64,000 nucleotides of DNA. Origin: Corynebacterium sp. GTDB lineage: Bacteria; Actinomycetota; Actinomycetes; Mycobacteriales; Mycobacteriaceae. Of the stretch, positions 1 to 64,000 are shown one piece after another. Location of the stretch: NCBI RefSeq assembly GCF_030826625.1, contig NZ_JAPJNQ010000001.1, forward strand, positions 36,187 to 100,186, written 5' to 3'. The first letter of the stretch is position 1, and every line of letters begins with the position of its first letter. The position numbers and the translations under genes are program-made. The notes under the pieces were generated by a model. The model was not told where the DNA came from and did not search any database. It worked only from the letters and a program-made list of their open reading frames with translations.

Positions 1-2020
1 GGCTGATGGTATAAGCGGCAGCCTGGGTAAATAACCGCTGACGAGGCAGATCTAATGGCACCTGCTCTGCGACCGAGCCGTCGGGAAGCCGCACCATATA
101 CCCGGTGACCTGATGAATAACTTCGACACCGACCAGTGCCACCGAGACCTCCGGCGAAAGCTGCCGCACGCGGTGCGACGGTGGGCCAGTGACAATTCTG
201 ATCTGTGTATCGGATAAAGCTTGGGTGGAATAATCTGGTTGTTCCGGGCGCGCCAGGGCGATATATTCTTCAAAATCCAGCTCGTCGATGAGAAAGCTTT
301 CCCCCTGGTGCAAATACACCGCGCCGGGGTGAAGTTGGCTGGCTGCGCGTGCAGAATCCACCGTGCCTAACAAACGTCCATCGGACGAGTCGACGATCAT
401 CACTTGTTGTCCAGAACCACCGCGGATATCAACCTGTGCGTGCGCGGTATCGGGACGGATGGGGCCGTCGGGAAGCGGTGCGGCGAACCAGCCATGCTCC
501 CTGGCACGCAATAGACCAATCTCGGTTAGGTGTTGAACGACTTCGCTGGCTTGCCATTGCTCGATGTCAAAGGAGGTGAGAGGTTTTTCTACCGCAGCGC
601 AGTAAAGGTGGCCTTCTAGCACGTAGGGGTTTGCCGGGTTGAACACGCTGGCTTCGATGGGGCGGTCGAGTAGAGCTGCTGGATGGTGCACGAGATAGGT
701 ATCCATGGGATCGTCACGCGCGACGAGCACGACGAGTGAGCCCTGCCCACGCCTGCCAGCACGCCCGGCCTGTTGCCAAAATGACGCCACGGTGCCAGGA
801 AATCCAGCGCCCACCACGGCATCCAAGCCTCCGACATCAATGCCGAGCTCTAAGGCAGAGGTGGTGGCCACACCGAGCAGAGCACCGCTATCTAGATTGC
901 GTTCTAGCCTGCGCCGATCTTCCGCCAAATATCCCGCCCGGTAAGAGGCAATCCGAGCAGCAAAATCCATTCGGCCACGGGCACTGAGTTCTTCTGCGCA
1001 ACGTAGGGCAGTGGTTTCTGCTTGCCGACGCGAACGTACAAAAGTCAGCGTCCTGGCGCCAGTGGCGACCAGGCGTGCCATGATGGCGGCAGCTTCGGTG
1101 GATGCCGCGCGACGCACCGGTGCGCCGTTGTGGCCTTCCACATCCTCGCGAAAACCTGGCTCCCACAACGCGATGGTGCGCGCCCCCTGCGGGGAACCGT
1201 CGTCAGTAACCCCATGCATGGCGCGGCCAGTGAGCCTCTGGGCTTGGCCCACGGGATCAGCGGATGTTGCTGATGCGCAGATAATCGTCGGCTCAGAACC
1301 ATAATGCGCACAGATCCGCAGCAGACGGCGCAACACGAGTGCAACGTGGGAACCGAAGACGCCGCGGTAGGTATGGCATTCGTCGATGATGATGAACTCC
1401 AAGTGCCGTAGCATGCGCGCCCAGCGTTGGTGTGCACCCAGCAAGGATGCGTGCACCATGTCTGGATTGGAAAAAATGAACCGGGAAGATTCCCGAATTC
1501 CCGCGCGGGATTCGTTGGGGGTATCGCCGTCATACGGTGCTGGGGCGATCGAGGCTAGGTGGGGCAGTTGTGAGTTAGTATTCGCTGTTTGTGCAGCTGC
1601 CCGCTCATGGGCCTGCACATCACGCAATAATTGCTGGATTGATAACAACTGGTCAGATCCCAACGCCTTGGTGGGCGTCAGATACAACGCGCACGGTGTG
1701 GCAGCAGAACCGAGACGCGTGAGTACCGGCAGCTGATAGCCGAGTGACTTTCCGGACGAAGTTCCCGTAGCAATCACCGTGTTGCGGCCAGCATGAATCG
1801 CTGCCGCTGCCTGCACCTGGTGACTAAACAACTGCGTGATGCCGCGCTGCTCTAGACCAGCACGCAACGAAGGGCTAACCCATTCCGGCCAAGCGCAGTA
1901 ACTTGCGAAGCGCACGGGCACTACGCGCTGGTGCGTGAGCGTGGAATTGGGGAAAGCAGCAATGAGTTCGTCGAGAAGCTCCTGGCCAAAAACCGCATCT
2001 TGTTGGCTCCCGGTGCCCAT
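1..2020 (-). CDS. ATP-dependent DEAD/DEAH-box (DECH) helicase, 3' end runs off the window
   Basis: The reverse-strand ORF starts at the ATG at 2018-2020 behind an AAGGGGG Shine-Dalgarno and continues open to position 1. Its translation carries a Walker A motif (ATGTSSGKS), a DECH box (FIIIDECH) and QxxGRAGR. It lies divergent to cspA, as do Rv3649/cg0370. It is missing from the ORF track, probably because no stop lies inside the window. Confidence 0.75.
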   Translation of the reverse strand, partial: MGTGSQQDAVFGQELLDELIAAFPNSTLTHQRVVPVRFASYCAWPEWVSPSLRAGLEQRGITQLFSHQVQAAAAIHAGRNTVIATGTSSGKSLGYQLPVLTRLGSAATPCALYLTPTKALGSDQLLSIQQLLRDVQAHERAAAQTANTNSQLPHLASIAPAPYDGDTPNESRAGIRESSRFIFSNPDMVHASLLGAHQRWARMLRHLEFIIIDECHTYRGVFGSHVALVLRRLLRICAHYGSEPTIICASATSADPVGQAQRLTGRAMHGVTDDGSPQGARTIALWEPGFREDVEGHNGAPVRRAASTEAAAIMARLVATGARTLTFVRSRRQAETTALRCAEELSARGRMDFAARIASYRAGYLAEDRRRLERNLDSGALLGVATTSALELGIDVGGLDAVVGAGFPGTVASFWQQAGRAGRRGQGSLVVLVARDDPMDTYLVHHPAALLDRPIEASVFNPANPYVLEGHLYCAAVEKPLTSFDIEQWQASEVVQHLTEIGLLRAREHGWFAAPLPDGPIRPDTAHAQVDIRGGSGQQVMIVDSSDGRLLGTVDSARAASQLHPGAVYLHQGESFLIDELDFEEYIALARPEQPDYSTQALSDTQIRIVTGPPSHRVRQLSPEVSVALVGVEVIHQVTGYMVRLPDGSVAEQVPLDLPRQRLFTQAAAYTIS

Positions 2021-2208
2021 TTCTACCCCCTTGTGGGTGTGCTTGGATGGTGAAAAGTGAATATATTTTCGCCAGAGTATCTTCTTGGCTTGATTCGTGC
2101 GAGACTTAAGCACTGAACGCGGTTTCTAGGTTAGTTCGAGAAGTGCTCGCAGCAAGGTTAGATTCGCGGACACTTTGCAGATCCGTCGCCAAAAGAAAAG
2201 GTTTTAAC

Positions 2209-2412
2209 ATGGCAAAAGGAACCGTTAAATGGTTTAACGCTGAAAAAGGTTTCGGCTTCATCGCTCCAGAAGATGGCTCGAAGGATGTCTTCGTGCACTA
2301 CTCTGAAATCCAGGGCAACGGTTTCCGTAGCCTGGAAGAAAACCAGCAGGTGGAATTTGAAATCGGCGAAGGCGCTAAGGGCCCACAGGCTCAGCAGGTC
2401 GTCGGTTTGTAA
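2209..2412 (+). CDS. cspA: Cold-shock protein CspA (67 aa)
   Basis: [18 protein letters not shown]...VFVHYSEI contains both RNP1 and RNP2 cold-shock-domain motifs. The ATG at 2209 is preferred over the in-frame ATG at 2143 because of length and homology. Confidence 0.9.
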
Positions 2413-2460
2413 TACCCCACTGGTCGCTGATTAAAGCGTCCAGAATCGTAAAAACATTAA

Positions 2461-2495
2461 CCCAGCATCGCCACCCGGCATGCTGGGTTTTTGCT
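2461..2495 (+). terminator. Intrinsic terminator downstream of cspA
   Basis: Hairpin cccagcatg/catgctggg (9-bp stem) followed by a TTTTT run. Confidence 0.55.
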
Positions 2496-2646
2496 TTAGC
2501 GTAGAAGCGCCCTATATTACTGTGTAAATGAACTAGCGCAGCAGTACATTTGGCAGTACATTTGCAAGCTGCAGTACTGAGCACGCTAAGCACTCCGCAC
2601 ACTACATACTCTGCACGCTAATAAAGCACGAAAGAGACGTGATCCC

Positions 2647-5634
2647 GTGGCAGGCAAGACGCTCGTTATCGTCGAGTCACAGACCAAAGCAAAAAAGATC
2701 CAGCCCTATCTCGGCAACGACTACGTGGTTGAAGCCTCCGTGGGGCATATTCGCGATCTGCCACGCGGAGCTGCTGACGTTCCCGCGAAGTACAAAAAAG
2801 AGCCGTGGGCGCGGCTCGGCGTGGACACCGACAACGGTTTTGGTGCGTTGTACGTGGTCAGCCCAGATAAAAAGAAAAAGGTCACGGACTTAAAAAACAA
2901 GCTCAAGGATTGCTCTGAGCTGTATCTGGCAACAGACCCGGACCGTGAAGGTGAAGCTATCGCGTGGCACCTGTTAGAGGTGCTCAAGCCCAAGGTGCCA
3001 GTGCGTCGAATGGTGTTCAACGAGATCACTAAATCCGCGATCCTGGATGCTGCGAACAACACCCGCGAGCTGGACGAAGACCTGATTGATGCACAGGAAA
3101 CCCGCCGTATCCTGGACCGCCTGTATGGCTACGAGGTCTCGCCGGTGCTCTGGAAAAAGGTCATGCCGAGGCTTTCGGCTGGCCGTGTGCAGTCGGTGGC
3201 CACCCGCGTGATTGTCGAGCGCGAACGCGAACGCATGGCGTTTATCTCTGCCGACTACTGGGATCTATCGGCCACGCTCAACACCGGTGGGCGCGACAGC
3301 GCAGAAAACCCCGCGACGTTCCCGGCCCGCTTGGCCACCGTCGACGGCCTGCGCGTAGCCCAGGGGCGCGATTTCGATGACCGCGGCCAGTTGAAAGGTT
3401 CGGCGACCGTCGTCGACAAGCAACAAGCCACCCGGCTTGCCGACGGTTTGCAGCAGGCAAAGCTCAGCGTCACCGCCGTGGAACACAAGCCGTACACTCG
3501 GCGACCATACGCACCGTTTATGACCTCGACGCTGCAGCAAGAAGCGGGGCGCAAACTGCACTACAGCTCTGAGCGCACCATGCGTATTGCCCAACGGCTG
3601 TACGAAAACGGCCACATCACCTATATGCGTACCGACTCCACCTCGCTGTCGCAGCAGGGGTTGACCGCCGCGCGGAACCAGGCCACTGAGCTTTATGGCA
3701 GCGATTTTGTGGCCGATGCGCCACGTCGCTATGACCGGAAAGTGAAAAACTCGCAGGAAGCTCACGAGGCTATTCGCCCTGCTGGTGAGTCTTTTGCGAC
3801 GCCAGGTGCGCTGCATAACCAGCTGGATACCGAGGAATTCAAGCTCTATGAGCTGATCTGGAAGCGCACCATCGCCTCGCAGATGGCCGATGCCAAGGGC
3901 ACGTCGATGAAAGTCACCATGGCCGGGGCTGCCTCGACAGGCGAGAAGACTGAATTCCAGGCCAATGGCCGAACGATTACTTTCCCCGGATTCTTGCGCG
4001 CTTACGACGATGATTCGGCTGATAGCAGCGAAAAGCGCTTGCCGCAGCTGGATAAGGGCGATGAGCTGTCCGTCGACAAGGTCAGCGCGGAAGGTCACTC
4101 CACGAACCCACCGGCGCGCTACACCGAAGCGTCGCTGGTGAAGAAGATGGAAGAACAAGGCATCGGCCGCCCGTCGACGTACGCCTCGATCATCAAAACC
4201 ATCAAGGACCGCGGATATGTCCATGCTCGCGGTAATGCGCTGGTGCCATCGTGGGTGGCATTTGCCGTGGTCGGTTTGCTGGAAAACAACTTCGCGCCGC
4301 TGGTTGATTACGATTTCACATCCTCGATGGAAGACGAACTCGACCAGATCGCAACCGGCGAGCAAGACCGCACCGAGTGGCTCACCGGCTTCTACTTCGG
4401 CAATGATGTCCAGGACGATAACGATAAGAACACCGCCGAATCCATTGCGCGCCACGGTGGCCTGAAATCGCTGATCGACGTTAACCTGGAAAAGATTGAC
4501 GCCCGCGCGGTGAACTCACTGCACCTTTTCGACGACGAAGAAGGCCGTGCCGTCGTCGTCCGGGTTGGTCGTTATGGACCGTACTTGGAGCGTCGTGTTG
4601 GCACAGATGCCAACGGCGAGCCGGAGTACCAGCGCGCGAACCTGTCGGAGTCGACCACTCCGGACGAGCTGAATCTGCAGATGGCAGAAAAGCTGTTTGC
4701 AACCCCACAGGGTGGCCGTGAACTGGGCGAAAACCCAGAAAACGGCAGGGTGATCGTCGCGAAGGAAGGCCGGTTTGGCCCCTACGTCACCGAGCAGGTG
4801 CGTGACGACGAGCAAGAAAAGGCCGCAGCTGAGGCCGAGGAAATTATCCGCGAAGAGCGTGCCGCCGAAGATGCACAGCGCAAAGAGGAAGGCAAGCGCG
4901 CTAAGAACTGGGATACCAAGACTGCGGAGAAGCAAAAAGAAAAACGCATCGGCGAGTTAGTGGAAGCCAAGCTGAAGCCGGCGACGGCCTCGCTGTTCCA
5001 ATCGATGGAACCGGCTTCGGTGACTCTCGAGCAGGCGCTGCGTTTATTGTCGCTGCCGCGCGAAGTTGGCGTTGACCCTTCTGATGGCGAGATGATCACC
5101 GCGCAAAACGGCCGCTATGGTCCCTACCTGAAGAAGGGCTCGGACTCGCGCTCGTTGGCAGAAGAAGAGCAGATCTTCACCGTGAGCTTGGATGAGGCAC
5201 GCCGTATTTATGCGGAGCCGAAGCGTCGTGGTCGTGCTGCTGCGCAGCCACCGCTGAAGAAGCTGGGAGATAATGACGTTTCCGGTAAGCCGATGACGGT
5301 GAAAGACGGTCGGTTTGGCCCGTATGTCACCGACGGCGAGACCAACGCTTCGCTGCGCAAGGGCGATAAGCCAGAAGCGATGACCGATGCGCGGGCCAAT
5401 GAGTTGCTCTCTGAGCGGCGTGCGAAAGAAGCAGCCGGTGAGGTAGGCAAGAGGACCACCAAGAAGGCCGGGAAGAAGACGGCTGCGAAAAAGAGCGCCA
5501 AGAAAACCACGGCGAAGAAATCTACCACGAAAAAGACGACCAAAAAGACCGCTAAGAAATCGGCGAAGAAGGCGACCAAAAAGCCTTCACCAGGGACGAA
5601 AAACGTGGTGAAGGCAGGATCGCGCCGGAGCTAG
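2647..5634 (+). CDS. topA: DNA topoisomerase I with lysine-rich C-terminal tail
   Basis: 995 aa with a GTG start. It has a TOPRIM N-terminus (LVIVESQTKAKKI...DPDREGE) and the active-site region. The C-terminus is a KKxAKK repeat tail typical of actinobacterial TopA. Confidence 0.9.
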   Translation: MAGKTLVIVESQTKAKKIQPYLGNDYVVEASVGHIRDLPRGAADVPAKYKKEPWARLGVDTDNGFGALYVVSPDKKKKVTDLKNKLKDCSELYLATDPDREGEAIAWHLLEVLKPKVPVRRMVFNEITKSAILDAANNTRELDEDLIDAQETRRILDRLYGYEVSPVLWKKVMPRLSAGRVQSVATRVIVERERERMAFISADYWDLSATLNTGGRDSAENPATFPARLATVDGLRVAQGRDFDDRGQLKGSATVVDKQQATRLADGLQQAKLSVTAVEHKPYTRRPYAPFMTSTLQQEAGRKLHYSSERTMRIAQRLYENGHITYMRTDSTSLSQQGLTAARNQATELYGSDFVADAPRRYDRKVKNSQEAHEAIRPAGESFATPGALHNQLDTEEFKLYELIWKRTIASQMADAKGTSMKVTMAGAASTGEKTEFQANGRTITFPGFLRAYDDDSADSSEKRLPQLDKGDELSVDKVSAEGHSTNPPARYTEASLVKKMEEQGIGRPSTYASIIKTIKDRGYVHARGNALVPSWVAFAVVGLLENNFAPLVDYDFTSSMEDELDQIATGEQDRTEWLTGFYFGNDVQDDNDKNTAESIARHGGLKSLIDVNLEKIDARAVNSLHLFDDEEGRAVVVRVGRYGPYLERRVGTDANGEPEYQRANLSESTTPDELNLQMAEKLFATPQGGRELGENPENGRVIVAKEGRFGPYVTEQVRDDEQEKAAAEAEEIIREERAAEDAQRKEEGKRAKNWDTKTAEKQKEKRIGELVEAKLKPATASLFQSMEPASVTLEQALRLLSLPREVGVDPSDGEMITAQNGRYGPYLKKGSDSRSLAEEEQIFTVSLDEARRIYAEPKRRGRAAAQPPLKKLGDNDVSGKPMTVKDGRFGPYVTDGETNASLRKGDKPEAMTDARANELLSERRAKEAAGEVGKRTTKKAGKKTAAKKSAKKTTAKKSTTKKTTKKTAKKSAKKATKKPSPGTKNVVKAGSRRS

Positions 5635-5681
5635 TCCTTCGGGGCTAGTCTTCCGGGAGGGGAGTAGTGTTCCGAAGCTAG

Positions 5682-7100
5682 TTAGCCTGCGGAGCCAGAA
5701 TTCCCTGGAGCTGTGAAACCACCGGGAGCGTCAGGAGCGTCAGCAGTCTTCGCAGAGGTAGACGACGCAGCGGCAATCCGTTTGCGTTCTTCGCGCTTGG
5801 ACTCAATGCGCGGGCGCGAGCCGGGGCCATAGCCCAAGCGTCGGTGGGCGATTTCGAGCGGGCCATTCCAGCCCAGTGCCTCCCAAAGCCAAGCCAGCAG
5901 TAAAGTTGCCAACCAAACCAAGAATGCGATCACGCTTAACCCGGTGACGGTACGGCCTTCTGCTAAGTTCAGAGTGAATGGCAGTACTAAGAGCACAAAG
6001 AACACTGATTGGGCGACATAGCCAGACATGGAGCGTTTGCCCAGCGCGATGAATGGGCGCAGCAAGATTGGTAGCCGCTGGGTTTTGTCGTATTGCTTCT
6101 GCGCGCGGTTGCAGCCCAACGCGATGGCAGCGAGGATGCCCGGGCCGGTAAAAATCCCTAGAAAAAGATTTGCTGTCATCAGCTGATCAGCCAAATCTGG
6201 GTTGATGATTTCCAGTTCTGCCAAGCCCCACGGCACGCCAATGCCGACGCAGATTGCAGCAGCGACCACTGCCCAAATTACGAGTTCTTTTCGGTGCGCA
6301 TCGACGTCGGCAAGCACCCCACGACGCGCCCACACAAAGCCCAGCAGAATCACCGGAAGCAGCGTGAAAGCCACAAATATAGCTATGAATGGCGAGAATA
6401 GGGCGATAAAAAAGTTTTCTAATGCATATTGGCCGTAATCGCCGGTGTGCGTGGTGCCTTCCGGGAATCCAGTGGTGAACGAGACTGTATCACCGAAAAA
6501 TGAAGAGCCGATGCTGGAGAATACGATGGCTATGCCAGTCACGGCATGGACTGCGAAAAGCCCAGTGATGATCCACCCCAAAGTCTTATTGCGCAGTGAC
6601 AACATGGCTGCGACCAGCATGCCTGCAACGCCGTAAGGCAACATGATGTCACCGAAAAACAGTAACACCATGTGCAGCAAGCCGAAGACTGCGAGGAAGA
6701 AATATCGGCGAAGAATAACCTGGCGGGCGCGGGCGAGGGGAAAAGACTTCTTCCACAGGCTCATGGCGATCAGCCCGATGCCGAAGCCCAAGAGCGTGGA
6801 GAACATTGGCAGGCCGCGTACATGCACGAACATTGCGGAAAAAAGCGTGAAGACGGTATCGAGTAGTGAGCCGTCGGCATAGCCGCCGAAATAAGAATCG
6901 TGGATGCCTTCAGCGTGTTTGTTGGAGGTCTCTAGCGTCCACGCAGTCTGTATGTTTGCCAGCGCGATGCCGAGCAGCGCGATGCCGCGGGCGAAATCGG
7001 GTGCGATCATGCGTGGGGTAGGCGATGGCTGGTTCTGCGGTGCCGGGTTTTCCGGCGGTGGGGTGCTTGTTTGCGGGTATGGTGCAGGCTGATTCTGCAT
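5682..7100 (-). CDS. Polytopic membrane protein, DUF418/YeiB-like, with Pro/Gln-rich N-terminus
   Basis: About 9 predicted TM helices and a C-terminal ...PLEIAHRRLGYGP motif resembling the DUF418 signature. The ATG at 7100 has a GGGAG Shine-Dalgarno; the TTG at 7151 in the ORF track is less likely. Confidence 0.55.
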   Translation of the reverse strand: MQNQPAPYPQTSTPPPENPAPQNQPSPTPRMIAPDFARGIALLGIALANIQTAWTLETSNKHAEGIHDSYFGGYADGSLLDTVFTLFSAMFVHVRGLPMFSTLLGFGIGLIAMSLWKKSFPLARARQVILRRYFFLAVFGLLHMVLLFFGDIMLPYGVAGMLVAAMLSLRNKTLGWIITGLFAVHAVTGIAIVFSSIGSSFFGDTVSFTTGFPEGTTHTGDYGQYALENFFIALFSPFIAIFVAFTLLPVILLGFVWARRGVLADVDAHRKELVIWAVVAAAICVGIGVPWGLAELEIINPDLADQLMTANLFLGIFTGPGILAAIALGCNRAQKQYDKTQRLPILLRPFIALGKRSMSGYVAQSVFFVLLVLPFTLNLAEGRTVTGLSVIAFLVWLATLLLAWLWEALGWNGPLEIAHRRLGYGPGSRPRIESKREERKRIAAASSTSAKTADAPDAPGGFTAPGNSGSAG

Positions 7101-7270
7101 AAAGGCTCCCAGCGTGTGTACTTCAAAGTTGAGTATTTCGGCGCCATCCAAGCGCTAAAGGTAGGTTAGCAAAACCACGATTAGCCGAGACGGTCAACCG
7201 TAAAATGCAGCGGGTATAGCATCGGCAGGGGGTGGCGTCGACTAGCACGACACCGACAAGCAGAAAACCG

Positions 7271-8797
7271 CTAGGAACGATCCGCGAGAGTGGCCCGTAC
7301 CGGCCGTGCCAGCTGTGTCATTTCTCCGCGCCCACGCAGCTCGATGGATTTCAGGAACGTCCAGCGTGCTCGTTCGACCTCGTTAGCTCCGCGTAAAGTC
7401 GCTGCATTGGTAAGGATCTGCCCGGGGGTGTCTTTGGCCAGCTCGGTCAGACGTGCAGCTTGGTTCACCGCATCACCGATGACGGTGTACTCGAAGCGAT
7501 CAGAACCACCAATGTGCCCGGCGACGACGTGCCCGGCGGCCACCCCGATGCCGGCGTGCAAGGCTAGTCCTTTGAGCTCTTCGCGTAGCTCGCGCGCCGC
7601 CTGCAGTGCGAGTGAATTTGCATCAGTTAGTTGCAGTGGAGCGCCGAAGACTGCCAGTGCAGCATCGCCCTGGAACTTGTTGATGATGCCTCGGTTGCGG
7701 TGTACACATTCGACGACGTGCTCAAAAAACTGGTTGAGCTCGCCGACGACTTCTTCCGGGGTATGGCTGACGGCAAAGGTCGTCGAGCCGATCACGTCGA
7801 CGAAAAGCACCGCGACTTCACGGTCTTCGCCGCCGAGCTCGGGACGTTCTTCCAGAGCTTTGGTGGCGACTTCCGTGCCGACATAGCGGCCGAAAATATC
7901 GCGCACCCGTTCGCGCTCTCGCAGGCCTTTCATCATCTCGTTAAAACCGGCTTGCAGAACACCCATTTCGGAGCCGTCGTAGATATCGACTGCCACATTG
8001 GATTCACCACGGCGTACGCGGTTGATCGCATCCTGCAATTCTTTGATGGGGTCGATCACGCTCATCATGGCGAACATCGTGCCGGTCAGCCCAGTAACAA
8101 AACCGGTGGCAGCCATGATCAACACTGGTGGGATGAGGTCAGCGGCGTTGTCTGTGAAGTAATCAGCCTGGTGAGCAAACAGCAGCAGCACGATGCCGAG
8201 GATGGGCACGCCCGTGGTCATCACCCAGGTGGTCAGCAAACGCACTTTGATCGGCGGTTCCAGGGTGGAATCTTCAAACCGGCGTGCCAGTGCCTCGGCT
8301 GCGACTGGGCGCACCAAACGTTCGGCTTGCAAGTATGTGATCAGGATGGTGATCATCCCGGTGAGTGATGTGGAGATTGCGACGACCAAGCCCAGTCGGG
8401 CGGCGAAATTGCCGGCGAGGATGGTGGCAACCAAAATACCGATCAGCCAGACGAAGGCCGCCACCCCGGCCTGGTAGACCGGAATGCGCATGACCAGGTA
8501 GCGCACCATGTTTCGGTCGTGCTGTTCGGGGTTGCGTTGCCAGTCGAGTACTGGCCGGAACAGTAAATAGGTTGCGCCCATCCCGACGAGCACAGCGAAT
8601 ACTAGATAGGCGATGCCGACGGACCATAGGTTGGGAACTTCATCCGTGAAATCGGCGATTTCTGGCATCGGGATGAAAAATCGCACGAACAGCATCACTG
8701 CGATGGCGCCCGTGATGTTTGCGCCCAGAACTGCGGTAGCGAAAAGCGGCCACGAGGTTCCCCAAAGCCACTTCATGCCACGCAGAAATCTGTTCAT
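7271..8797 (-). CDS. cya: Membrane-bound class III adenylate cyclase (6TM-HAMP-cyclase homology domain)
   Basis: N-terminal TM helices and a HAMP-like linker precede the cyclase domain (VAVLFVDVIGST...NKFQGDAALAVFGAP...YTVIGDAVNQAARL). It sits in the same position relative to topA and holB as C. glutamicum cyaB and Mtb Rv3645. Confidence 0.8.
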   Translation of the reverse strand: MNRFLRGMKWLWGTSWPLFATAVLGANITGAIAVMLFVRFFIPMPEIADFTDEVPNLWSVGIAYLVFAVLVGMGATYLLFRPVLDWQRNPEQHDRNMVRYLVMRIPVYQAGVAAFVWLIGILVATILAGNFAARLGLVVAISTSLTGMITILITYLQAERLVRPVAAEALARRFEDSTLEPPIKVRLLTTWVMTTGVPILGIVLLLFAHQADYFTDNAADLIPPVLIMAATGFVTGLTGTMFAMMSVIDPIKELQDAINRVRRGESNVAVDIYDGSEMGVLQAGFNEMMKGLRERERVRDIFGRYVGTEVATKALEERPELGGEDREVAVLFVDVIGSTTFAVSHTPEEVVGELNQFFEHVVECVHRNRGIINKFQGDAALAVFGAPLQLTDANSLALQAARELREELKGLALHAGIGVAAGHVVAGHIGGSDRFEYTVIGDAVNQAARLTELAKDTPGQILTNAATLRGANEVERARWTFLKSIELRGRGEMTQLARPVRATLADRS

Positions 8798-8840
8798 AAC
8801 TTAATACAATAATGGTGCACCACCCGGCTACACTAGTGGC

Positions 8841-10133
8841 GTGAGTAATACGCGAGCCGCAACGGCGGACGACGCCACATCTACAACCGTCACACCTGCA
8901 ACATTGACCCCAAACGATACTTCTTCGAGTTCTGCTCTCACTATCGCTGAGCGTCTGCGTGATCACCCCCGGGTGCAAAAAACCATCATGGATGCCGCCC
9001 GTGCAGCCGCGCAGACACCCCAAGCCCAAACCCATGCGATGTCACATGCGTGGTTATTTACCGGCCCGCCGGGCGCTGGACGCTCAACCACAGCGTTGAA
9101 CTTTGCTGCTGCGCTGCTCTGCGAAACCCCGGGCGCCTATGGCTGTGGAGAATGCCAAGCCTGTCGTACAGCGATGACGGGCAAGCACACAGATGTCGTG
9201 CATGTCGTGCCGCAAGAGTTGTCGATCGGAGTGGATTTCGTCCGCGACAACGTTGTCTCTTCTGCTGCCAAGCGCCCCACGGTTGGCGCCTGGCGTGTGG
9301 TGATTTTCGAAGACGCCGACCGGCTGACCGACGGTGCCGCCAATGCACTGCTGAAAACCATCGAGGAACCGCCCGCGCATACCGTGATCATCTTGTGTGC
9401 GCCGTCGACTGACCCGGAGGACTTCCCACAGACGCTGCGTTCCCGCTGCCGCCATCTGTACGTGCCGGCGTTACCGGTGGACACGATTGTGCAGATGCTT
9501 GTCGACGAAGGTGCGAGTGAAAATCACGCCCGGTTGGCAGCGCATACTTCGTTGCGCCATGTTGGCCGCGCCCGCAAATTAGTGAATACCCCGGCGATCC
9601 AGCAGCGGCGTGCGCAAGCCATCAACCTCGCGGAAGCTATCTTCCACGAATCCGGTGGCTTCCAGGCCGTCGGCCAATTGGTTAAAGCTGTCGAAAAAGA
9701 AGCAAAAGAAAGTTACGCCGAAGCGGATGAGGCGGAAAAAGAACGTCTGCGCAACGCTTTGGGTATGGGGGCGAGAGGGAAAGGTACTCAGAAATCTGTT
9801 TCTGGTGGTGCTGGTGACTTGCGTGAGCTGGAAAAGCAGCAGAAGAAACGGCAAACGCGGCGTTTACGGGATGTATTGGATCTTGCCTTGGTTGATCTGG
9901 CTGGGATTTACCGGGACGCGCTGATGGTAAAGCTGGGCGCACAGGTGGATCTGACACATCCGGATTTTCAGCCGCTGGCCTCGGAGCTGGCTGAGCATTT
10001 GGATGAAGCGGGGCTGGTGGAATGCCAGGATGCGATTAGTCATTATCGTGAGCTTTTAGGCTTTAACGTCTCGCCGCAGATTGCTTTCGACGGGCTGGTG
10101 GGGCGTTTGCGCTGTGCATACCGGGTGCACTAA
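8841..10133 (+). CDS. holB: DNA polymerase III delta-prime subunit
   Basis: AAA+ Walker A (LFTGPPGAGRST) and a zinc module (CETPGAYGCGECQAC). The position is syntenic with Rv3644c/cg0376. The GTG start at 8841 is uncertain. Confidence 0.75.
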   Translation: MSNTRAATADDATSTTVTPATLTPNDTSSSSALTIAERLRDHPRVQKTIMDAARAAAQTPQAQTHAMSHAWLFTGPPGAGRSTTALNFAAALLCETPGAYGCGECQACRTAMTGKHTDVVHVVPQELSIGVDFVRDNVVSSAAKRPTVGAWRVVIFEDADRLTDGAANALLKTIEEPPAHTVIILCAPSTDPEDFPQTLRSRCRHLYVPALPVDTIVQMLVDEGASENHARLAAHTSLRHVGRARKLVNTPAIQQRRAQAINLAEAIFHESGGFQAVGQLVKAVEKEAKESYAEADEAEKERLRNALGMGARGKGTQKSVSGGAGDLRELEKQQKKRQTRRLRDVLDLALVDLAGIYRDALMVKLGAQVDLTHPDFQPLASELAEHLDEAGLVECQDAISHYRELLGFNVSPQIAFDGLVGRLRCAYRVH

Positions 10134-10175
10134 CTGTTACCGCCTCCCTGGTGTGGCGGTGCTAGTCCTGCCGTT

Positions 10176-10204
10176 TTCCATTGACGGCGACTATCGGCTA
10201 GAAT
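10176..10204 (+). promoter_or_regulatory. Candidate sigma-A promoter for tRNA-Thr (TTCCAT-17-TAGAAT)
   Basis: A -10 element TAGAAT at 10199-10204 with a weak -35 17 bp upstream. It lies about 70 nt before the tRNA. Confidence 0.25.
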
Positions 10205-10274
10205 GCCAGTGTTGCTGTGATTGTGCAGGAAGCCCGCTATGCGGGAATCTTTCACGGTTCCACACAAGCAACGT

Positions 10275-10350
10275 GCCATCTTAGCTCAGTCGGTAGAGCA
10301 GCTCCCTCGTAAAGAGCAGGTCAAGGGTTCGATTCCCTTAGATGGCTCCA
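10275..10350 (+). tRNA. tRNA-Thr (anticodon CGT), CCA encoded
   Basis: Manual cloverleaf fold: 7-bp acceptor stem GCCATCT/AGATGGC, D-arm GCTC/GAGC, anticodon loop cuCGUaa, T-arm AAGGG-TTCGATT-CCCTT, discriminator T plus CCA. Confidence 0.9.
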
Positions 10351-10542
10351 CTACTTCAACTCTTATTCCGCAGTGATTTTGTTGATCCGTGTGCCATGGG
10401 GGATTGGCGCAGCTACATCAGTTCTCCACTTTTCAGCCGAAGCGCGGCCATTGACGATAAGGCGAAGGCTAGAGCAAAAGCTGAAATATTTTTGTGAGCT
10501 TGCTAACAGCTGTGATACCGTGGCATCGAATGTGAAGGGGAG

Positions 10543-10839
10543 ATGATGCAGATGCAGAAAGTGCTCGATTTTTTTGGGTTCACTTCACGTACAGAAGACT
10601 CAAATGAACAGCGAAGAAAATACGTCTTTGACGACCTGAGACCATCTCTCAGAGCTCTGGTCATAGTAGGATCGCTGGGTCTTGCATTGCTTGTGGGATG
10701 CATATCCCATCTTATTAATGTCAGTGCGGGTGGCTATAAGCTTATTCCTTTCTGGCTGTTTTTACTATCTTTTGCGGTTCTGATGAGACTAGGAATTCGA
10801 TTTTGCTTGTCTCTTGAACAAAGAAAAATGGGAGAATGA
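10543..10839 (+). CDS. Hypothetical small membrane protein with 2 predicted TM helices (about 95 aa)
   Basis: An AAGGGGAG Shine-Dalgarno lies directly before an ATG triplet cluster. There are two hydrophobic segments. It sits in the low-GC islet downstream of the tRNA, convergent with the AlbA_2 gene. Confidence 0.4.
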   Translation: MMQMQKVLDFFGFTSRTEDSNEQRRKYVFDDLRPSLRALVIVGSLGLALLVGCISHLINVSAGGYKLIPFWLFLLSFAVLMRLGIRFCLSLEQRKMGE

Positions 10840-10890
10840 AATCTTCAAGCAGGCTGCATCTCATAATGCACTTGATGGGGTGTAGCTTGG

Positions 10891-12633
10891 TTATTCTTTG
10901 GGGGATCGATTTATACGATAACGCGTAGAGCGCTGTCCTTGTCGACCTTCCATCAGCACGCTTCCGGCTGTTTGAAGTTGTTTGAGTGCATACCGAAGTT
11001 GGCCAGGACTCAGTTCTGGTATTGCCTCTACCAGCTCGGGGAATCTCATGGGTGCCTGGTTTAGCTGAGCGATGATAGCTGCGGTATTCGTGCCGTGCAC
11101 TGATGAAAAATCTGACGTTCTACGCTGCTGGGTACCTTTATCCCGTGGTGTCTCGTGTGAAGTATCTCGCGGACGAAGTACCCCGTCTTGGTAAGAAGCG
11201 AGCTTGAGTGAGCTTAGTTCTGTGAGCAGATCATCTGCTTCGGACTGCCCGAGTGGGGCAAATTGCTTCCGCATTTGTCCTATTGACCAAGTCGCGCCTT
11301 GCTCTAACGAAAGCAGTAACTCCATTTGAATAAGTGAGAGTTCTTGGTTGTGTGCGAGTTTTTGCGCGTGCTGGCGTTGTTCCGCGGATAATCGAGGCTG
11401 TCTACGGAAAATTACTTTGAATTGTGCGCCGTTATCGAAAAATTGTGGACGAGTGAGATTGCTATCTCGGCAAGCTCGCAAGATTTCGGCAATGCCACCA
11501 CCTTCGCCTTCGATCACCGAGCTGCCGTCTGAAGTCTTGACGTGGCGCATGAGATTATACAAACGTTGGTTGACTGCAGATTTTGCCAGGTCTGAGCTTG
11601 TTAATTGTTCGATGCTGAGTCCATGAAGCCCACCTGGGTTGGTGATGATGAGACGCTCACGAGTTAATCGGATTTCTACGCTTTTACCACCACCTAACGA
11701 GGCAGCGCTGAGATCGCGGTGAACCAACGCATTGGCTATCGTTTCTCTTATTGCGCGCAGTGGAAATTCGCTACGTTTTTTCATATGTCCACTGGCTTGA
11801 TATTCGTCGATGGTGTCTGCATTGCGCGCTACCCACGCAACTGCATCTTCCAAAAGATCTGGAACAGCACCCTCAAAAGTTTCGATATTACGGTTTCGTG
11901 GTCCACCAAATCCTTCTGGCATTCGCACTGCGGCTGTAACTCGTAAAGCCGGCTCGGCCGCTTGTGGGAAAAATCCGAGCCCGTACAGGCCTGAAACACT
12001 TAATGTACCGTCGGGAAGAATAACTTTCAGGGTACGTAGCAAATCCGCATCATTAACTACCTGGGACAAACGCCGAGAATACTGGCGAACTTCTGCTATA
12101 TATCGTGAAGTTAATTCACTATTCAAATCTGCGCGAGTAGTGCCAGGTACCGGTTCAGAATCTGTTTCGTGGCTTCTTGCTGCTATGAGTGATGCATTCC
12201 GGATGAGCTGCAAATCGTTCGCGTTCATTTCATAATCGCCATCGCTTTGCCTCAGATATGCTTTGCCACGGTATCTGGCCGGTTTATGCTCAGGTGATAG
12301 CGGATTTACGGTTATGGCTACCACGATTTTGCCATCGATAGGGACAACGTCTGAGAAAATTTGTGGTGCTGGATCGATGCTGCTCCGTGTTTGGGTTGTC
12401 ACAGCCTTGATTATTTTCGCTGGCTCATTTACTCCAGTGACACTGAAGTTTGTGCCTTCATCGACACCGAGCAGGACTGTGCCGCCAGTAGGCATATTCG
12501 CAAAGGCACAGATCGTTGTAGGCAGATTGTCTGGGACAGAGGAGCCGCGTTTTGCTTCGACATTCAGGAAGTCGTCGCCAAACTCCTGCATCTCGTGCAA
12601 TGTTTGAATTAAAGTTCCACTGTCCCATTTCAC
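10891..12633 (-). CDS. Schlafen/AlbA_2 (PF04326-like) + HATPase_c_4 (RecG-C-terminal-like) + tandem winged-helix protein; putative defence- or regulator-type ATP-binding protein
   Basis: The N-terminus LIQTLHEMQEFGDDFLNVEAKRG...VLLGVDE...IVVAITV fits the AlbA_2 pattern. The middle IRETIANALVHRDLS...IITNPGGL fits HATPase_c_4. The C-terminal wHTH segments are LSLIQMELLLSLEQGATWSIGQM and IIAQLNQAPMRFPELVEAIPELSPGQLRYAL. GC content is lower than the flanking genes. GTG start at 12633. Confidence 0.7.
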   Translation of the reverse strand: MKWDSGTLIQTLHEMQEFGDDFLNVEAKRGSSVPDNLPTTICAFANMPTGGTVLLGVDEGTNFSVTGVNEPAKIIKAVTTQTRSSIDPAPQIFSDVVPIDGKIVVAITVNPLSPEHKPARYRGKAYLRQSDGDYEMNANDLQLIRNASLIAARSHETDSEPVPGTTRADLNSELTSRYIAEVRQYSRRLSQVVNDADLLRTLKVILPDGTLSVSGLYGLGFFPQAAEPALRVTAAVRMPEGFGGPRNRNIETFEGAVPDLLEDAVAWVARNADTIDEYQASGHMKKRSEFPLRAIRETIANALVHRDLSAASLGGGKSVEIRLTRERLIITNPGGLHGLSIEQLTSSDLAKSAVNQRLYNLMRHVKTSDGSSVIEGEGGGIAEILRACRDSNLTRPQFFDNGAQFKVIFRRQPRLSAEQRQHAQKLAHNQELSLIQMELLLSLEQGATWSIGQMRKQFAPLGQSEADDLLTELSSLKLASYQDGVLRPRDTSHETPRDKGTQQRRTSDFSSVHGTNTAAIIAQLNQAPMRFPELVEAIPELSPGQLRYALKQLQTAGSVLMEGRQGQRSTRYRINRSPKE

Positions 12634-12662
12634 ACTGTAAAGAGTACAGTCACAGTGTGAAA
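12628..12662. promoter_or_regulatory. 11-bp perfect inverted repeat (tttcacactgt / acagtgtgaaa) overlapping the AlbA_2 gene start codon
   Basis: Read directly: tttcacactgt at 12628-12638 and acagtgtgaaa at 12652-12662 with a 13-nt spacer. This is an operator-like or RNA-hairpin-like element. Confidence 0.45.
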
Positions 12663-12848
12663 GTGTCTAGCACTCTCAGGGTGCTTGTGCACTGTGATGT
12701 GCACTGTTAGTCAGTAGTGTTTCAGTGTTGATGCCGGGATGATGCCTGGGTGTTTTTACCAGTGTTTTTGTGACTGTAGGCGTCTTCGGCGAAAGTGAGT
12801 ATTCTGATTTGCGAGTGACAATATGTCATCGATAGACCCTAAAATCAG

Positions 12849-12938
12849 GTCACAGTGTAAAACAACAGTGCAAAACTGGCTTACATTGTAAAACGCACAC
12901 TGTAAATTACAGTCTGAAAATTGCAGTCTGGAAACTGC
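12849..12938. repeat. Array of about 6 degenerate direct repeats (consensus ACAGTGTAAAAC) upstream of the AlbA_2 gene
   Basis: The units cacagTGTAAAAC, aacagTGCAAAAC, acatTGTAAAAC, acacTGTAAATT, cagtcTGAAAATT and cagtcTGGAAACT recur at 12-16 bp spacing. Further CACTGT/ACAGTG copies occur at 12619-12710. Confidence 0.45.
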
Positions 12939-13081
12939 GTTGTGGATCCGCAGCGTGAGCTTGGTACGGGCCGCGGCCGTGATTGCAGGGCCCGCTATAG
13001 CAAGCAGAAACCTCTAGCTAGTGGAGTTAGCTAGCAAGCCCCATCACCGGCGGCGCCCTGTTACTTAATAGTGAGCGGGTT

Positions 13082-14725
13082 TTAAGCCGACAGCTGGCGG
13101 GGGATTACCTTGCCTGTGGCGTTGCGCGGCAAATCATCGACGAAATGCACATCGCGGGGTACCGAGTGCTCAGCCAGACGGGTGCGCACCCATTGGCGAA
13201 TGTCATCGGCAGTAATGTCTGGGCCCTCAGGGTCTTTCACAATCCAGGCAGCAATGCGGCTAAACGTCGCATCATCATCAACACCTTTGGCGTAGTGATC
13301 AGCAATACCTGGCATCGTATCCAGCACATTGTCGACCGACGAAGGGTAGACGTTTTCGCCGCCGACGATGATCATTTCATCAGCGCGGCCTAATACGTGC
13401 AGCATGCCGTCGTTGTCGATATAGCCGAGATCGCCGATGGATTGCAGCATGCCGATGCGGTCCAGTTTGTGCTTCGGATTGGTGTATCCGACCATCGTGG
13501 TCGCGTTGCGCAGATAAATTTTGCCAATCTTGCCACGGGGGACTTCCTTGCCGTCGTCGTCCAAGATTTTTAGCAGGGTGCCGTTGGCGATGGAACCGCC
13601 CACGGTGGGGTCCTCGGCGATTTGTTGTGGTGTCGCGGCACTGGCCAAGGTGAGCTCGGTGGAACCATAAATATTAGCCAGAATTGGGCCGAAACGCTCG
13701 ATGGTATCCGCTGCCACCTGGGGAGTTAGCGCGTGGCCGGAGGAAGCGATGACCTGCAACGAGGAGGTGTCGTAATCCCAGGTGTTGTCGAGCGTGACCA
13801 TCGATTTATAGAACACTGGCGACGAGATCAATACCTCGCAGCGGTGCTCTTGGATATCGTTGAGGCAGGCTTCGGCATCAAAAATGCGCCGTGTGACCAC
13901 CGTGGAACGTAGCGCGAAGGCAATGTTGAGCATCGCCCAACCCCAAGTGTGGAAAATCGATGCTGTCATTTGGACGGTTTGGTTGGCTTTCCAGGGGACA
14001 GCATCCAGGATTGTGCTTAACACCGTGGGCAGTTTTGGCTCAGGCCGCGCAATACCTTTTGGCACGCCGGTAGTGCCCGAAGACATCAAGACGATATTGC
14101 CGTGCTTCGGAAAGCGAGGCAGCTTTTGCTCGATGTTGCGCTTGACGATCTCGGCTAAAGCCAGGTGCTCTCCGGTGTCTTCGCCGCCTTCGTGGCCGAT
14201 GACCACGTGCAAGTTGGTGGCGGCTGCAGAGCCAGGTTGCGGCAGGCGGTCTGCAAATTCGCTGTCGATGACCAGCACATTGATGTCGTTCTCTTCAATG
14301 CAACCAGCGAGTTGTTCAGATGAAGAACCAATATTGAGCAAATAGATTGTTGCCCCGGCATAGCCCTTGGCAACCAGCGGGGTGACGATGCCACGCCCAT
14401 TGCGTGCCATGATGCCCAGACGGATTTCGTCGACTGGCAGCTGATGTAGGTAACGGGCAAAAGTAGTGGCCTGTTGCTGCAGATCGCGGTAGGTCATGGT
14501 GCCTTCGTCGTCAAGCAAGGCAGGGCGATCCGGGCAAATGAGTGCCGCTTGTTCGATCTCGCGGGCAGTGCTTAGCCAATAACGCGCGACGATGCCGGGG
14601 GTGTGTAGCAGCGCGCGTGGGTTGTCGCCGGGGGCAATGATCCCGGTTCGCAGCAATGTAGGAACTAGTTTTGCTAGCCCCTTGCCGTTGGTAGCGAGGT
14701 ATTCCAGCCGGTCGCGCAATGACAC
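13082..14725 (-). CDS. AMP-dependent synthetase/ligase (acyl-CoA synthetase family)
   Basis: AMP-binding motif LMSSGTTGVPKG, plus YGSTE and GKV/I PRQ-type C-terminal motifs. GTG start. Confidence 0.8.
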   Translation of the reverse strand: MSLRDRLEYLATNGKGLAKLVPTLLRTGIIAPGDNPRALLHTPGIVARYWLSTAREIEQAALICPDRPALLDDEGTMTYRDLQQQATTFARYLHQLPVDEIRLGIMARNGRGIVTPLVAKGYAGATIYLLNIGSSSEQLAGCIEENDINVLVIDSEFADRLPQPGSAAATNLHVVIGHEGGEDTGEHLALAEIVKRNIEQKLPRFPKHGNIVLMSSGTTGVPKGIARPEPKLPTVLSTILDAVPWKANQTVQMTASIFHTWGWAMLNIAFALRSTVVTRRIFDAEACLNDIQEHRCEVLISSPVFYKSMVTLDNTWDYDTSSLQVIASSGHALTPQVAADTIERFGPILANIYGSTELTLASAATPQQIAEDPTVGGSIANGTLLKILDDDGKEVPRGKIGKIYLRNATTMVGYTNPKHKLDRIGMLQSIGDLGYIDNDGMLHVLGRADEMIIVGGENVYPSSVDNVLDTMPGIADHYAKGVDDDATFSRIAAWIVKDPEGPDITADDIRQWVRTRLAEHSVPRDVHFVDDLPRNATGKVIPRQLSA

Positions 14726-14996
14726 AAAATCACACCTTCAATAATCAGAACACAAAAATTAATGAGCACACGGAGCGGGTGGCAATAAGATTCAGACAAT
14801 AAAGCCTAGACATTAGAGCCTTGGGTGAGTCTGAGTAAAGCCGAGTGGCACCCGAGTAATACTTTTCATTTAGAAACTTACACCATAACTATCGTCACTC
14901 TAGTTAGTTTTCGTTACATCGTGCAGCACGCGAAATGAAACTTGCTAGTAGATGAAGCATCAGCGGCATCGAAGGCATTTCTGTAATATCAGGTAT

Positions 14997-16148
14997 ATGA
15001 CATATCAAGAAAATCTTATTGAAAATGATGATCAATCAAGCGGCGCTGCAGATTCACAAACCGTGAAGGGCGTCATTGCGCGTTCGAAGGGTGCAGAAGT
15101 CGAAACCGTCGACATTGTCATCCCTGCTCCCGGCGCACATGACGTCGTTGTTGCCGTGAAAACTTGTGGTATCTGCCATACCGATTTGGCTTACCGCGAT
15201 GGCGATATTGAAGATGCTTACCCATTTCTGTTGGGCCACGAAGCTACTGCAGTCGTCGAATCCGTCGGCAGCGAAGTTTCCCACGTCAAAGTTGGCGACA
15301 CCGTCGTACTGAACTGGCGCGCTGTGTGCGGCGAATGCCGGGCCTGCAAGAAGGGCCAGCCACGTTACTGCTTCGATACCCACAATGCTTCTAAGCCAAT
15401 GACGCTTGCCGACGGCACCGAGCTCACCGCAGCTTTGGGTATCGGCGCTTTGGCGGAAAAGACACTGGTACACGAAGGCCAGTGCACCGTTATTGATTCG
15501 GACGCCGACGCGGCTGCTTCTGGCTTGCTGGGCTGCGGCGTCATGGCCGGCCTCGGTGCGGCCGTGAATACCGGTGAAGTTACTCGTGGTGAATCCGTCG
15601 CTGTCTTCGGCGTCGGTGGCGTCGGCATGGCAGCTATCGCCGGTGCCAGCTTGGTGGGCGCACGCACAATCATTGCGGTGGACCTGGATGCGCAGAAGCT
15701 CGAGCGTGCCCGCGAAGAATTCGGTGCAACCCACACGGTCGATGCCAGTGGCAAGTCGGAAGAAGAAGTTATCGAAGCAGTCCGCGAGCTCACCGATGGT
15801 TTTGGTCCCGATGTCACCATCGATGGTGTAGGTATCCCAGCTACCACCCGACAGGCTTTCTACTCCCGCGATCTTGCCGGACGCATGGTCATGGTGGGCG
15901 TTCCTGGGCCGGATGCGAAATTCGAGATCCCAGCTATTGACTTCTTCTCTCGCGGTGGCGCGTTGAAGCCATCCTGGTACGGCGATTGCCTGCCAGAGCG
16001 TGACTTCCCGTTGTACGCTGATTTGGCTAAGCAGGGACGCTTCCCACTGGACAAATTCGTTGACGAACGCATTACCCTGAATGATGTAGAGAAAGCATTC
16101 GCAACCATGAAGGCAGGCAAAGTCCTGCGCAGCGTAGTAGAGGTGTAA
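14997..16148 (+). CDS. Class III Zn-dependent alcohol dehydrogenase, mycothiol-dependent formaldehyde dehydrogenase type (MscR/FadH-like)
   Basis: [12 protein letters not shown], the [12 protein letters not shown] zinc ligands, and a Rossmann GVGGVGMAA motif. It is followed by an MBL hydrolase as in Rv2259-Rv2260 and cg0387-cg0388. The start is uncertain (ATG 14997 versus an internal GTG near 15063). Confidence 0.75.
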
Positions 16149-16153
16149 CACAC

Positions 16154-16771
16154 ATGCGTATTGACCATCTAGTGACTTCTGGAAAGTTCAAACTCGACGG
16201 CAATGAATGGGACGTCGACAACAACGTCTTCATCGTCGGCGACCAGGATTGCTGGATCATCGACCCTTCGCATGAATTCGATACCATCGTCGGTGCCGTG
16301 GAAAACCGCAACGTCAAAGGCATTATTTTGACGCATGGTCACAGCGACCACGTCGATATTGCCCCGCAGGTGGCGGATCATTTCGGGGTGGAAATGTATA
16401 TGCACCCAGATGACGAGATGCTGTGGGAAGAAGCCAACGGCGATCGTTCATTCGCCCGTCTTGCCGACGGGGACACCTTCGACGTAGAAGGCAGCACGCT
16501 GAAGGTTCTGCACACCCCGGGACACTCGCCAGGTTCCTGCGTGTTGTACTGCGAAGACGAAGCAAAAATCTTTGCCGGTGACACCCTGTTTTCGGGTGGT
16601 CCGGGTGCAACCGACAAGAAGTACTCGGATTTCGGGACCATCATTGAGTCGCTGAAATCCAAGGTATTTACCCTGCCGAACGAGACCACTGTCATGCCAG
16701 GGCATGGTGATTTCACCACCGTGGGAGAGGAATTCTCCCACTTGGATGAATACATCGAGCGCGGCTACTAA
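16154..16771 (+). CDS. MBL-fold metallo-hydrolase (glyoxalase II-like)
   Basis: HxHxDH motif (ILTHGHSDHVD) and HTPGHSPGS. It starts 5 nt after the dehydrogenase stop, suggesting an operon. Confidence 0.8.
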   Translation: MRIDHLVTSGKFKLDGNEWDVDNNVFIVGDQDCWIIDPSHEFDTIVGAVENRNVKGIILTHGHSDHVDIAPQVADHFGVEMYMHPDDEMLWEEANGDRSFARLADGDTFDVEGSTLKVLHTPGHSPGSCVLYCEDEAKIFAGDTLFSGGPGATDKKYSDFGTIIESLKSKVFTLPNETTVMPGHGDFTTVGEEFSHLDEYIERGY

Positions 16772-16789
16772 GAATTAAATCAAAGCCGC

Positions 16790-16812
16790 AGGTCGCGTCC
16801 AGAGGACGCTTA
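16790..16812. terminator. Possible bidirectional hairpin between convergent MBL and ccdA genes
   Basis: gcgtcc-agag-ggacgc 6-bp stem followed by cttatt. The U-tract is weak. Confidence 0.3.
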
Positions 16813-17691
16813 TTGAGAGGCGTCAGCAGCTGAAGGTTCAGTATTGCTGGCGTCTTTTTCGTGGTTGTCGTCTTTTTCGTGCTTGTCGTCTTTTTTCCGT
16901 AGCCCCACGAACAACACGATGACGATGAGCACCACGATGGCGATGATGGCCAACGTCAGGTCAGACAAGTTTGCGAACTGCATAGCCCATTCTTGGATGC
17001 GTGCCTGAGCATCGGTACTCAGCGGCCCACCCCAGGCCGAGGTGCCGTGGCTGATGATGAACAGCACACCGATGGCGATGAACAACGCGCCGGAAATCAT
17101 AGACACCAGGTGCGTGGTGAAAGGGCCGATTGTGATGGGTTTCGGGCGCATCTTGGAACCCAGATCCAGTTTTTCCCACAACAGTGCCAGGATAAACAAC
17201 GGGATTGCCATACCAACGGCATAGGCAGCCATGATCGCTGCGCCGTACCACGCAGAAGCGGAGACCGCAGCGGTGGTCAAAACAGCGCCGAGCAAAGGGC
17301 CAGCGCAGAAACCAGCGAAGCCATAGACAGCGCCCAAGAAAAAGACCGCGCCGGGTCCAGAGCCTTTCGCCTTTGACGACAGGTTAGAAAATGGCAGGTT
17401 AAACCCGCCACCGAAAAATGTGTAAATGCCCAGGGCGATGATGATGATTCCGCCGACCAGGATGATCGTCGAACGGTGATCAACCATGAAAGCCCCAATG
17501 CTGCCCACACCAGCACCGATGGGTACCAGCACGGTAATCAGCCCGGCCAAAAAGATCAGGGTTTTCCACACCAAATGGCGAAGTGAATCGAAAGCATAGG
17601 CGAAAAACGCGGGTAAGAGCAATGCTGAGCATGGGCTAATCAGCGAAAGCACACCTGCTAACAGTGCACCAAAAAGACCTACTTCAATCAT
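16810..17691 (-). CDS. ccdA: Cytochrome c-type biogenesis / thiol-disulfide transporter CcdA (DsbD-beta family)
   Basis: Polytopic membrane protein with a conserved Cys in TM1 (LISPCSALLLP). The C-terminal KDDKHEKDDNHEKD tail is encoded by an 18-bp tandem repeat at 16851-16900. Confidence 0.8.
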   Translation of the reverse strand: MIEVGLFGALLAGVLSLISPCSALLLPAFFAYAFDSLRHLVWKTLIFLAGLITVLVPIGAGVGSIGAFMVDHRSTIILVGGIIIIALGIYTFFGGGFNLPFSNLSSKAKGSGPGAVFFLGAVYGFAGFCAGPLLGAVLTTAAVSASAWYGAAIMAAYAVGMAIPLFILALLWEKLDLGSKMRPKPITIGPFTTHLVSMISGALFIAIGVLFIISHGTSAWGGPLSTDAQARIQEWAMQFANLSDLTLAIIAIVVLIVIVLFVGLRKKDDKHEKDDNHEKDASNTEPSAADASQ

Positions 17692-17715
17692 TTATCCGTG
17701 AGAACCTTTCTTGCA

Positions 17716-18675
17716 CTATTGAGCTTGTGGGCCGACCGTCGTTCCGGCGCGCGGAACGGTGCCGTCGGCTACCTTCGCCAGCTGGCGGTAAACCTCGTCT
17801 TCGAAAACCTCATAGGGTTGTGCACCAGAGATGAAGCGGTCGCCGAGGATAAACGCTGGGGTGCCGTTGAGTCCGACCGAGGTGGCGTAGCTACGTGCCT
17901 GGCGCACGACGTCCTTGTAGGTTTCGTCTTCAAGATCTTTGCGGAACTGTGCGATATCCTTTACGCCGGCTTTTTCGGCAAACTCCACCAAGTCTTCTAC
18001 CGAATAACCTGGGTGTCCGCCGGTTTGGTTCTCGTAGGTGTTGTTGTAGAGCACGTCATGGAAGTCGTAGAACTTACCTTGCTTACCGGCAGCGCGGCCA
18101 GCTTGCGCGCCAACTTCAGCCTGCGGTCCATTGACCGGCAGATCGTTCCATTCGACGCGCAGCAGACCGGTGTCGACGAATTTCTCTTTCAATTTCGGTG
18201 CGGTCTCTACGGCGAAACGCGTGCAGAATGGGCACTCGAAATCAGAAAACTCTGAGAGCACAACCGGGGCATCGAGTGCTCCCATGGCGAATGGATCCTG
18301 TGCGTCACGACGGTGCACGTTGAGGATATCTTCGTTAGAGGTGATTTCTCCACCTGGTCCGACGATGTTGGCATTGGGGGACGTTGGGGAGGCGAAGTTT
18401 GTGCCGGGCTCGACCTGTTCGGCGAGCTCGCGTGCTTTTTCAGGGGAATATTCGCCACCCTGCATTCGGTTATTTGCTGAATCGGAGCTGCCAGAATTAG
18501 CAGATTCTGGGGCTTGGGGGCCGTGCATCGCATCCTGGTCACTTGCGCTCGTGGAATTGTCGTCGCCAGAGCGAACTACAGCAACAACAATGAGCACGGC
18601 CAGCGCCACTACCAGGGCGATTAACGTCCAGAGCAGTGCGGGCTTGCGCTGGAAAGCGTTGCGTGAAGAGGACAT
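17716..18675 (-). CDS. Membrane-anchored DsbA-family thioredoxin-fold oxidoreductase (CPFC active site)
   Basis: An N-terminal TM anchor, then SEFSDFECPFCTRFA with a CxxC motif. It lies immediately upstream of ccdA on the same strand. The ATG at 18675 has an AAAGG Shine-Dalgarno. Confidence 0.75.
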   Translation of the reverse strand: MSSSRNAFQRKPALLWTLIALVVALAVLIVVAVVRSGDDNSTSASDQDAMHGPQAPESANSGSSDSANNRMQGGEYSPEKARELAEQVEPGTNFASPTSPNANIVGPGGEITSNEDILNVHRRDAQDPFAMGALDAPVVLSEFSDFECPFCTRFAVETAPKLKEKFVDTGLLRVEWNDLPVNGPQAEVGAQAGRAAGKQGKFYDFHDVLYNNTYENQTGGHPGYSVEDLVEFAEKAGVKDIAQFRKDLEDETYKDVVRQARSYATSVGLNGTPAFILGDRFISGAQPYEVFEDEVYRQLAKVADGTVPRAGTTVGPQAQ

Positions 18676-18726
18676 AACAACCTTTGTCTATCGGGGACTG
18701 ACAGGCGGGTTGGGCCTGCGAGCACA

Positions 18727-19599
18727 TTAATCTTCCTGGGCTGCGCGCTTTAAATAAGTGCCATAGCCGGATTTGATTAATGGTTGCGCTAACTCTAACA
18801 ACGCAGACGCGCTAATAAATCCCTCTCGGTAGGCAGAAACTTCCGGAGAGCCGATGATTGCACCGGTGCGTTTTTGCAAAACCTCCACGTACGCTGCAGC
18901 TTCAGACATGGAATCAACAGTTCCTGTGTCCAACCACACATCACCGCGTTGCATGCGCTGCACCGATAATTGCCCCCGGTGCAGATATTCCTCATTGATC
19001 GCCGTGATCTCAAGCTCGCCGCGCGCCGAAGGCTTGATCGACTTGGCAATCTCGATGACGGAATTGTCATAGAAATACAGCCCCACCACCGCATAAGGCG
19101 AAGCTGGGCGGGTGGGCTTTTCCTCGATCGACAGAGCACGCCCGTCGGGGGCGAACTCGACGACGCCATAGCGCTGCGGGTCAGCGACTTCGTAGGCGAA
19201 GATGATCCCACCATCGGGCTGGTGGCACTGTGGCAAGGCGCCGGAAAACCCATGGCCGTCGAAGATATTGTCGCCAAGGACCAAGGCCACATCGTCGTCG
19301 CCGATGAACTCTTCACCGATCAAAAATGCCTGCGCCAGGCCATCGGGGCGCGGTTGAATCGCGTAGTCCAGCAGCAGGCCCCACTGGGAACCGTCGCCAA
19401 GCAACCGTCGAAAAGCAGGAGCATCCTGTGGGGTGGTGATAATCAAGATCTCCCGAATGCCAGCCTGGATCAGCGTAGAAAGCGGATAATAGATCATCGG
19501 CTTGTCGTAGATCGGCATGAGCTGCTTCGAAATCCCCTGGGTAATGGGGTAGAGCCGGGTGCCGGAACCGCCGGCGAGGATGATGCCTTTCATAGTCAT
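18727..19599 (-). CDS. rmlA: Glucose-1-phosphate thymidylyltransferase
   Basis: [18 protein letters not shown] near the N-terminus. Confidence 0.9.
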
Positions 19600-19681
19600 C
19601 TATGTTGCCAGATCTAGGTTGCTAGATCGCATGCGCCACTGTTTTCGCACCGCCACCGCCAGGTTGGCCTGCAGCTGCGTA

Positions 19682-21070
19682 TCAAGCCAAATAGAGTGCG
19701 AGGCTGGCGCGCCAATTGCTGGGGCTAAACCCGGTGGCTTTGATCTTGGCCAAGTCCAGAGTGGACTCCGCCGGACGCGCAGCCTGATCCTGGCCGTATT
19801 CCTCGCTGGTCACCGGGGTGACATCTGCGGGATCGCCACCGCAGCCGATGAACACAGCCATCGCAATCTCATCGCGCGAGGCCGTATCGCCATCGGAGCT
19901 CAAATTGTAGACCCCAAAAGGTGCCTGGCTGTCTAACAAATGCACGATTCCGCGCGCCAAATCTTGGGCATAGGTTGGCCGCCCGCGCTGATCACACACG
20001 ACTTTGGGCTGGACTCCGTCGTTGGCAAGCTTGGCCATCGTGGAGATGAAATTGGCACCATCGCCGAACACCCAGGAGGTGCGCACCACGTAATGCCGTG
20101 GGGTGCTCTGGGCTGCGGTATCCCCAGCGGCCTTGCTGGCGCCATAAGCCGACAGCGGCGAAGGGATTTCGTCTTCGGTGTGCACCTCGTGTTGGCCGTC
20201 GAAAATATAATCCGAGGAGACATGCGCCAACGTGAGGTTGTGTTCGCTGGCGATCGTAGCGAGTCTTGCCGGGGCGGTGGCGTTAACTGCCCAGGCGCCA
20301 GCTCGGTCGGATTCCGCGCCGTTGACGTCGTTATACGCAGCCGCATTGATGATTGCCTGATACTGGCGCCAGTCGCGCACCGGGGGATTGGTGATGTCGA
20401 ATTCTTCTCGCGAGCAAAATTCCACGTGCTCTTGGCCACGGTAAGCAGCGCGCAGTGCGGTGCCAAGCTGGCCGTTGGCGCCGGTGACCAGGATTTTCCG
20501 CGGCGGCATCGGGGTGGCTTGTGCGAGCGGGGGATGGTTTTTGTCTTTGACGGAGATTTCGGTAGGCGTGAGTGGCCACTCGATCATATCGAGGTTGACA
20601 TTGGTGTATTCCGCATCCGGCGAATAATGATCGTTGACCAGGTAGGTATAAGCGGTGGAGTCTGTCAGTGCTTGGAATCCATTAGCGACGCCACGCGGAA
20701 CAAATACCGCGGTATCCGGCTCGATGCGCTGGGTGACCGTCACACCAAAGGTTGGCGAACCTGCACGCAAATCGCACCACGCACCGAAGACGGCGCCTGT
20801 CGCGACCGAAATGAATTTATCCCAGGGCTCTGCGTGTAGCCCGCGGGTTACCCCGGACTTTTCGTTAAAAGAAATATTGTTTTGCACCGGCTTGAAATCG
20901 GGCACACCGGCGGCGACAAACATCTCACGCTGCCAGTTTTCTTTAAACCAACCGCGCGAATCCTGGTGCAGCTGCAGGTCGATCACCAGCAGGCCGTCGA
21001 TACCTGTGGTGTGCACGTGCGGGCAAGCTTGGTCCGTTGTTGGCTGCTTTCCTGTCTCGTCACTGGTCAC
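19682..21070 (-). CDS. rmlCD: Bifunctional dTDP-4-dehydrorhamnose 3,5-epimerase / dTDP-4-dehydrorhamnose reductase (RmlC-RmlD fusion)
   Basis: An N-terminal cupin (RGWFKENWQ...RGVANGFQALTD) and a C-terminal NAD(P)-binding domain (ILVTGANGQLG...YGASKAAGD). GTG start 3 nt after the rmlB stop. The same fusion exists in C. glutamicum. Confidence 0.85.
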   Translation of the reverse strand: MTSDETGKQPTTDQACPHVHTTGIDGLLVIDLQLHQDSRGWFKENWQREMFVAAGVPDFKPVQNNISFNEKSGVTRGLHAEPWDKFISVATGAVFGAWCDLRAGSPTFGVTVTQRIEPDTAVFVPRGVANGFQALTDSTAYTYLVNDHYSPDAEYTNVNLDMIEWPLTPTEISVKDKNHPPLAQATPMPPRKILVTGANGQLGTALRAAYRGQEHVEFCSREEFDITNPPVRDWRQYQAIINAAAYNDVNGAESDRAGAWAVNATAPARLATIASEHNLTLAHVSSDYIFDGQHEVHTEDEIPSPLSAYGASKAAGDTAAQSTPRHYVVRTSWVFGDGANFISTMAKLANDGVQPKVVCDQRGRPTYAQDLARGIVHLLDSQAPFGVYNLSSDGDTASRDEIAMAVFIGCGGDPADVTPVTSEEYGQDQAARPAESTLDLAKIKATGFSPSNWRASLALYLA

Positions 21071-21073
21071 TGT

Positions 21074-22069
<996 letters not shown>

Positions 22070-22108
22070 TTAGGCGACTAATAACGGAGCAGATCGTGCT
22101 GGTAGAAA

Positions 22109-22164
22109 CTGCCCGGTGGAAGCTGCCGGGTGGAAGCAGCCTGGCGGAAGCTGCCGGGTGGAAG
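22109..22164. repeat. 14-bp tandem repeat x4 (ctgcccggtggaag / ctgccgggtggaag / cagcctggcggaag / ctgccgggtggaag)
   Basis: Read directly in the intergenic region upstream of rmlB and downstream of the mycolyltransferase gene. Confidence 0.7.
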
Positions 22165-22260
22165 CTAATAGGGCAAAGTTAAAGCCCAGCGAGAAGATTT
22201 CCCACCGGGCCCTATTATTCGGTTTTATTCTGGTCTCGAATTAGTCCGAATGATGAAGAT

Positions 22261-23385
22261 TTACTCGGCAATCCCGAAGGCACGTGCAAAAGTCGGCCAC
22301 GAGGTGCGCAGGTCATCCTGCCAGTAGGACCAGGTGTGGGTACCGGTCGCTGGACGGTGGTGATCAACTGGGATGCCCAGGTGGTTCAGCTTGGCGACGA
22401 AACGGTGCGTGCAAGCATTGGTGACTGCCTCGATGCCGCCGCCTGCGATAGCCAAGTTCGCCTGGTTAGCGGACAAAGCTTGTTCTGGGATGCCTTGTTC
22501 GCGCAAACCTTGCAGCGTTTCGCGCTGGCCAATCAAGCCGGTGGCATTAGAGACATAAATCTCAGTACCGCGCAGGAATTCAGCTTGCAGCAGTGCATCG
22601 TTTTCCAAAGAGCGCTTCGAGCCCGTTGGGCCCCAAATCTGATCCGGGTGAGCCCCAGCGCGGTTAACGGTCAGGCCTACTGCGGCGCGGCCCATTGGGG
22701 AATTGGTTTCTGCACAACCGGAGAACGAACCGGTGGCGTCATAGAATCCAGGGTTGTGGGCAGCCAGCAAGAGCGAGCTGGTACCCGACATCGACATACC
22801 GGCGATTCCACGCTTGCCGTTAGCGCCCAGGTGCTTTTCGATTGGCCCTGGCAGCTCGTTGATCAAGAAAGTTTCCCACTTCTGTGGGCCTTTCAGGTAC
22901 TTGCTGTCAGCTGGCGTTTCGTTCCAGTCTGTGTAATAGGAAAACGCGCCACGCATTGGGATGACGACGTTAATGTTTTTTTCTAGGTAAAAATCAAGCG
23001 CATCAGTCTGCGCGATCCAGTTTGCGGATTGTTCACCGCCACCGGCACCATTAAGTAGGTATAAGGTCGGACGCGGGCCGGCAGACTGATCTGCCTTGAT
23101 GGTCACGACTGGGATCTTGCGGTCCATCGATGGCGAATACACGGTGACTTCCTGTACGCGATCGCCTTTTTCTTTCACAACGTTGCGCCAAGAATCATCT
23201 TCGAATTCCGAGGCCTGGATTTCTTCACTCACCGTGCCAACCGGGATGGTGTTTTCGGGTGCAGGTGGAGTGACGACGTCCTGGGCGATGCCGACTTGAG
23301 CGTTGACCTGGGCGATGCCGGATACAGGGGTGAGGGCCAGGGTGCTAACAGCAGCAGCGGCAACGAATACGTTGCGAAGTTTCAT
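22261..23385 (-). CDS. Secreted esterase of the Ag85/corynomycolyltransferase (Cmt) family
   Basis: Signal peptide MKLRNVFVAAAAVSTLALTPVSGIAQ and esterase-D-like nucleophile elbow GMSMSGTSS. It is a paralog of the 36780-38027 gene. AAGGA Shine-Dalgarno. Confidence 0.7.
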   Translation of the reverse strand: MKLRNVFVAAAAVSTLALTPVSGIAQVNAQVGIAQDVVTPPAPENTIPVGTVSEEIQASEFEDDSWRNVVKEKGDRVQEVTVYSPSMDRKIPVVTIKADQSAGPRPTLYLLNGAGGGEQSANWIAQTDALDFYLEKNINVVIPMRGAFSYYTDWNETPADSKYLKGPQKWETFLINELPGPIEKHLGANGKRGIAGMSMSGTSSLLLAAHNPGFYDATGSFSGCAETNSPMGRAAVGLTVNRAGAHPDQIWGPTGSKRSLENDALLQAEFLRGTEIYVSNATGLIGQRETLQGLREQGIPEQALSANQANLAIAGGGIEAVTNACTHRFVAKLNHLGIPVDHHRPATGTHTWSYWQDDLRTSWPTFARAFGIAE

Positions 23386-24110
23386 GCGTGATCCTTAGAC
23401 AGTCGGGAAACTTAAACGTGAAAACGTAAAAATAAATAATAGTTGGTTAGTAGCTTAGCGTATGCACCGCCGATAGTCTCAGTATTTCAGTCTCTGTATT
23501 TCGATGCTCGCGTCTGCCACTGTTGTAGTTACTCTTGTAGTCGCGAAATCGTGATGTGGTGTTACAAGAAGAAGTTTTTTTGGCGGGGGCTGGTGAGGTC
23601 AGTGCGGCTGTCCGGCGGTGGGGCTGTCGGGCGGTTTTGGGCCCTGGTAGCAACTGAGGTTATTGGTGTATTTGTTGTAGATGTTGAAGTTGTCAAGCAA
23701 TGTTGCAGTTGTGAAACCCTTGTGTTTGTGTTGCCCTTGGCCTAGGCTCAATTTTGCTTAAGCGCGAGGATTTCGGCAGCTAGATTTTCCGATATCCGCG
23801 ATGAAAACTGGGAAACTGCTGTTTCCTAGTCGTGATTCCCAGAGATGAAAGAGTTTTTACCATGCAGTTCGATAACTTGATCGCTACCTCCAATAACTTC
23901 TTCGGCCCAGGCATCCACGAGCTTTTCGCTAGCTTTTCCAAACTGAGTGCAATCCTTAACCTGCTGTAATCTGCGGTTTTGTTTGCTAGCAGGCACTGAG
24001 TTGGAGGTACCTGCGAGTCTGAAAGCACCTGCGAGTTTTGGGTTTATTCCAGATAAATTCTTCTCGCGGGTGCTTTCACATGTCTATGGCGATTACGTAT
24101 GCTGGATGGC

Positions 24111-25526
24111 GTGACTAAAGAACATTATGATCTCGTTGTACTTGGCGCTGGACCAGGCGGGTACGTTGCCGCCATCCGCGCTGCCCAGCTAGGCAAAAAA
24201 GTTGCCGTCGTCGAAAAGCAGTATTGGGGCGGAGTCTGCCTCAACGTCGGCTGCATTCCTTCGAAGGCTTTGCTGAAAAATGCTGAGGTTGCCCACACCT
24301 TCAACCACGAGGCCAAGGACTTTGGCATCTCTGGTGATGTCTCCTTTGATTACCCGACCGCACACAAGCGTTCGCGTAAGGTCTCGAAGAAGATTGTTGG
24401 TGGCATCCACTACTTGATGAAGAAGAACAAGATCCAGGAAATTAACGGCCTGGGACACTTCAAGGATGCCAAGACCATCGAGGTTAAAGAGGGCGACGAC
24501 GCAGGCAAGACCCTGACTTTCGACGACTGCATTATTGCTACCGGCTCCGTCGTCAAGACTCTTCCTGGCATCGAGCTTGGCGGCAACATCGTCTCCTACG
24601 AAGAGCAGATTCTCGACGAAAACGCACCAGAATCCATGGTGATTGTCGGCGCTGGCGCAATCGGTATGGAATTCGCATACGTGTTGGCGAATTACGGCGT
24701 GGACGTCACCGTCGTCGAGTTTATGGACCGTGTGTTGCCAAATGAGGACGCTGATGTGTCCAAGGAGATCGCCAAGCAGTACAAGAAACTGGGCGTGAAC
24801 CTGCTGACTAGCTACAAAACCACTTCTGTGAAGGACAACGGCGACAACGTCACCGTCGAGGTCGAGTCTAAGGATGGCAAGAAGCAAGACACTCTGACCG
24901 TCGACCGCTGCTTGGTTGCAGTCGGATTCGCTCCACGCGTGGAAGGCTTCGGCCTGGAAAACACCGGCGTTGAGCTGACCGAACGCGGCGCTATCGCCAT
25001 CGATGAGCGCATGCGCACCAATGTTGATGGTATCTACGCCATCGGCGATGTCACCGCTAAACTGCAGCTGGCTCACGTCGCTGAAGCGCAAGGCGTAGTC
25101 GCCGCAGAGACCATTGGTGGCGTAGAAACCCAGGAGCTGGGTGACTACCAGATGATGCCACGCGCTACCTTCTGTAACCCACAGGTGGCGTCCTTCGGGT
25201 ACACCGAAGAAGCCGCTAAAGAGAAATGGCCAGATCGCGATATCAAGGTAGCTACGTTCCCATTCTCCGCGAACGGTAAGGCGTTGGGTCTGAACGAATC
25301 GGCTGGCTTTACCAAGCTGATTGCCGATGGCGAATTCGGTGAGCTCTTGGGCGCACACTTGGTTGGCTCCAACGTTTCCGAGCTGCTGCCACAGCTGACT
25401 TTGGCACAGCGCTTCGATCTGACCGCGGGCGAAATCGCGCGTAACATCCACACCCACCCAACGCTGTCTGAGGGCATGAAAGAAGTTGCTCACGGCGTTG
25501 CTGATGGACACATGATCAACCTCTAA
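24111..25526 (+). CDS. lpd: Dihydrolipoyl dehydrogenase (E3)
   Basis: The N-terminus [48 protein letters not shown] contains the FAD-binding fold and the redox-active disulfide. The GTG at 24111 is preferred by homology to MTEHYD...; the ATG at 24099 is the alternative. Confidence 0.85.
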
Positions 25527-25611
25527 TTAGAGACCCGATCACCCCCTCTCACAAATGGGCCTGGCGGCTTAGGATTCCGCAGACATTTTTCGAGGAGTTT
25601 TCAGACACGGT

Positions 25612-25654
25612 CGCTCTACCGCTTGCCGACGGTAGGGCGGCCTTTTTCTTTTGG
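25612..25654 (+). terminator. Intrinsic terminator after lpd
   Basis: Stem cgctctaccg / cggtagggcg (10 bp, one G.U pair), then gcc and a tttttctttt run. Confidence 0.45.
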
Positions 25655-25752
25655 CAGCCCGAAAAAATACACCGCCTGTGACGCACGGGAATACTGATAC
25701 TGATCGAAAGTTTGACGCAGTATGGGTGAACGTTGACTAGCTGAAATTTGCC

Positions 25753-25768
25753 TGTGCCTAAATTCACA
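25753..25768. promoter_or_regulatory. GlxR/CRP-type site TGTGC-N6-TCACA about 205 bp upstream of sdhC
   Basis: tgtgcctaaattcaca matches the TGTGA-N6-TCACA consensus at 9 of 10 positions. sdhCAB is a known GlxR target in C. glutamicum. Confidence 0.4.
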
Positions 25769-25974
25769 ACAATCGGAAAATAGTGATGAATCGCGAATTA
25801 AGGTGCCCTAAGGCACGTGGCAGTAGCGATATTGGCAGTTTTCTTTAAGCCAAGCCTCACATAAAGCGCCCCCGGCAAAACTTAATAGCAACGCTAAAAA
25901 TGCACTCAGTGCACTGTTTTAGTTCGCATCAACACCCCCGATCGCCGTATGGTTATAGCGACAATGGAGGTGCC

Positions 25975-26730
25975 ATGACAATAAAGAATCCTGATCGTGA
26001 GGCAATCGCCCACGGAAAAATTTCCAACGAGAAAATTCGCGAATCGCCATCAGTCCCAACTTGGGCAATCAAGCTGATTATGGCGGTTACTGGTCTGCTG
26101 TTCGTGCTGTTCACGCTCGGACACATGGCCGGAAACCTGAAGCTGTATGCTCTAGCTCACGACGGCGTACCTGCCCTGGATGAATACGGTGAATTCCTCC
26201 GTAGCCTTGGTTCGCCACTGCTGCCGGAAGAAGCATTCCTGTGGGGCTTCCGCATCGTCCTGCTTGCTGCGCTGATTCTGCACGTGTGGGGCGCATTCGT
26301 ATTGATCAGTCGTGCGAAGCAGTCTCGCGGCAAGTTCAACCGCACCAACCTGATGGGTGGGGTGGACTCATTCGCTACCCGCACCATGTTGGTTACCGGT
26401 CTGTTCATTTTGCTGTTCATCTGCTTCCACTTGCTGGACCTGACCTTGGGCGTCGCTCCTGCGGCCACCGATCAGTTCGTCCATGGTGAGGTGCACGCCA
26501 ACATGTTGGCTACCTTCAGCCGTTGGCCAGTCACCCTCTTCTATGTAGTGGCAATGCTTTTGCTGTTCCTGCACATGTCTCACGGCATCCGTTTGGCTGT
26601 CTCGGATCTGGGCATTACCGGCCGCAAATGGCGTCAAACCCTCGTCGTGATTGCTTATGTCATCCCAGCTGTGGTTGTCATCGGCAACATCGTTATGCCC
26701 GTGTCCGTCCTGTTTGGTTGGGTGAGCTAG
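25975..26730 (+). CDS. sdhC: Succinate dehydrogenase cytochrome b subunit
   Basis: MTIKNPDREAIAHGKI... with 5 TM helices. The ATG at 25975 has a GGAGG Shine-Dalgarno, so the ORF-track start at 25900 is rejected. Confidence 0.8.
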   Translation: MTIKNPDREAIAHGKISNEKIRESPSVPTWAIKLIMAVTGLLFVLFTLGHMAGNLKLYALAHDGVPALDEYGEFLRSLGSPLLPEEAFLWGFRIVLLAALILHVWGAFVLISRAKQSRGKFNRTNLMGGVDSFATRTMLVTGLFILLFICFHLLDLTLGVAPAATDQFVHGEVHANMLATFSRWPVTLFYVVAMLLLFLHMSHGIRLAVSDLGITGRKWRQTLVVIAYVIPAVVVIGNIVMPVSVLFGWVS

Positions 26731-26792
26731 ATCGTCGCCCAGTGACGTCACAGTTCGCTGACAACGTTCTAGCCTGATCGGAAAGTAAGATT

Positions 26793-28802
26793 ATGAGCAA
26801 CACAGATACTTCGACTCGTAAAGAGTTCCGCCAGCCAGACTCTATCGTCGATGGAGTCACCCCAGGCGACATTCTGGAAAACGCGGAACCAAAAGGCGTT
26901 CCCATGCGCGACATGTGGAACTACCACAAAGACCACATGAACTTGGTCTCGCCGCTGAACCGCCGTAAATTCACCGTCCTTATCGTCGGCACTGGCCTGT
27001 CCGGTGGTGCTGCAGCAGCAGCCCTCGGTGAATTGGGCTACGACGTAAAGGTCTTCTCGTACCACGATTCACCACGTCGTGCGCACTCCATTGCTGCACA
27101 GGGTGGTGTGAACTCTGCCCGCGGTAAGAAGGTCGACAACGACTCGGCTTACCGTCACGTCAAAGACACTGTTAAGGGCGGCGACTACCGCTGTCGCGAG
27201 TCTGACTGCTGGCGCCTGGCTCTGGAGTCTGGCCGCGTTATCGATCACATGAATGCCATCGGTGCACCATTCGCTCGTGAATACGGCGGTACCTTGGCTA
27301 CCCGTTCCTTCGGTGGTGTGCAGGTCTCCCGTACCTACTACACCCGTGGACAAACCGGCCAGCAGCTGCAGCTGTCGACCACCTCGGCACTGTACCGCCA
27401 GATTGGCCTGGGCAACGTCGAAATGTTCGCCCACCATGACATGCAGGACATCATCGTTCGTGAGATCGATGGCGTCAAGCACTGCGACGGTATCGTGACC
27501 CGCAACCTCATCGACGGTGAGATCAAGGCCTTCACTGGTCACGCGACCGTCATCGCTACCGGTGGTTACGGCAACGTCTACCACATGTCGACCTTGGCGA
27601 AGAACTCGAACGCTGGCGCCATGATGCGTGCTTACGAGCGCGGCGCATACCTGGCATCCCCGGCGTACATTCAGTTCCACCCGACCGGTCTGCCGGTGAA
27701 CTCCACCTGGCAGTCGAAGACCACGCTGATGTCGGAGTCGCTGCGTAACGACGGCCGTATTTGGTCGCCAAAGAAGGAAGGCGACGATCGCGACCCGAAC
27801 TCCATCCCGGAGGACGAGCGCGACTACTTCCTGGAGCGTCGCTACCCAGCGTTCGGTAACTTGGTTCCGCGTGACGTTGCTTCCCGTGCACTGTCGCAGC
27901 AGATCAACGCTGGTCTAGGCGTCGGTCCGATGCACAACTCCTGCTATCTGGATTTCCGCGATGCGATCGAGCGCCTCGGTAAAGATACCGTGCGTGCGCG
28001 TTACTCCAACTTGTTCCAGATGTATGAAGAGTCCATTGGTGAAGATCCATACGAGACTCCGATGCGTATTGCACCGACCTGTCACTTCACCATGGGTGGT
28101 CTGTGGACCGACTTCAACGAGATGACCTCCATCGACGGCTTGTTCGCTGCCGGTGAGGCTTCCTGGACCTACCACGGTGCTAACCGTCTGGGCGCGAACT
28201 CGCTGCTTTCGGCATCGGTCGACGGCTGGTTCACTCTGCCGTTCACTATTCCTAACTACCTGGCAAACCACCTTGGTGAAGAAAAGCTGTCCGCTGATTC
28301 TGCCGAGGCACAGGAAGTTGTCGAAGAGGTTAAAGACCGTTTGAACCGTCTGATGGGCATCGAGGGCGATGATCCACACGGTGCCGAGTACTACCACCGC
28401 CAGTTGGGCGAAATCCTGTATTGGGGCTGTGGTGTGTCTCGTAACGTCGAAGACCTGAAGACCTCCATTGAAAAGATCCGCGAAATTCGTCGTGACTTCT
28501 GGGCTAACGTCCGCGTGACCGGCCAACTGCACGACATGAACCAGGATCTGGAATACGCACAGCGCGTGGCCGATTACCTCGACCTCGGCGAGCTGATGTG
28601 TGTCGACGCACTGGACCGCGACGAATCGGCCGGTGCTCACTACCGCGACGATCACCTTTCCGAAGACGGCGAGGCTGAACGTGACGACGAAAACTGGTGC
28701 TTCGTTTCGGCTTGGCAGCCAAACGGCCCGGAGAAGTTCATCCGCCACGCCGACCCTCTGTACTTCGACTCGATCCCGCTGATGACAAGGAACTACAAGT
28801 AA
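26793..28802 (+). CDS. sdhA: Succinate dehydrogenase flavoprotein subunit
   Basis: FAD-binding motif VLIVGTGLSGGAAAAAL and the R-SH-AQGG covalent-FAD histidine region. 669 aa. Confidence 0.9.
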   Translation: MSNTDTSTRKEFRQPDSIVDGVTPGDILENAEPKGVPMRDMWNYHKDHMNLVSPLNRRKFTVLIVGTGLSGGAAAAALGELGYDVKVFSYHDSPRRAHSIAAQGGVNSARGKKVDNDSAYRHVKDTVKGGDYRCRESDCWRLALESGRVIDHMNAIGAPFAREYGGTLATRSFGGVQVSRTYYTRGQTGQQLQLSTTSALYRQIGLGNVEMFAHHDMQDIIVREIDGVKHCDGIVTRNLIDGEIKAFTGHATVIATGGYGNVYHMSTLAKNSNAGAMMRAYERGAYLASPAYIQFHPTGLPVNSTWQSKTTLMSESLRNDGRIWSPKKEGDDRDPNSIPEDERDYFLERRYPAFGNLVPRDVASRALSQQINAGLGVGPMHNSCYLDFRDAIERLGKDTVRARYSNLFQMYEESIGEDPYETPMRIAPTCHFTMGGLWTDFNEMTSIDGLFAAGEASWTYHGANRLGANSLLSASVDGWFTLPFTIPNYLANHLGEEKLSADSAEAQEVVEEVKDRLNRLMGIEGDDPHGAEYYHRQLGEILYWGCGVSRNVEDLKTSIEKIREIRRDFWANVRVTGQLHDMNQDLEYAQRVADYLDLGELMCVDALDRDESAGAHYRDDHLSEDGEAERDDENWCFVSAWQPNGPEKFIRHADPLYFDSIPLMTRNYK

Positions 28803-29551
28803 TGAAATTGACACTTGAAGTCTGGCGTCAGGCCGGACCTACGCAAGAAGGCAGCTTCGAGACCGTTCAGGTCGATGACGCCGTCGAGCAGATGTCCATC
28901 CTGGAACTGTTGGACCACGTCAACACCGGACGTATCGAAGACAACAAAGAACCATTCGCTTTTGCCTCTGACTGCCGCGAAGGCATCTGCGGTACCTGTG
29001 GTTTGCTGATCAACGGACGCCCACACGGCCCAGGCCAGAACACTCCTGCCTGCCAGCAGCGTCTGTTCCAGTTCAACGATGGCGACACCCTGCGTCTGGA
29101 GCCACTGCGCTCCGCCGCATTCCCCGTCATCAAGGACATGGTCGTTGACCGTTCCGCCCTGGATGACATCATGCACCAGGGAGGCTACGTCTCCATGGAC
29201 GCCGGTACCGCACCGGATGCTGACACTCTGCTGCAGAACTCGCAAGACAACGAATTCGCACTGGATCACGCTGCCTGCATCGGCTGTGGTGCGTGTGTCG
29301 CCGCTTGTCCTAACGGTGCCGCTCACCTGTTCACCGGTGCGAAGCTGGTGCACCTGTCCATGTCGCCACTCGGAGCAAAAGAACGCGGCAAGCGTGCCCG
29401 CAACATGGTTGACGAGCTCGAGCAAAACTTCGGTGGATGTTCGCTGTACGGTGAATGTGCAGATGTCTGCCCAGCTGGCATCCCACTGACTGCAGTTTCG
29501 GCTGTTACTCGTGAGCGTGCTCGCGCGGCATTCCGCTCGAAGGACGACTAA
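28802..29551 (+). CDS. sdhB: Succinate dehydrogenase iron-sulfur subunit
   Basis: Its ATG overlaps the sdhA stop (TAATG). It has a 2Fe-2S CxxxxCxxC cluster and the CIGCGACVAACP / CxxxGxC 4Fe-4S and 3Fe-4S motifs. Confidence 0.9.
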   Translation: MKLTLEVWRQAGPTQEGSFETVQVDDAVEQMSILELLDHVNTGRIEDNKEPFAFASDCREGICGTCGLLINGRPHGPGQNTPACQQRLFQFNDGDTLRLEPLRSAAFPVIKDMVVDRSALDDIMHQGGYVSMDAGTAPDADTLLQNSQDNEFALDHAACIGCGACVAACPNGAAHLFTGAKLVHLSMSPLGAKERGKRARNMVDELEQNFGGCSLYGECADVCPAGIPLTAVSAVTRERARAAFRSKDD

Positions 29552-29654
29552 TTGTTTCGGGGCGGTGAATCCGCTGCCCCGGCACCACTTTTGCTGGCAG
29601 TGAATCTAGACTAGAGTTGTCACTAGTGATACAGAAGAAAGGCTTTGGCACCTT

Positions 29655-30023
29655 ATGAGCACCAATGAACAGGTAGCGGACTTCGCTGCGGAGACCTACC
29701 CACGCTATTCCCAAGAGCTGCACGACAGCTACATTGCGGGTTACAACCCAGTTTCGCTGGCAGCCCCACACTCGTCGTTGCTTCGTAACTCTACTTGGGC
29801 TGGCATGGGCTTGTTGCTCAGCTTCTTCCCATTCGCTGGAACCCTGATTTGGGGAATTGGCACCGGAATGTGGGGGACTGGTACCGCAGCTAATTACTCC
29901 ACGATCTTGACGATTATTGGTGCTATCGGTGTCGTTGCCACCCTAGCTGGTGGTTTTGGCACCATCCATTATGGACGTCGCCATTACCGCCAATACGTGA
30001 AGGAAACGGGGCGCACCTCCTAA
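29655..30023 (+). CDS. Small membrane protein downstream of sdhB (hypothetical)
   Basis: 122 aa with 2 TM helices and Gly-rich loops. It follows a possible hairpin at 29566-29589. Confidence 0.55.
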   Translation: MSTNEQVADFAAETYPRYSQELHDSYIAGYNPVSLAAPHSSLLRNSTWAGMGLLLSFFPFAGTLIWGIGTGMWGTGTAANYSTILTIIGAIGVVATLAGGFGTIHYGRRHYRQYVKETGRTS

Positions 30024-30178
30024 CGCTGCCTTTCCTGCCAGCCTGGCCCCGCACCTGCTCAGATGCTCACCGCGTCGAGGCAGGGCGGGGCTTTTCGTAG
30101 CTTGACATGTCTACCCAACACTCTGTGTGTGACGTAAATTCGAGACGAAAACACTAGACAATTGATTCGAGACCTTTT

Positions 30179-31435
30179 ATGACTGATGCCGAAAGAGCGG
30201 TAGTGTTACGCCGCCATAAGATTTTTGTGACCAGCCTCCTGGTGCTGGCAGCAATCATCTTTTTGGCGTGTTCGTGGTGGCAAAGCCAACCAGGTGAAGC
30301 TCCGGCATGGGTCGGCTACGTCCGGGCGGCTGCCGAAGCGGGCATGGTTGGTGGATTGGCGGACTGGTTCGCTGTTACCGCGCTTTTTCGCCATCCTATG
30401 GGCCTGCCAATCCCGCACACAGCGCTGATCCGGAAGAAAAAAGACCAGTTGGGCGACTCGCTGTCGCAATTCGTCGGTGATAACTTCCTCAACGCAGAGC
30501 TCATCACTTCGAAGGTGCGCGAGGCCAAGTTGCCCGAGCTGTTGGGGGAGTGGTTGGGCAAGCACGAGAATGCGGAAAAGGTTTCCCACGAAACCGCGAA
30601 ACTCACCACGAATATCGTGCGCGCGATCGACCCGAACGAAGCCGAAGAGTTGATCCGTCGGCATGTCATCGACAAGGCTGCCGAACCGATCTGGGGGCCA
30701 CCGTTGGGGCGCACGCTGGACTCGCTTATCGACGAAGGCAAGCTAGAACCCGCGGTGGATGAGCTCATCAACTGGGCGAAAACCAAGCTTGCTGATTCGG
30801 AAGACGCCATCGTCACAATGATTGATGAACGCATGCCGACGTGGGCGCCGCGTTTCGCCCGCCAGTTGGTCGGCGACAAGGTCTTTCGCGAAATGTCGTC
30901 GTTTATCCGCGAAGTCGAGGCCGACCCACAACACCAGGCACGCAAATCCATTCGCAAGGGACTGCGCCAGTTGGCATATGACCTGCAGTTTGATGCGACG
31001 ATGATCAGCCGGGTTGAAGACTGGAAAACTGATGTGCGCGCATCGCGTGCAGTCGCCGCGCTACCAGGTTTGGTCTGGGAAAAAGCCTCCACCGGGTTTA
31101 TCGACGCGGCAGAAGACGCTGATTCCGCCTTGCGGCAAAAAATCGTTGAGCTGTGTGTGCGCTGGGGCGAGAACATTCGCAGCGACAAAGCTCTTCGCGA
31201 TTCTTTGGACCGACGCATCAATACTGCAGTGGAGTTTTTGGCTAATAACTACTCGTCAGAGGTGACAGGGATTATCTCAGAGACGATTGCTCGCTGGGAT
31301 GCCGACGAGGCAAGCAACAAGATCGAACTTATGGTGGGCAAAGATCTGCAGTTCATTCGCCTTAACGGAACAGTGGTGGGTGCGCTGGCTGGTTTGGTTA
31401 TCTACACTGTCAACCAACTTCTGTTTGGTGCCTAA
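30179..31435 (+). CDS. DUF445-family membrane-associated protein
   Basis: GGLADWFAVTALFRHPMGLPIPHTALI fits the DUF445 signature. 418 aa. Confidence 0.6.
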   Translation: MTDAERAVVLRRHKIFVTSLLVLAAIIFLACSWWQSQPGEAPAWVGYVRAAAEAGMVGGLADWFAVTALFRHPMGLPIPHTALIRKKKDQLGDSLSQFVGDNFLNAELITSKVREAKLPELLGEWLGKHENAEKVSHETAKLTTNIVRAIDPNEAEELIRRHVIDKAAEPIWGPPLGRTLDSLIDEGKLEPAVDELINWAKTKLADSEDAIVTMIDERMPTWAPRFARQLVGDKVFREMSSFIREVEADPQHQARKSIRKGLRQLAYDLQFDATMISRVEDWKTDVRASRAVAALPGLVWEKASTGFIDAAEDADSALRQKIVELCVRWGENIRSDKALRDSLDRRINTAVEFLANNYSSEVTGIISETIARWDADEASNKIELMVGKDLQFIRLNGTVVGALAGLVIYTVNQLLFGA

Positions 31436-31462
31436 ACTAGAACAACTTTGTGGAGAACGATC

Positions 31463-31945
31463 ATGACTAAAGATGAGAAGCGATTCAACGGCCGTGACGT
31501 AGTGGACTCGTTGAAAGATACGGGTTCGTCGTTGCGCTCGGTCATCGGCGAGTTCGCAGGGCATGCCGCAGCGAACTATCGGGACAATGGCGCTGCAGAA
31601 ACGGCGAAAAATGCTGCCCGCCAAACTGCGCGCGACGTTCGCGGAATCAGCAACCTCGATGACGTCAAAGAAACCGGATCGAAGCTATGGAAGCGCGGAA
31701 AATACCTGGGCAAAGAATTCAGTTCTGAGTTGCGCGATGCCGTCGGCAAGACTCGAAACAGTGAAGCCTCGACCGAGGCGAAAGAAAAACTCGACAACCT
31801 GAATGCACGAGCGAAGCAGACGTTGCGGCGGGTAAAGAAAGACAAGTCGACGAATCGATCGGCGGCGAAGACCAAAGACGGTAGGCCACGTATCATTGAA
31901 GGCGAAGTTATTGAGGTTGACGGTCGCAATCCCCACGAGAACTAG
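31463..31945 (+). CDS. Hypothetical hydrophilic Lys/Arg/Glu-rich protein
   Basis: The ATG at 31463 has a GGAGAA Shine-Dalgarno. No recognisable domain; stress-protein-like composition. Confidence 0.5.
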   Translation: MTKDEKRFNGRDVVDSLKDTGSSLRSVIGEFAGHAAANYRDNGAAETAKNAARQTARDVRGISNLDDVKETGSKLWKRGKYLGKEFSSELRDAVGKTRNSEASTEAKEKLDNLNARAKQTLRRVKKDKSTNRSAAKTKDGRPRIIEGEVIEVDGRNPHEN

Positions 31946-32043
31946 CTAACTCGGTTGCCGTAGGCAGGCTGCCGCGGGCATATCCAGGCAGCACGGAGAG
32001 TAGACGACCCACGAAATAGACTGATGAGGAATCACCACACGAC

Positions 32044-32433
32044 ATGATTGTTGACGTATTAGCGCAGGCCAGCGTGGCCGCGGAGCAGACCCAGCACCTC
32101 GCGCAGCTGCCACCCAGCGGGCCGAAACTGGAGCAGTGGCAGTCGAACCTGCTGGACGGAGTGTTCTGGTTGCAGCAGGGTATTTACTCGCTCGTCGCGA
32201 TCGCTGGCTTGGTCGGTGCGATTTCAGCTGCCATGACGCGTGACGACGCCTTCGATGCTGATTCCCGGCAATCGAAGATGGTGTGGGTGGCAATGCTGGC
32301 TGGTTCCGCGTTTATTGTGCCGATGCCAATTCCAATCCTGCCGTGGGTCGGTATGGTTCTTATCGGCCTGTACTGGTTCGATGTGCGCCCGTCGTTGAAG
32401 GCGTTGATCAACGGCGAGTACCGCTGGGATTAG
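32044..32433 (+). CDS. Hypothetical membrane protein (129 aa, 3 predicted TM helices)
   Basis: Hydrophobic segments. The stop at 32433 is immediately followed by the next gene. Confidence 0.45.
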   Translation: MIVDVLAQASVAAEQTQHLAQLPPSGPKLEQWQSNLLDGVFWLQQGIYSLVAIAGLVGAISAAMTRDDAFDADSRQSKMVWVAMLAGSAFIVPMPIPILPWVGMVLIGLYWFDVRPSLKALINGEYRWD

Positions 32434-32442
32434 CCTGCACTG

Positions 32443-33438
32443 ATGGAAACGAACTGGTTGCATAATTTTCTGGCGTGGGATTTACGAGCCCCGCAGATTG
32501 GTGTGACGGAAGTAAAAACCAAGGTTGCTGAGGCAATCGAAGCTGGAATTGTCGCGGTTGTGGTGAGCCCGCATCATGTATCGGTGGCAGCGCGCGCTGC
32601 TGGGGATGCTCAAGCAGTTTGGCAGTCTAACGCTACAGCCAGTGGCTCCGGGGATGTTAATGCTGCTGCCGGTGGCTCCGGGGATGTTGCGGCTTTGGAC
32701 GATGACAGCGAAGAAACCCCGTTGAGCATTATCGCTGCCGTTGGCTTTCCGACGGGGCGCCATCACATCTTGGTGAAAGCCTCTGAGGCACGGTTGGCGA
32801 TCTCGCAAGGAGCGCACCGAATCTGGGCGAGCCTCGATTCCAGTAACACTGATCAGAACGCGGTGCTGAGTGAATTGATTAGTTTGCGAGAAGCAGTCCC
32901 GTACCCGGCACAACTCGGGGTGATCGTTGCTCATAATGCTACAGAAGTTGCTCACAACGCCACAGAAATAGCACGAGCCTGTGAGCTTGCGAAGGTAGAT
33001 CAACTCGTGGTGGTGCCACCTGAAAACCACCCATCTCGTTTGTTGCCGACTCCGGGGCGGGTGAATCCTGATGCTCGCCAGGAAGCTAGTTCTGAGCTTG
33101 TTGCAGGCCATGAAACCGGAGAAGTTTCGGCAACTAGTTCCATGCTGCATCTTGCACAGAAACTGCCCGATCACACACCTGTCGTTCTCGATGCAGGAGC
33201 AGGAAAGCCCGCTGATTGGCAGGAGGGTGCCAGCGCCGACGGAACCGGAACCGGCAGGGCCAGCGCCGACGGAACCGGAAGCAGCACCAAGCAAGCTGCA
33301 GAGCACACAACACCGGATACAGACAGCCTCCCTGAATGGTTGGTGGCAGAATCCGCGGATCTTGCAGGCAACAGAAGAGCCCTAGCGCAAGCAAAAACCG
33401 CCAAGAATATCTTGGCGGTCATCCCAGCGCCACACTAG
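32443..33438 (+). CDS. DeoC-like (deoxyribose-phosphate aldolase fold) protein with three in-frame low-complexity tandem repeats; tentative
   Basis: DLRAPQIGVTEV...AGIVAVVVSPHHV...AAVGFPTG resembles the DeoC IDHTLLKP...CVNPSYV...VIGFPLG pattern. The repeats are GSGDVNAAAGGSGDV, NATEVAHNATEIA and ASADGTGTGRASADGTGS. The assignment is by eye only. Confidence 0.4.
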   Translation: METNWLHNFLAWDLRAPQIGVTEVKTKVAEAIEAGIVAVVVSPHHVSVAARAAGDAQAVWQSNATASGSGDVNAAAGGSGDVAALDDDSEETPLSIIAAVGFPTGRHHILVKASEARLAISQGAHRIWASLDSSNTDQNAVLSELISLREAVPYPAQLGVIVAHNATEVAHNATEIARACELAKVDQLVVVPPENHPSRLLPTPGRVNPDARQEASSELVAGHETGEVSATSSMLHLAQKLPDHTPVVLDAGAGKPADWQEGASADGTGTGRASADGTGSSTKQAAEHTTPDTDSLPEWLVAESADLAGNRRALAQAKTAKNILAVIPAPH

Positions 33439-33490
33439 CGTCCCATCGCAGCCTAGCGTCAAAAATACCTGGACGAGTAGGGAAGCTAGT

Positions 33491-34333
33491 CTAGCTTTGT
33501 CGGGTTGGCGTATTACCTTGAGGCGTTGAGTTTAACTCTTTACTCATCTGCGCGGGGTTTACATTGTTGCCTTCCATGGTGATCAGCAAACCGTCTTCGC
33601 TGAATTCGATCGCAGTGATATCCAGCTGGCCGCCTGTGGCCCCACGCAGATTTTCGTTCAAAGATTTTGCGATGCCATCGGCAGCGCCGTCGGGAAGCGT
33701 GAAGCCTAGTAGTTTTGCTTCGGAAGCTTCGAAAGCGACGTTGCCGGCTTCGTCGACATGGGGGCGCAACGAGAGATTAGCCGCGCCGGACAAGAATTTG
33801 ATGCTGATGGTTTCAGCAGCCTTATCCGTGGTGATGTCCGAAACCACCAGCTCGCCCCAAAAGCCCGCGCCACCGAGTTGTTCGCGCAGCCCTTCTTGGA
33901 TGGTGTGGGTGAGATAATCGTCGGGAAGCTCCGAACGGGTACGCAAAAATTCCGCCTCGCCGGATTTGAGAGTCATGGACTCCATGTGCACGTGCGAGGC
34001 GGGCATACCCTTGTATGAGCCCTCGGCATCCTGCTGCAACGTCGACGGGGTATCAATATTGACCTCGTTGAGCTTGCCACTGACCAGGCCGAACAACACC
34101 GGACTGGAACCGAAAGAAACCTCGGGGTCTTCGGTCATCTCGATGCCCTGCTCCTCGATATCTTCGCGGAAACTAGAGCGCAGCTGCTGACCAATGAAAA
34201 AACGCGCGGCAAATTCCGCCAGCAACACCAGGACCAACACCGCAACCAAGACGGCGACGATAACTTTCCAGGCGGTTGCGGCAGATGATTTTGCTTTGGA
34301 GCTAGTTGGCTGAGAGCTAGTTGGCATAGCCAT
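33491..34333 (-). CDS. Membrane-anchored hypothetical protein (possibly DUF2993/LmeA-like)
   Basis: A Ser/Thr-rich N-terminus, a single TM helix (VIVAVLVAVLVLVLL), then a soluble domain. Confidence 0.4.
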   Translation of the reverse strand: MAMPTSSQPTSSKAKSSAATAWKVIVAVLVAVLVLVLLAEFAARFFIGQQLRSSFREDIEEQGIEMTEDPEVSFGSSPVLFGLVSGKLNEVNIDTPSTLQQDAEGSYKGMPASHVHMESMTLKSGEAEFLRTRSELPDDYLTHTIQEGLREQLGGAGFWGELVVSDITTDKAAETISIKFLSGAANLSLRPHVDEAGNVAFEASEAKLLGFTLPDGAADGIAKSLNENLRGATGGQLDITAIEFSEDGLLITMEGNNVNPAQMSKELNSTPQGNTPTRQS

Positions 34334-34415
34334 AGTCTAGCGTGCGTTCTACTCTCAGATAAGCCGGAACCTGGTGGCTTCTGAGAGCCGCACGCAGTTG
34401 AGAGCCGCACGCAGC

Positions 34416-34907
34416 TTAGAGGTTCTCGCTAATCCACTTCTCGGTGAGCTCGCCCTCGTTGCTGAACAGCTCGTCCAAGGCCTCGCCGACCTTAGGCTCG
34501 ATGGCTGCGCCCATCATCGGGATGTTGACGGAAACATCGTTGGTATAGCTCAGGGTCGTGGTCTCGCCCTGGCCTTCCAGCTTGATTGTGCCCTTAAAGT
34601 CGACCGGGGTGCCCTTGACATCAGCGGTGTAGGAAAGCTCGGCCTTGTCGCCAGCCAGCTCGCCGACCTTGACGGTGCGCTTGACCTTCAGTGACTGCGA
34701 AACCATCGCGCGCACAGCCTCCGGCAAAATCGTGACTGGCAGCAGCTCGAACAAGGTGGCCTCGTTGTTTGCGAACTGGTTGAGCTCACCTGGTTCTGGG
34801 GAGAGGTTTTCGGCGATGTATGCCCAGTACTTCTCGTTAGTCAGTGCCTGGTGCACTTTTTCGGCGGATTGGTTAATCGTTACTGTGTTTTCGCTACGGG
34901 TAGACAT
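34416..34907 (-). CDS. SRPBCC/polyketide-cyclase-like small protein (DUF2505-like)
   Basis: 163 aa. Composition and size fit actinobacterial DUF2505. The assignment is weak. Confidence 0.45.
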   Translation of the reverse strand: MSTRSENTVTINQSAEKVHQALTNEKYWAYIAENLSPEPGELNQFANNEATLFELLPVTILPEAVRAMVSQSLKVKRTVKVGELAGDKAELSYTADVKGTPVDFKGTIKLEGQGETTTLSYTNDVSVNIPMMGAAIEPKVGEALDELFSNEGELTEKWISENL

Positions 34908-34924
34908 GCCCTACAGACTACCCT

Positions 34925-36148
34925 GTGAAAGTGATGAATGATTTTAAGACGCAAGCAAACAAGGCCCTAGAAAATCCGGAATTGCGCGCGCTTGTCGACG
35001 ATGGCTCGCTCACCCACGTCGATGGCGTCGAGTTTGCGGAACTCACGACGTTCCACCTGGGTGGTGCGCCGCAGGCTGCGGTGCGCGTTAGCACCAGCGA
35101 GGCCGCCGCTGCGGTGGTGCGCGCCCTGGATACCGCTGGGGTGGAGCTGCTGATTGTGGGTGGCGGTTCCAATTTGCTGGTCACTGATGCTCCGCTAGAT
35201 CTCGTTGCCGTGATCATGGACGACGATCACTTGCAGATCGAGCCTTCCACCGGCCTGCTGCGCGCAGGCGCCGGCGCGGTGTGGGATGAGGTAGTCGCCG
35301 CCAGCATCGACGCTGGCCTGGGTGGTCTGGAGTGTTTGTCGGGGATTCCAGGCTCGGCCGGTGCAACCCCGGTGCAAAACGTCGGCGCTTATGGCGCGGA
35401 GATCGCAGATGTGCTCACCCGCGTGCAGCTGCTGGATCGTGCCACCGGCACCGTCGAATGGGTGCCTGCCGACGCGCTCGATTTGGCGTATCGCTATTCG
35501 AATTTGAAGTTCACCTCGCGTGGGGTGGTGCTCGCGGTGGAGTTTCAGCTGCACACTGATGGTCTCTCGGCGTCGCTGCGTTTCGGCCAGTTGGCGGGTG
35601 AGCCTGGCCAGCGCCGCGATCCGGCTAGCGTGCGCGAGGAGGTGCTGGGCCTGCGTCGTTCCAAGGGCATGGTGCACGATCCGGTGGATCATGACACCTG
35701 GTCGGCGGGTTCGTTTTTCACTAACCCGGTGGTGCCAGAATCGCTTGCCGACGAGATCACCCAGGTGGTCGCCGCTGAGCTGGGTGCCGACGAGGCTGCG
35801 GGCATGCCGCGCTTCCCGGTGGAGGTAGGCAGCATGGCCACTGGGAGTTCTGCCACTGGGGGTTCCGGTGCCGCAGGGGCTTGCGGTGGGGAAGCTACCG
35901 GCGAAGCCGAAGCACTGGTGAAACTGTCGGCAGCGTGGTTGATTGAGCGGGCAGGTTTTGCAAAAGGCTACCCGGGCGAACAAGCGCCGGCGCGCTTGTC
36001 TACGAAGCACACGCTGGCACTCACTAACCGCGGAAGTGCCCGTGCAGACGACGTCGTCAAGCTAGCCCGCGAAGTCCGCGCCGGGGTATATGAGAAATTT
36101 GGGGTAGAACTAGAGCCCGAGCCGCTGTGGATCGGGTTGGAAATCTAG
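34925..36148 (+). CDS. murB: UDP-N-acetylenolpyruvoylglucosamine reductase
   Basis: FAD-binding domain (TTFHLGGAPQAAVRVST...LLIVGGGSNLLV) and the C-terminal MurB domain. It contains a Gly/Ser/Ala/Thr-rich insert of about 35 aa (VGSMATGSSATGGSGAAGACGGEATGEAEA). GTG start at 34925; the ATG at 34934 is the alternative. Confidence 0.85.
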   Translation: MKVMNDFKTQANKALENPELRALVDDGSLTHVDGVEFAELTTFHLGGAPQAAVRVSTSEAAAAVVRALDTAGVELLIVGGGSNLLVTDAPLDLVAVIMDDDHLQIEPSTGLLRAGAGAVWDEVVAASIDAGLGGLECLSGIPGSAGATPVQNVGAYGAEIADVLTRVQLLDRATGTVEWVPADALDLAYRYSNLKFTSRGVVLAVEFQLHTDGLSASLRFGQLAGEPGQRRDPASVREEVLGLRRSKGMVHDPVDHDTWSAGSFFTNPVVPESLADEITQVVAAELGADEAAGMPRFPVEVGSMATGSSATGGSGAAGACGGEATGEAEALVKLSAAWLIERAGFAKGYPGEQAPARLSTKHTLALTNRGSARADDVVKLAREVRAGVYEKFGVELEPEPLWIGLEI

Positions 36149-36200
36149 CTGCGAGACGCGCACGGCGCAGGGTAGGGCTGTACTTTAGCGCGGGTGCGGC

Positions 36201-36707
36201 TTAGCGCGGCACATCGATGGTGATGGTCTCGCCGCCGTAACCGTGTTCTTGGTCGTGGCCTTCGACGGTGATCTTGGCGACGCCCTCGGGGATGACGAAA
36301 GGGCCGCGCGAGCGGGTAAAAGGCTGCTCGTTGGCGTGATCGTGAGCGAGTTCGTGTTCGGCTAGCACGTTGCCGTCTTCGTCGAGCACGCGCCAGCCGT
36401 CGGCGTAGCGATCTGGAGAATCGTACGGCGAGGAGACGGTGACGGCGATGTCGTATTCGCCGCCGTCGGGGCCGGAGAGCTCGGCAGATAGGATGTCGGG
36501 GTATTTCTGGTCGGCTGCGTCCGAAGCGGCATCTTTTGCATCGTCGGCCGCGCTGCCTGCGGCGTTAGTAGCGGATTCAACTGCGCGCGAGGCCTGCTCG
36601 GTAGCGTTATCTGCCACCTCGTCGGCGGTCTCCTGCGCGTTGGAACACGCGGCCAGGGTGAGCGCGGACGTGGCGACCAGGGCGGTAAAAGTGCGCGAAA
36701 GTTTCAT
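36201..36707 (-). CDS. Hypothetical lipoprotein
   Basis: Signal peptide with lipobox MKLSRTFTALVATSALTLAAC. Acidic mature protein. Confidence 0.55.
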   Translation of the reverse strand: MKLSRTFTALVATSALTLAACSNAQETADEVADNATEQASRAVESATNAAGSAADDAKDAASDAADQKYPDILSAELSGPDGGEYDIAVTVSSPYDSPDRYADGWRVLDEDGNVLAEHELAHDHANEQPFTRSRGPFVIPEGVAKITVEGHDQEHGYGGETITIDVPR

Positions 36708-36779
36708 ATCGCCCCAGTATATCGGCTTGCTAGACCGTCCTAGATCGCCCGGGAGTGCACTAGACCGCCCGGGAATGCC

Positions 36780-38027
36780 CTATTTATAGGTGTATTTGCC
36801 TTTCGTGACGCTGGCCCAGGCGACCGGAAGCTGCTGCTTGTAATACGGCCAGTCGTGGATGCCGGTTGGCGCAAAGTCGAATTCAATGCCCTCGTGCATC
36901 AGACCTTTTTCTTGCAGCGAACGTTGCAGTTCCGCGGTGCACTGGTTGGTGAGTTTTTCCAGCGTGATGTTGCCGAAAAACGTCGGTACGCCTTCGCTGC
37001 GGGCCAGATCAATATCGTGCTGGGTGGCGTGGCCATTGGCGGAATAGATATACACCGGCATCTGGGCGATGCCTTTGGGGTCAGCAATCACGTCATTACG
37101 CAGGCGCTCTGGAGTGGTGCCGGTGCCCCACATCAGATCTGGGTTTCCACCCATGACGCGGGAGCCCAAGTTGAAATAGGCGCGGCCCGCGGTGCTTGTC
37201 GACGAATAACAACCCGAGACCGAGAAAGTGCCGGAATACAGGTGCGGGTACAGGTTGGCTAAGCGGATGGCCGCTGATCCGCCCATGGACAGCCCACCGA
37301 TATAACGCTCGCCGTTGAAGGCGATGCCGCTTTGCTGCTCCATCACGCCGGGCAGTTCTTGGGTCAGGAAGGTCTCCCATTTCGCGCGGCCCAGGTATGG
37401 GTCGGTCTCGTTCCAGTCGGTGTAGTTGGTGCCACCGGCCTCGACCGGCATGACGGTGGTGACGTGCTCATTCGCCATGGTGCCTTGCACATCGCCTTTG
37501 CGTAGCCAGCCGGATTGGCGTGGCGCTGACACACCGTCGAGAAGATACAGCATTGGTGCTGCCGTTTTGCGATTCTTTGGGTATTGCACCTGGACTTGCA
37601 CGACGCGACGCATAGCCGGGGATTCTACGTAGAGGCGCTCGACGTCGAAACGCTCGTCCGGTTCGCGGTGAACCAGGCGTGGCTCGGCGAAATCCCGCTC
37701 GTTTTCGATCGGGTACGGCGTCGGTGAGCCCCAGAGATTCCACATCGGTAGCTGGTGCCAAGGGGTGTGGTTCTGGAAGAACTGGAGGGCGTCGAGCACG
37801 TGGCCTTGCACCGCGGGGTCTTTCGACCAGTCGGCCATTGGTTCGGAAGATACGTCGAAGGCGATGCGCGAGCTGGTCTCGCTGGAGAATTGTTGGGCCT
37901 GCGCCTGTGGGGCGGTCGAAGATGAGACAGTGGCGACAACCGGCAGGCTGAGCGTGGCGGTTAACGCTAGGGCACTAGCGCGGCGGAAAAGTGTGCGGCG
38001 AGGCGACAGTTTACGGCGAGGCGACAT
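36780..38027 (-). CDS. Ag85/corynomycolyltransferase-family esterase (second paralog)
   Basis: An Arg-rich, Tat-like signal (MSPRRKLSPRRTLFRRASALAL), GGLSMGGSAAIRLA nucleophile elbow, and similarity to the 22261-23385 product. Confidence 0.7.
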   Translation of the reverse strand: MSPRRKLSPRRTLFRRASALALTATLSLPVVATVSSSTAPQAQAQQFSSETSSRIAFDVSSEPMADWSKDPAVQGHVLDALQFFQNHTPWHQLPMWNLWGSPTPYPIENERDFAEPRLVHREPDERFDVERLYVESPAMRRVVQVQVQYPKNRKTAAPMLYLLDGVSAPRQSGWLRKGDVQGTMANEHVTTVMPVEAGGTNYTDWNETDPYLGRAKWETFLTQELPGVMEQQSGIAFNGERYIGGLSMGGSAAIRLANLYPHLYSGTFSVSGCYSSTSTAGRAYFNLGSRVMGGNPDLMWGTGTTPERLRNDVIADPKGIAQMPVYIYSANGHATQHDIDLARSEGVPTFFGNITLEKLTNQCTAELQRSLQEKGLMHEGIEFDFAPTGIHDWPYYKQQLPVAWASVTKGKYTYK

Positions 38028-38209
38028 AGGTGGGCTCCAGGAGGATCAGTCGAGTGAGTGTTTTCGCGGCGGCGTGGCGTGCTTACCGACGAGTTCTGGA
38101 GACATCTTAAATGGGGTCGCCGAGAAATGTAGAATCCCAAAAGCTTTCGCGAATTATTTGGGTACCCTGGGTTTACGTGACACTCTAATCCCTGAAGGCG
38201 GAATTCCTT

Positions 38210-38668
38210 ATGGCGAATCAACAATCTCGTCTACATTCACAAGTTTTTGGATACAACGCTGCTCGCTGGGTGGTGGTCGCAGTGATAGTAGCGATCACCA
38301 TCTGGTTCCTGCTCGTGATGAGTTGGATGGCGTTTCCCATGGTCATCGTGACGGCAATCGTCGTGTTGTTTCACATCGACACTCAGTTAGACCAGAAGCA
38401 GCAGACGCTAAAAATCAAAGTCCTGTGGGTCCCTCTAAAAACCTGCAACTTTGCAGATATCAAGGAAGCTGCTATTCCACAGGATCCTTTGCCATTGGAA
38501 CGTAATACCTTCGGCGTGCACTTCGTCGGAGGTGCATTGTCCATGCACGCGGGCGCGGCAAACTTGGCGCTGGAGATGACAGATGGCAAAACCTACCGCG
38601 TGACGGTGGACCGACCACAGCAGTTTGTGCAGCGGTTGAATAACGCGGCCCTGAATAACGCAGCTTAA
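38210..38668 (+). CDS. Hypothetical membrane protein (152 aa)
   Basis: Two N-terminal TM helices then a soluble domain. GAAGG Shine-Dalgarno. Confidence 0.45.
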   Translation: MANQQSRLHSQVFGYNAARWVVVAVIVAITIWFLLVMSWMAFPMVIVTAIVVLFHIDTQLDQKQQTLKIKVLWVPLKTCNFADIKEAAIPQDPLPLERNTFGVHFVGGALSMHAGAANLALEMTDGKTYRVTVDRPQQFVQRLNNAALNNAA

Positions 38669-38669
38669 C

Positions 38670-39635
38670 CTAGCGGGTGCCGTAGACCCGTCCAGGTTCT
38701 GGGGCGCCGTGCAGGCGGTCCAAAGTGACTGGTTCGAGGCCTTTGGCGCGCAGCCCGTCGATGATGCAGGTGGTCGCATCCGCCGTGGTGTTGTGGATAT
38801 CGTGCAGCAGTACCACCTCGCCGCCGTCGGCTTGGTTGACCGAACGCTCGCAGACGGTCTGAGCATTGCGATCGCGCCAGTCGAAGACGATGACATCCCA
38901 CAGCGCGAGCCCCATCCCGTGCGCACGCGCTGCCTGCACGACGTGATCATTGTGCGCGCCGTACGGTGGGCGCAACCAGCGCGGGGTCGTTCCCGTTACA
39001 GATTGCACAGCCCGGGTGTTCTGCGCGATCTCGGCATTGACCCGTGCTGGGCTGCTCAGTGCGAAGTTCACGTGCGTCGTACCGTGATTGCCGATGGTGT
39101 GGCCCGAGTTGACGATGCGACGTGCCGTATCAGGCAGAGCGTGCACCATCGGGGTTTGCACGAAAAACGTTGCTTTTGTTTGCTTCGCGTCGAGAGTGTC
39201 CAGAATCCGGTTGGTGGGCGGTTGCGGGCCATCGTCAAAGGTGAGGGCAACGCAGTTCGAGCAATCACCATTCGGGGCGACTGGTGCTGGTGGTTGATAA
39301 CCAGGCTGCATGTTCGGTGGAGTCGGCTTGCTGCGCGGTTGTGGAGTAGACGATAGCTGTTGAACCTCTTTGGGCAGCGTTGCGTAAAACGCGCGGTAGG
39401 CCTCATCGGTGGAGTTGTGGAAAAACTCCAGGATCTGCGAGCCCAGCTGGAAATGATCCCAGCGCGGCACAAGAGAGCTGGCGGGGAGGGCAGGTGCGGA
39501 AGAAGCAAGATTTACCACGGCGCCAGAGCGCGCCGAATCGCTGGAACCCGCAGGGTTAGCATGTGCCTGGAGCGGGGACGAAAACAAGCTCGCAATGATG
39601 GTGAACGAGCCGAAAATTGCGGCAAGTTTTTTCAC
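38670..39635 (-). CDS. Secreted polysaccharide deacetylase (NodB/CE4 family)
   Basis: LTFDDGP, IGNHGTTH and RPPYG NodB motifs. The GTG start at 39635 (VKKLAAIFGSFTIIASLFSSPLQAHA signal peptide, GGAAAGG Shine-Dalgarno) is preferred over the longer ORF-track start. Confidence 0.75.
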   Translation of the reverse strand: MKKLAAIFGSFTIIASLFSSPLQAHANPAGSSDSARSGAVVNLASSAPALPASSLVPRWDHFQLGSQILEFFHNSTDEAYRAFYATLPKEVQQLSSTPQPRSKPTPPNMQPGYQPPAPVAPNGDCSNCVALTFDDGPQPPTNRILDTLDAKQTKATFFVQTPMVHALPDTARRIVNSGHTIGNHGTTHVNFALSSPARVNAEIAQNTRAVQSVTGTTPRWLRPPYGAHNDHVVQAARAHGMGLALWDVIVFDWRDRNAQTVCERSVNQADGGEVVLLHDIHNTTADATTCIIDGLRAKGLEPVTLDRLHGAPEPGRVYGTR

Positions 39636-39786
39636 GTCTGAAGCCTTTCCAGAAATGATTTTTCCAAAGTAAATGGGGCGAAAAGTTAGCCACCTGACTG
39701 TAGCGAGTGACAGAAGTGAAAACAGTATATCCCTGTTGCAGTAAGGCGGGGTGTAGGTGGTACCGCGATGGTCGGCCTTTCGGGTA

Positions 39787-39814
39787 TGAAAAAACCGGGC
39801 CCGAGGGCCCGGTT
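39787..39814 (-). terminator. Intrinsic terminator downstream of fas
   Basis: On the minus strand, ccaaccgggccc-tc-gggcccggtt followed by TTTTTT: a 10-bp GC-rich stem with a U-run. Confidence 0.55.
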
Positions 39815-39916
39815 GGAGCATGCCAGAGCACACCGCCCAGCTTCTGCACGCAGCCAAGCTAGTCTAGGCAGCTGGTGCACGCAGACTAGACAACCACTGC
39901 GTGCAATCTAGTCAGA

Positions 39917-42900
39917 CTACCCAGCGGCACCAGGCAGCGGGTAGGTGCCGTCGACGCCGAGGCGGGCGTCGTCGTCAAGCAACAACGCAATCTCGGCCTC
40001 CTTCGAACTCTGCTCCGGCAAACGACGGCCTTCGATCACGCTGAACAGCGCGCGGCGGCCAATCATGCCAGCCTCGCGGTGCGCGGCACCAGCGGCCAGA
40101 CGAGCATTGGCCTGCTCGCGCCAAGCACCAGCAGCGTCCTCACCGAACTGCGCAGCCACCGCAGCCTCGAAGACACCAGGGTGGCCATAGACCACCACGG
40201 CACCAACGTGACCGAAGCCGAGCGATGTCAGCACGGCGGCTTTCACCGGACGCCCTGCGTCGGCAAGCGCAACACCTTCACGCAGCCACACCAGGTTCTT
40301 CGCCTTCGGCTCGATCAGCGGATCCACGCAATCCAGCGCCGCATTGTGCGGCACGCGGCCGGTGCGGAAGACGTCGATCAAACCGCCGGTCTGGAACAGC
40401 GCGGCACCAGCCTTCGAGTGGCCCGTCAGCGACTTCTGCGAAATCACAAACAATGGGGCATCGGCATCGCGGCCGACGGCAGGCCACAGCATGGAGTGCA
40501 ACTCGGACTCGTTCGGGTCGTTGGCGTTGGTGGAAGTATCGTGCTTGGACAACACGGTCACGTCGTTCGGGTGCAAGCCCAGACCACGCAGCGACTTTGC
40601 CAGGCGCGAGTTTTCACGTCCCCGGCCAGCGCCCAACGCACCCAGGCCCGGGGCAGGGATCGAGGTGTGCGCACCATCGGCATAGGACGCCGCGTGTGCA
40701 ACCACCGCATAGACCGGCAAGCCTAGCTCACGGGCCAAGGAACCGCGCACCAGCAGGACGGTTCCGCCACCTTCGGCCTCCAAGAAGCCACCACGGCGAC
40801 GGTCGTTCGCCCGGGAGATAAAGCGCTCGTCGATGCCCTGGTCGGTCATCTTCTTCGTTTCCGCGGTCGCGTTCATGTCACCGAAGCCGGCCAGCGATTC
40901 CACCTGCACGTCGTCGATACCACCGGCAACTACCACATCGGCCTTGCCCAGCTTGATCTTGTCGCAACCTTCCTCGATGGAAACCGCCGAGGTCGCGCAC
41001 GCACCGATCGGGTGAATCATCGAACCGTAGCCGCCGACCAGCGACTGCATGGTGTGCGCAGCGATCACGTTCGGCAGAGCTTCCTGCAGGATGTCCGACG
41101 GACGCTCCTCGTCCAAGAAGCGCGCGACGAAGACCTTGTGCAGCGATTCCATGCCACCAATACCGGTGCCCTGGGTGGAAGCAATATTGCCTGGGTGGAT
41201 CGATTGCAGCAGCTCCGCTGGGCTGAACCCGGCGCTGATGAAGGCGTCGACGGCGGTGACCAGGTTCCACACGGCCATGCGATCGAGCGCATCGACCATG
41301 TGCTCCGGAATACCCCAGCGTGTTGGGTCGAAGTTATCTGGCATCTGGCCCGCCACCGTGCGCGTCAGCGTTGCCTTGCGCGGCACCTTCGCGGTGGCAC
41401 CCTGCAGGCGGGTGACTTGCCATTCACCGTCGGCTTCGGCCACGCGGGTAAAGGCTGGGTCAGCAGCTTCGATATCGCGGGCCTGGGCCTCGGATGGCAC
41501 GGTGAAGCTGATGTCGCGGTCCAAGAAGACCGTCGCCAAGTCGATCGAACCCTGATCCTGCAGGTGGTATTTATCCGACAGGGTGCGCACACCGGCGCGG
41601 GCGACGACCTCATCGCGGAAGCGTGCGTAAATCTCTTCTTCGGCGATAGCCGTGCCATCGGCGTCGTACCAGCCTGGGGTTGGGTCTTCAGCCCAGTTGA
41701 CCAGTCCCGTCATCCAGGCCAATTCCAGAACACCGGCGGCGGTCAGCTCCACGGAGCCATCGCGCTGGATGCCGTATTCCGCCTCGAAACGGGTGCGGCC
41801 CGAACCCCAGGACGAGACTTCACCGACACCCGCGATGACGATCATGTCATCCAGATCTGTGGTGATCTCACCGGTTTCGACGCGTTCCGGCTGTGCAGGG
41901 ACCTCGATATTCGGCAGGGCAGTGATGGTGGCCGGGGCGGCAGGGGCGTTGGCTGCAGCTTCGGCGGCGGCCGCTGCGGCTTGTTCCGCATTCGCCGCTG
42001 CCTGGGCAGTCAGCTCGGCCATGTTCAACGTGTCACCCAAACCACCGGTGAGATCCAGGTGCAGTGGGGCGCTGGCAGCCTGGGTGCGGGAATCGGCAGA
42101 GGCCAAGCTCATCAACTCGTGGGAAATCTCATCCGGATTCCACACTCGAATACCTGCGGCTTCCACGGCCGGAACCAGTCCGTCGTTGCCAGCCATCAGG
42201 TGCGTACCGGCCACCCAGCCGATCAGAACCTGGGCCAGGGTGACACCGTCGGACCAGCCAGCCTCAACCTTCCACTTGTTCATAATCGCATCCAGCGCGG
42301 CCTTGACCTCGCCATAAGCGCCGTCGCCACCGAAGACACCACGGTTCGGCGAACCAGGAAGCACCACGTGGCAGCGCTTGTCGACGCCAGCCTGCGCCAA
42401 ACCAGCCAATCCTGCGATGGTGCGCTCGACGGACCACAACAGCAAACGTGTTTGGTTTTCTGCCTGCGGGCCGGCGTCGGCCAGCGATCCCGTCACTGGT
42501 GGGGCGGCGAATGGGAAGGCCAGGGTTGGGATCAGAGCTGGCTTGAGCAGCTTGACCTCGTTGCCGACGGATTCCACCTGCTCGGTGCCGATCCAGTCGA
42601 TGACCGCATCGACATCGCGGTAGGACGACAAGTTCGCTGGTACCAGCCACAGCGCAGCACCCGGAATGGCGTGCTCGGCATACAGCTTGCGGGCAAACTC
42701 CTTACGCGCTTGGCTCACACGCGAAGCAGTCATGATGACGGTCGCGCCGCCTTCCAGCAGGCGCGCGATCAGCGCAGTGGCAATCGAGCCGGGCGCAGCA
42801 CCGGTGACCAGCGCAATATCCTCGGCATAGGTGCCTTCCAGCTCAGATTCTGCCAGCTTGGCGACGGTCTCCAGCTCACCCTGCCCACCATTGGCTGCCC

Positions 42901-45900
42901 ACCAGCGGGCCTGCTTGGCGACGGTGGTGCCGGTGCCGCGGAAACGCTCGATGTCGATATCTGCCTGGCCCAGGGCGTAGCGCGCGAGATCTTCGCGGGC
43001 GCTGGCCCAGCGGTCGTCGAAAAGCACGGCCTTGCGCGAATCAAAGACCGGGGTGACGGTCTTGACCCAGCCGGTGCCGAGCTCGGCCTCGACGGTTTCG
43101 AACAGCGTGTTATCGCTTTCCGGGGTTTCCGGTGCGGGCTCGGACAAGCCCAGCTGCGCCAGTACGGTGCGCGCGGCGGTGGCCAACACGCCGTTTTCGC
43201 CGGTGACCTGCTCGGCGAATTCGTTGAGCGCGGCAGAATCGACCACGGAACCGCCCGCAGCGCCGGCACCACCGGAAGACTGCGAGACCGTGACCCCGTG
43301 GCGGGCAGCGACCTGCTGGACGGCGGCGTCGACCAGCTCGTTGACCTCTGCCTTGGAGCTAGCGGTGGTCGGGATCGTCGACAGCGAACCGCCGCGGACC
43401 GAATCTTCTTCACGCGATCCCAGCAGGATCTCGGCTTCGATGTGGGCGATCCAGGATTGCGGCAGCGACCAGGTGCCGGTCACGCGCTCGCCGACGACAG
43501 CTGGCTTGGCACCGGCGGCACCGGTGAGCTGGCGCAGGCGGGCACTGACGGCCTCGCTGAGCACCGAACCAAACGGACTGTAGCCTGGGGCGGCGGTGGC
43601 GACGCGGCCACGCAAGGTAGCGACATCCGCCTCGGCGGCGCCATCGATGGCAGGAACGCCCAGCTCAGCGGACATGTCCATGAGTAGCTGGTTGCGCCGC
43701 GAGGACACACCGTTGGTGAGTTCTTCGACGGTATCGGAATCGTTGATCTGATCCAGGCGGATCTTGTTGGAAAACGCGAACAGCGTCATGATGGCCTCGG
43801 CTGCGGTGAAGCTGAGCTCGCCGGCTGGGGCGCCGGCTCCAGTGTCGCCACCGGCAGCGGCTGCTGGGGCGGCGGCGCTTGCTGGGCCTGCACTGTCAGG
43901 ACCCGCTTCCGCCAACGGTGCCGGGTTTTCCGTCGGACGTGCAGCCTCGGCGCCGACCTCCGGGCTCTGGCTGGCTTGGTCGGCAGCAGCAGAGCTGGAG
44001 GCAGCAGAGTTGGAAGCACCGGCACCGTCAGCACCGTCAGCACCAGCCGCTTCGTCGTCGGCTGGCTCCTCTGTTGGAGCCTCGGTGACGTCGGCAAGCA
44101 TGACCACATCCTGGTCGCGCTCGACGTTGTACACCGGCAAACTCACCCCAGCCACGGCCAGGGAACGCTGCGCCAGGTTGGTTAACGTCGGCGAGCTAGC
44201 CAGGCCGACCTCGATGATCTGCTCCACGCGGCCGAACAGGAGCTCCTGGGTTTCGATCCAGCGCACCGGCGAAGCGAACTGCCAGGACAACAACTCGATC
44301 AGCAACAGGCGGGCCAGCTTCTGTGGCTCCATCGTGGCGGCGTCGATACCGTCCAGGCGGCCAGACGGGGCCAAAGCCGCGGTGGCGTCCACGAAATCTT
44401 GGGTGAGCGCAAACGGGCGCGCTACCAGGTTCGGTACGTAGCGTCCGACCAGGGCATCTAGATCCAACGTCTCCGGCAGCAACTCGTCGAGCTTCTCGGC
44501 AAAGGCCGGTACACCATCGCGCAGCACGCGGGAGTGGAATGGCACATCGATGCCCGGGACAGTCACGAAGGCACGCGGGGCAATGGCTGTGGCGCGCTTG
44601 GCCAATTCCGCCAGGCCAACCTTGGTGCCAGCGATGGAATACTGCTGGCCGGAGATGTTGTAGTTGACGATCTCTAAGAACTCGCCGGTTTCCTGCGCCA
44701 CCTGGGCCACATAATCCTGCACCTCGTCGGCACTGACACCGATCATATTCGGGCGCAGCGCACCCATGCCGTAATTGGAATTGCCGTGCTCGTCGCGCTC
44801 GACCAACGTGCCCATCGCGGAACCACGCGAGTAGACGATGTCGATGACAGCTTCCAAATCGAAGATATTCGCCAGCGAAGCCAAGGCGGTGTATTCACCC
44901 AGCGAGTGCCCGGCATACATGGCGCCAGTAGCCAGCGCATTGTTTTCGCGCAAACGCTCAGTTTGGCCATAGGCCACGACGGCGAGTGCGACCTGCGTGA
45001 ATTGCGTCAGGTGCAAAACGCCCTGCGGGTGGCGGAACGTGGTGCCGCGCACCTTCAGCTCCGTCGGGTTGTCGTCGATGATCTGGCGGATAGAGAAACC
45101 ATGCTGGGTGCGGGTGTGGTGATCCGCACGACGCCAGGCCTCACGCGCAGCTGGCGAGGCATTGCGATCGCCGCGGCCCATACCCTCTGCCTGCACACCC
45201 TGGCCCGGGTACACGTAGGCGGTAGCCGGTTGCGCCAACAGCGCCTGGCCGACGGAGACGACCTCGCCGTCGATGCGGCAGGTGACTTCCAATGCCGTGT
45301 GGATACCAGCGCGGCCCACACGCTCGGCGGTGATTTCCACCTTGTCACCGAGCTGGACCATCCCGAACATGGAATACGTCCAGCTGGTGACCGTGCCGTG
45401 AGTATTAGCCAGGTGCTGGGCGGTGGCGGAGAGCCACATGCCGTGCACCAGGGCGTCGTCAAGATTAACCAGGCGAGCGGCGTTGGTGGAGGTGTGGATC
45501 GGGTTGTAATCGCCCGAGACCAGCGCGAACGGGGTCATATCCTGCGGCGCCGTGACGGTCGCGCGGTTCACAAATGAGCGCGGGGTGGACTCGACTTCGC
45601 GGGCTAGCGCGGCACCGCCCCACTCTGGGGCAGGCGCCGGAACGCTGGCACCGGTGGCGCGGCCGCGGATGGCGAAGCGCTGCATCTGGGTAGCCACCAA
45701 CTCGCCGGATTCGTGATCGCGCAATTCCAGTTCCACGGTGACGATGCGCCCCGCGTTGGATTCGTCGATCGCCGAGCACCAAGACTTCACATCGATGCGG
45801 CGCGCATTGCTCTCGCCCTTGCTGCCACGAGCAAGTTCGTGGAGTGGAACCCGCAGGTCAATGACGTGGTTCAGGTGCACGGCATTCAGCAAGCCCTCGA

Positions 45901-48900
45901 TAACGGGGTAGTCCGTGCCAGCAGGCTCACCGTGTTCTTCGCCGATGCGGCCAGAGCCCAGTGCGGTATAAATCGCTGGCCACGCAGGGCCCACCAGCAC
46001 ATCCGGGGTGCCCGGGGCGGTGGTGAGTTTGTCGCCCAAACCAGCGCCAGTAACTGCGGTGTGCGCCTGCAGCAGGGTGGTAGGCAGAGTAAAGGAATCT
46101 TCGGCATAACCGAACGGGTACTGCTCGCCGACCGAGCCTTCCACGATGGTCGGCAAAGCAGTGATCTCATCGCCGGATTCGGAGATCGAACCCACCCCGG
46201 CCAAGCCCGCCAACAGGTCAAAGACGGCACCTGGCAGGCGATCGTGGTCGACGACTGGGCTAGCACCAGTGGCGACGGCGTCGGAAAGATCGACGGGGAT
46301 GGACACCGACTTCACATAAAACGGGCGCTGCTCTTCTGGCAGATCATCCCAGTAGGAGTCGGTGTTGATGCGAATGGAATACTGCGGGGCGGCCTCGGTG
46401 CCGTCGTTGACGATGTCGAAGGCCTCGGCCGGCAGCTCCACGGCAGGGTTAGCGATGGTGTGCCCATGCCACTCCAGGCTTGGGGCCTGGCGCAAGAATT
46501 CCTCTGCGGTTTTCGCATTACCCAGGCGTGAGTACTGCTCGGTTGGCTCGACGCCAGCCTGCTGCAAGGCCTCGGTGGTGCCGGTTTCGAACCGGGCCAG
46601 CAACTCGGCGACGGGCTCGTCGACCTTGGTAATGCCCGCAACCGAGACCGGCCCCGGGATGATGCGCACGGCGTCGGCGTCGTAACGATCCTCCTGCGCC
46701 TGCCACAGGGTGTCCTTGGAGAACCACTTCTTCAGATCCCCATCGATGGCGGTGGTCCACGGCATTGGCTTGTTGTGCTTGTGGTTCAGCGAGACAAACC
46801 AGGCAGCATCGCGGGCCGCGACGGTGGTGGTGGCAGCCTGCGGGAAAGCGTCGAGCAGCGTGCGCAGGTTGGCTGGGGCGTCGGCGACGGAATCCAGGTC
46901 CGGGAAGAGGGTGTCGATCTCGCCATGATCGGACGGGTGCAGACGAGCCTCGATGCGGTGCAACAGATCAAACCAGCGATCCTGCCAGGTTGGGTCCATG
47001 AACGGGAAGGCCAGGTTAACGAAGCGCTCCAGCCACTGCTGGTAGGTCATGGTCTCGACGTCACCGAAATACGGCTTGGAGGTCTTGGCCAGCGCGGTGA
47101 TGATCTCGTCGCGGTGATCCTGATACTCAGCCGGATCCAGCGAGGTGATCAGCCGGGCGGCAGCGGCGAAGGAGTTATCGATTTCGTGGAGATCCGCCAG
47201 CAAGTGCGACTGCCCGGAAGCCACACCACCGTTGGCGCTACCGCGGCCGACCCAACCGCCATTGGTATCCGGGCTGATACCCGGGGTGTCAACGAGCAGC
47301 TGTTTGACCTGCGGGGAAGTGGTGGCTTCTTTGGTGGCCATGGCGACCGTGCCGACGAATACGCCATCGACCGGCATGCGCGGCAGAGAATACTTCTGCG
47401 ACCACGTACCAGTCAGGTATTCCGCAGCACGTTCCGCCGAGTAAATGCCACCGCCGACGGTGATGGTGACGTTATCGCGCTCGCGGGCAGCGGCGTAGGT
47501 GTCGATGAGCATCTCATCCAGATCCAGCCAAGAGTGGTGGCCGCCGGCGTGGCCGTCCTCGATCTGCAGAATCAACTGGTGCTCCGGGTTGGCGTCTGCA
47601 ATGGCCAGGATGTCGCGGATCTGCTTGGTGGTGCCCGGTTTGAAGGAAATATATGGGAAACCGTCGGCGCGCAGCTGCGCGAGCAGTTCGGTGGCTTCGT
47701 CGGCTTCCGGTACACCAGCCGAAATGGTGACACCAGTAATCGGTGCGCCGTTCGCGCGGGCCTTCGGGACGATGCGCGTCTGGCCAAACTGCAAGTTCCA
47801 CATGAAGCGATCGAAGAACATGGTGTTAAAGGCGACGGTGCGTCCAGGCTGCAGCTGGCGGATCAGCGAATTCTTCAGCTCAGTGAACAGCTCTTCGGAA
47901 TACATTCCGCCGCCGGCCATCTCCGTCCAGAAACCGGCATTGGCAGCAGCGGCCACGATGGTTGGGTCGACGGTGGTTGGCGTCATGCCGCCGAGCATGA
48001 TCGGGGACAAACCGGTCAGTGCAGAGAACTTCGTTTGCGTGTACGTCTTGCCATCCGGCAATGTGACCAGGCGCGGGGCGAACTCGGACCAGTCGCGCGC
48101 AGTAGGCAATTGCGCGCCGGGGGTAGCGAGGTTATCGCGTTGCGACGGCGTCCAGGCCGGGACCACACTCAGGCCGGTGCCCGCAACCAGCGGGGTGGTG
48201 AGTTTGGCCAGGCCGTCGTCAAGAACCAATGCGTGGCTGATGTGTTGGTCGACCATCTGGGCGGTCTGCGCGGTCCAGTCGAATGGGTGGACCAGGATCT
48301 CGCGGACGACGGTGGCGATATCGGTGTCGCCGAGGTCCAGTTGGCAGGCCTTAGCCCACTCGATGGTGAGGTCTGCGGCTTCGGTGAGGCTGTCGTGGTG
48401 GAAAGGCAGCGCGACCGGTAGGTAGGTGAAGTTCGGAGTAAGTTCTGAGCCGCCGAATTCGCGGGCCTCCAGGGCGTCGTTGTAGGCGCTGGCGCGTTCT
48501 GTGACGTTGTTTTCGACCGCTGCGAGCTCGTCCGGGGTGCCCGAGACAACGAAAGCGCGGGTGCCGTTGACCACCGAGATGGCGGCCGAGCCGGTGTTGC
48601 TGAGGCACGTGTCGACGAATTCGCGCGGCAGGTCGCGGATGAGCAGCATGTGCGAGCGGGAATCGGTGGAGCCGTGGGCGACGCTTGCTGCTGTGCCCAT
48701 CAGGATGGCCAGGGCAAGAGCGTGGACTGGGTGTTTGATGGCGGCGATGCCGAGGCTGCCCTGGGAATGCCCGAAGGCAGGGGAGTCGGCGTCGAGAGTG
48801 AGGCCTAGGTCGCGCAGTTGATCAATGGCGGCCAGCTGGCTGAGTACGATGCCCGGGATGCTGACGGCTGGGAAAACGTCATTGGCGGTGTTCGCGGCCG

Positions 48901-49159
48901 TTTTGGAGGTGCTGGCGCCGGTGTCTTGGGAACCTGCGTGCACGAGCGCTTCCAGGCGCTCCATGGCTCCAGGGACAGTGGAAGCAATGGTGCGGGCGTA
49001 AGGGCTGACCAGGCTGCGGGCCTGGGTCAGGTAATTGTCCAGGCGGCCGACGGCGTGGTGGCTGGCAGCGGCGTTATGCAGCTGCTTTTCCCATTCCGAG
49101 GCTTGACCAGCAAAAATGATGGCGGGGGCGCGCATGGAATCAAGCGGTGTCAAAGACAT
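39917..49159 (-). CDS. fas: Type I fatty acid synthase (multifunctional FAS-I)
   Basis: A single 3080-aa ORF carrying acyltransferase, enoyl reductase, dehydratase, malonyl/palmitoyl transferase, ACP, ketoreductase and ketosynthase regions in the corynebacterial/mycobacterial FAS-I order. Confidence 0.95.
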   Translation of the reverse strand: MSLTPLDSMRAPAIIFAGQASEWEKQLHNAAASHHAVGRLDNYLTQARSLVSPYARTIASTVPGAMERLEALVHAGSQDTGASTSKTAANTANDVFPAVSIPGIVLSQLAAIDQLRDLGLTLDADSPAFGHSQGSLGIAAIKHPVHALALAILMGTAASVAHGSTDSRSHMLLIRDLPREFVDTCLSNTGSAAISVVNGTRAFVVSGTPDELAAVENNVTERASAYNDALEAREFGGSELTPNFTYLPVALPFHHDSLTEAADLTIEWAKACQLDLGDTDIATVVREILVHPFDWTAQTAQMVDQHISHALVLDDGLAKLTTPLVAGTGLSVVPAWTPSQRDNLATPGAQLPTARDWSEFAPRLVTLPDGKTYTQTKFSALTGLSPIMLGGMTPTTVDPTIVAAAANAGFWTEMAGGGMYSEELFTELKNSLIRQLQPGRTVAFNTMFFDRFMWNLQFGQTRIVPKARANGAPITGVTISAGVPEADEATELLAQLRADGFPYISFKPGTTKQIRDILAIADANPEHQLILQIEDGHAGGHHSWLDLDEMLIDTYAAARERDNVTITVGGGIYSAERAAEYLTGTWSQKYSLPRMPVDGVFVGTVAMATKEATTSPQVKQLLVDTPGISPDTNGGWVGRGSANGGVASGQSHLLADLHEIDNSFAAAARLITSLDPAEYQDHRDEIITALAKTSKPYFGDVETMTYQQWLERFVNLAFPFMDPTWQDRWFDLLHRIEARLHPSDHGEIDTLFPDLDSVADAPANLRTLLDAFPQAATTTVAARDAAWFVSLNHKHNKPMPWTTAIDGDLKKWFSKDTLWQAQEDRYDADAVRIIPGPVSVAGITKVDEPVAELLARFETGTTEALQQAGVEPTEQYSRLGNAKTAEEFLRQAPSLEWHGHTIANPAVELPAEAFDIVNDGTEAAPQYSIRINTDSYWDDLPEEQRPFYVKSVSIPVDLSDAVATGASPVVDHDRLPGAVFDLLAGLAGVGSISESGDEITALPTIVEGSVGEQYPFGYAEDSFTLPTTLLQAHTAVTGAGLGDKLTTAPGTPDVLVGPAWPAIYTALGSGRIGEEHGEPAGTDYPVIEGLLNAVHLNHVIDLRVPLHELARGSKGESNARRIDVKSWCSAIDESNAGRIVTVELELRDHESGELVATQMQRFAIRGRATGASVPAPAPEWGGAALAREVESTPRSFVNRATVTAPQDMTPFALVSGDYNPIHTSTNAARLVNLDDALVHGMWLSATAQHLANTHGTVTSWTYSMFGMVQLGDKVEITAERVGRAGIHTALEVTCRIDGEVVSVGQALLAQPATAYVYPGQGVQAEGMGRGDRNASPAAREAWRRADHHTRTQHGFSIRQIIDDNPTELKVRGTTFRHPQGVLHLTQFTQVALAVVAYGQTERLRENNALATGAMYAGHSLGEYTALASLANIFDLEAVIDIVYSRGSAMGTLVERDEHGNSNYGMGALRPNMIGVSADEVQDYVAQVAQETGEFLEIVNYNISGQQYSIAGTKVGLAELAKRATAIAPRAFVTVPGIDVPFHSRVLRDGVPAFAEKLDELLPETLDLDALVGRYVPNLVARPFALTQDFVDATAALAPSGRLDGIDAATMEPQKLARLLLIELLSWQFASPVRWIETQELLFGRVEQIIEVGLASSPTLTNLAQRSLAVAGVSLPVYNVERDQDVVMLADVTEAPTEEPADDEAAGADGADGAGASNSAASSSAAADQASQSPEVGAEAARPTENPAPLAEAGPDSAGPASAAAPAAAAGGDTGAGAPAGELSFTAAEAIMTLFAFSNKIRLDQINDSDTVEELTNGVSSRRNQLLMDMSAELGVPAIDGAAEADVATLRGRVATAAPGYSPFGSVLSEAVSARLRQLTGAAGAKPAVVGERVTGTWSLPQSWIAHIEAEILLGSREEDSVRGGSLSTIPTTASSKAEVNELVDAAVQQVAARHGVTVSQSSGGAGAAGGSVVDSAALNEFAEQVTGENGVLATAARTVLAQLGLSEPAPETPESDNTLFETVEAELGTGWVKTVTPVFDSRKAVLFDDRWASAREDLARYALGQADIDIERFRGTGTTVAKQARWWAANGGQGELETVAKLAESELEGTYAEDIALVTGAAPGSIATALIARLLEGGATVIMTASRVSQARKEFARKLYAEHAIPGAALWLVPANLSSYRDVDAVIDWIGTEQVESVGNEVKLLKPALIPTLAFPFAAPPVTGSLADAGPQAENQTRLLLWSVERTIAGLAGLAQAGVDKRCHVVLPGSPNRGVFGGDGAYGEVKAALDAIMNKWKVEAGWSDGVTLAQVLIGWVAGTHLMAGNDGLVPAVEAAGIRVWNPDEISHELMSLASADSRTQAASAPLHLDLTGGLGDTLNMAELTAQAAANAEQAAAAAAEAAANAPAAPATITALPNIEVPAQPERVETGEITTDLDDMIVIAGVGEVSSWGSGRTRFEAEYGIQRDGSVELTAAGVLELAWMTGLVNWAEDPTPGWYDADGTAIAEEEIYARFRDEVVARAGVRTLSDKYHLQDQGSIDLATVFLDRDISFTVPSEAQARDIEAADPAFTRVAEADGEWQVTRLQGATAKVPRKATLTRTVAGQMPDNFDPTRWGIPEHMVDALDRMAVWNLVTAVDAFISAGFSPAELLQSIHPGNIASTQGTGIGGMESLHKVFVARFLDEERPSDILQEALPNVIAAHTMQSLVGGYGSMIHPIGACATSAVSIEEGCDKIKLGKADVVVAGGIDDVQVESLAGFGDMNATAETKKMTDQGIDERFISRANDRRRGGFLEAEGGGTVLLVRGSLARELGLPVYAVVAHAASYADGAHTSIPAPGLGALGAGRGRENSRLAKSLRGLGLHPNDVTVLSKHDTSTNANDPNESELHSMLWPAVGRDADAPLFVISQKSLTGHSKAGAALFQTGGLIDVFRTGRVPHNAALDCVDPLIEPKAKNLVWLREGVALADAGRPVKAAVLTSLGFGHVGAVVVYGHPGVFEAAVAAQFGEDAAGAWREQANARLAAGAAHREAGMIGRRALFSVIEGRRLPEQSSKEAEIALLLDDDARLGVDGTYPLPGAAG

Positions 49160-49334
49160 GCAGTGGCATCCTTTACAGAAAATATGAGGAAACGTTCATG
49201 TTGTCTTTGGCTACCGTAGTGCATGCTAGTTATCTCACGCGGATAACTCGCGGGAAATGTGAGTAAATTCTCATGATTTTGTTTTAGAAACCACTTGTGT
49301 GGGGTGGGGCGTTGCTGAATGGGGTGGCAGGGTT

Positions 49335-50174
49335 TTACATGCCCGGAGGTGCAGCAGGCACGATTAGTGGAACCGTAGTGCCACGTGCTTCAGACATGAC
49401 TGGGTCAGGGTTGACGTGGGCATCCAGGTTGAAGACTTCGCTGAGTAATTCAGGAGTGATGACCTGAGCAGGGCTGCCACTGGCGTGTATTGCGCCATCT
49501 TTCATCACTACGAGATGATCGGAATAACGGATCGCAAGGTTGAGATCATGAAGCACCATAACGATGGTTCGACCCAAATCATGCTTCAGGCGCGTGACCA
49601 AATTCAGAACGTCGATGGAATGCGAAAGATCCAGGTAGGTAGTGGGTTCGTCTAAAAACAACACATCGGTTTGTTGTGCAAGCACCATGCTGATCCACAC
49701 TCGTTGGCGTTGGCCTCCAGATAATGCCTCTAGCGAGCGTTCAGCTAGATGTGCAGTGTTCGTGAGTTCGAGTGCGCGCAGCACCTCTTGTTCATCGGCA
49801 GCGGACCACTGGTTGATCCACGACTGGTGCGGGTGGCGTCCGCGTGCGACCAGATCCGAGACTAATAATCCCTCCGGAGCACTGGGGGTCTGAGGCAAGA
49901 CACCTACAGTTTTTGCCAGGTTTTTACGCTTCATTGTGGTCGCGTCTTTACCGTCGACGGTCACCGTGCCTTGGCGAAGGGGAATGAGTCGGGAAACTGC
50001 GCGCAAGAGGGTAGATTTTCCACAACCGTTGGGGCCGATGATGGTGGTGATTTCTCCACTTGGGAAATCCACTGAAAGATCATCGATGATGATGTTATCG
50101 CCATAACCGACACAGATATTTTGCGCATTGACGCTGACACCACGGTTAGGGGGCGTAGAAATTGGATTGTTCAT
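49335..50174 (-). CDS. Ferric-siderophore ABC transporter ATP-binding protein (FecE/FepC-like)
   Basis: Walker A GPNGCGKST, the LSGGQRQR signature, and Walker B LFLDEPT. Confidence 0.85.
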   Translation of the reverse strand: MNNPISTPPNRGVSVNAQNICVGYGDNIIIDDLSVDFPSGEITTIIGPNGCGKSTLLRAVSRLIPLRQGTVTVDGKDATTMKRKNLAKTVGVLPQTPSAPEGLLVSDLVARGRHPHQSWINQWSAADEQEVLRALELTNTAHLAERSLEALSGGQRQRVWISMVLAQQTDVLFLDEPTTYLDLSHSIDVLNLVTRLKHDLGRTIVMVLHDLNLAIRYSDHLVVMKDGAIHASGSPAQVITPELLSEVFNLDAHVNPDPVMSEARGTTVPLIVPAAPPGM

Positions 50175-50230
50175 CGTTTTATTCTTAGTGTCTTATTCTT
50201 AGTTCTTGTTACGAGTTGTTTTTAATTTGA

Positions 50231-51340
50231 TCATGACGACCTAGACCGCTTGAGATTCGAGCTGATAAGCAGGTAGAGAAGGAATACACCACCAAAAGCG
50301 GAAGTCACGATGCCAACCGGGAGATCTACGGGGATATTCGTGCGAACCACGAGGTCAGCTCCTAACAGCAAGATTGCGCCCATGAATGCAGAAGCGACCA
50401 GTGGTGGTGTGGAGAGCTTGGTGATGCGTACCGCCAACTGCGGTGCGACAAACGCGACGAATCCGATCGGCCCAGCTGCAGCCACGGCGATTGATGCCAG
50501 AGTTACTGCGATAACCAAAAAAGTTAGCTGTGTGCGTGAGACGCGAAGGCCAAGTGCTGCGGCGAGATCTTGTCCAAGCACGGCAGCAGTGAGTGTGTAC
50601 GCCATCCAAGCTAATAGCGGGACGCAGATGAGGATGACGAGTGCTACCGGAACCGCGCGGTCCCAGTTAGTCGAATTGAGGGAACCTGCTAACCACTGTT
50701 GCGCAGTAGCGGCATCCCGTAACTCTGCTCGTGTCATCAAAAAGCCGATATAAGCATTCATGAGAGCCGTGATAATGATTCCGAATAGCACCAGCCGATA
50801 GGCATCGAAACTGCCCCGTGATGAAAGGATCCAGACGACAGCACCAGTAATGAGACCACCAGCCAGTGCTGCAAGGGGTAAGCCGAAGGTGGCAACCTTT
50901 CCGGCTACCGCAGCAAAAGCTCCAACACCTCCACCGAAGGTCAGCACGGTCACGGCGGCAGCAGAAGCGCCAGAGGTAATACCAAGTATGTCTGGACTAG
51001 CAAGTGGGTTGCCAGTCACTGATTGAGTTAGCGCACCAGCCAAACCCAGAGCAAAACCTACTGTGAGTGCTGTTAAAGCCCGTGGCATACGCCAATCGAA
51101 AACTGCGATACGTTCAATACGAGAACCGTCGCCAAGGAAAATTATGCGCAATACCTCAGGGACAGTTAAAGGATAATCGCCGATGGCGATCGAAGCAGCA
51201 AAGATGATCACTGCTGCGCAGATCATCGCGATGGTGCTAAAAAGAACCCATGGGCGCCAGACCAGAGAGATACGCCCCTTGCGTAGCGCTGGCCGCCCCG
51301 GCACCACTGGACGGGACAGTAGATGTGGTGAGTTCGTCAT
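50231..51340 (-). CDS. FecCD-family iron-siderophore ABC permease
   Basis: Polytopic protein with FecCD-like conserved Gly-rich TM segments. Its stop lies 56 nt upstream of the ATPase start. Confidence 0.8.
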   Translation of the reverse strand: MTNSPHLLSRPVVPGRPALRKGRISLVWRPWVLFSTIAMICAAVIIFAASIAIGDYPLTVPEVLRIIFLGDGSRIERIAVFDWRMPRALTALTVGFALGLAGALTQSVTGNPLASPDILGITSGASAAAVTVLTFGGGVGAFAAVAGKVATFGLPLAALAGGLITGAVVWILSSRGSFDAYRLVLFGIIITALMNAYIGFLMTRAELRDAATAQQWLAGSLNSTNWDRAVPVALVILICVPLLAWMAYTLTAAVLGQDLAAALGLRVSRTQLTFLVIAVTLASIAVAAAGPIGFVAFVAPQLAVRITKLSTPPLVASAFMGAILLLGADLVVRTNIPVDLPVGIVTSAFGGVFLLYLLISSNLKRSRSS

Positions 51341-52431
51341 AGAGCAACTACCTTCCGCCGATAAATGAGGTACATAAAGAATGGCGCACCGACGAATGCC
51401 AGTACGATTCCCACTTGTAATTCACCCGGGCGGGCAATGAGACGGCCCAAAATATCTGAAAGCAACAGCAAGCTAGCACCGGTCAGCGCTGAATATGGAA
51501 GAATCCACCGGTAATCAGGCCCGCACAGACTACGAGCAATATGCGGTACAACCAAACCAATGAAGCCGATCGGGCCCGCGGCCGCCGTGGCAGCTCCCGC
51601 AAGTAACGCGATGACCACCATGCCGGCCAACCGAGCCCGGTAAGTATTGACGCCAAGCGCACTAGCTGCGTCGTCGCCAAGATTCAGCAGATTCAACGTA
51701 GGCGCGGTTGCAAGTGCAACTATGAGTCCGACCGCGATAAACGGCGCGGTGCCCCAAAAAATTGAAAGATCCCTGCCAGATAATGCGCCAACGCTCCAGA
51801 AGCGCATCCGGTCCAGACTGTTGTCGTCGATGAGTGTGAGCGCAGTGGTCATGGAATGTAGCACCGCTGTTAGCGCAGCGCCGCCAAGGATTAACGTGAG
51901 TGGATTGATCTGTCCCCCACCCAGCGAGGCAAGACCGAAAACTAATGCAGTGGCAAGAACTGCACCACAAAAAGCCACGACGGATGTGCTCAAGGCAGAA
52001 GTGAGTCCAAACGCGAAAAAGCCTAAGACGACAGCGAATGCTGCGCCCGCTGAAACACCCAATAGTCCTGGGTCAGCCAGTGGGTTTCGGGTATGGCCTT
52101 GGATTAATGCACCTGCGACACCGAGTGCGGCACCGACAAATAAGCCGATGAGGGTGCGGGGCCAGCGGAGATCTGCGATAACGCGAGCGTCCGCGGAACC
52201 AGACTGAGGTTCGTCTAGCAATGAAGGTAGATTAATTAATGCTTGTAAGGCATCTGCGAACGCAATAGGCCGGGCACCAAAAAGTAGACTAGCGAGTAAA
52301 GCAGCGGCGAGGAGAAGAGCGAGTGCTAGCAACCCTGTAATGCGACGAGTGCGCAGGGACCGCGATGACCGCGTATATTCTTGCGAGTTCTTGCGCATGC
52401 TACGTCTCGAAGATAATCTTGTCGATTTCAT
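51337..52431 (-). CDS. FecCD-family iron-siderophore ABC permease
   Basis: Paralog of the 50231-51340 gene. A 4-nt ATGA-type overlap with it indicates translational coupling. Confidence 0.8.
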   Translation of the reverse strand: MKSTRLSSRRSMRKNSQEYTRSSRSLRTRRITGLLALALLLAAALLASLLFGARPIAFADALQALINLPSLLDEPQSGSADARVIADLRWPRTLIGLFVGAALGVAGALIQGHTRNPLADPGLLGVSAGAAFAVVLGFFAFGLTSALSTSVVAFCGAVLATALVFGLASLGGGQINPLTLILGGAALTAVLHSMTTALTLIDDNSLDRMRFWSVGALSGRDLSIFWGTAPFIAVGLIVALATAPTLNLLNLGDDAASALGVNTYRARLAGMVVIALLAGAATAAAGPIGFIGLVVPHIARSLCGPDYRWILPYSALTGASLLLLSDILGRLIARPGELQVGIVLAFVGAPFFMYLIYRRKVVAL

Positions 52432-52508
52432 AGTAAAGACTAACTTATTAGATCATTGAGCCCAGTGATAAACCTTAAGTCTTGGAACAAACACGCGAGT
52501 GGCACCAT

Positions 52509-55061
52509 TTAGACACCGTGCAGAGGATTTTCCAGTTCACCAGCGTAGATGAGCGACGAATCTTGGTCACCAAGAGTAACCATAGTATGAGGGTTGCGAA
52601 GCTGTAACCGGTTTAACGTTGAATGTCGGAATCTCGGTGCCAATAGAGCTTGCCAAAGCCTTGCCTGCCGAGAGTCTCCGGTAGTTAGTTCAGGATGATC
52701 TTTGGCATATACGGAGGCAACGTGCCGAAGCTGTTCCCAAAAGACGTCTTCCTCGAGAATTGCATGATCGTCAAGCAGTGCTGCGAGATGGCGGAGAACG
52801 CCGTCAATAACATCAGTATGTATAGAAAGCGCCTGCTGGGATAAATCTTCGGGTGAGTCAGAACCGCAGCGAGCGCGCAATCGTTCTAGTCCAGAAGGAA
52901 CCGGCGTTTCATTCGACACCACGGCTATTTCTTCGCCAAGGTCCTTATGATAAATGCCAACCGGTTTATTCTGATTGAGACGTAAAATGACGTTTTCCGT
53001 ATGAGGCATGAAAACAATTCCGTAACGCACCAGTGCATGAATGAGAGGGCGAACGTACAGAGTCAAAAGCTGGTTGATCCAGTCAACAGCCGATAAGCCG
53101 CTCTGATTAATCCAGGCACTTATAAGAGGTAATCCTTCGTCATCAGAGTGAAGTATGCCCGCTAGCGTAGATAAAGTGTCGCCGTCATCCAATGCGGGAG
53201 TGGTCTCGGGGCTGAACGGAGATTGTCTCCATAATGCAGCGGTCATTTTAGTGTGAGAACCGTCGTTGGTGACGCGATGGTAAACACTGCCTGTATATCC
53301 TACTGACGCAATCTCAGGGAGAAATCCAATGCCTGATTGGAAAAACTCTGGATCATCTCCGATTAAATTCAGCAGCCAGAGATTAACTCGTGGAGTTGAC
53401 TCCATGTAATGTGCAGAAAGCCCGCGAGTAAAACCCATGTTACGAACTGCGACGGCGGTTTTTACGTATGGTGCAGCTGGAGTAGAAGTGTTGAAGAAAG
53501 TGCGCAGAGATTGTTGTGGGCGGTAGGCTTCCCCTTCTCGACCGAGTGGAACAATTCGACCGGTAGCTAAATCAGCGGAGAATGTGGTGGTAAAACGTTG
53601 CTCCCACTGCCAAGGGTGAACAGGTAGCGGGATGTAGTCGTCCGGATTAAGGCCAGCTAGTCTACAGCGGTCTTTAAAATCCGGAACCAGAGTCAATATA
53701 GCCTCGTTAGAAGAATGAGAAGACCCTGATTCTTGCGCCCTCTCGTACTCGATTGTCGCGAGATGTGCATAGTTTTTGTCTACGGCACACCAAACAAGAT
53801 CAGTAGTACTACTGAGTTCTGGCGAGAAAGCACGGAGTTGAGTTTCGCCCATTCCTCCGCGACCGGAGTTAGCTAAGAAGCCAGGGTGACCAATTACCAT
53901 CGCAGATTCAATTGCCTGGAATAGCTCTGCAGGATCTCGAGTAGCGTCGGCCAGTTCAGTAGATGTTGGCCGTGGAATGGATAAAGTCCGCGCACGTGCG
54001 GCGAAAGTTGCTGAAATTTCTTCGAGGTACGTTTCGCGCGAGCTTTTCGCGATACCAAGTTGCTCAGCTGCATCAGCGATACCTGTAATGATATCGGGTG
54101 TCCAAGTGAGATCTGCTGGATCGTGGATGCTGAGCGGATCTACGCTGAGATGAAGCAATCTATGCTCGCGAGCCCGAAAAATTAGTTTCCGGGATCCCCA
54201 GCTGATTTGATAGGAACGCCATCCGCTGTGATTGCCATCGTTAGACTCAGTCTCATTAGCAGACTCTTTGATCTTTCGCGGGGATATAAGTCTTTCATGG
54301 GTGAATTCCCGCAATGCTTTGGCGAAAAGTTCGCGGTGTGCTGCTTCAGCGGTTTTGGCTAAGTGGCCGATACCGAGTGTTACGGGGCTGGATGAATCTG
54401 TGGGCTTAATTAACTCCCAGGGGGTAGGCGCAATAGGATAACTCAGAGGGGCATTCGGCGAGCCCAGAAAATCAGGGCGTGTGCAATATTGGATTAACGC
54501 GGTTTTCGGTTTTCCGGACATCGTTAAGGTTGTTGTGAGCCCTGGTTGGGTGAATCCTGTTCGGGCATTTTTTCGATGGATTCCCAAATTAGAGACATCA
54601 GGCTCGACGACGATTCGGTTCACTTCACCGTGGCTAAAAATCCAGCGGACTAGAGCAGAGAAGATGTTATCGGTCAGTCCATGGATGCTCTTGCCTATGG
54701 GAGGCGAAACTAGGATGTGCATCCCGATATCGCCTTCATGGAGAGTGAATTCAGAACATGTGTTAAGTACAACGTGCTTTGGGTCGTAGGTTTCCGAAAG
54801 AGCAATCGGATTTCCGTCGAGATATAGTAGCCAAGCCTGTTCAGCATTGCTTGTTTCGATGCGTCGGTATTCTGCCAAAATCTCTTGTTCACTGGCATCT
54901 AAAGCACCCCAAAAGTGCGAACGAGGATGAGTGACCCATGTATGTAGTGTTTTAGCATCCTTCGTTGGTTGCACTGGGCGAATATTGACTGTCCCTAACG
55001 AAGTATGCATTGCACCAGGAGTCAAGCTGATTGGGTGGCAGGGTTGTTGTGATTTACTCAT
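52509..55061 (-). CDS. Fused siderophore N-acyltransferase (IucB/DesC-like) :: NIS synthetase (IucA/IucC/DesD-like), BibC-type
   Basis: N-terminal LHTWVTHPRSHFWG...NRIVVEPDVSNLGIHRKNARTGF fits the Acetyltransf_8/IucB family. The C-terminal roughly 620 aa (AMVIGHPGFLANSGRGGMGETQ...) are IucA/IucC plus a FhuF-like domain. The ATG at 55061 overlaps the upstream stop (ATGA) and has a GGAGGAG Shine-Dalgarno. Low GC. Confidence 0.8.
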   Translation of the reverse strand: MSKSQQPCHPISLTPGAMHTSLGTVNIRPVQPTKDAKTLHTWVTHPRSHFWGALDASEQEILAEYRRIETSNAEQAWLLYLDGNPIALSETYDPKHVVLNTCSEFTLHEGDIGMHILVSPPIGKSIHGLTDNIFSALVRWIFSHGEVNRIVVEPDVSNLGIHRKNARTGFTQPGLTTTLTMSGKPKTALIQYCTRPDFLGSPNAPLSYPIAPTPWELIKPTDSSSPVTLGIGHLAKTAEAAHRELFAKALREFTHERLISPRKIKESANETESNDGNHSGWRSYQISWGSRKLIFRAREHRLLHLSVDPLSIHDPADLTWTPDIITGIADAAEQLGIAKSSRETYLEEISATFAARARTLSIPRPTSTELADATRDPAELFQAIESAMVIGHPGFLANSGRGGMGETQLRAFSPELSSTTDLVWCAVDKNYAHLATIEYERAQESGSSHSSNEAILTLVPDFKDRCRLAGLNPDDYIPLPVHPWQWEQRFTTTFSADLATGRIVPLGREGEAYRPQQSLRTFFNTSTPAAPYVKTAVAVRNMGFTRGLSAHYMESTPRVNLWLLNLIGDDPEFFQSGIGFLPEIASVGYTGSVYHRVTNDGSHTKMTAALWRQSPFSPETTPALDDGDTLSTLAGILHSDDEGLPLISAWINQSGLSAVDWINQLLTLYVRPLIHALVRYGIVFMPHTENVILRLNQNKPVGIYHKDLGEEIAVVSNETPVPSGLERLRARCGSDSPEDLSQQALSIHTDVIDGVLRHLAALLDDHAILEEDVFWEQLRHVASVYAKDHPELTTGDSRQARLWQALLAPRFRHSTLNRLQLRNPHTMVTLGDQDSSLIYAGELENPLHGV

Positions 55062-56476
55062 ACGTTTTCTCCTCCAAATTGTTGGAAAGTCCAGGAATCT
55101 TCCACTTCGTAGACTGTGCGGCCGCATATGTTGTTGAGAATGATTGAGTTCCGCCAAGCTCCCATTCCCAAGTCTGGGGCATTGAGGCTATGGGTATGTT
55201 CTTCGGCATTGAGCACGTATAAGTCACGTCGCTGGTTAACCGTAAAATCGAGATTTACGTCCAGACGTCCTTGTTTGTCTGTGTTGATTTCGCCTGCTTC
55301 CGCAGCGGTAATCAAATGCGAAGGTATGGCAGGGCGCCCGTAGCCTGTAGCGAGGATGACGGCATCAGTCGCATGTATGTCGGCATTACCGGTTTCGTTG
55401 TTGGTCAGCTTCAGTAGTATTTGGCTCTCCGCGGCCTGCTCGTTGATGTGTCGTTCGTATGAGCTTTTGGGATCACTTTCTGTGAACAACTCCACGGTGA
55501 CATCTGGGCGTAGCTCTCCGCGTAGCGGAGTGGTAATGGACAGTTGATATAACGTGTCATAAATATCGTTAACTAAATCGCCGGAGATGCCCTTGTACAG
55601 GTTTCGCTGCTGGCGATTAATTTGATCGCGTCGCGCTTCTGGAAGTCTGTGGAAGTGGCGCACGTAGTCCGTACTAGTTAACTCCAAGGTGAGCGCAGTG
55701 TATTCCATTGGGAAGAAACGGGGTGATCTTGTTAACCAATTAAGACGGCGACCGGTTGCTGCGAAGGGCTCCATCAGGTGACGATAAATTTCTGCTGCAG
55801 ACTGGCCGGAGCCGACGATGGTCAATGACTGTATGTCTTCACTGTTCGATAAACGTTCTGCATGAAATAGGAAGTCAGAACTGTGAATAATGTTTTTGGT
55901 CTGATTTCTAGATTCGACAAGATTGGGTTGGAGCGAAGTCGGGACGTAAGGTTGAGTTCCCGTTCCGTTGACAAGATTCTTCGCAAGTACGGCCCTGGGG
56001 TTTGTGCCTCCAACTTGGACTCGCCAAAGTCCGTCTTTCGTTCGATGAACATCTGTTACGGGGCTAGACCATTGGAGTGTGCTAAGTTGGCCTGCAACCC
56101 AGGCGCAATAATTAGAGTATTCCGTACGATATGGGTAAAAAGATTCGCGAATGTAAAACTGATAAATTCGCCCCTGTCTTTTTAAGTAGTTTAGGAAGCT
56201 CCAAGGGCTGGTGGGATCGGCCAGACTGACGAGGTCCGCCATGAAGGGAACCTGGATCGTAGAGTTTGGAAACATTACGCCAGGGTGCCAACAAAAACCT
56301 TGATTTTCGTCGAAAAAGATGGCTTTGAGCTCATTCGATTGCACCAAGGGGTGTGCGAGTGCCGCCATTCCCAGATTGAAGGGCCCGATGCCGATCCCGA
56401 CAATGTCGAAAACTTCATCGGCAGCAACGCGCTGAGTTATATTAGTTGACGGTTGTTCGTGGATTTTCTTAGTCAT
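55058..56476 (-). CDS. FAD-dependent amine (lysine/diamine) N-monooxygenase (IucD/DesB/PvdA family)
   Basis: FAD-binding DIVGIGIGPFNLGMAA at the N-terminus and a K_oxygenase-like overall pattern. The ATG at 56476 has an AGGAGG Shine-Dalgarno and sits 2 nt after the decarboxylase stop. Confidence 0.85.
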   Translation of the reverse strand: MTKKIHEQPSTNITQRVAADEVFDIVGIGIGPFNLGMAALAHPLVQSNELKAIFFDENQGFCWHPGVMFPNSTIQVPFMADLVSLADPTSPWSFLNYLKRQGRIYQFYIRESFYPYRTEYSNYCAWVAGQLSTLQWSSPVTDVHRTKDGLWRVQVGGTNPRAVLAKNLVNGTGTQPYVPTSLQPNLVESRNQTKNIIHSSDFLFHAERLSNSEDIQSLTIVGSGQSAAEIYRHLMEPFAATGRRLNWLTRSPRFFPMEYTALTLELTSTDYVRHFHRLPEARRDQINRQQRNLYKGISGDLVNDIYDTLYQLSITTPLRGELRPDVTVELFTESDPKSSYERHINEQAAESQILLKLTNNETGNADIHATDAVILATGYGRPAIPSHLITAAEAGEINTDKQGRLDVNLDFTVNQRRDLYVLNAEEHTHSLNAPDLGMGAWRNSIILNNICGRTVYEVEDSWTFQQFGGENV

Positions 56477-58019
56477 CAATTTCCTCCTTGCTTTGTAGTT
56501 TGGCGCATTCATCTGTTCCAGCCGCACAAATTTTCTCTAATGCGTAGCGAATATCATCCTTAGTGAGACGTGGGTTCAGTATTGTGAATTTCAGGTAGGT
56601 TTTGCCGTTGCGCCTGGTGCTGGCTATGACGAGTTCATTCGCGTTGAACAACTGACGACGGATTGCATCGTTGATTTTGTTGATGACTTCGGTCTCCCGC
56701 ATACAAGTGTGTGAGCTTGGACTACCTGGCAGTGATGGTAGGAAACGGAAAAGGACTGTGCTCAATGTCGGGGTAGTGAGTAATTCTAGTTCCGGAAATT
56801 CATGAATTAGCTCCGCTGCATCGGTAGCAATTTCGCAACATCTATCGAATGCTTGGCCTAGCGCTTTGGGTCCGTCGGCTCGTAGGCTGAGCCACAATTT
56901 GAGTGCATCGAAGCGTCGGGTTGTTTGTAATGAGCGGTTTGCAAGATTCAATCGAGTGTCGGTCTCTGGATTAAGGTAATCCGAATGCCAAGTGACGTGT
57001 TCAAGTTCAGTGAGGTCGCGATAGATCAAAGCTGAACATGCGACTGGTTGGAAAAACGTTTTGTGAAAGTCAAGGCTAAATGAATTTGCTTGGTGAAGCC
57101 CAGAGAGTAGTTTTTGGTTTTTATCGCTAAGCAGAAGGGCACCACCGTAAGCACAATCTACGTGAACATAAATTCCGTGCTGCTGCGCTATCTGGGTTGC
57201 TTGTGCAATCGGGTCAATTGCTCCTAGATCTGTTGTGCCTGCAGTAAGGGCTAAGCAGGCTATGGTGTGTTTGCCATCGGTCTCGATTAAGGAGTTGATT
57301 GTACGGCGGAGAGAGGAAATTTTTAGTGCACCAGACGAATCACACTCGATTGTAATGACAGCTTCCTTTGGAAGGCCTAAAATATGGGCGGAGCGCGCAA
57401 TAGAATAATGTGCTTCTGCGGAGCAAAGAACTCGAAGGGAGTCTAGACTCGATCCCGAGTTCAAAGCTTTTTCACGGGAAGTGTAAAGGGCTTGTAAGTT
57501 TGACTGTGTGCCACCTGAGGTAAACGTCCCAGTTGCGTTATTCGCGTTCATTCCTGCGGAGGCAGCGAACCACTTTATGATTTGGTCTTCGATGATTGCT
57601 GCGCCGCGTCCCTGATCCCAGCTTTCGACTGCAGTATTCAATCCTGCAGAAATGGTCGCTCCGGCGAAACCTGCTGCTGTTATAGGGCAATTTAGATGCG
57701 CAAGATAACGTGGGGAATCGTACCGGATAGCGTGTGATACCCAAAGATCATTGAGTTCTTTTAGTGCTTCGTCTAGCGACCCCAGTGGTGTGTCAATTTC
57801 TACAGCATTGAAAGCTGCAGAAAGTTCGTCGACGCCAAGGTCCTTGTTGGGACAAAAAGTCTCGGGTGACGGGCTAAATGTCGGCGCGAGGGCTTGATTG
57901 AGCGTTTGTCCGGCGGATGACAAGGCGTGTTGATGACTATAGCCGTCTCCCAGGAATTGTAATCCTGGTTGTGCTTGTGGGACGAACTTCTGGGGGTATG
58001 AATCCATAGAGACCGACAC
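56469..58019 (-). CDS. PLP-dependent group II decarboxylase (DesA/lysine- or diaminobutyrate-decarboxylase-like)
   Basis: TSGGTQSNL and the PLP-lysine motif SLDFHKTFFQP. It is the first gene of the biosynthetic operon. The start is uncertain (GTG 58019 or ATG 58007). Confidence 0.8.
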   Translation of the reverse strand: MSVSMDSYPQKFVPQAQPGLQFLGDGYSHQHALSSAGQTLNQALAPTFSPSPETFCPNKDLGVDELSAAFNAVEIDTPLGSLDEALKELNDLWVSHAIRYDSPRYLAHLNCPITAAGFAGATISAGLNTAVESWDQGRGAAIIEDQIIKWFAASAGMNANNATGTFTSGGTQSNLQALYTSREKALNSGSSLDSLRVLCSAEAHYSIARSAHILGLPKEAVITIECDSSGALKISSLRRTINSLIETDGKHTIACLALTAGTTDLGAIDPIAQATQIAQQHGIYVHVDCAYGGALLLSDKNQKLLSGLHQANSFSLDFHKTFFQPVACSALIYRDLTELEHVTWHSDYLNPETDTRLNLANRSLQTTRRFDALKLWLSLRADGPKALGQAFDRCCEIATDAAELIHEFPELELLTTPTLSTVLFRFLPSLPGSPSSHTCMRETEVINKINDAIRRQLFNANELVIASTRRNGKTYLKFTILNPRLTKDDIRYALEKICAAGTDECAKLQSKEEIDD

Positions 58020-58248
58020 TAAGGTAAGGCTTCAGATGGTTCAATGAATGAAGTCTGTGAATTTCTTGTTATTTTGGTGGATGCGCTAGCATCTGGTGTC
58101 CTGTTTGTTAAATAGGAAAACCTTGCATAATGTGTCGGGCGCCCTATATCCTGAAAATGTTTATCAGACTTTCTGATGACCTTACGGAAAATCGTGCCAA
58201 CAATGTGTCGTATGGCGGTGCGCGGAATCAACGAAAGAAGGAATGAGC

Positions 58249-59322
58249 ATGTCATCTCTTATGCCCCATTCGGTTTTGCATACAAGCAACAGTAGCGGCT
58301 TAATTGCCCGTCTAGCAGCAGTTGTCTCTTCTATGACCTTAATGCTTGGTCTTGCAGCGTGTGCTGAAAATGGCGAAAGCAATGATGCTGCCGACAACAA
58401 CTCTGGTGAAACACGCACGATTGAACACGCACTTGGTGTTGCCGAGATTGAGGGCACACCCGAACGTGTGGTTACCCTTGGCCAGGGTTCCACCGAGACT
58501 ACTCTTGCACTCGGCGTGGTCCCGATCGCCGTTGAATCCTATGAATGGGGTGCAGATGAATCGGGCTACTTGCCATGGGTCAACGAAGAGCTCGAAGAAA
58601 TGGGCGTCAAAGATGACGAGAAGCCAGAGCTGATTACCGGTGCCGAAGAACTTAGCGCGGAAGAGATTGCGGCGTTGGAACCTGATCTGATCTTGGCCCC
58701 TTGGTCTGGCCTTACGCAAGAGCAGTACGACCAGATCAGTGAGATTGCGCCAACCGTCGCGTACGAAGAAGAGCCATGGGTTATTACTTGGGAAGAACAG
58801 ATCAATACTGTTGCTGAAGCACTGGGTAAAGGCGACCAAGCGCAGGACTTGATCGACGGTATCAACCAGCAGTTTGACGATGCCAAGGAAGAATCTTACG
58901 GCGAGCACACCTTCAGCTTCATCTATAACTCTGGAGTGGGAAACTACGGCATCTTCTTGCCAACGGAACAGCGTGTTCAATTCGTGTCCAAATTGGGCCT
59001 CCAGGTAGATCCAGCGGTTGAAGAGTTCCGGGATAGCGTCGTTGCGGGAACTGACTCCGCGACCGTCAGTGCAGAAAATCTGGATAAATTGAATGATTCA
59101 GATTTGATCTTCACCTTCTACTCTGACGAAGCCTCGCGGAAAGAACTGCACCAAGACCCTGCGTACTCCAGTATCGCTGCTATTGCACAGGGTGCTGAGG
59201 TTGCTCCGACCGACCAGTCCTTTGTTACGGGGTCATCGATGATTAACCCACTGACTGTTCCATGGGCAATCGAACGTTACAAAGAACAGATTGACGACGC
59301 GCTGGCAAAAGCCCAGCAATAG
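58249..59322 (+). CDS. Siderophore ABC transporter substrate-binding lipoprotein (FecB/FhuD-like)
   Basis: LMLGLAAC lipobox followed by a periplasmic-binding-protein type 8 fold pattern. It is divergent from the biosynthetic operon. The ATG at 58249 is spaced correctly from an AAGGA Shine-Dalgarno; the ATG at 58243 is too close. Confidence 0.8.
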   Translation: MSSLMPHSVLHTSNSSGLIARLAAVVSSMTLMLGLAACAENGESNDAADNNSGETRTIEHALGVAEIEGTPERVVTLGQGSTETTLALGVVPIAVESYEWGADESGYLPWVNEELEEMGVKDDEKPELITGAEELSAEEIAALEPDLILAPWSGLTQEQYDQISEIAPTVAYEEEPWVITWEEQINTVAEALGKGDQAQDLIDGINQQFDDAKEESYGEHTFSFIYNSGVGNYGIFLPTEQRVQFVSKLGLQVDPAVEEFRDSVVAGTDSATVSAENLDKLNDSDLIFTFYSDEASRKELHQDPAYSSIAAIAQGAEVAPTDQSFVTGSSMINPLTVPWAIERYKEQIDDALAKAQQ

Positions 59323-59372
59323 ATTGACGCTGTCTTCTGAATCGTGTGAGTAATTTCGATTTCAGAGACACT

Positions 59373-59418
59373 AAAAACCGCCGTGGGTGGCCCACGTACA
59401 TGGCTTTCCATGGCGGTT
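59373..59418 (-). terminator. Hairpin terminator downstream of fadD (minus strand), possibly bidirectional
   Basis: On the minus strand aaccgcc...ggcggtt encloses the inner stem cgtggg/cccacg and is followed by TTTTT. Confidence 0.5.
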
Positions 59419-59603
59419 AACTATTGGAAAAATCAGTGAAACCAGAGCCAGGCCGGCTTGCCGACGTCGGTGTCTGGTCCCTTCACCACACTGGCCAGAA
59501 AAAGCTCAAGGGCCTGGCCCCGATGGTTTAATCGGAGTCAGGCCCTTTCGGCAGTACGAAAAACAGAAGTCGCAGAACTAGCAAGTACTAGCCCGGCGAA
59601 GCG

Positions 59604-61508
59604 CTACTTCTTGTCAGCCTCGTCCGGCTGGGCGGCAGCAGCCTCGTCCGGCTGGGCGTCGGCAAGATCTTCTACCTCGACACCCTCCACGTCGGATTCT
59701 TGGTGGTCTGGCTGCTCATCGAGCGGCTTCGCCTTACCGGAAGTATCGGAATCATCGGAACCGTCTGTGTCGTCGTCGGCGGCGTCCTTCTCCTTCGGCA
59801 CCAGGCCCAACATATCCAGCAGGTCGGCCTGAACTTCGCGGCGGCGCAGCTTACCAATCTGGTCAGTAGCCAGCTCCTCGAAGTGGTAGAAGGTGCGCGG
59901 AACCTTGTATGCAGTCAGGCGCTCGCGGCAGTAGTCCTTTAGTCCATCCGGGTCCAGGGCGGCGCCTGCCCGCAGAACCACACAGGCTACGACGTCTTCG
60001 GAGCCGTCCTTACGCGGACGCCCCACGACGGCGCACTCTTCCACATCAGGGTGCTGGCCCAGGCAGTCTTCGACCTCGCCAGGGTAGACGTTGAAACCAC
60101 CGGTGATGATCATTTCCTTAATGCGGGAAACAATGCGCACGAAGCCATCTTCTTCCATCACAGCCATGTCGCCGGTGCGGAACCAACCATCATGGAAGGC
60201 GTTTTCCGTGGCTTCCTCATTGTGCAGATAGCCTTTGAAAACCTGCGGGCCGCGGCCGAGCAGCTCGCCTTCCTTGCCATCCGGCATGGTCTCTTCCAAA
60301 TTATCCGGGTTGGCGATGCGTACCTCAGTATCCGGGAAAGGGATACCGATATAGCCCGGACGCCGGTTTTCCGAGTGCGGGTTACAACACAGCACCGGCG
60401 AGGTCTCGGTCAAGCCGTAGCCTTCCACCAGCAGGCCGCCGGTGCGCTGTTCCCACTTCTCGACGGTGTCTTCCGGCAAGGGGGCGGCACCGGAAATGGA
60501 GTTGGTGATGCCCTTGAGATCAATGTTCTGCTTCTCGGCTGCCTCCATAACCTTGGAGTACAGCGTCGGCACGCCAGGCATCCAGGATGGCTTGCGGTTT
60601 TTGATGACGTCCATCAGCAACGGGATTTCCGGCTTTGGTACCAGCACCATCTCGCCACCCAGCGACACCGCCAGGCCGGCGATCAGCGTTAGACCGTAAA
60701 CATGGAACATTGGCAGAGCGCCCAGCACGCGTTCGTCCGGGTTGCGGCCCAAGGTAGGGAAGAACGCCAAGATCTGGGCGATATTCGCGGATATATTGCC
60801 CTGGGTGAGCTCTGCACCCTTCGGTGCGCCGGTAGTGCCCGAGGTGTAGAGGATCAGCGCGGTCGTTTCACTAGTGACACAATCAGGGGTACGGATTTCC
60901 CGCCCGTCGCCACCGAAAGCCTCACTGGCCAGGGACTCAAAAGAGATGGTGTTCGGTGCAAACTGGGACAGCTGCTTGCGTTTTTCGCGGATCGACGGCA
61001 GCGGCAGGTATCGCAGAGCCAGCTGCTTGGTGCGCGGCATCGCGTTGATCATGTTGACCGAAATGATGGTCTCCAGTGGAGTCTTGCTGCGAACCTGCTC
61101 CAACATTGGGGCGGCCTTGTCCCAGCAAATCGCGATGCGGGCGCCGTGATCCTGGAACAGACCTTCCAACTCGTGCGCGGTATAGAGCGGGTTGTGCTCG
61201 ACGACGGTCGCACCAATTTTCTGGATGGCATAAAAAGCAATAACGTGCTGCGGGCAGTTCGGAAGCAGCACTGCCACGCGGTCACCCGGACCTACGCCGA
61301 AGGCCTTCAGACCGGCGGCGACAGCGCGTACGTTCTTGTCGAGTTCGCTATAAGTCATCGTCTCGCCAAAGAAGTACGTTGCCTGCCGGTGGTGGTTATT
61401 GGTCAGGTTGCTGTCGTACAAGCTCAGCAGAGTCTTGTGCTCGTATTCCGGTTTTTCCGGAATATCGCCGTAGTGCTGTAGCCACGCCTTGGTATCCGAA
61501 GCGGTCAT
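59604..61508 (-). CDS. fadD: Long-chain fatty-acid--CoA ligase (FadD), acidic C-terminal tail
   Basis: AMP-binding ILYTSGTTGAPKGA and YGLTE motifs. AAGGAGG Shine-Dalgarno. The C-terminal Asp/Glu-rich tail is about 60 aa. Confidence 0.85.
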   Translation of the reverse strand: MTASDTKAWLQHYGDIPEKPEYEHKTLLSLYDSNLTNNHHRQATYFFGETMTYSELDKNVRAVAAGLKAFGVGPGDRVAVLLPNCPQHVIAFYAIQKIGATVVEHNPLYTAHELEGLFQDHGARIAICWDKAAPMLEQVRSKTPLETIISVNMINAMPRTKQLALRYLPLPSIREKRKQLSQFAPNTISFESLASEAFGGDGREIRTPDCVTSETTALILYTSGTTGAPKGAELTQGNISANIAQILAFFPTLGRNPDERVLGALPMFHVYGLTLIAGLAVSLGGEMVLVPKPEIPLLMDVIKNRKPSWMPGVPTLYSKVMEAAEKQNIDLKGITNSISGAAPLPEDTVEKWEQRTGGLLVEGYGLTETSPVLCCNPHSENRRPGYIGIPFPDTEVRIANPDNLEETMPDGKEGELLGRGPQVFKGYLHNEEATENAFHDGWFRTGDMAVMEEDGFVRIVSRIKEMIITGGFNVYPGEVEDCLGQHPDVEECAVVGRPRKDGSEDVVACVVLRAGAALDPDGLKDYCRERLTAYKVPRTFYHFEELATDQIGKLRRREVQADLLDMLGLVPKEKDAADDDTDGSDDSDTSGKAKPLDEQPDHQESDVEGVEVEDLADAQPDEAAAAQPDEADKK

Positions 61509-61649
61509 TGCTACCTCCTTGAGTAGGGGTGTTGTGCATCACACGATTTGAGATAACCCCACACTACCAATTGGTGAGTAGTTTCACATAACTAGCGCGG
61601 ATCTCGTGCGAAGTCGTGAATACTCCCAGCATACAGCGGTGTGTAAGGC

Positions 61650-61693
61650 AAAAGGGGCGTGCCGACGGTTGCGGTGATGCGTCGGCACGCCCC
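61650..61693 (-). terminator. Intrinsic terminator downstream of second fadD paralog
   Basis: 13-bp stem ggggcgtgccgac / gtcggcacgcccc followed by TTTT on the minus strand. Confidence 0.55.
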
Positions 61694-61725
61694 TATTTCG
61701 CGCGTTTTTTGCGAATCTCGATTCG

Positions 61726-63501
61726 CTAGTTTTCAGACTCTCCCAAGCGTTCCATCAGATCGGCTTGTACCTCACGTCGGCGGATTTTGCCCAGCTGGTC
61801 GCGGGCCAATTCCTCAAAGTGGTAGAAGGTGCGCGGAACCTTGTAGCGGGTTAAGCGCTGACGGCAGAACTCGCGCAAACCTTCCGGATCCAGCTCGGCG
61901 CCGTCGTTAAGAATCACGCAGGCGACCACATCTTCCGAACCATCCTTGCGTGGGCGCCCCACCACGGCGACATCGGCGACGTCGCGGTGAGAACTCACGG
62001 TTTCTTCCACCTCAGCCGGGTGCACGTTGAAACCACCGGTGATGATGATTTCCTTCAAGCGGGAGACCAGCCGCAAGAAGCCGTCTTCTTCCATGACGCC
62101 CATGTCACCGGTGCGGAACCAGCCGTCGTGGAAAGCCTCCTCGGTGGCTTCCGGCTTATTCAAGTAGCCCTGGAACACCTGTGGCCCTTTGACCAGGACC
62201 TCGCCCTCTTCACCGTTCGGCATGGTGCGGGAAGGATCATTCTGGTCCGCGATGCGGATCAAGGTATTGGGCATAGGCACGCCGATAAAGCCCGGACGGC
62301 GATTTTCGTTGACTGGGTTAGCAACGATCACCGGCGAGGTTTCGGTTAGGCCGTAGCCTTCCACCAACAGGCCGCCGGACAGTTTTTCCCACTCGTCGAC
62401 GGTGGCGGCAGGCAGTGGGGCGGCACCGGCAAACGAGTATCGGATGCCCTGCAGATCGAGGTCTTTTTTCTGTGCTTCCTCGGCGATCTTGTCGTAGAGC
62501 GTCGGCACGCCCGGCAGCCAGGTTGGCTTGCGCTTTTTGATGGCATCGAGAATCAGCGGGATCTCTGGCTTTGGCAGCAAGATGATCTCGCCGCCGACGT
62601 AGCACGACAGTGCCCCGATAAGCGTGAGGCCGTAGACGTGGAACAGCGGCAGTGCGCCCATCAGGGTTTCGGGCTTTTCGCCGATACCTGGTAGCCAGTA
62701 TTTGGCCATCTGCACGTTGGAGCAGATATTACGGTGGCTGAGCATCGCGCCCTTCGGTGCTCCGGTGGTTCCCGAAGTGTAGAGGATGAATGCGATGTCA
62801 TCCGGGGTAATCGTCGGGTCAGGTTCCAGGTTTTCGCCGGTGCCGCCGATCGCGCCGTCGAGAAGCATGCCGTACGGGATTGCGTTGTCAGCTTTTGCGG
62901 TGAGCATATCGCGTTTTTCGCGTACCGACGGCAGCGGTAGGTAGCGCAAGGCCAGCTGCTTGGTCGTCGGCATGGCCTCGACCATGTTGACCGCGATCAG
63001 GTTTTGTAGCGCAGTGCTGTGGCGGAGTGGTTCCAGAGATTCGGCGATTTTGTCCCACACAATCGCGGTGCGCGCCTCGTGGTCTTTGAAGAGGCCTTCC
63101 AGCTCATACGGGGTGTATAGCGGATTGTGCTCGACGACGGTGGCGCCCAGGCGGTGAATAGCGTGCACCGCAACGACGTGCTGCGGACAGTTCGGCAGAA
63201 TTACGGCAACTCGGTCACCCTTGCCGACGCCCAGTGATTTCAAACTCGCAGCCACCGCCCGGACCTGCTTGTCGATCTGCGCGAAGGTTTTGGTCTGGCC
63301 GAAAAACCAGGTTGCGTTGCGGTCCGGGTTCTTTTTGAGGTTTTCGATGTAGTTATCGACAAGCGTGATTTCGGCGAGTTCGATTTCCGGTGGGCAGGCT
63401 TCGTTGTAGTGCTGGAGCCAGGCGCGGCTTTCGAATGCTGTTGCTGCGCCGGTGGGGTTGGCGGCGTTCTCAGCGTTTGGGGAGTCTTCAGATGGAGACA
63501 T
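61726..63501 (-). CDS. fadD: Long-chain fatty-acid--CoA ligase paralog
   Basis: ILYTSGTTGAPKGA. The ATG at 63501 has an AGGAGG Shine-Dalgarno and is preferred over the longer ORF-track start. The C-terminus is near-identical to its neighbours (YKVPRTFYHFEELA.DQ.GK.RRREVQADL). Confidence 0.85.
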   Translation of the reverse strand: MSPSEDSPNAENAANPTGAATAFESRAWLQHYNEACPPEIELAEITLVDNYIENLKKNPDRNATWFFGQTKTFAQIDKQVRAVAASLKSLGVGKGDRVAVILPNCPQHVVAVHAIHRLGATVVEHNPLYTPYELEGLFKDHEARTAIVWDKIAESLEPLRHSTALQNLIAVNMVEAMPTTKQLALRYLPLPSVREKRDMLTAKADNAIPYGMLLDGAIGGTGENLEPDPTITPDDIAFILYTSGTTGAPKGAMLSHRNICSNVQMAKYWLPGIGEKPETLMGALPLFHVYGLTLIGALSCYVGGEIILLPKPEIPLILDAIKKRKPTWLPGVPTLYDKIAEEAQKKDLDLQGIRYSFAGAAPLPAATVDEWEKLSGGLLVEGYGLTETSPVIVANPVNENRRPGFIGVPMPNTLIRIADQNDPSRTMPNGEEGEVLVKGPQVFQGYLNKPEATEEAFHDGWFRTGDMGVMEEDGFLRLVSRLKEIIITGGFNVHPAEVEETVSSHRDVADVAVVGRPRKDGSEDVVACVILNDGAELDPEGLREFCRQRLTRYKVPRTFYHFEELARDQLGKIRRREVQADLMERLGESEN

Positions 63502-63724
63502 GGGAAACAATCCTCCTGTGGTTGTCCTGTGGCGTTGATGGCCACACCAGGTGCATGTGCTGCGAACCACGTGCATACGAACTAACAACCGGTAGCTAAC
63601 GACCGCTAGCATTCTGTGACGTAAGTCTGTGATCTAGGTTGCAGTTTTGGTTCTGTAACCACAGTAGGCGATAAAAGTCTGGCTGGCTAGTATTGGTTCG
63701 TTTCTACTTACGAAATAGCTATGT

Positions 63725-63795
63725 TTCGGTGTGCGGCAGCGTGTGCGCCGCATGTGTGCCTCGTGCGGCCGTGTGTCTGCCGCGTGCGCGCCGAG
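63725..63795. repeat. GC-rich degenerate tandem repeat (about 6 units of GTGTGCGSCNNC) between fadD paralogs
   Basis: Read directly: gtgtgcggcagc gtgtgcgccgcat gtgtgcctc gtgcggccgt gtgtctgccgc gtgcgcgccg. Confidence 0.4.
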
Positions 63796-63814
63796 TTCGG
63801 GCTAGCTATCTAGC

Positions 63815-64000
63815 CTAGCTCTCATCCTCTAAGCGTTTCAGCAGGTCAGCCTGCACCTCGCGACGGCGGATTTTACCCAATTGGTCTTTCGCCAGATCCT
63901 CGAAGTGATAGAAGGTGCGCGGTACCTTGTAGGGAGTCAGCCGTTCCTTGGCAAAGGCGCGCAGCCCCTCTGGGTTCAGCTCAGCGCCGTCGCGAAGCAC
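63815..64000 (-). CDS. fadD: Third tandem FadD-like acyl-CoA ligase paralog (C-terminal fragment; gene continues beyond the window)
   Basis: ...RLTPYKVPRTFYHFEDLAKDQLGKIRRREVQADLLKRLEDES matches the C-termini of the two upstream paralogs. Confidence 0.7.
   Translation of the reverse strand: MLRDGAELNPEGLRAFAKERLTPYKVPRTFYHFEDLAKDQLGKIRRREVQADLLKRLEDES

Follow-up and report, generated by a model that had tools for sequence, protein, structure and literature searches.

A Schlatpase-type prokaryotic Schlafen with winged helices and a promoter repeat array in a variable slot behind tRNA-Thr of Corynebacterium

Introduction

In a stretch of 64 kb of DNA from Corynebacterium sp., referred to here as the window, the tRNA-Thr(CGT) gene is followed by a small islet whose main gene encodes a 580-aa protein belonging to the commonest architecture of prokaryotic Schlafens, the "Schlatpase"-HTH type, and whose promoter region is covered by an array of about ten palindrome-like repeats. 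We judge the chances to be slightly better than even that the segment is a small defence islet that is exchanged horizontally, and that its protein is an ATP-gated tRNase which represses its own gene and serves in abortive infection.

Prokaryotic Schlafens (pSlfns) and the module composed of SLFN and GHKL domains, "Schlatpase", were described in 2025-26 as anti-phage tRNase effectors (PMC13056530; bioRxiv 10.64898/2026.05.29.728809), which makes the verdict "poorly characterised" of a preliminary description of this DNA outdated for the module, though not for the exact stand-alone HTH class. Schlatpase proteins are mostly small and more than 90% of their tails contain an HTH (Kuzmenko et al., 2026, bioRxiv 10.64898/2026.05.29.728809). 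HisKinase and HisKinase-HTH fusions are the commonest pSlfn classes, the latter comprising 19.2% of 5,930 pSlfns (Perez Taboada et al., 2026, PMC13056530). Prokaryotic Schlafens with an Ex4(E/D)xK motif defend through tRNA cleavage, and pSlfn genes associate with defence islands, with ~30% not being located near known defence genes (PMC13056530). The same literature contains no stand-alone GHKL(-HTH) Schlafen with demonstrated phage protection, and in the one panel published, neither of two HisKinase fusions from Enterobacterales was protective (PMC13056530).

Domain architecture and catalytic motifs

The protein and its domains are encoded as follows:

10891-12633, minus strand: stand-alone Schlatpase-wHTH protein of 580 aa, a prokaryotic Schlafen of the "HisKinase-HTH" class (ORF, Pfam, PADLOC, AF2)
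12223-12564, minus strand: Schlafen/AlbA_2 nuclease domain, aa 24-137 (Pfam, E 1.2e-15)
11404-11766, minus strand: GHKL (Bergerat-fold) ATP-binding domain, aa ~290-410 (Pfam HATPase_c_4, E 7e-19)
11164-11346, minus strand: first winged helix, aa ~430-490 (AF2: helices 434-444, 451-457 and 463-475, strands 480-482 and 485-487; alignment)
10909-11100, minus strand: second, C-terminal winged helix, aa ~512-575 (AF2; weak Pfam HxlR match; Foldseek)

The public gene call (P0001) has 566 aa versus 580 aa here; of 56 homologues, at least 90% keep an N-terminal M-x-W-x4-L-x3-L, which makes the GTG at 12633 the better start. Pfam finds PF04326 (SLFN_AlbA_2) followed by PF13749 (HATPase_c_4, residues 316-409) in one polypeptide, the combination that characterizes a Schlatpase, and a weak, sub-threshold HxlR wHTH at residues 518-558. 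The AlphaFold model (pLDDT 89.6) contains both winged helices, the second being preceded by a disordered linker (residues 494-509). In Foldseek searches the best match over the whole chain is 3LMM, C. diphtheriae DIP2311 (E 4e-24), and the N-terminus resembles 2KYY and the SAMD9 tRNase domain (prob 0.97-1.0), the middle domain PDK-type GHKL kinases (PDK1/2/4, prob 0.99) and the winged helices ArsR/SmtB/MarR repressors, with ArsR/SmtB/CzrA/YodB at prob 1.0 for the second one. Although DIP2311 and 2KYY are the best structural matches, 2KYY being matched also by sequence, both are structural-genomics entries with a sequence identity of just ~18%; Pfam names the tail family "DIP2311-like_C". Identity to proteobacterial and other distant members is at most 27-30%. 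Pfam, AF2 and Foldseek together bear out the architecture proposed in the preliminary description, namely an AlbA_2/Schlafen domain, a HATPase_c_4 core and two winged helices.

Two other assignments were considered and rejected. PADLOC matches its pAgo model over the SLFN and GHKL part only (protein residues 32-423, model positions 52-444 of 1121) and Pfam gives no Piwi or PAZ match, which argues against a pAgo system. Some sources name the protein a RecG-type DNA helicase; Pfam detects neither DEAD nor Helicase_C, and PF13749 has the GHKL fold. Other source names are "transcriptional regulator" and "DNA binding domain-containing protein".

The window copy has retained every nuclease and GHKL ATP-binding motif intact. 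The nuclease motif D21-x4-E26-x-K28 starts at D21 just outside the Pfam envelope, upstream of it (to 12573), and its three named residues are present in 55 of 55 homologues, the first one being Asp instead of the consensus Glu, a conservative and clade-wide exchange. The Schlafen box C42-A-F-A-N46-M-P (CAFANMP, residues 42-48) is similarly conserved (AFANMP residues in 54-55 of 55 homologues, C42 in 50 of 55). It is followed by GVD58-E59 with the third acidic position, where position 58 is occupied by Asp in 33 and by Ser in 19 of 56 homologues, and position 59 by Glu in 44 of 56. The protein hence has the E-x4-(E/D)-x-K motif plus third acidic residue that is used to delineate such Schlafens (PMC13056530), and its PF04326 domain is homologous to the SLFN11 C-lobe. 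In the GHKL domain, the N-box R296-E297...N301-A302..H305-R306 and the G1 box P333-G334-G335-L336 are invariant in 56 of 56 homologues, and each residue of the G2 box E375-G-E-G-G-G380 is found in 50-56 of 56. We propose that the Schlafen/AlbA_2 domain may act as a metal-dependent RNase.

A repeat array at the promoter

Upstream of the gene, two features overlap:

12641-12646, minus strand: -10-like hexamer TACTCT, 7 nt ahead of the GTG start (read from the sequence)
12618-12935, no strand assigned: array of ~10 copies of the palindrome-like TYACAnTGTRAA, core ACAGTG/CACTGT (motif clustering, TRF)

A -10 hexamer placed 7 nt before the GTG predicts a leaderless mRNA, and the promoter geometry across the family would fit such a transcript: 33 of 54 homologues have a TAnnnT 5-8 nt ahead of the start codon, compared to 1.5% of background ATG/GTG codons (binomial p 1e-46). 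The array is composed of a proximal cluster (12618-12710) that overlaps the -10 element and the start codon, mid sites (~12757-12777) and a distal tandem cluster (12848-12935), with TRF periods of 13-14 bp. It holds 8 of the 28 ACAGTG sites of the 64-kb window (Poisson p 8e-12). The 64 kb contain no second cluster of the motif, and CACWGTR outside of this one is rarer than expected by chance, so no regulon is visible in the window.

The array is kept in the relatives L001, L003, L004, and L012, in which indels correspond to whole repeats, and homologues of 57-59% identity show the same motif upstream in unrelated contexts; P0002 (59% identical) is surrounded by Fic, Eco47II R-M, AAA_14/DUF4143, and HTH_3+M78 genes, and P0003 (57% identical) lies amid housekeeping genes. 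A motif-agnostic repeat score for the upstream 150 bp has a median of 26 in homologues, the medians of the controls being 7-8 (MWU p 3e-29 and 2e-20), and exceeds the controls' 95th percentile in 20 of 35 independent homologue clusters. The arrays of the homologues are clade-specific at the same upstream position, and the homologues with an array carry the C-terminal wHTH. The window's own score is 24 for the proximal 150 bp, barely over the control 95th percentile of 19-23.

For the window array, motif clustering makes a stronger case than the repeat score.

The third helix of the first winged helix is acidic (SEADDLLTEL), so this domain may not contact DNA. The recognition helix of the second winged helix reads SPGQLRYALKQL, and among homologues the sequence of this helix changes together with the motif upstream (14 sequences, compared by eye only). 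The comparisons presented here show a real and family-wide repeat array that appears to track the wHTH recognition helix, and we propose the second winged helix as the putative reader of the upstream repeats; a host factor is a possible binder in its place. In the two papers cited above for Schlatpases and prokaryotic Schlafens we found no description of an upstream repeat array.

A possible analogy is provided by winged-helix proteins acting on repeated sites at their own promoter, namely BrxR and CapW, which are autoregulated wHTH regulators of defence loci, and the plasmid Rep proteins that bind iterons and have tandem winged helices; self-binding of this kind keeps a costly system low until it is needed. 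Unlike in these proteins, the DNA-binding domain is fused here to the effector, there are ~8-12 sites per promoter, and no replication function is implied.

The islet as cargo of a variable slot

The remaining elements of the islet and its borders are:

10275-10350, plus strand: tRNA-Thr(CGT) (ARAGORN; Rfam tRNA, 66.7 bits)
10351-10405, no strand assigned: post-tRNA stretch common to C. propinquum despite its different cargo (blastn)
10543-10839, plus strand: ORF of a 98-aa mini-protein, convergent with the Schlafen gene (ORF list)
12941-13081, no strand assigned: G+C-rich palindromic spacer, likely the fadD terminator (inverted repeat I2 at 13000-13035)

The islet of ~2.7 kb contains the 580-aa gene and the convergent mini-gene. 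Its G+C content (10351-13081) is 0.484 compared to 0.568 for the whole window, a value as low being reached by only 12 of 613 windows of the same size, and the GC3 values of the 580-aa gene (0.43) and the mini-gene (0.38) lie below the 0.60-0.68 of holB, fadD and cya. The tRNA gene is the conserved left anchor of a variable slot with the order holB-tRNA-Thr, cargo, fadD; holB followed by the same tRNA is present also in L001-L004, L012, L013, and L015. At the left border (~10405) blastn homology to L002 stops, and on the right the border of the strongly conserved block is placed at ~13050 by the identity profile, the near-invariance among five genomes ending ~30-40 bp short of the fadD stop.

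In C. marquesiae only 55 bp separate tRNA and fadD and the slot is without cargo, whereas C. propinquum DSM 44285 carries SoFic-like and type I R-M genes instead and C. breve small DUF4258/DUF2283 genes and a split tyrosine integrase. Given this presence/absence polymorphism at the tRNA flank, the segment is a genuine insertion, located in a slot of variable content 3' of tRNA-Thr. The preliminary description had thus correctly seen a low-GC insertion at the tRNA flank, and its question whether tRNA-Thr directly precedes the acyl-CoA synthetase gene elsewhere is answered by C. marquesiae; it was also right in noting a convergent protein with two transmembrane (TM) segments and in seeing neither an integrase nor a repeat of the tRNA 3' end. 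No recognisable defence gene was found among the genes called beside the islet on near-identical contigs, where the neighbours are housekeeping or metabolic.

An integrase-mediated tRNA-gene island, judged by recombinase and att repeat, was rejected: the two ORFs scanned (580 aa and 98 aa) contain no integrase domain, and a second copy of the tRNA 3' end (16- to 25-nt) as direct repeat is absent from the window.

The mini-protein has two hydrophobic, predicted transmembrane spans (~33-58 and ~63-90). Pfam, PADLOC, and NCBIfam returned no family for it, and among 1.84 billion representative proteins it matched its own cluster only. The gene is intact in L001, L004, and L012 (omega 0.14-0.48; Fisher p 1e-5, 2e-3, and 0.09) and present only as a fragment in L003, and it is not a companion of the wider Schlafen family.

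Exchange between genomes and selection

The 580-aa gene is 96-99% identical between genomes in which the flanking holB is just 75-90% identical, and the same low identity is seen for fadD in three of the four. Its dS is 0.024-0.114 compared to 0.41-1.94 for holB, i.e., 4- to 70-fold lower in the same genome pairs, which indicates a recent arrival or exchange, the gene being younger than the lineages and not older. For fadD, dS is 1.10-1.42 in three of four genome pairs and 0.078 in L012, because the exchanged tract there runs on through fadD. The spread is apparently via homologous recombination and not via an integrase. An omega of 0.17-0.38 for the intact copies (Fisher p 4e-8 in the comparison with L003) indicates purifying selection. 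The suggestion that the islet is "probably old or decayed" fails for the intact window copy; decay is seen only in L001 and L004, which carry pseudogene versions.

Discussion

In the reading that we favour, a leaderless mRNA would be transcribed from a promoter buried in ~10 TYACAnTGTRAA sites, and the protein's own C-terminal winged helix would occupy these sites, keeping expression low and possibly holding the protein on DNA. Once triggered, in all likelihood by phage infection, the protein would bind ATP at its GHKL domain and assemble into dimers or tetramers, by which the Schlafen domains would be paired into an active horseshoe; tRNA would then be cleaved, translation arrested and the infection aborted. 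Homology to RzAgo, RorSlfn5, and SLFN11 suggests the ATP-driven oligomerisation and the tRNA cleavage, and autorepression and the phage trigger are what we infer from genomics only.

The closest parallel to the proposed activation is RzAgo, the SLFN-pAgo of Runella zeae, for which alone ATP-dependent dimer/tetramer assembly is known to activate the nuclease (Kuzmenko et al., 2026, bioRxiv 10.64898/2026.05.29.728809). Both proteins share the N-terminal PF04326 and PF13749 pair, the acidic-x4-acidic-x-K motif, the xAFAN box, the GHKL E/N Mg-ATP residues and the PDK fold comparison. Unlike RzAgo, the Corynebacterium protein has no PAZ/MID/PIWI, so no guide-directed sensing, and two winged helices would serve as sensor or regulator; moreover, its first motif residue is Asp. 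With the pSlfn HisKinase-HTH class it shares the combination of Schlafen nuclease, histidine-kinase-like ATPase and HTH in one protein, while the pSlfns shown to defend differ in their sensor (Ig-like domain in RorSlfn5, DUF262 in EcoSlfn7; PMC13056530). The catalytic lobe is homologous to the tRNase domains of human SLFN11/SLFN13 and SAMD9 (Foldseek 9o0d, prob 0.97), in which a nucleic-acid-sensing module gates a tRNase, an arrangement predicted for the Corynebacterium protein as well. However, these eukaryotic proteins have a two-lobed Schlafen core per chain and P-loop helicase or other sensors, whereas the single lobe found here would need oligomerisation as in RzAgo.

The two ArsR/SmtB/MarR-like winged helices, the dense operator-like array at the gene's own promoter, the old COG2865 annotation "predicted transcriptional regulator", the regulator and DNA-binding names in the sources and the HisKinase-type Schlafens that were unprotective in one published panel (PMC13056530) would also suit a protein whose chief role is sequence-specific DNA binding, as a regulator or in the manner of a nucleoid protein, with Schlafen and GHKL domains as ligand-sensing or nucleic-acid-binding modules and no immune role. 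We regard this as unlikely: a pure DNA binder would not be expected to keep a nuclease triad and GHKL motifs as conserved as those found here, the motif cluster stands alone in the window, and the gene is accessory, recently transferred and a pseudogene in two relatives, with an R-M system occupying the same slot in a sister species.

Equally improbable in our view is a growth arrest triggered by stress or temperature, in which an ATP-gated RNase would respond to a physiological cue and shape niche range. Its model is TrlG of Photorhabdus laumondii, a stand-alone AlbA_2+HATPase_c_4 protein mis-named "RecG-like" (Hapeshi et al., 2020, bioRxiv 10.1101/2020.06.02.129163), which has the same core and a similarly accessory and patchy distribution, and whose active wild-type allele arrests replication at 36-37 C. 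TrlG is part of a three-gene operon with the small separate HTH regulator TrlR and the PHP-family TrlF and is triggered by temperature; here the HTHs are fused to the protein and the only neighbour is the orphan 2-TM mini-gene. The two ideas are not exclusive because TrlG was never challenged with phage, but the slot analysed here appears to be a defence hot spot, and anti-phage activity has been proven for related modules. A remnant of an old element integrated at the tRNA, now inert and kept by chance, in line with the first suggestion, would agree with the missing integrase and att repeat, the split integrase in C. breve and the L001 and L004 pseudogenes, yet is highly improbable in view of a full-length window copy with all motifs, its low omega and its dS far under that of holB.

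Within the favoured reading of an autorepressed tRNase, the promoter-proximal array might be more than the operator of an autorepressor, namely a resting-state dock and sensor, an extension that we consider speculative and doubtful. Oligomers would be parked on 8-12 cognate sites by their own gene with the Schlafen domains held apart, in a parallel to the inactive guide-RNA filament of RzAgo, and once the DNA contact is broken the protein would be released and, driven by ATP, assemble into the active tRNase. Conceivable triggers would be phage-induced chromosome degradation, altered supercoiling, a DNA mimic of the phage or sites on phage DNA that compete with the array.

The islet thus joins a protein class already linked to phage defence with a repeat array at its own promoter. 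If the array did act as a dock, over half of the bacterial Schlafens would share an undescribed DNA-tethered guard mechanism.

Islet Gene Content and Insertion Slot

The islet follows the 3' end of the tRNA-Thr gene, and its gene content is as follows:

10275-10350, + strand: tRNA-Thr(CGT), the only tRNA in the window (ARAGORN; Rfam concurs)
10543-10839, + strand: 98-aa ORF (mini-gene; ORF call), convergent with the Schlafen gene
10891-12633, - strand: 580-aa ORF (Schlafen gene; ORF call)

The 2731 bases 3' of the tRNA have a GC content of 0.484 compared with 0.568 for the whole window, a value equally low in 12 of 613 same-size windows, and GC at the third codon position is 0.43 in the Schlafen gene and 0.38 in the mini-gene; the flanking holB, fadD and adenylate-cyclase-like genes have 0.60-0.68. 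Pfam yields no integrase domain in either of the two ORFs, and no second copy of the tRNA-Thr 3' end (16 and 25 nt, up to three mismatches) exists in the window. An att site in the form of an inverted match was considered and rejected, the best candidate, I6, being at chance level. The preliminary description, which had presented an AT-richer segment with a Schlafen/AlbA_2-HATPase_c_4 protein carrying two winged helices, a convergent mini-protein with two transmembrane spans and no visible integrase or tRNA-end repeat, thus proved accurate in every particular (tRNA, GC, ORFs, Pfam, AlphaFold2 and Foldseek). A second low-GC region of the window (52509-59322; ~0.48) carries an NIS siderophore cluster with genes for a PLP decarboxylase, a lysine/ornithine N-monooxygenase, a fused acyltransferase-IucA/IucC-FhuF protein and a periplasmic binding protein.

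Among the relatives compared, the frame topA - adenylate cyclase - holB - tRNA-Thr / cargo / fadD is conserved, and contigs bearing the publicly called protein (P0001) have the identical context. In C. marquesiae the site is empty and only 55 bp separate the tRNA-Thr end from the fadD stop codon, a direct adjacency that identifies the islet as an insertion. In C. breve (locus L013, 11562-13884) the slot holds DUF6941, DUF4258 and DUF2283 genes together with a tyrosine integrase split into ORFs of 167 and 242 aa; the DUF4258 and DUF2283 genes we take to be a toxin-antitoxin-like pair. In C. propinquum DSM 44285 the homology to the window ends 55 bp past tRNA-Thr. Then come 9.7 kb of other cargo, with genes for a split SoFic-like protein, for a 652-aa protein and for a complete type I restriction-modification system (PADLOC: MTase_I 4e-176, Specificity_I 1e-51, REase_I 2e-223). 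The 652-aa protein (L002 12992-14950), situated between the split SoFic-like gene and the restriction-modification operon, has no Pfam or PADLOC match and is a candidate defence gene. Finally, in Corynebacterium sp. 102791.4 (L003) an IS element encoding a 393-aa rve/DDE transposase with an N-terminal HTH lies directly 3' of tRNA-Thr (11458-12975), and beyond it stands a 15-nt copy of the tRNA-Thr 3' end (CCTTAGATGGCTCCA), reflecting either a long target duplication or a tRNA-end-specific insertion. Since its contents differ between relatives, the tRNA-Thr/fadD slot is a hot spot for defence genes and mobile elements.

Architecture and Classification of the Schlafen Protein

The domains detected by Pfam in the 580-aa protein are:

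residues 24-137: SLFN_AlbA_2 (E 1.2e-15)
residues 316-409: HATPase_c_4 (E 7e-19)
residues 518-558: HxlR-type winged helix (sub-threshold)

An AlphaFold2 model based on 56 homologues is of high confidence (mean pLDDT 89.6, pTM 0.77) and contains two winged helix-turn-helix (wHTH) units at about 430-490 and 512-575, connected by a disordered linker. In Foldseek searches of the PDB, DIP2311 of C. diphtheriae (3LMM, E 4e-24) matched over the entire chain; 2KYY and the SAMD9 tRNase domain matched at the N-terminus, GHKL domains of pyruvate dehydrogenase kinases in the middle domain, and ArsR/SmtB/MarR repressors in the tail. The nuclease motif D21-x4-E26-x-K28 is present in 55 of 55 homologues in the alignment of 56, D58/E59 provide its third acidic position, and the Schlafen box C-A-F-A-N-M-P (42-48) is near-invariant (AFANMP in 54-55 of 55, C42 in 50). 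Neither the GHKL N-box (R296-E297...N301-A302..H305-R306) nor the G1 box (P333-G-G-L) varies among the 56 homologues, and the G2 box (E375-G-E-G-G-G380) is kept in 50-56 of them. The third helix of the first wHTH is acidic (SEADDLLTEL), and this unit may make protein contacts instead of binding DNA.

Full-length homologues number in the hundreds among 5.8 billion proteins searched and come from Corynebacterium, Trueperella, Brachybacterium, Micrococcaceae and others; outside the protein's own cluster the closest, P0002 and P0003, reach only 59% and 57% identity. P0003 (L010 2706-7585 / L011) is located between tgt, encoding tRNA-guanine transglycosylase, and the queuosine-precursor transporter gene Vut_1/YhhQ, and it also adjoins a GluQ-tRNA synthetase-like gene; the position of a putative tRNase gene among tRNA-queuosine genes may be a coincidence.

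The PADLOC release used, of 2023, is older than the Schlafen papers, and neither PADLOC nor NCBIfam gave a system-level or equivalog match for the Schlafen protein or the mini-protein. The sole PADLOC match for the islet is partial, covering positions 52-444 of the 1121 of a pAgo model, because the SLFN+GHKL pair constitutes the "Schlatpase" supradomain that is also found in SLFN-pAgo proteins; the window protein shares this pair with SLFN-pAgo and the pAgo model is covered over 52-444 only. This combination of PF04326 and PF13749 was named by Kuzmenko et al. (bioRxiv 10.64898/2026.05.29.728809), who found it in 58.6% of 103,533 prokaryotic Schlafen proteins, with an HTH in >90% of the tails, and who reported that assembly pairs the single-lobed Schlafen domains into a horseshoe as in mammalian Schlafens, which enables tRNA cleavage. 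In their catalogue of 5,930 prokaryotic Schlafens with an Ex4(E/D)xK motif, Perez Taboada et al. list as the commonest fusion partners a "histidine kinase" domain (34%) and this domain combined with an HTH (19.2%); two other fusion types guard E. coli by phage-triggered tRNA cleavage, and these two were the only protective ones of the seven systems tested, neither of them a HisKinase fusion (PMC13056530). According to an earlier preprint, the stand-alone AlbA_2+HATPase_c_4 protein TrlG of Photorhabdus arrests replication at 36-37 °C (bioRxiv 10.1101/2020.06.02.129163). Judged by its architecture, the window protein is assigned to a known, very large class, which has already been described in 2025-26, and hence the islet gene is no new system. 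The defence role proposed for it at the outset is reasonable. To our knowledge, no member of the stand-alone Schlafen-GHKL-HTH class has a demonstrated function.

The public gene call (P0001) starts at the ATG of codon 15 and yields 566 aa, leaving window 12591-12633 (- strand) at issue. We favour the GTG at 12633, because the N-terminal pattern M-x-W-x4-L-x3-L is conserved in at least 90% of homologues, because an AlphaFold2 helix spans residues 5-18, and because a -10-like element precedes this codon:

12641-12646, - strand: -10-like TACTCT, followed by 7 nt and then the GTG

As a simple sigma-70 and terminator scan performed no better than on shuffled sequence, the -10 region was analyzed comparatively: of 54 homologues, 33 have TAnnnT 5-8 nt ahead of the start codon, compared with 1.5% of background ATG/GTG codons (p 1e-46). 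TACTCT-7 nt-GTG can be read as the actinobacterial signature of a leaderless transcript, a geometry that supports the 580-aa start over the public call.

A Repeat Array at the Promoter

Upstream of the Schlafen gene, in a region (10000-13300) where Rfam at E ≤ 1 detected no structured RNA besides the tRNA, lies a 448-bp spacer dense with a palindrome-like site that reads, in the gene sense, TTCACAnTGTGAA or TYACAnTGTRAA. The hexamer ACAGTG/CACTGT is overall at chance in the 64-kb window (28 observed, 29 expected), and 8 of the 28 fall inside 12618-12903 (Poisson p 8e-12); outside the promoter cluster CACWGTR is depleted (7 sites versus 28 ± 6 expected for the whole window from dinucleotide-preserving shuffles). 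One site overlaps the start codon of the Schlafen gene (TTTACAGTGTGAAATGG), and the distal block at 12848-12935 is a tandem with a 13-14-bp period. The array is kept in four related genomes with indels that gain or lose whole repeats, and the same motif, overlapping the start codon, precedes the genes of P0002 and P0003 in entirely different neighbourhoods; the sites thus travel together with the gene. GlxR/CRP or LexA boxes as the source of the motif were discounted, since their half-sites presumably differ in orientation and spacing.

For the wider family, 80 metagenomic loci with homologues of 27-53% identity were used, 69 gene-upstream regions of which were scored. The strict palindrome TCACAnTGTGA (up to two mismatches) was only 6-fold enriched at these 69 loci, and in a subset only; because the motif differs between clades it was replaced by a motif-agnostic score, the number of pairs of identical hexamers on both strands in 150 bp upstream.

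Repeat scores at the metagenomic loci
Upstream of the homologue gene: n=69, median 26
All other 150-bp windows of the same loci: n=3268, median 8
Upstream of other long ORFs: n=148, median 7

The regions upstream of homologues score higher than all windows (Mann-Whitney p 3e-29) and than the ORF-upstream controls (p 2e-20), with 62% of loci, and still 20 of 35 clusters after collapsing at 60% identity, above the controls' 95th percentile. The motifs are clade-specific (GGAACT x11, TTTCAT x8, TCTATG/CATAGA x10 and CTTCAT(C/G)GACA x8; further ACTTAC/GTAAGT, AACTAG, AACACT/AGTGTT and GATTTTG), and the copies are often direct repeats grouped in two mutually inverted blocks that run up to the start codon. 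Of ten array-bearing homologues examined, every one has the SLFN+GHKL pair, and Pfam recognizes a C-terminal wHTH in nine. In 14 homologues with two wHTHs, the array motif varies together with the terminal wHTH's recognition helix: Q-x-R-Y-(A/R)-L pairs with (A/C)AGTG-type arrays despite an overall identity of only 36-59%, QVTYAL with CTTCATCGACA, QINPTL with GATTTTG and QLNPRL with ATTTCA. The idea that site number equals a tetramer times two wHTHs was dropped, since shorter one-wHTH homologues carry equally large arrays. Operators or autoregulation are not mentioned in PMC13056530 or bioRxiv 10.64898/2026.05.29.728809.

Exchange and Decay of the Islet Genes

Four other genomes match the window at 96-99% identity over the Schlafen gene and the spacer preceding it (about 10860-13050), and at only 75-90% in the flanking core genes.

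Synonymous divergence (dS, Nei-Gojobori) of each relative from the window as reference
L012 (related genome with the islet): Schlafen gene 0.024, holB 1.70, fadD 0.078
L003 (Corynebacterium sp. 102791.4): Schlafen gene 0.064, holB 1.94, fadD 1.10
L004 (MSK297): Schlafen gene 0.079, holB 0.41, fadD 1.42
L001 (C. pseudodiphtheriticum DSM 44287): Schlafen gene 0.114, holB 0.60, fadD 1.29

The low dS of the Schlafen gene relative to its flanks shows that the cargo passed between lineages long after their divergence, and, because the breakpoints shift between genomes, points to homologous recombination via the conserved flanks rather than to an integrase. A plasmid or phage donor was sought in PLSDB and INPHARED, which contained no close relative and gave matches of <30% identity only. 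Remote homologues, 24-30% identical in their SLFN+GHKL part, are encoded by plasmids of the Pseudomonas syringae group and of Yersinia, by a cluster of Gordonia terrae phages (as gene 38) and by phages of Mycobacterium and Streptococcus.

Mosaicism is strong around the slot (window 9000-15000 compared with L012, L003, L001 and L004), with breakpoints concentrated at the tRNA-Thr junction: relative to the window, L012 has 98-99% identity in fadD and only ~81% in holB, and L001 and L004 have 89-92% in holB and only 78-79% in fadD.

The surmise that the islet is old or decayed holds for some relatives only. In C. pseudodiphtheriticum DSM 44287 and MSK297 the Schlafen gene is a pseudogene, with a common 134-bp deletion through which codons about 6-50, and with them the catalytic motif, are lost (L001 ~13522-13609, L004 ~13668-13676, window 12484-12617) and a frameshift near codon 285-290; DSM 44287 additionally lacks codons 79-121. 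The window copy, by contrast, is intact and of low dS, and comparisons of intact copies give omega values of 0.17-0.38 that lie significantly below 1 (Fisher p 4e-8 and 0.02). Both pseudogene carriers retain the upstream repeat array and an intact mini-gene. In L003, beside the intact Schlafen gene, a mini-gene fragment (aa 42-82, 71% identity) abuts a Schlafen 3'-end fragment (aa 541-575, 86%) at 13143-13347, suggesting the remnant of an older islet copy alongside a newer one; a distinct hydrophobic ORF of 69 aa lies in between (13357-13566, - strand).

The 98-aa mini-protein has two hydrophobic spans, belongs to no family in Pfam, PADLOC or NCBIfam, and is an orphan that forms its own cluster alone among 1.84 billion representative proteins. 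The mini-gene is probably real, being intact in three relatives with an omega of 0.14-0.48 (two of three comparisons significant). Its dS of 0.13-0.25 exceeds that of the Schlafen gene, which suggests a partly separate history. As a conserved partner in the wider family it was rejected, since it is an orphan and absent beside P0002 and P0003.

Proposed Mechanism and Significance

The catalytic and ATP sites of the Schlafen protein are intact, the promoter array is family-wide and tracks the wHTH, and the gene is accessory, lately exchanged and located in a defence hot spot. The best-supported reading is that of an autorepressed, ATP-gated tRNase. Judging from the genomic evidence, the protein's own terminal wHTH would bind the array and repress the overlapping leaderless promoter, and phage infection would be the trigger that sets the protein off. 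By analogy with the characterized Schlafens, ATP-driven oligomerisation would then assemble active Schlafen dimers, and these would cleave tRNA, resulting in growth arrest or abortive infection. More speculatively, the array may itself serve as the resting dock and sensor of the system.

The value of the locus lies in its natural alleles, the evidence of cross-species recombinational exchange and the promoter-array observation. It identifies a defence-gene hot spot of the C. propinquum/pseudodiphtheriticum group at the tRNA-Thr/fadD junction, with cargo that appears to be swapped across species boundaries by homologous recombination, and it provides a natural test system: the gene is intact in one lineage and inactivated in sister species, and the site is empty in another species. 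Stand-alone Schlafen-GHKL-HTH proteins represent the largest bacterial Schlafen class, comprising 19-58% of the family depending on counting, and the promoter array gives a concrete handle on their HTH: the locus offers a defined and exceptionally rich collection of candidate binding sites at the promoter, recurring family-wide with clade-specific sequence, and the role of the HTH as regulator, tether or sensor becomes directly testable here.
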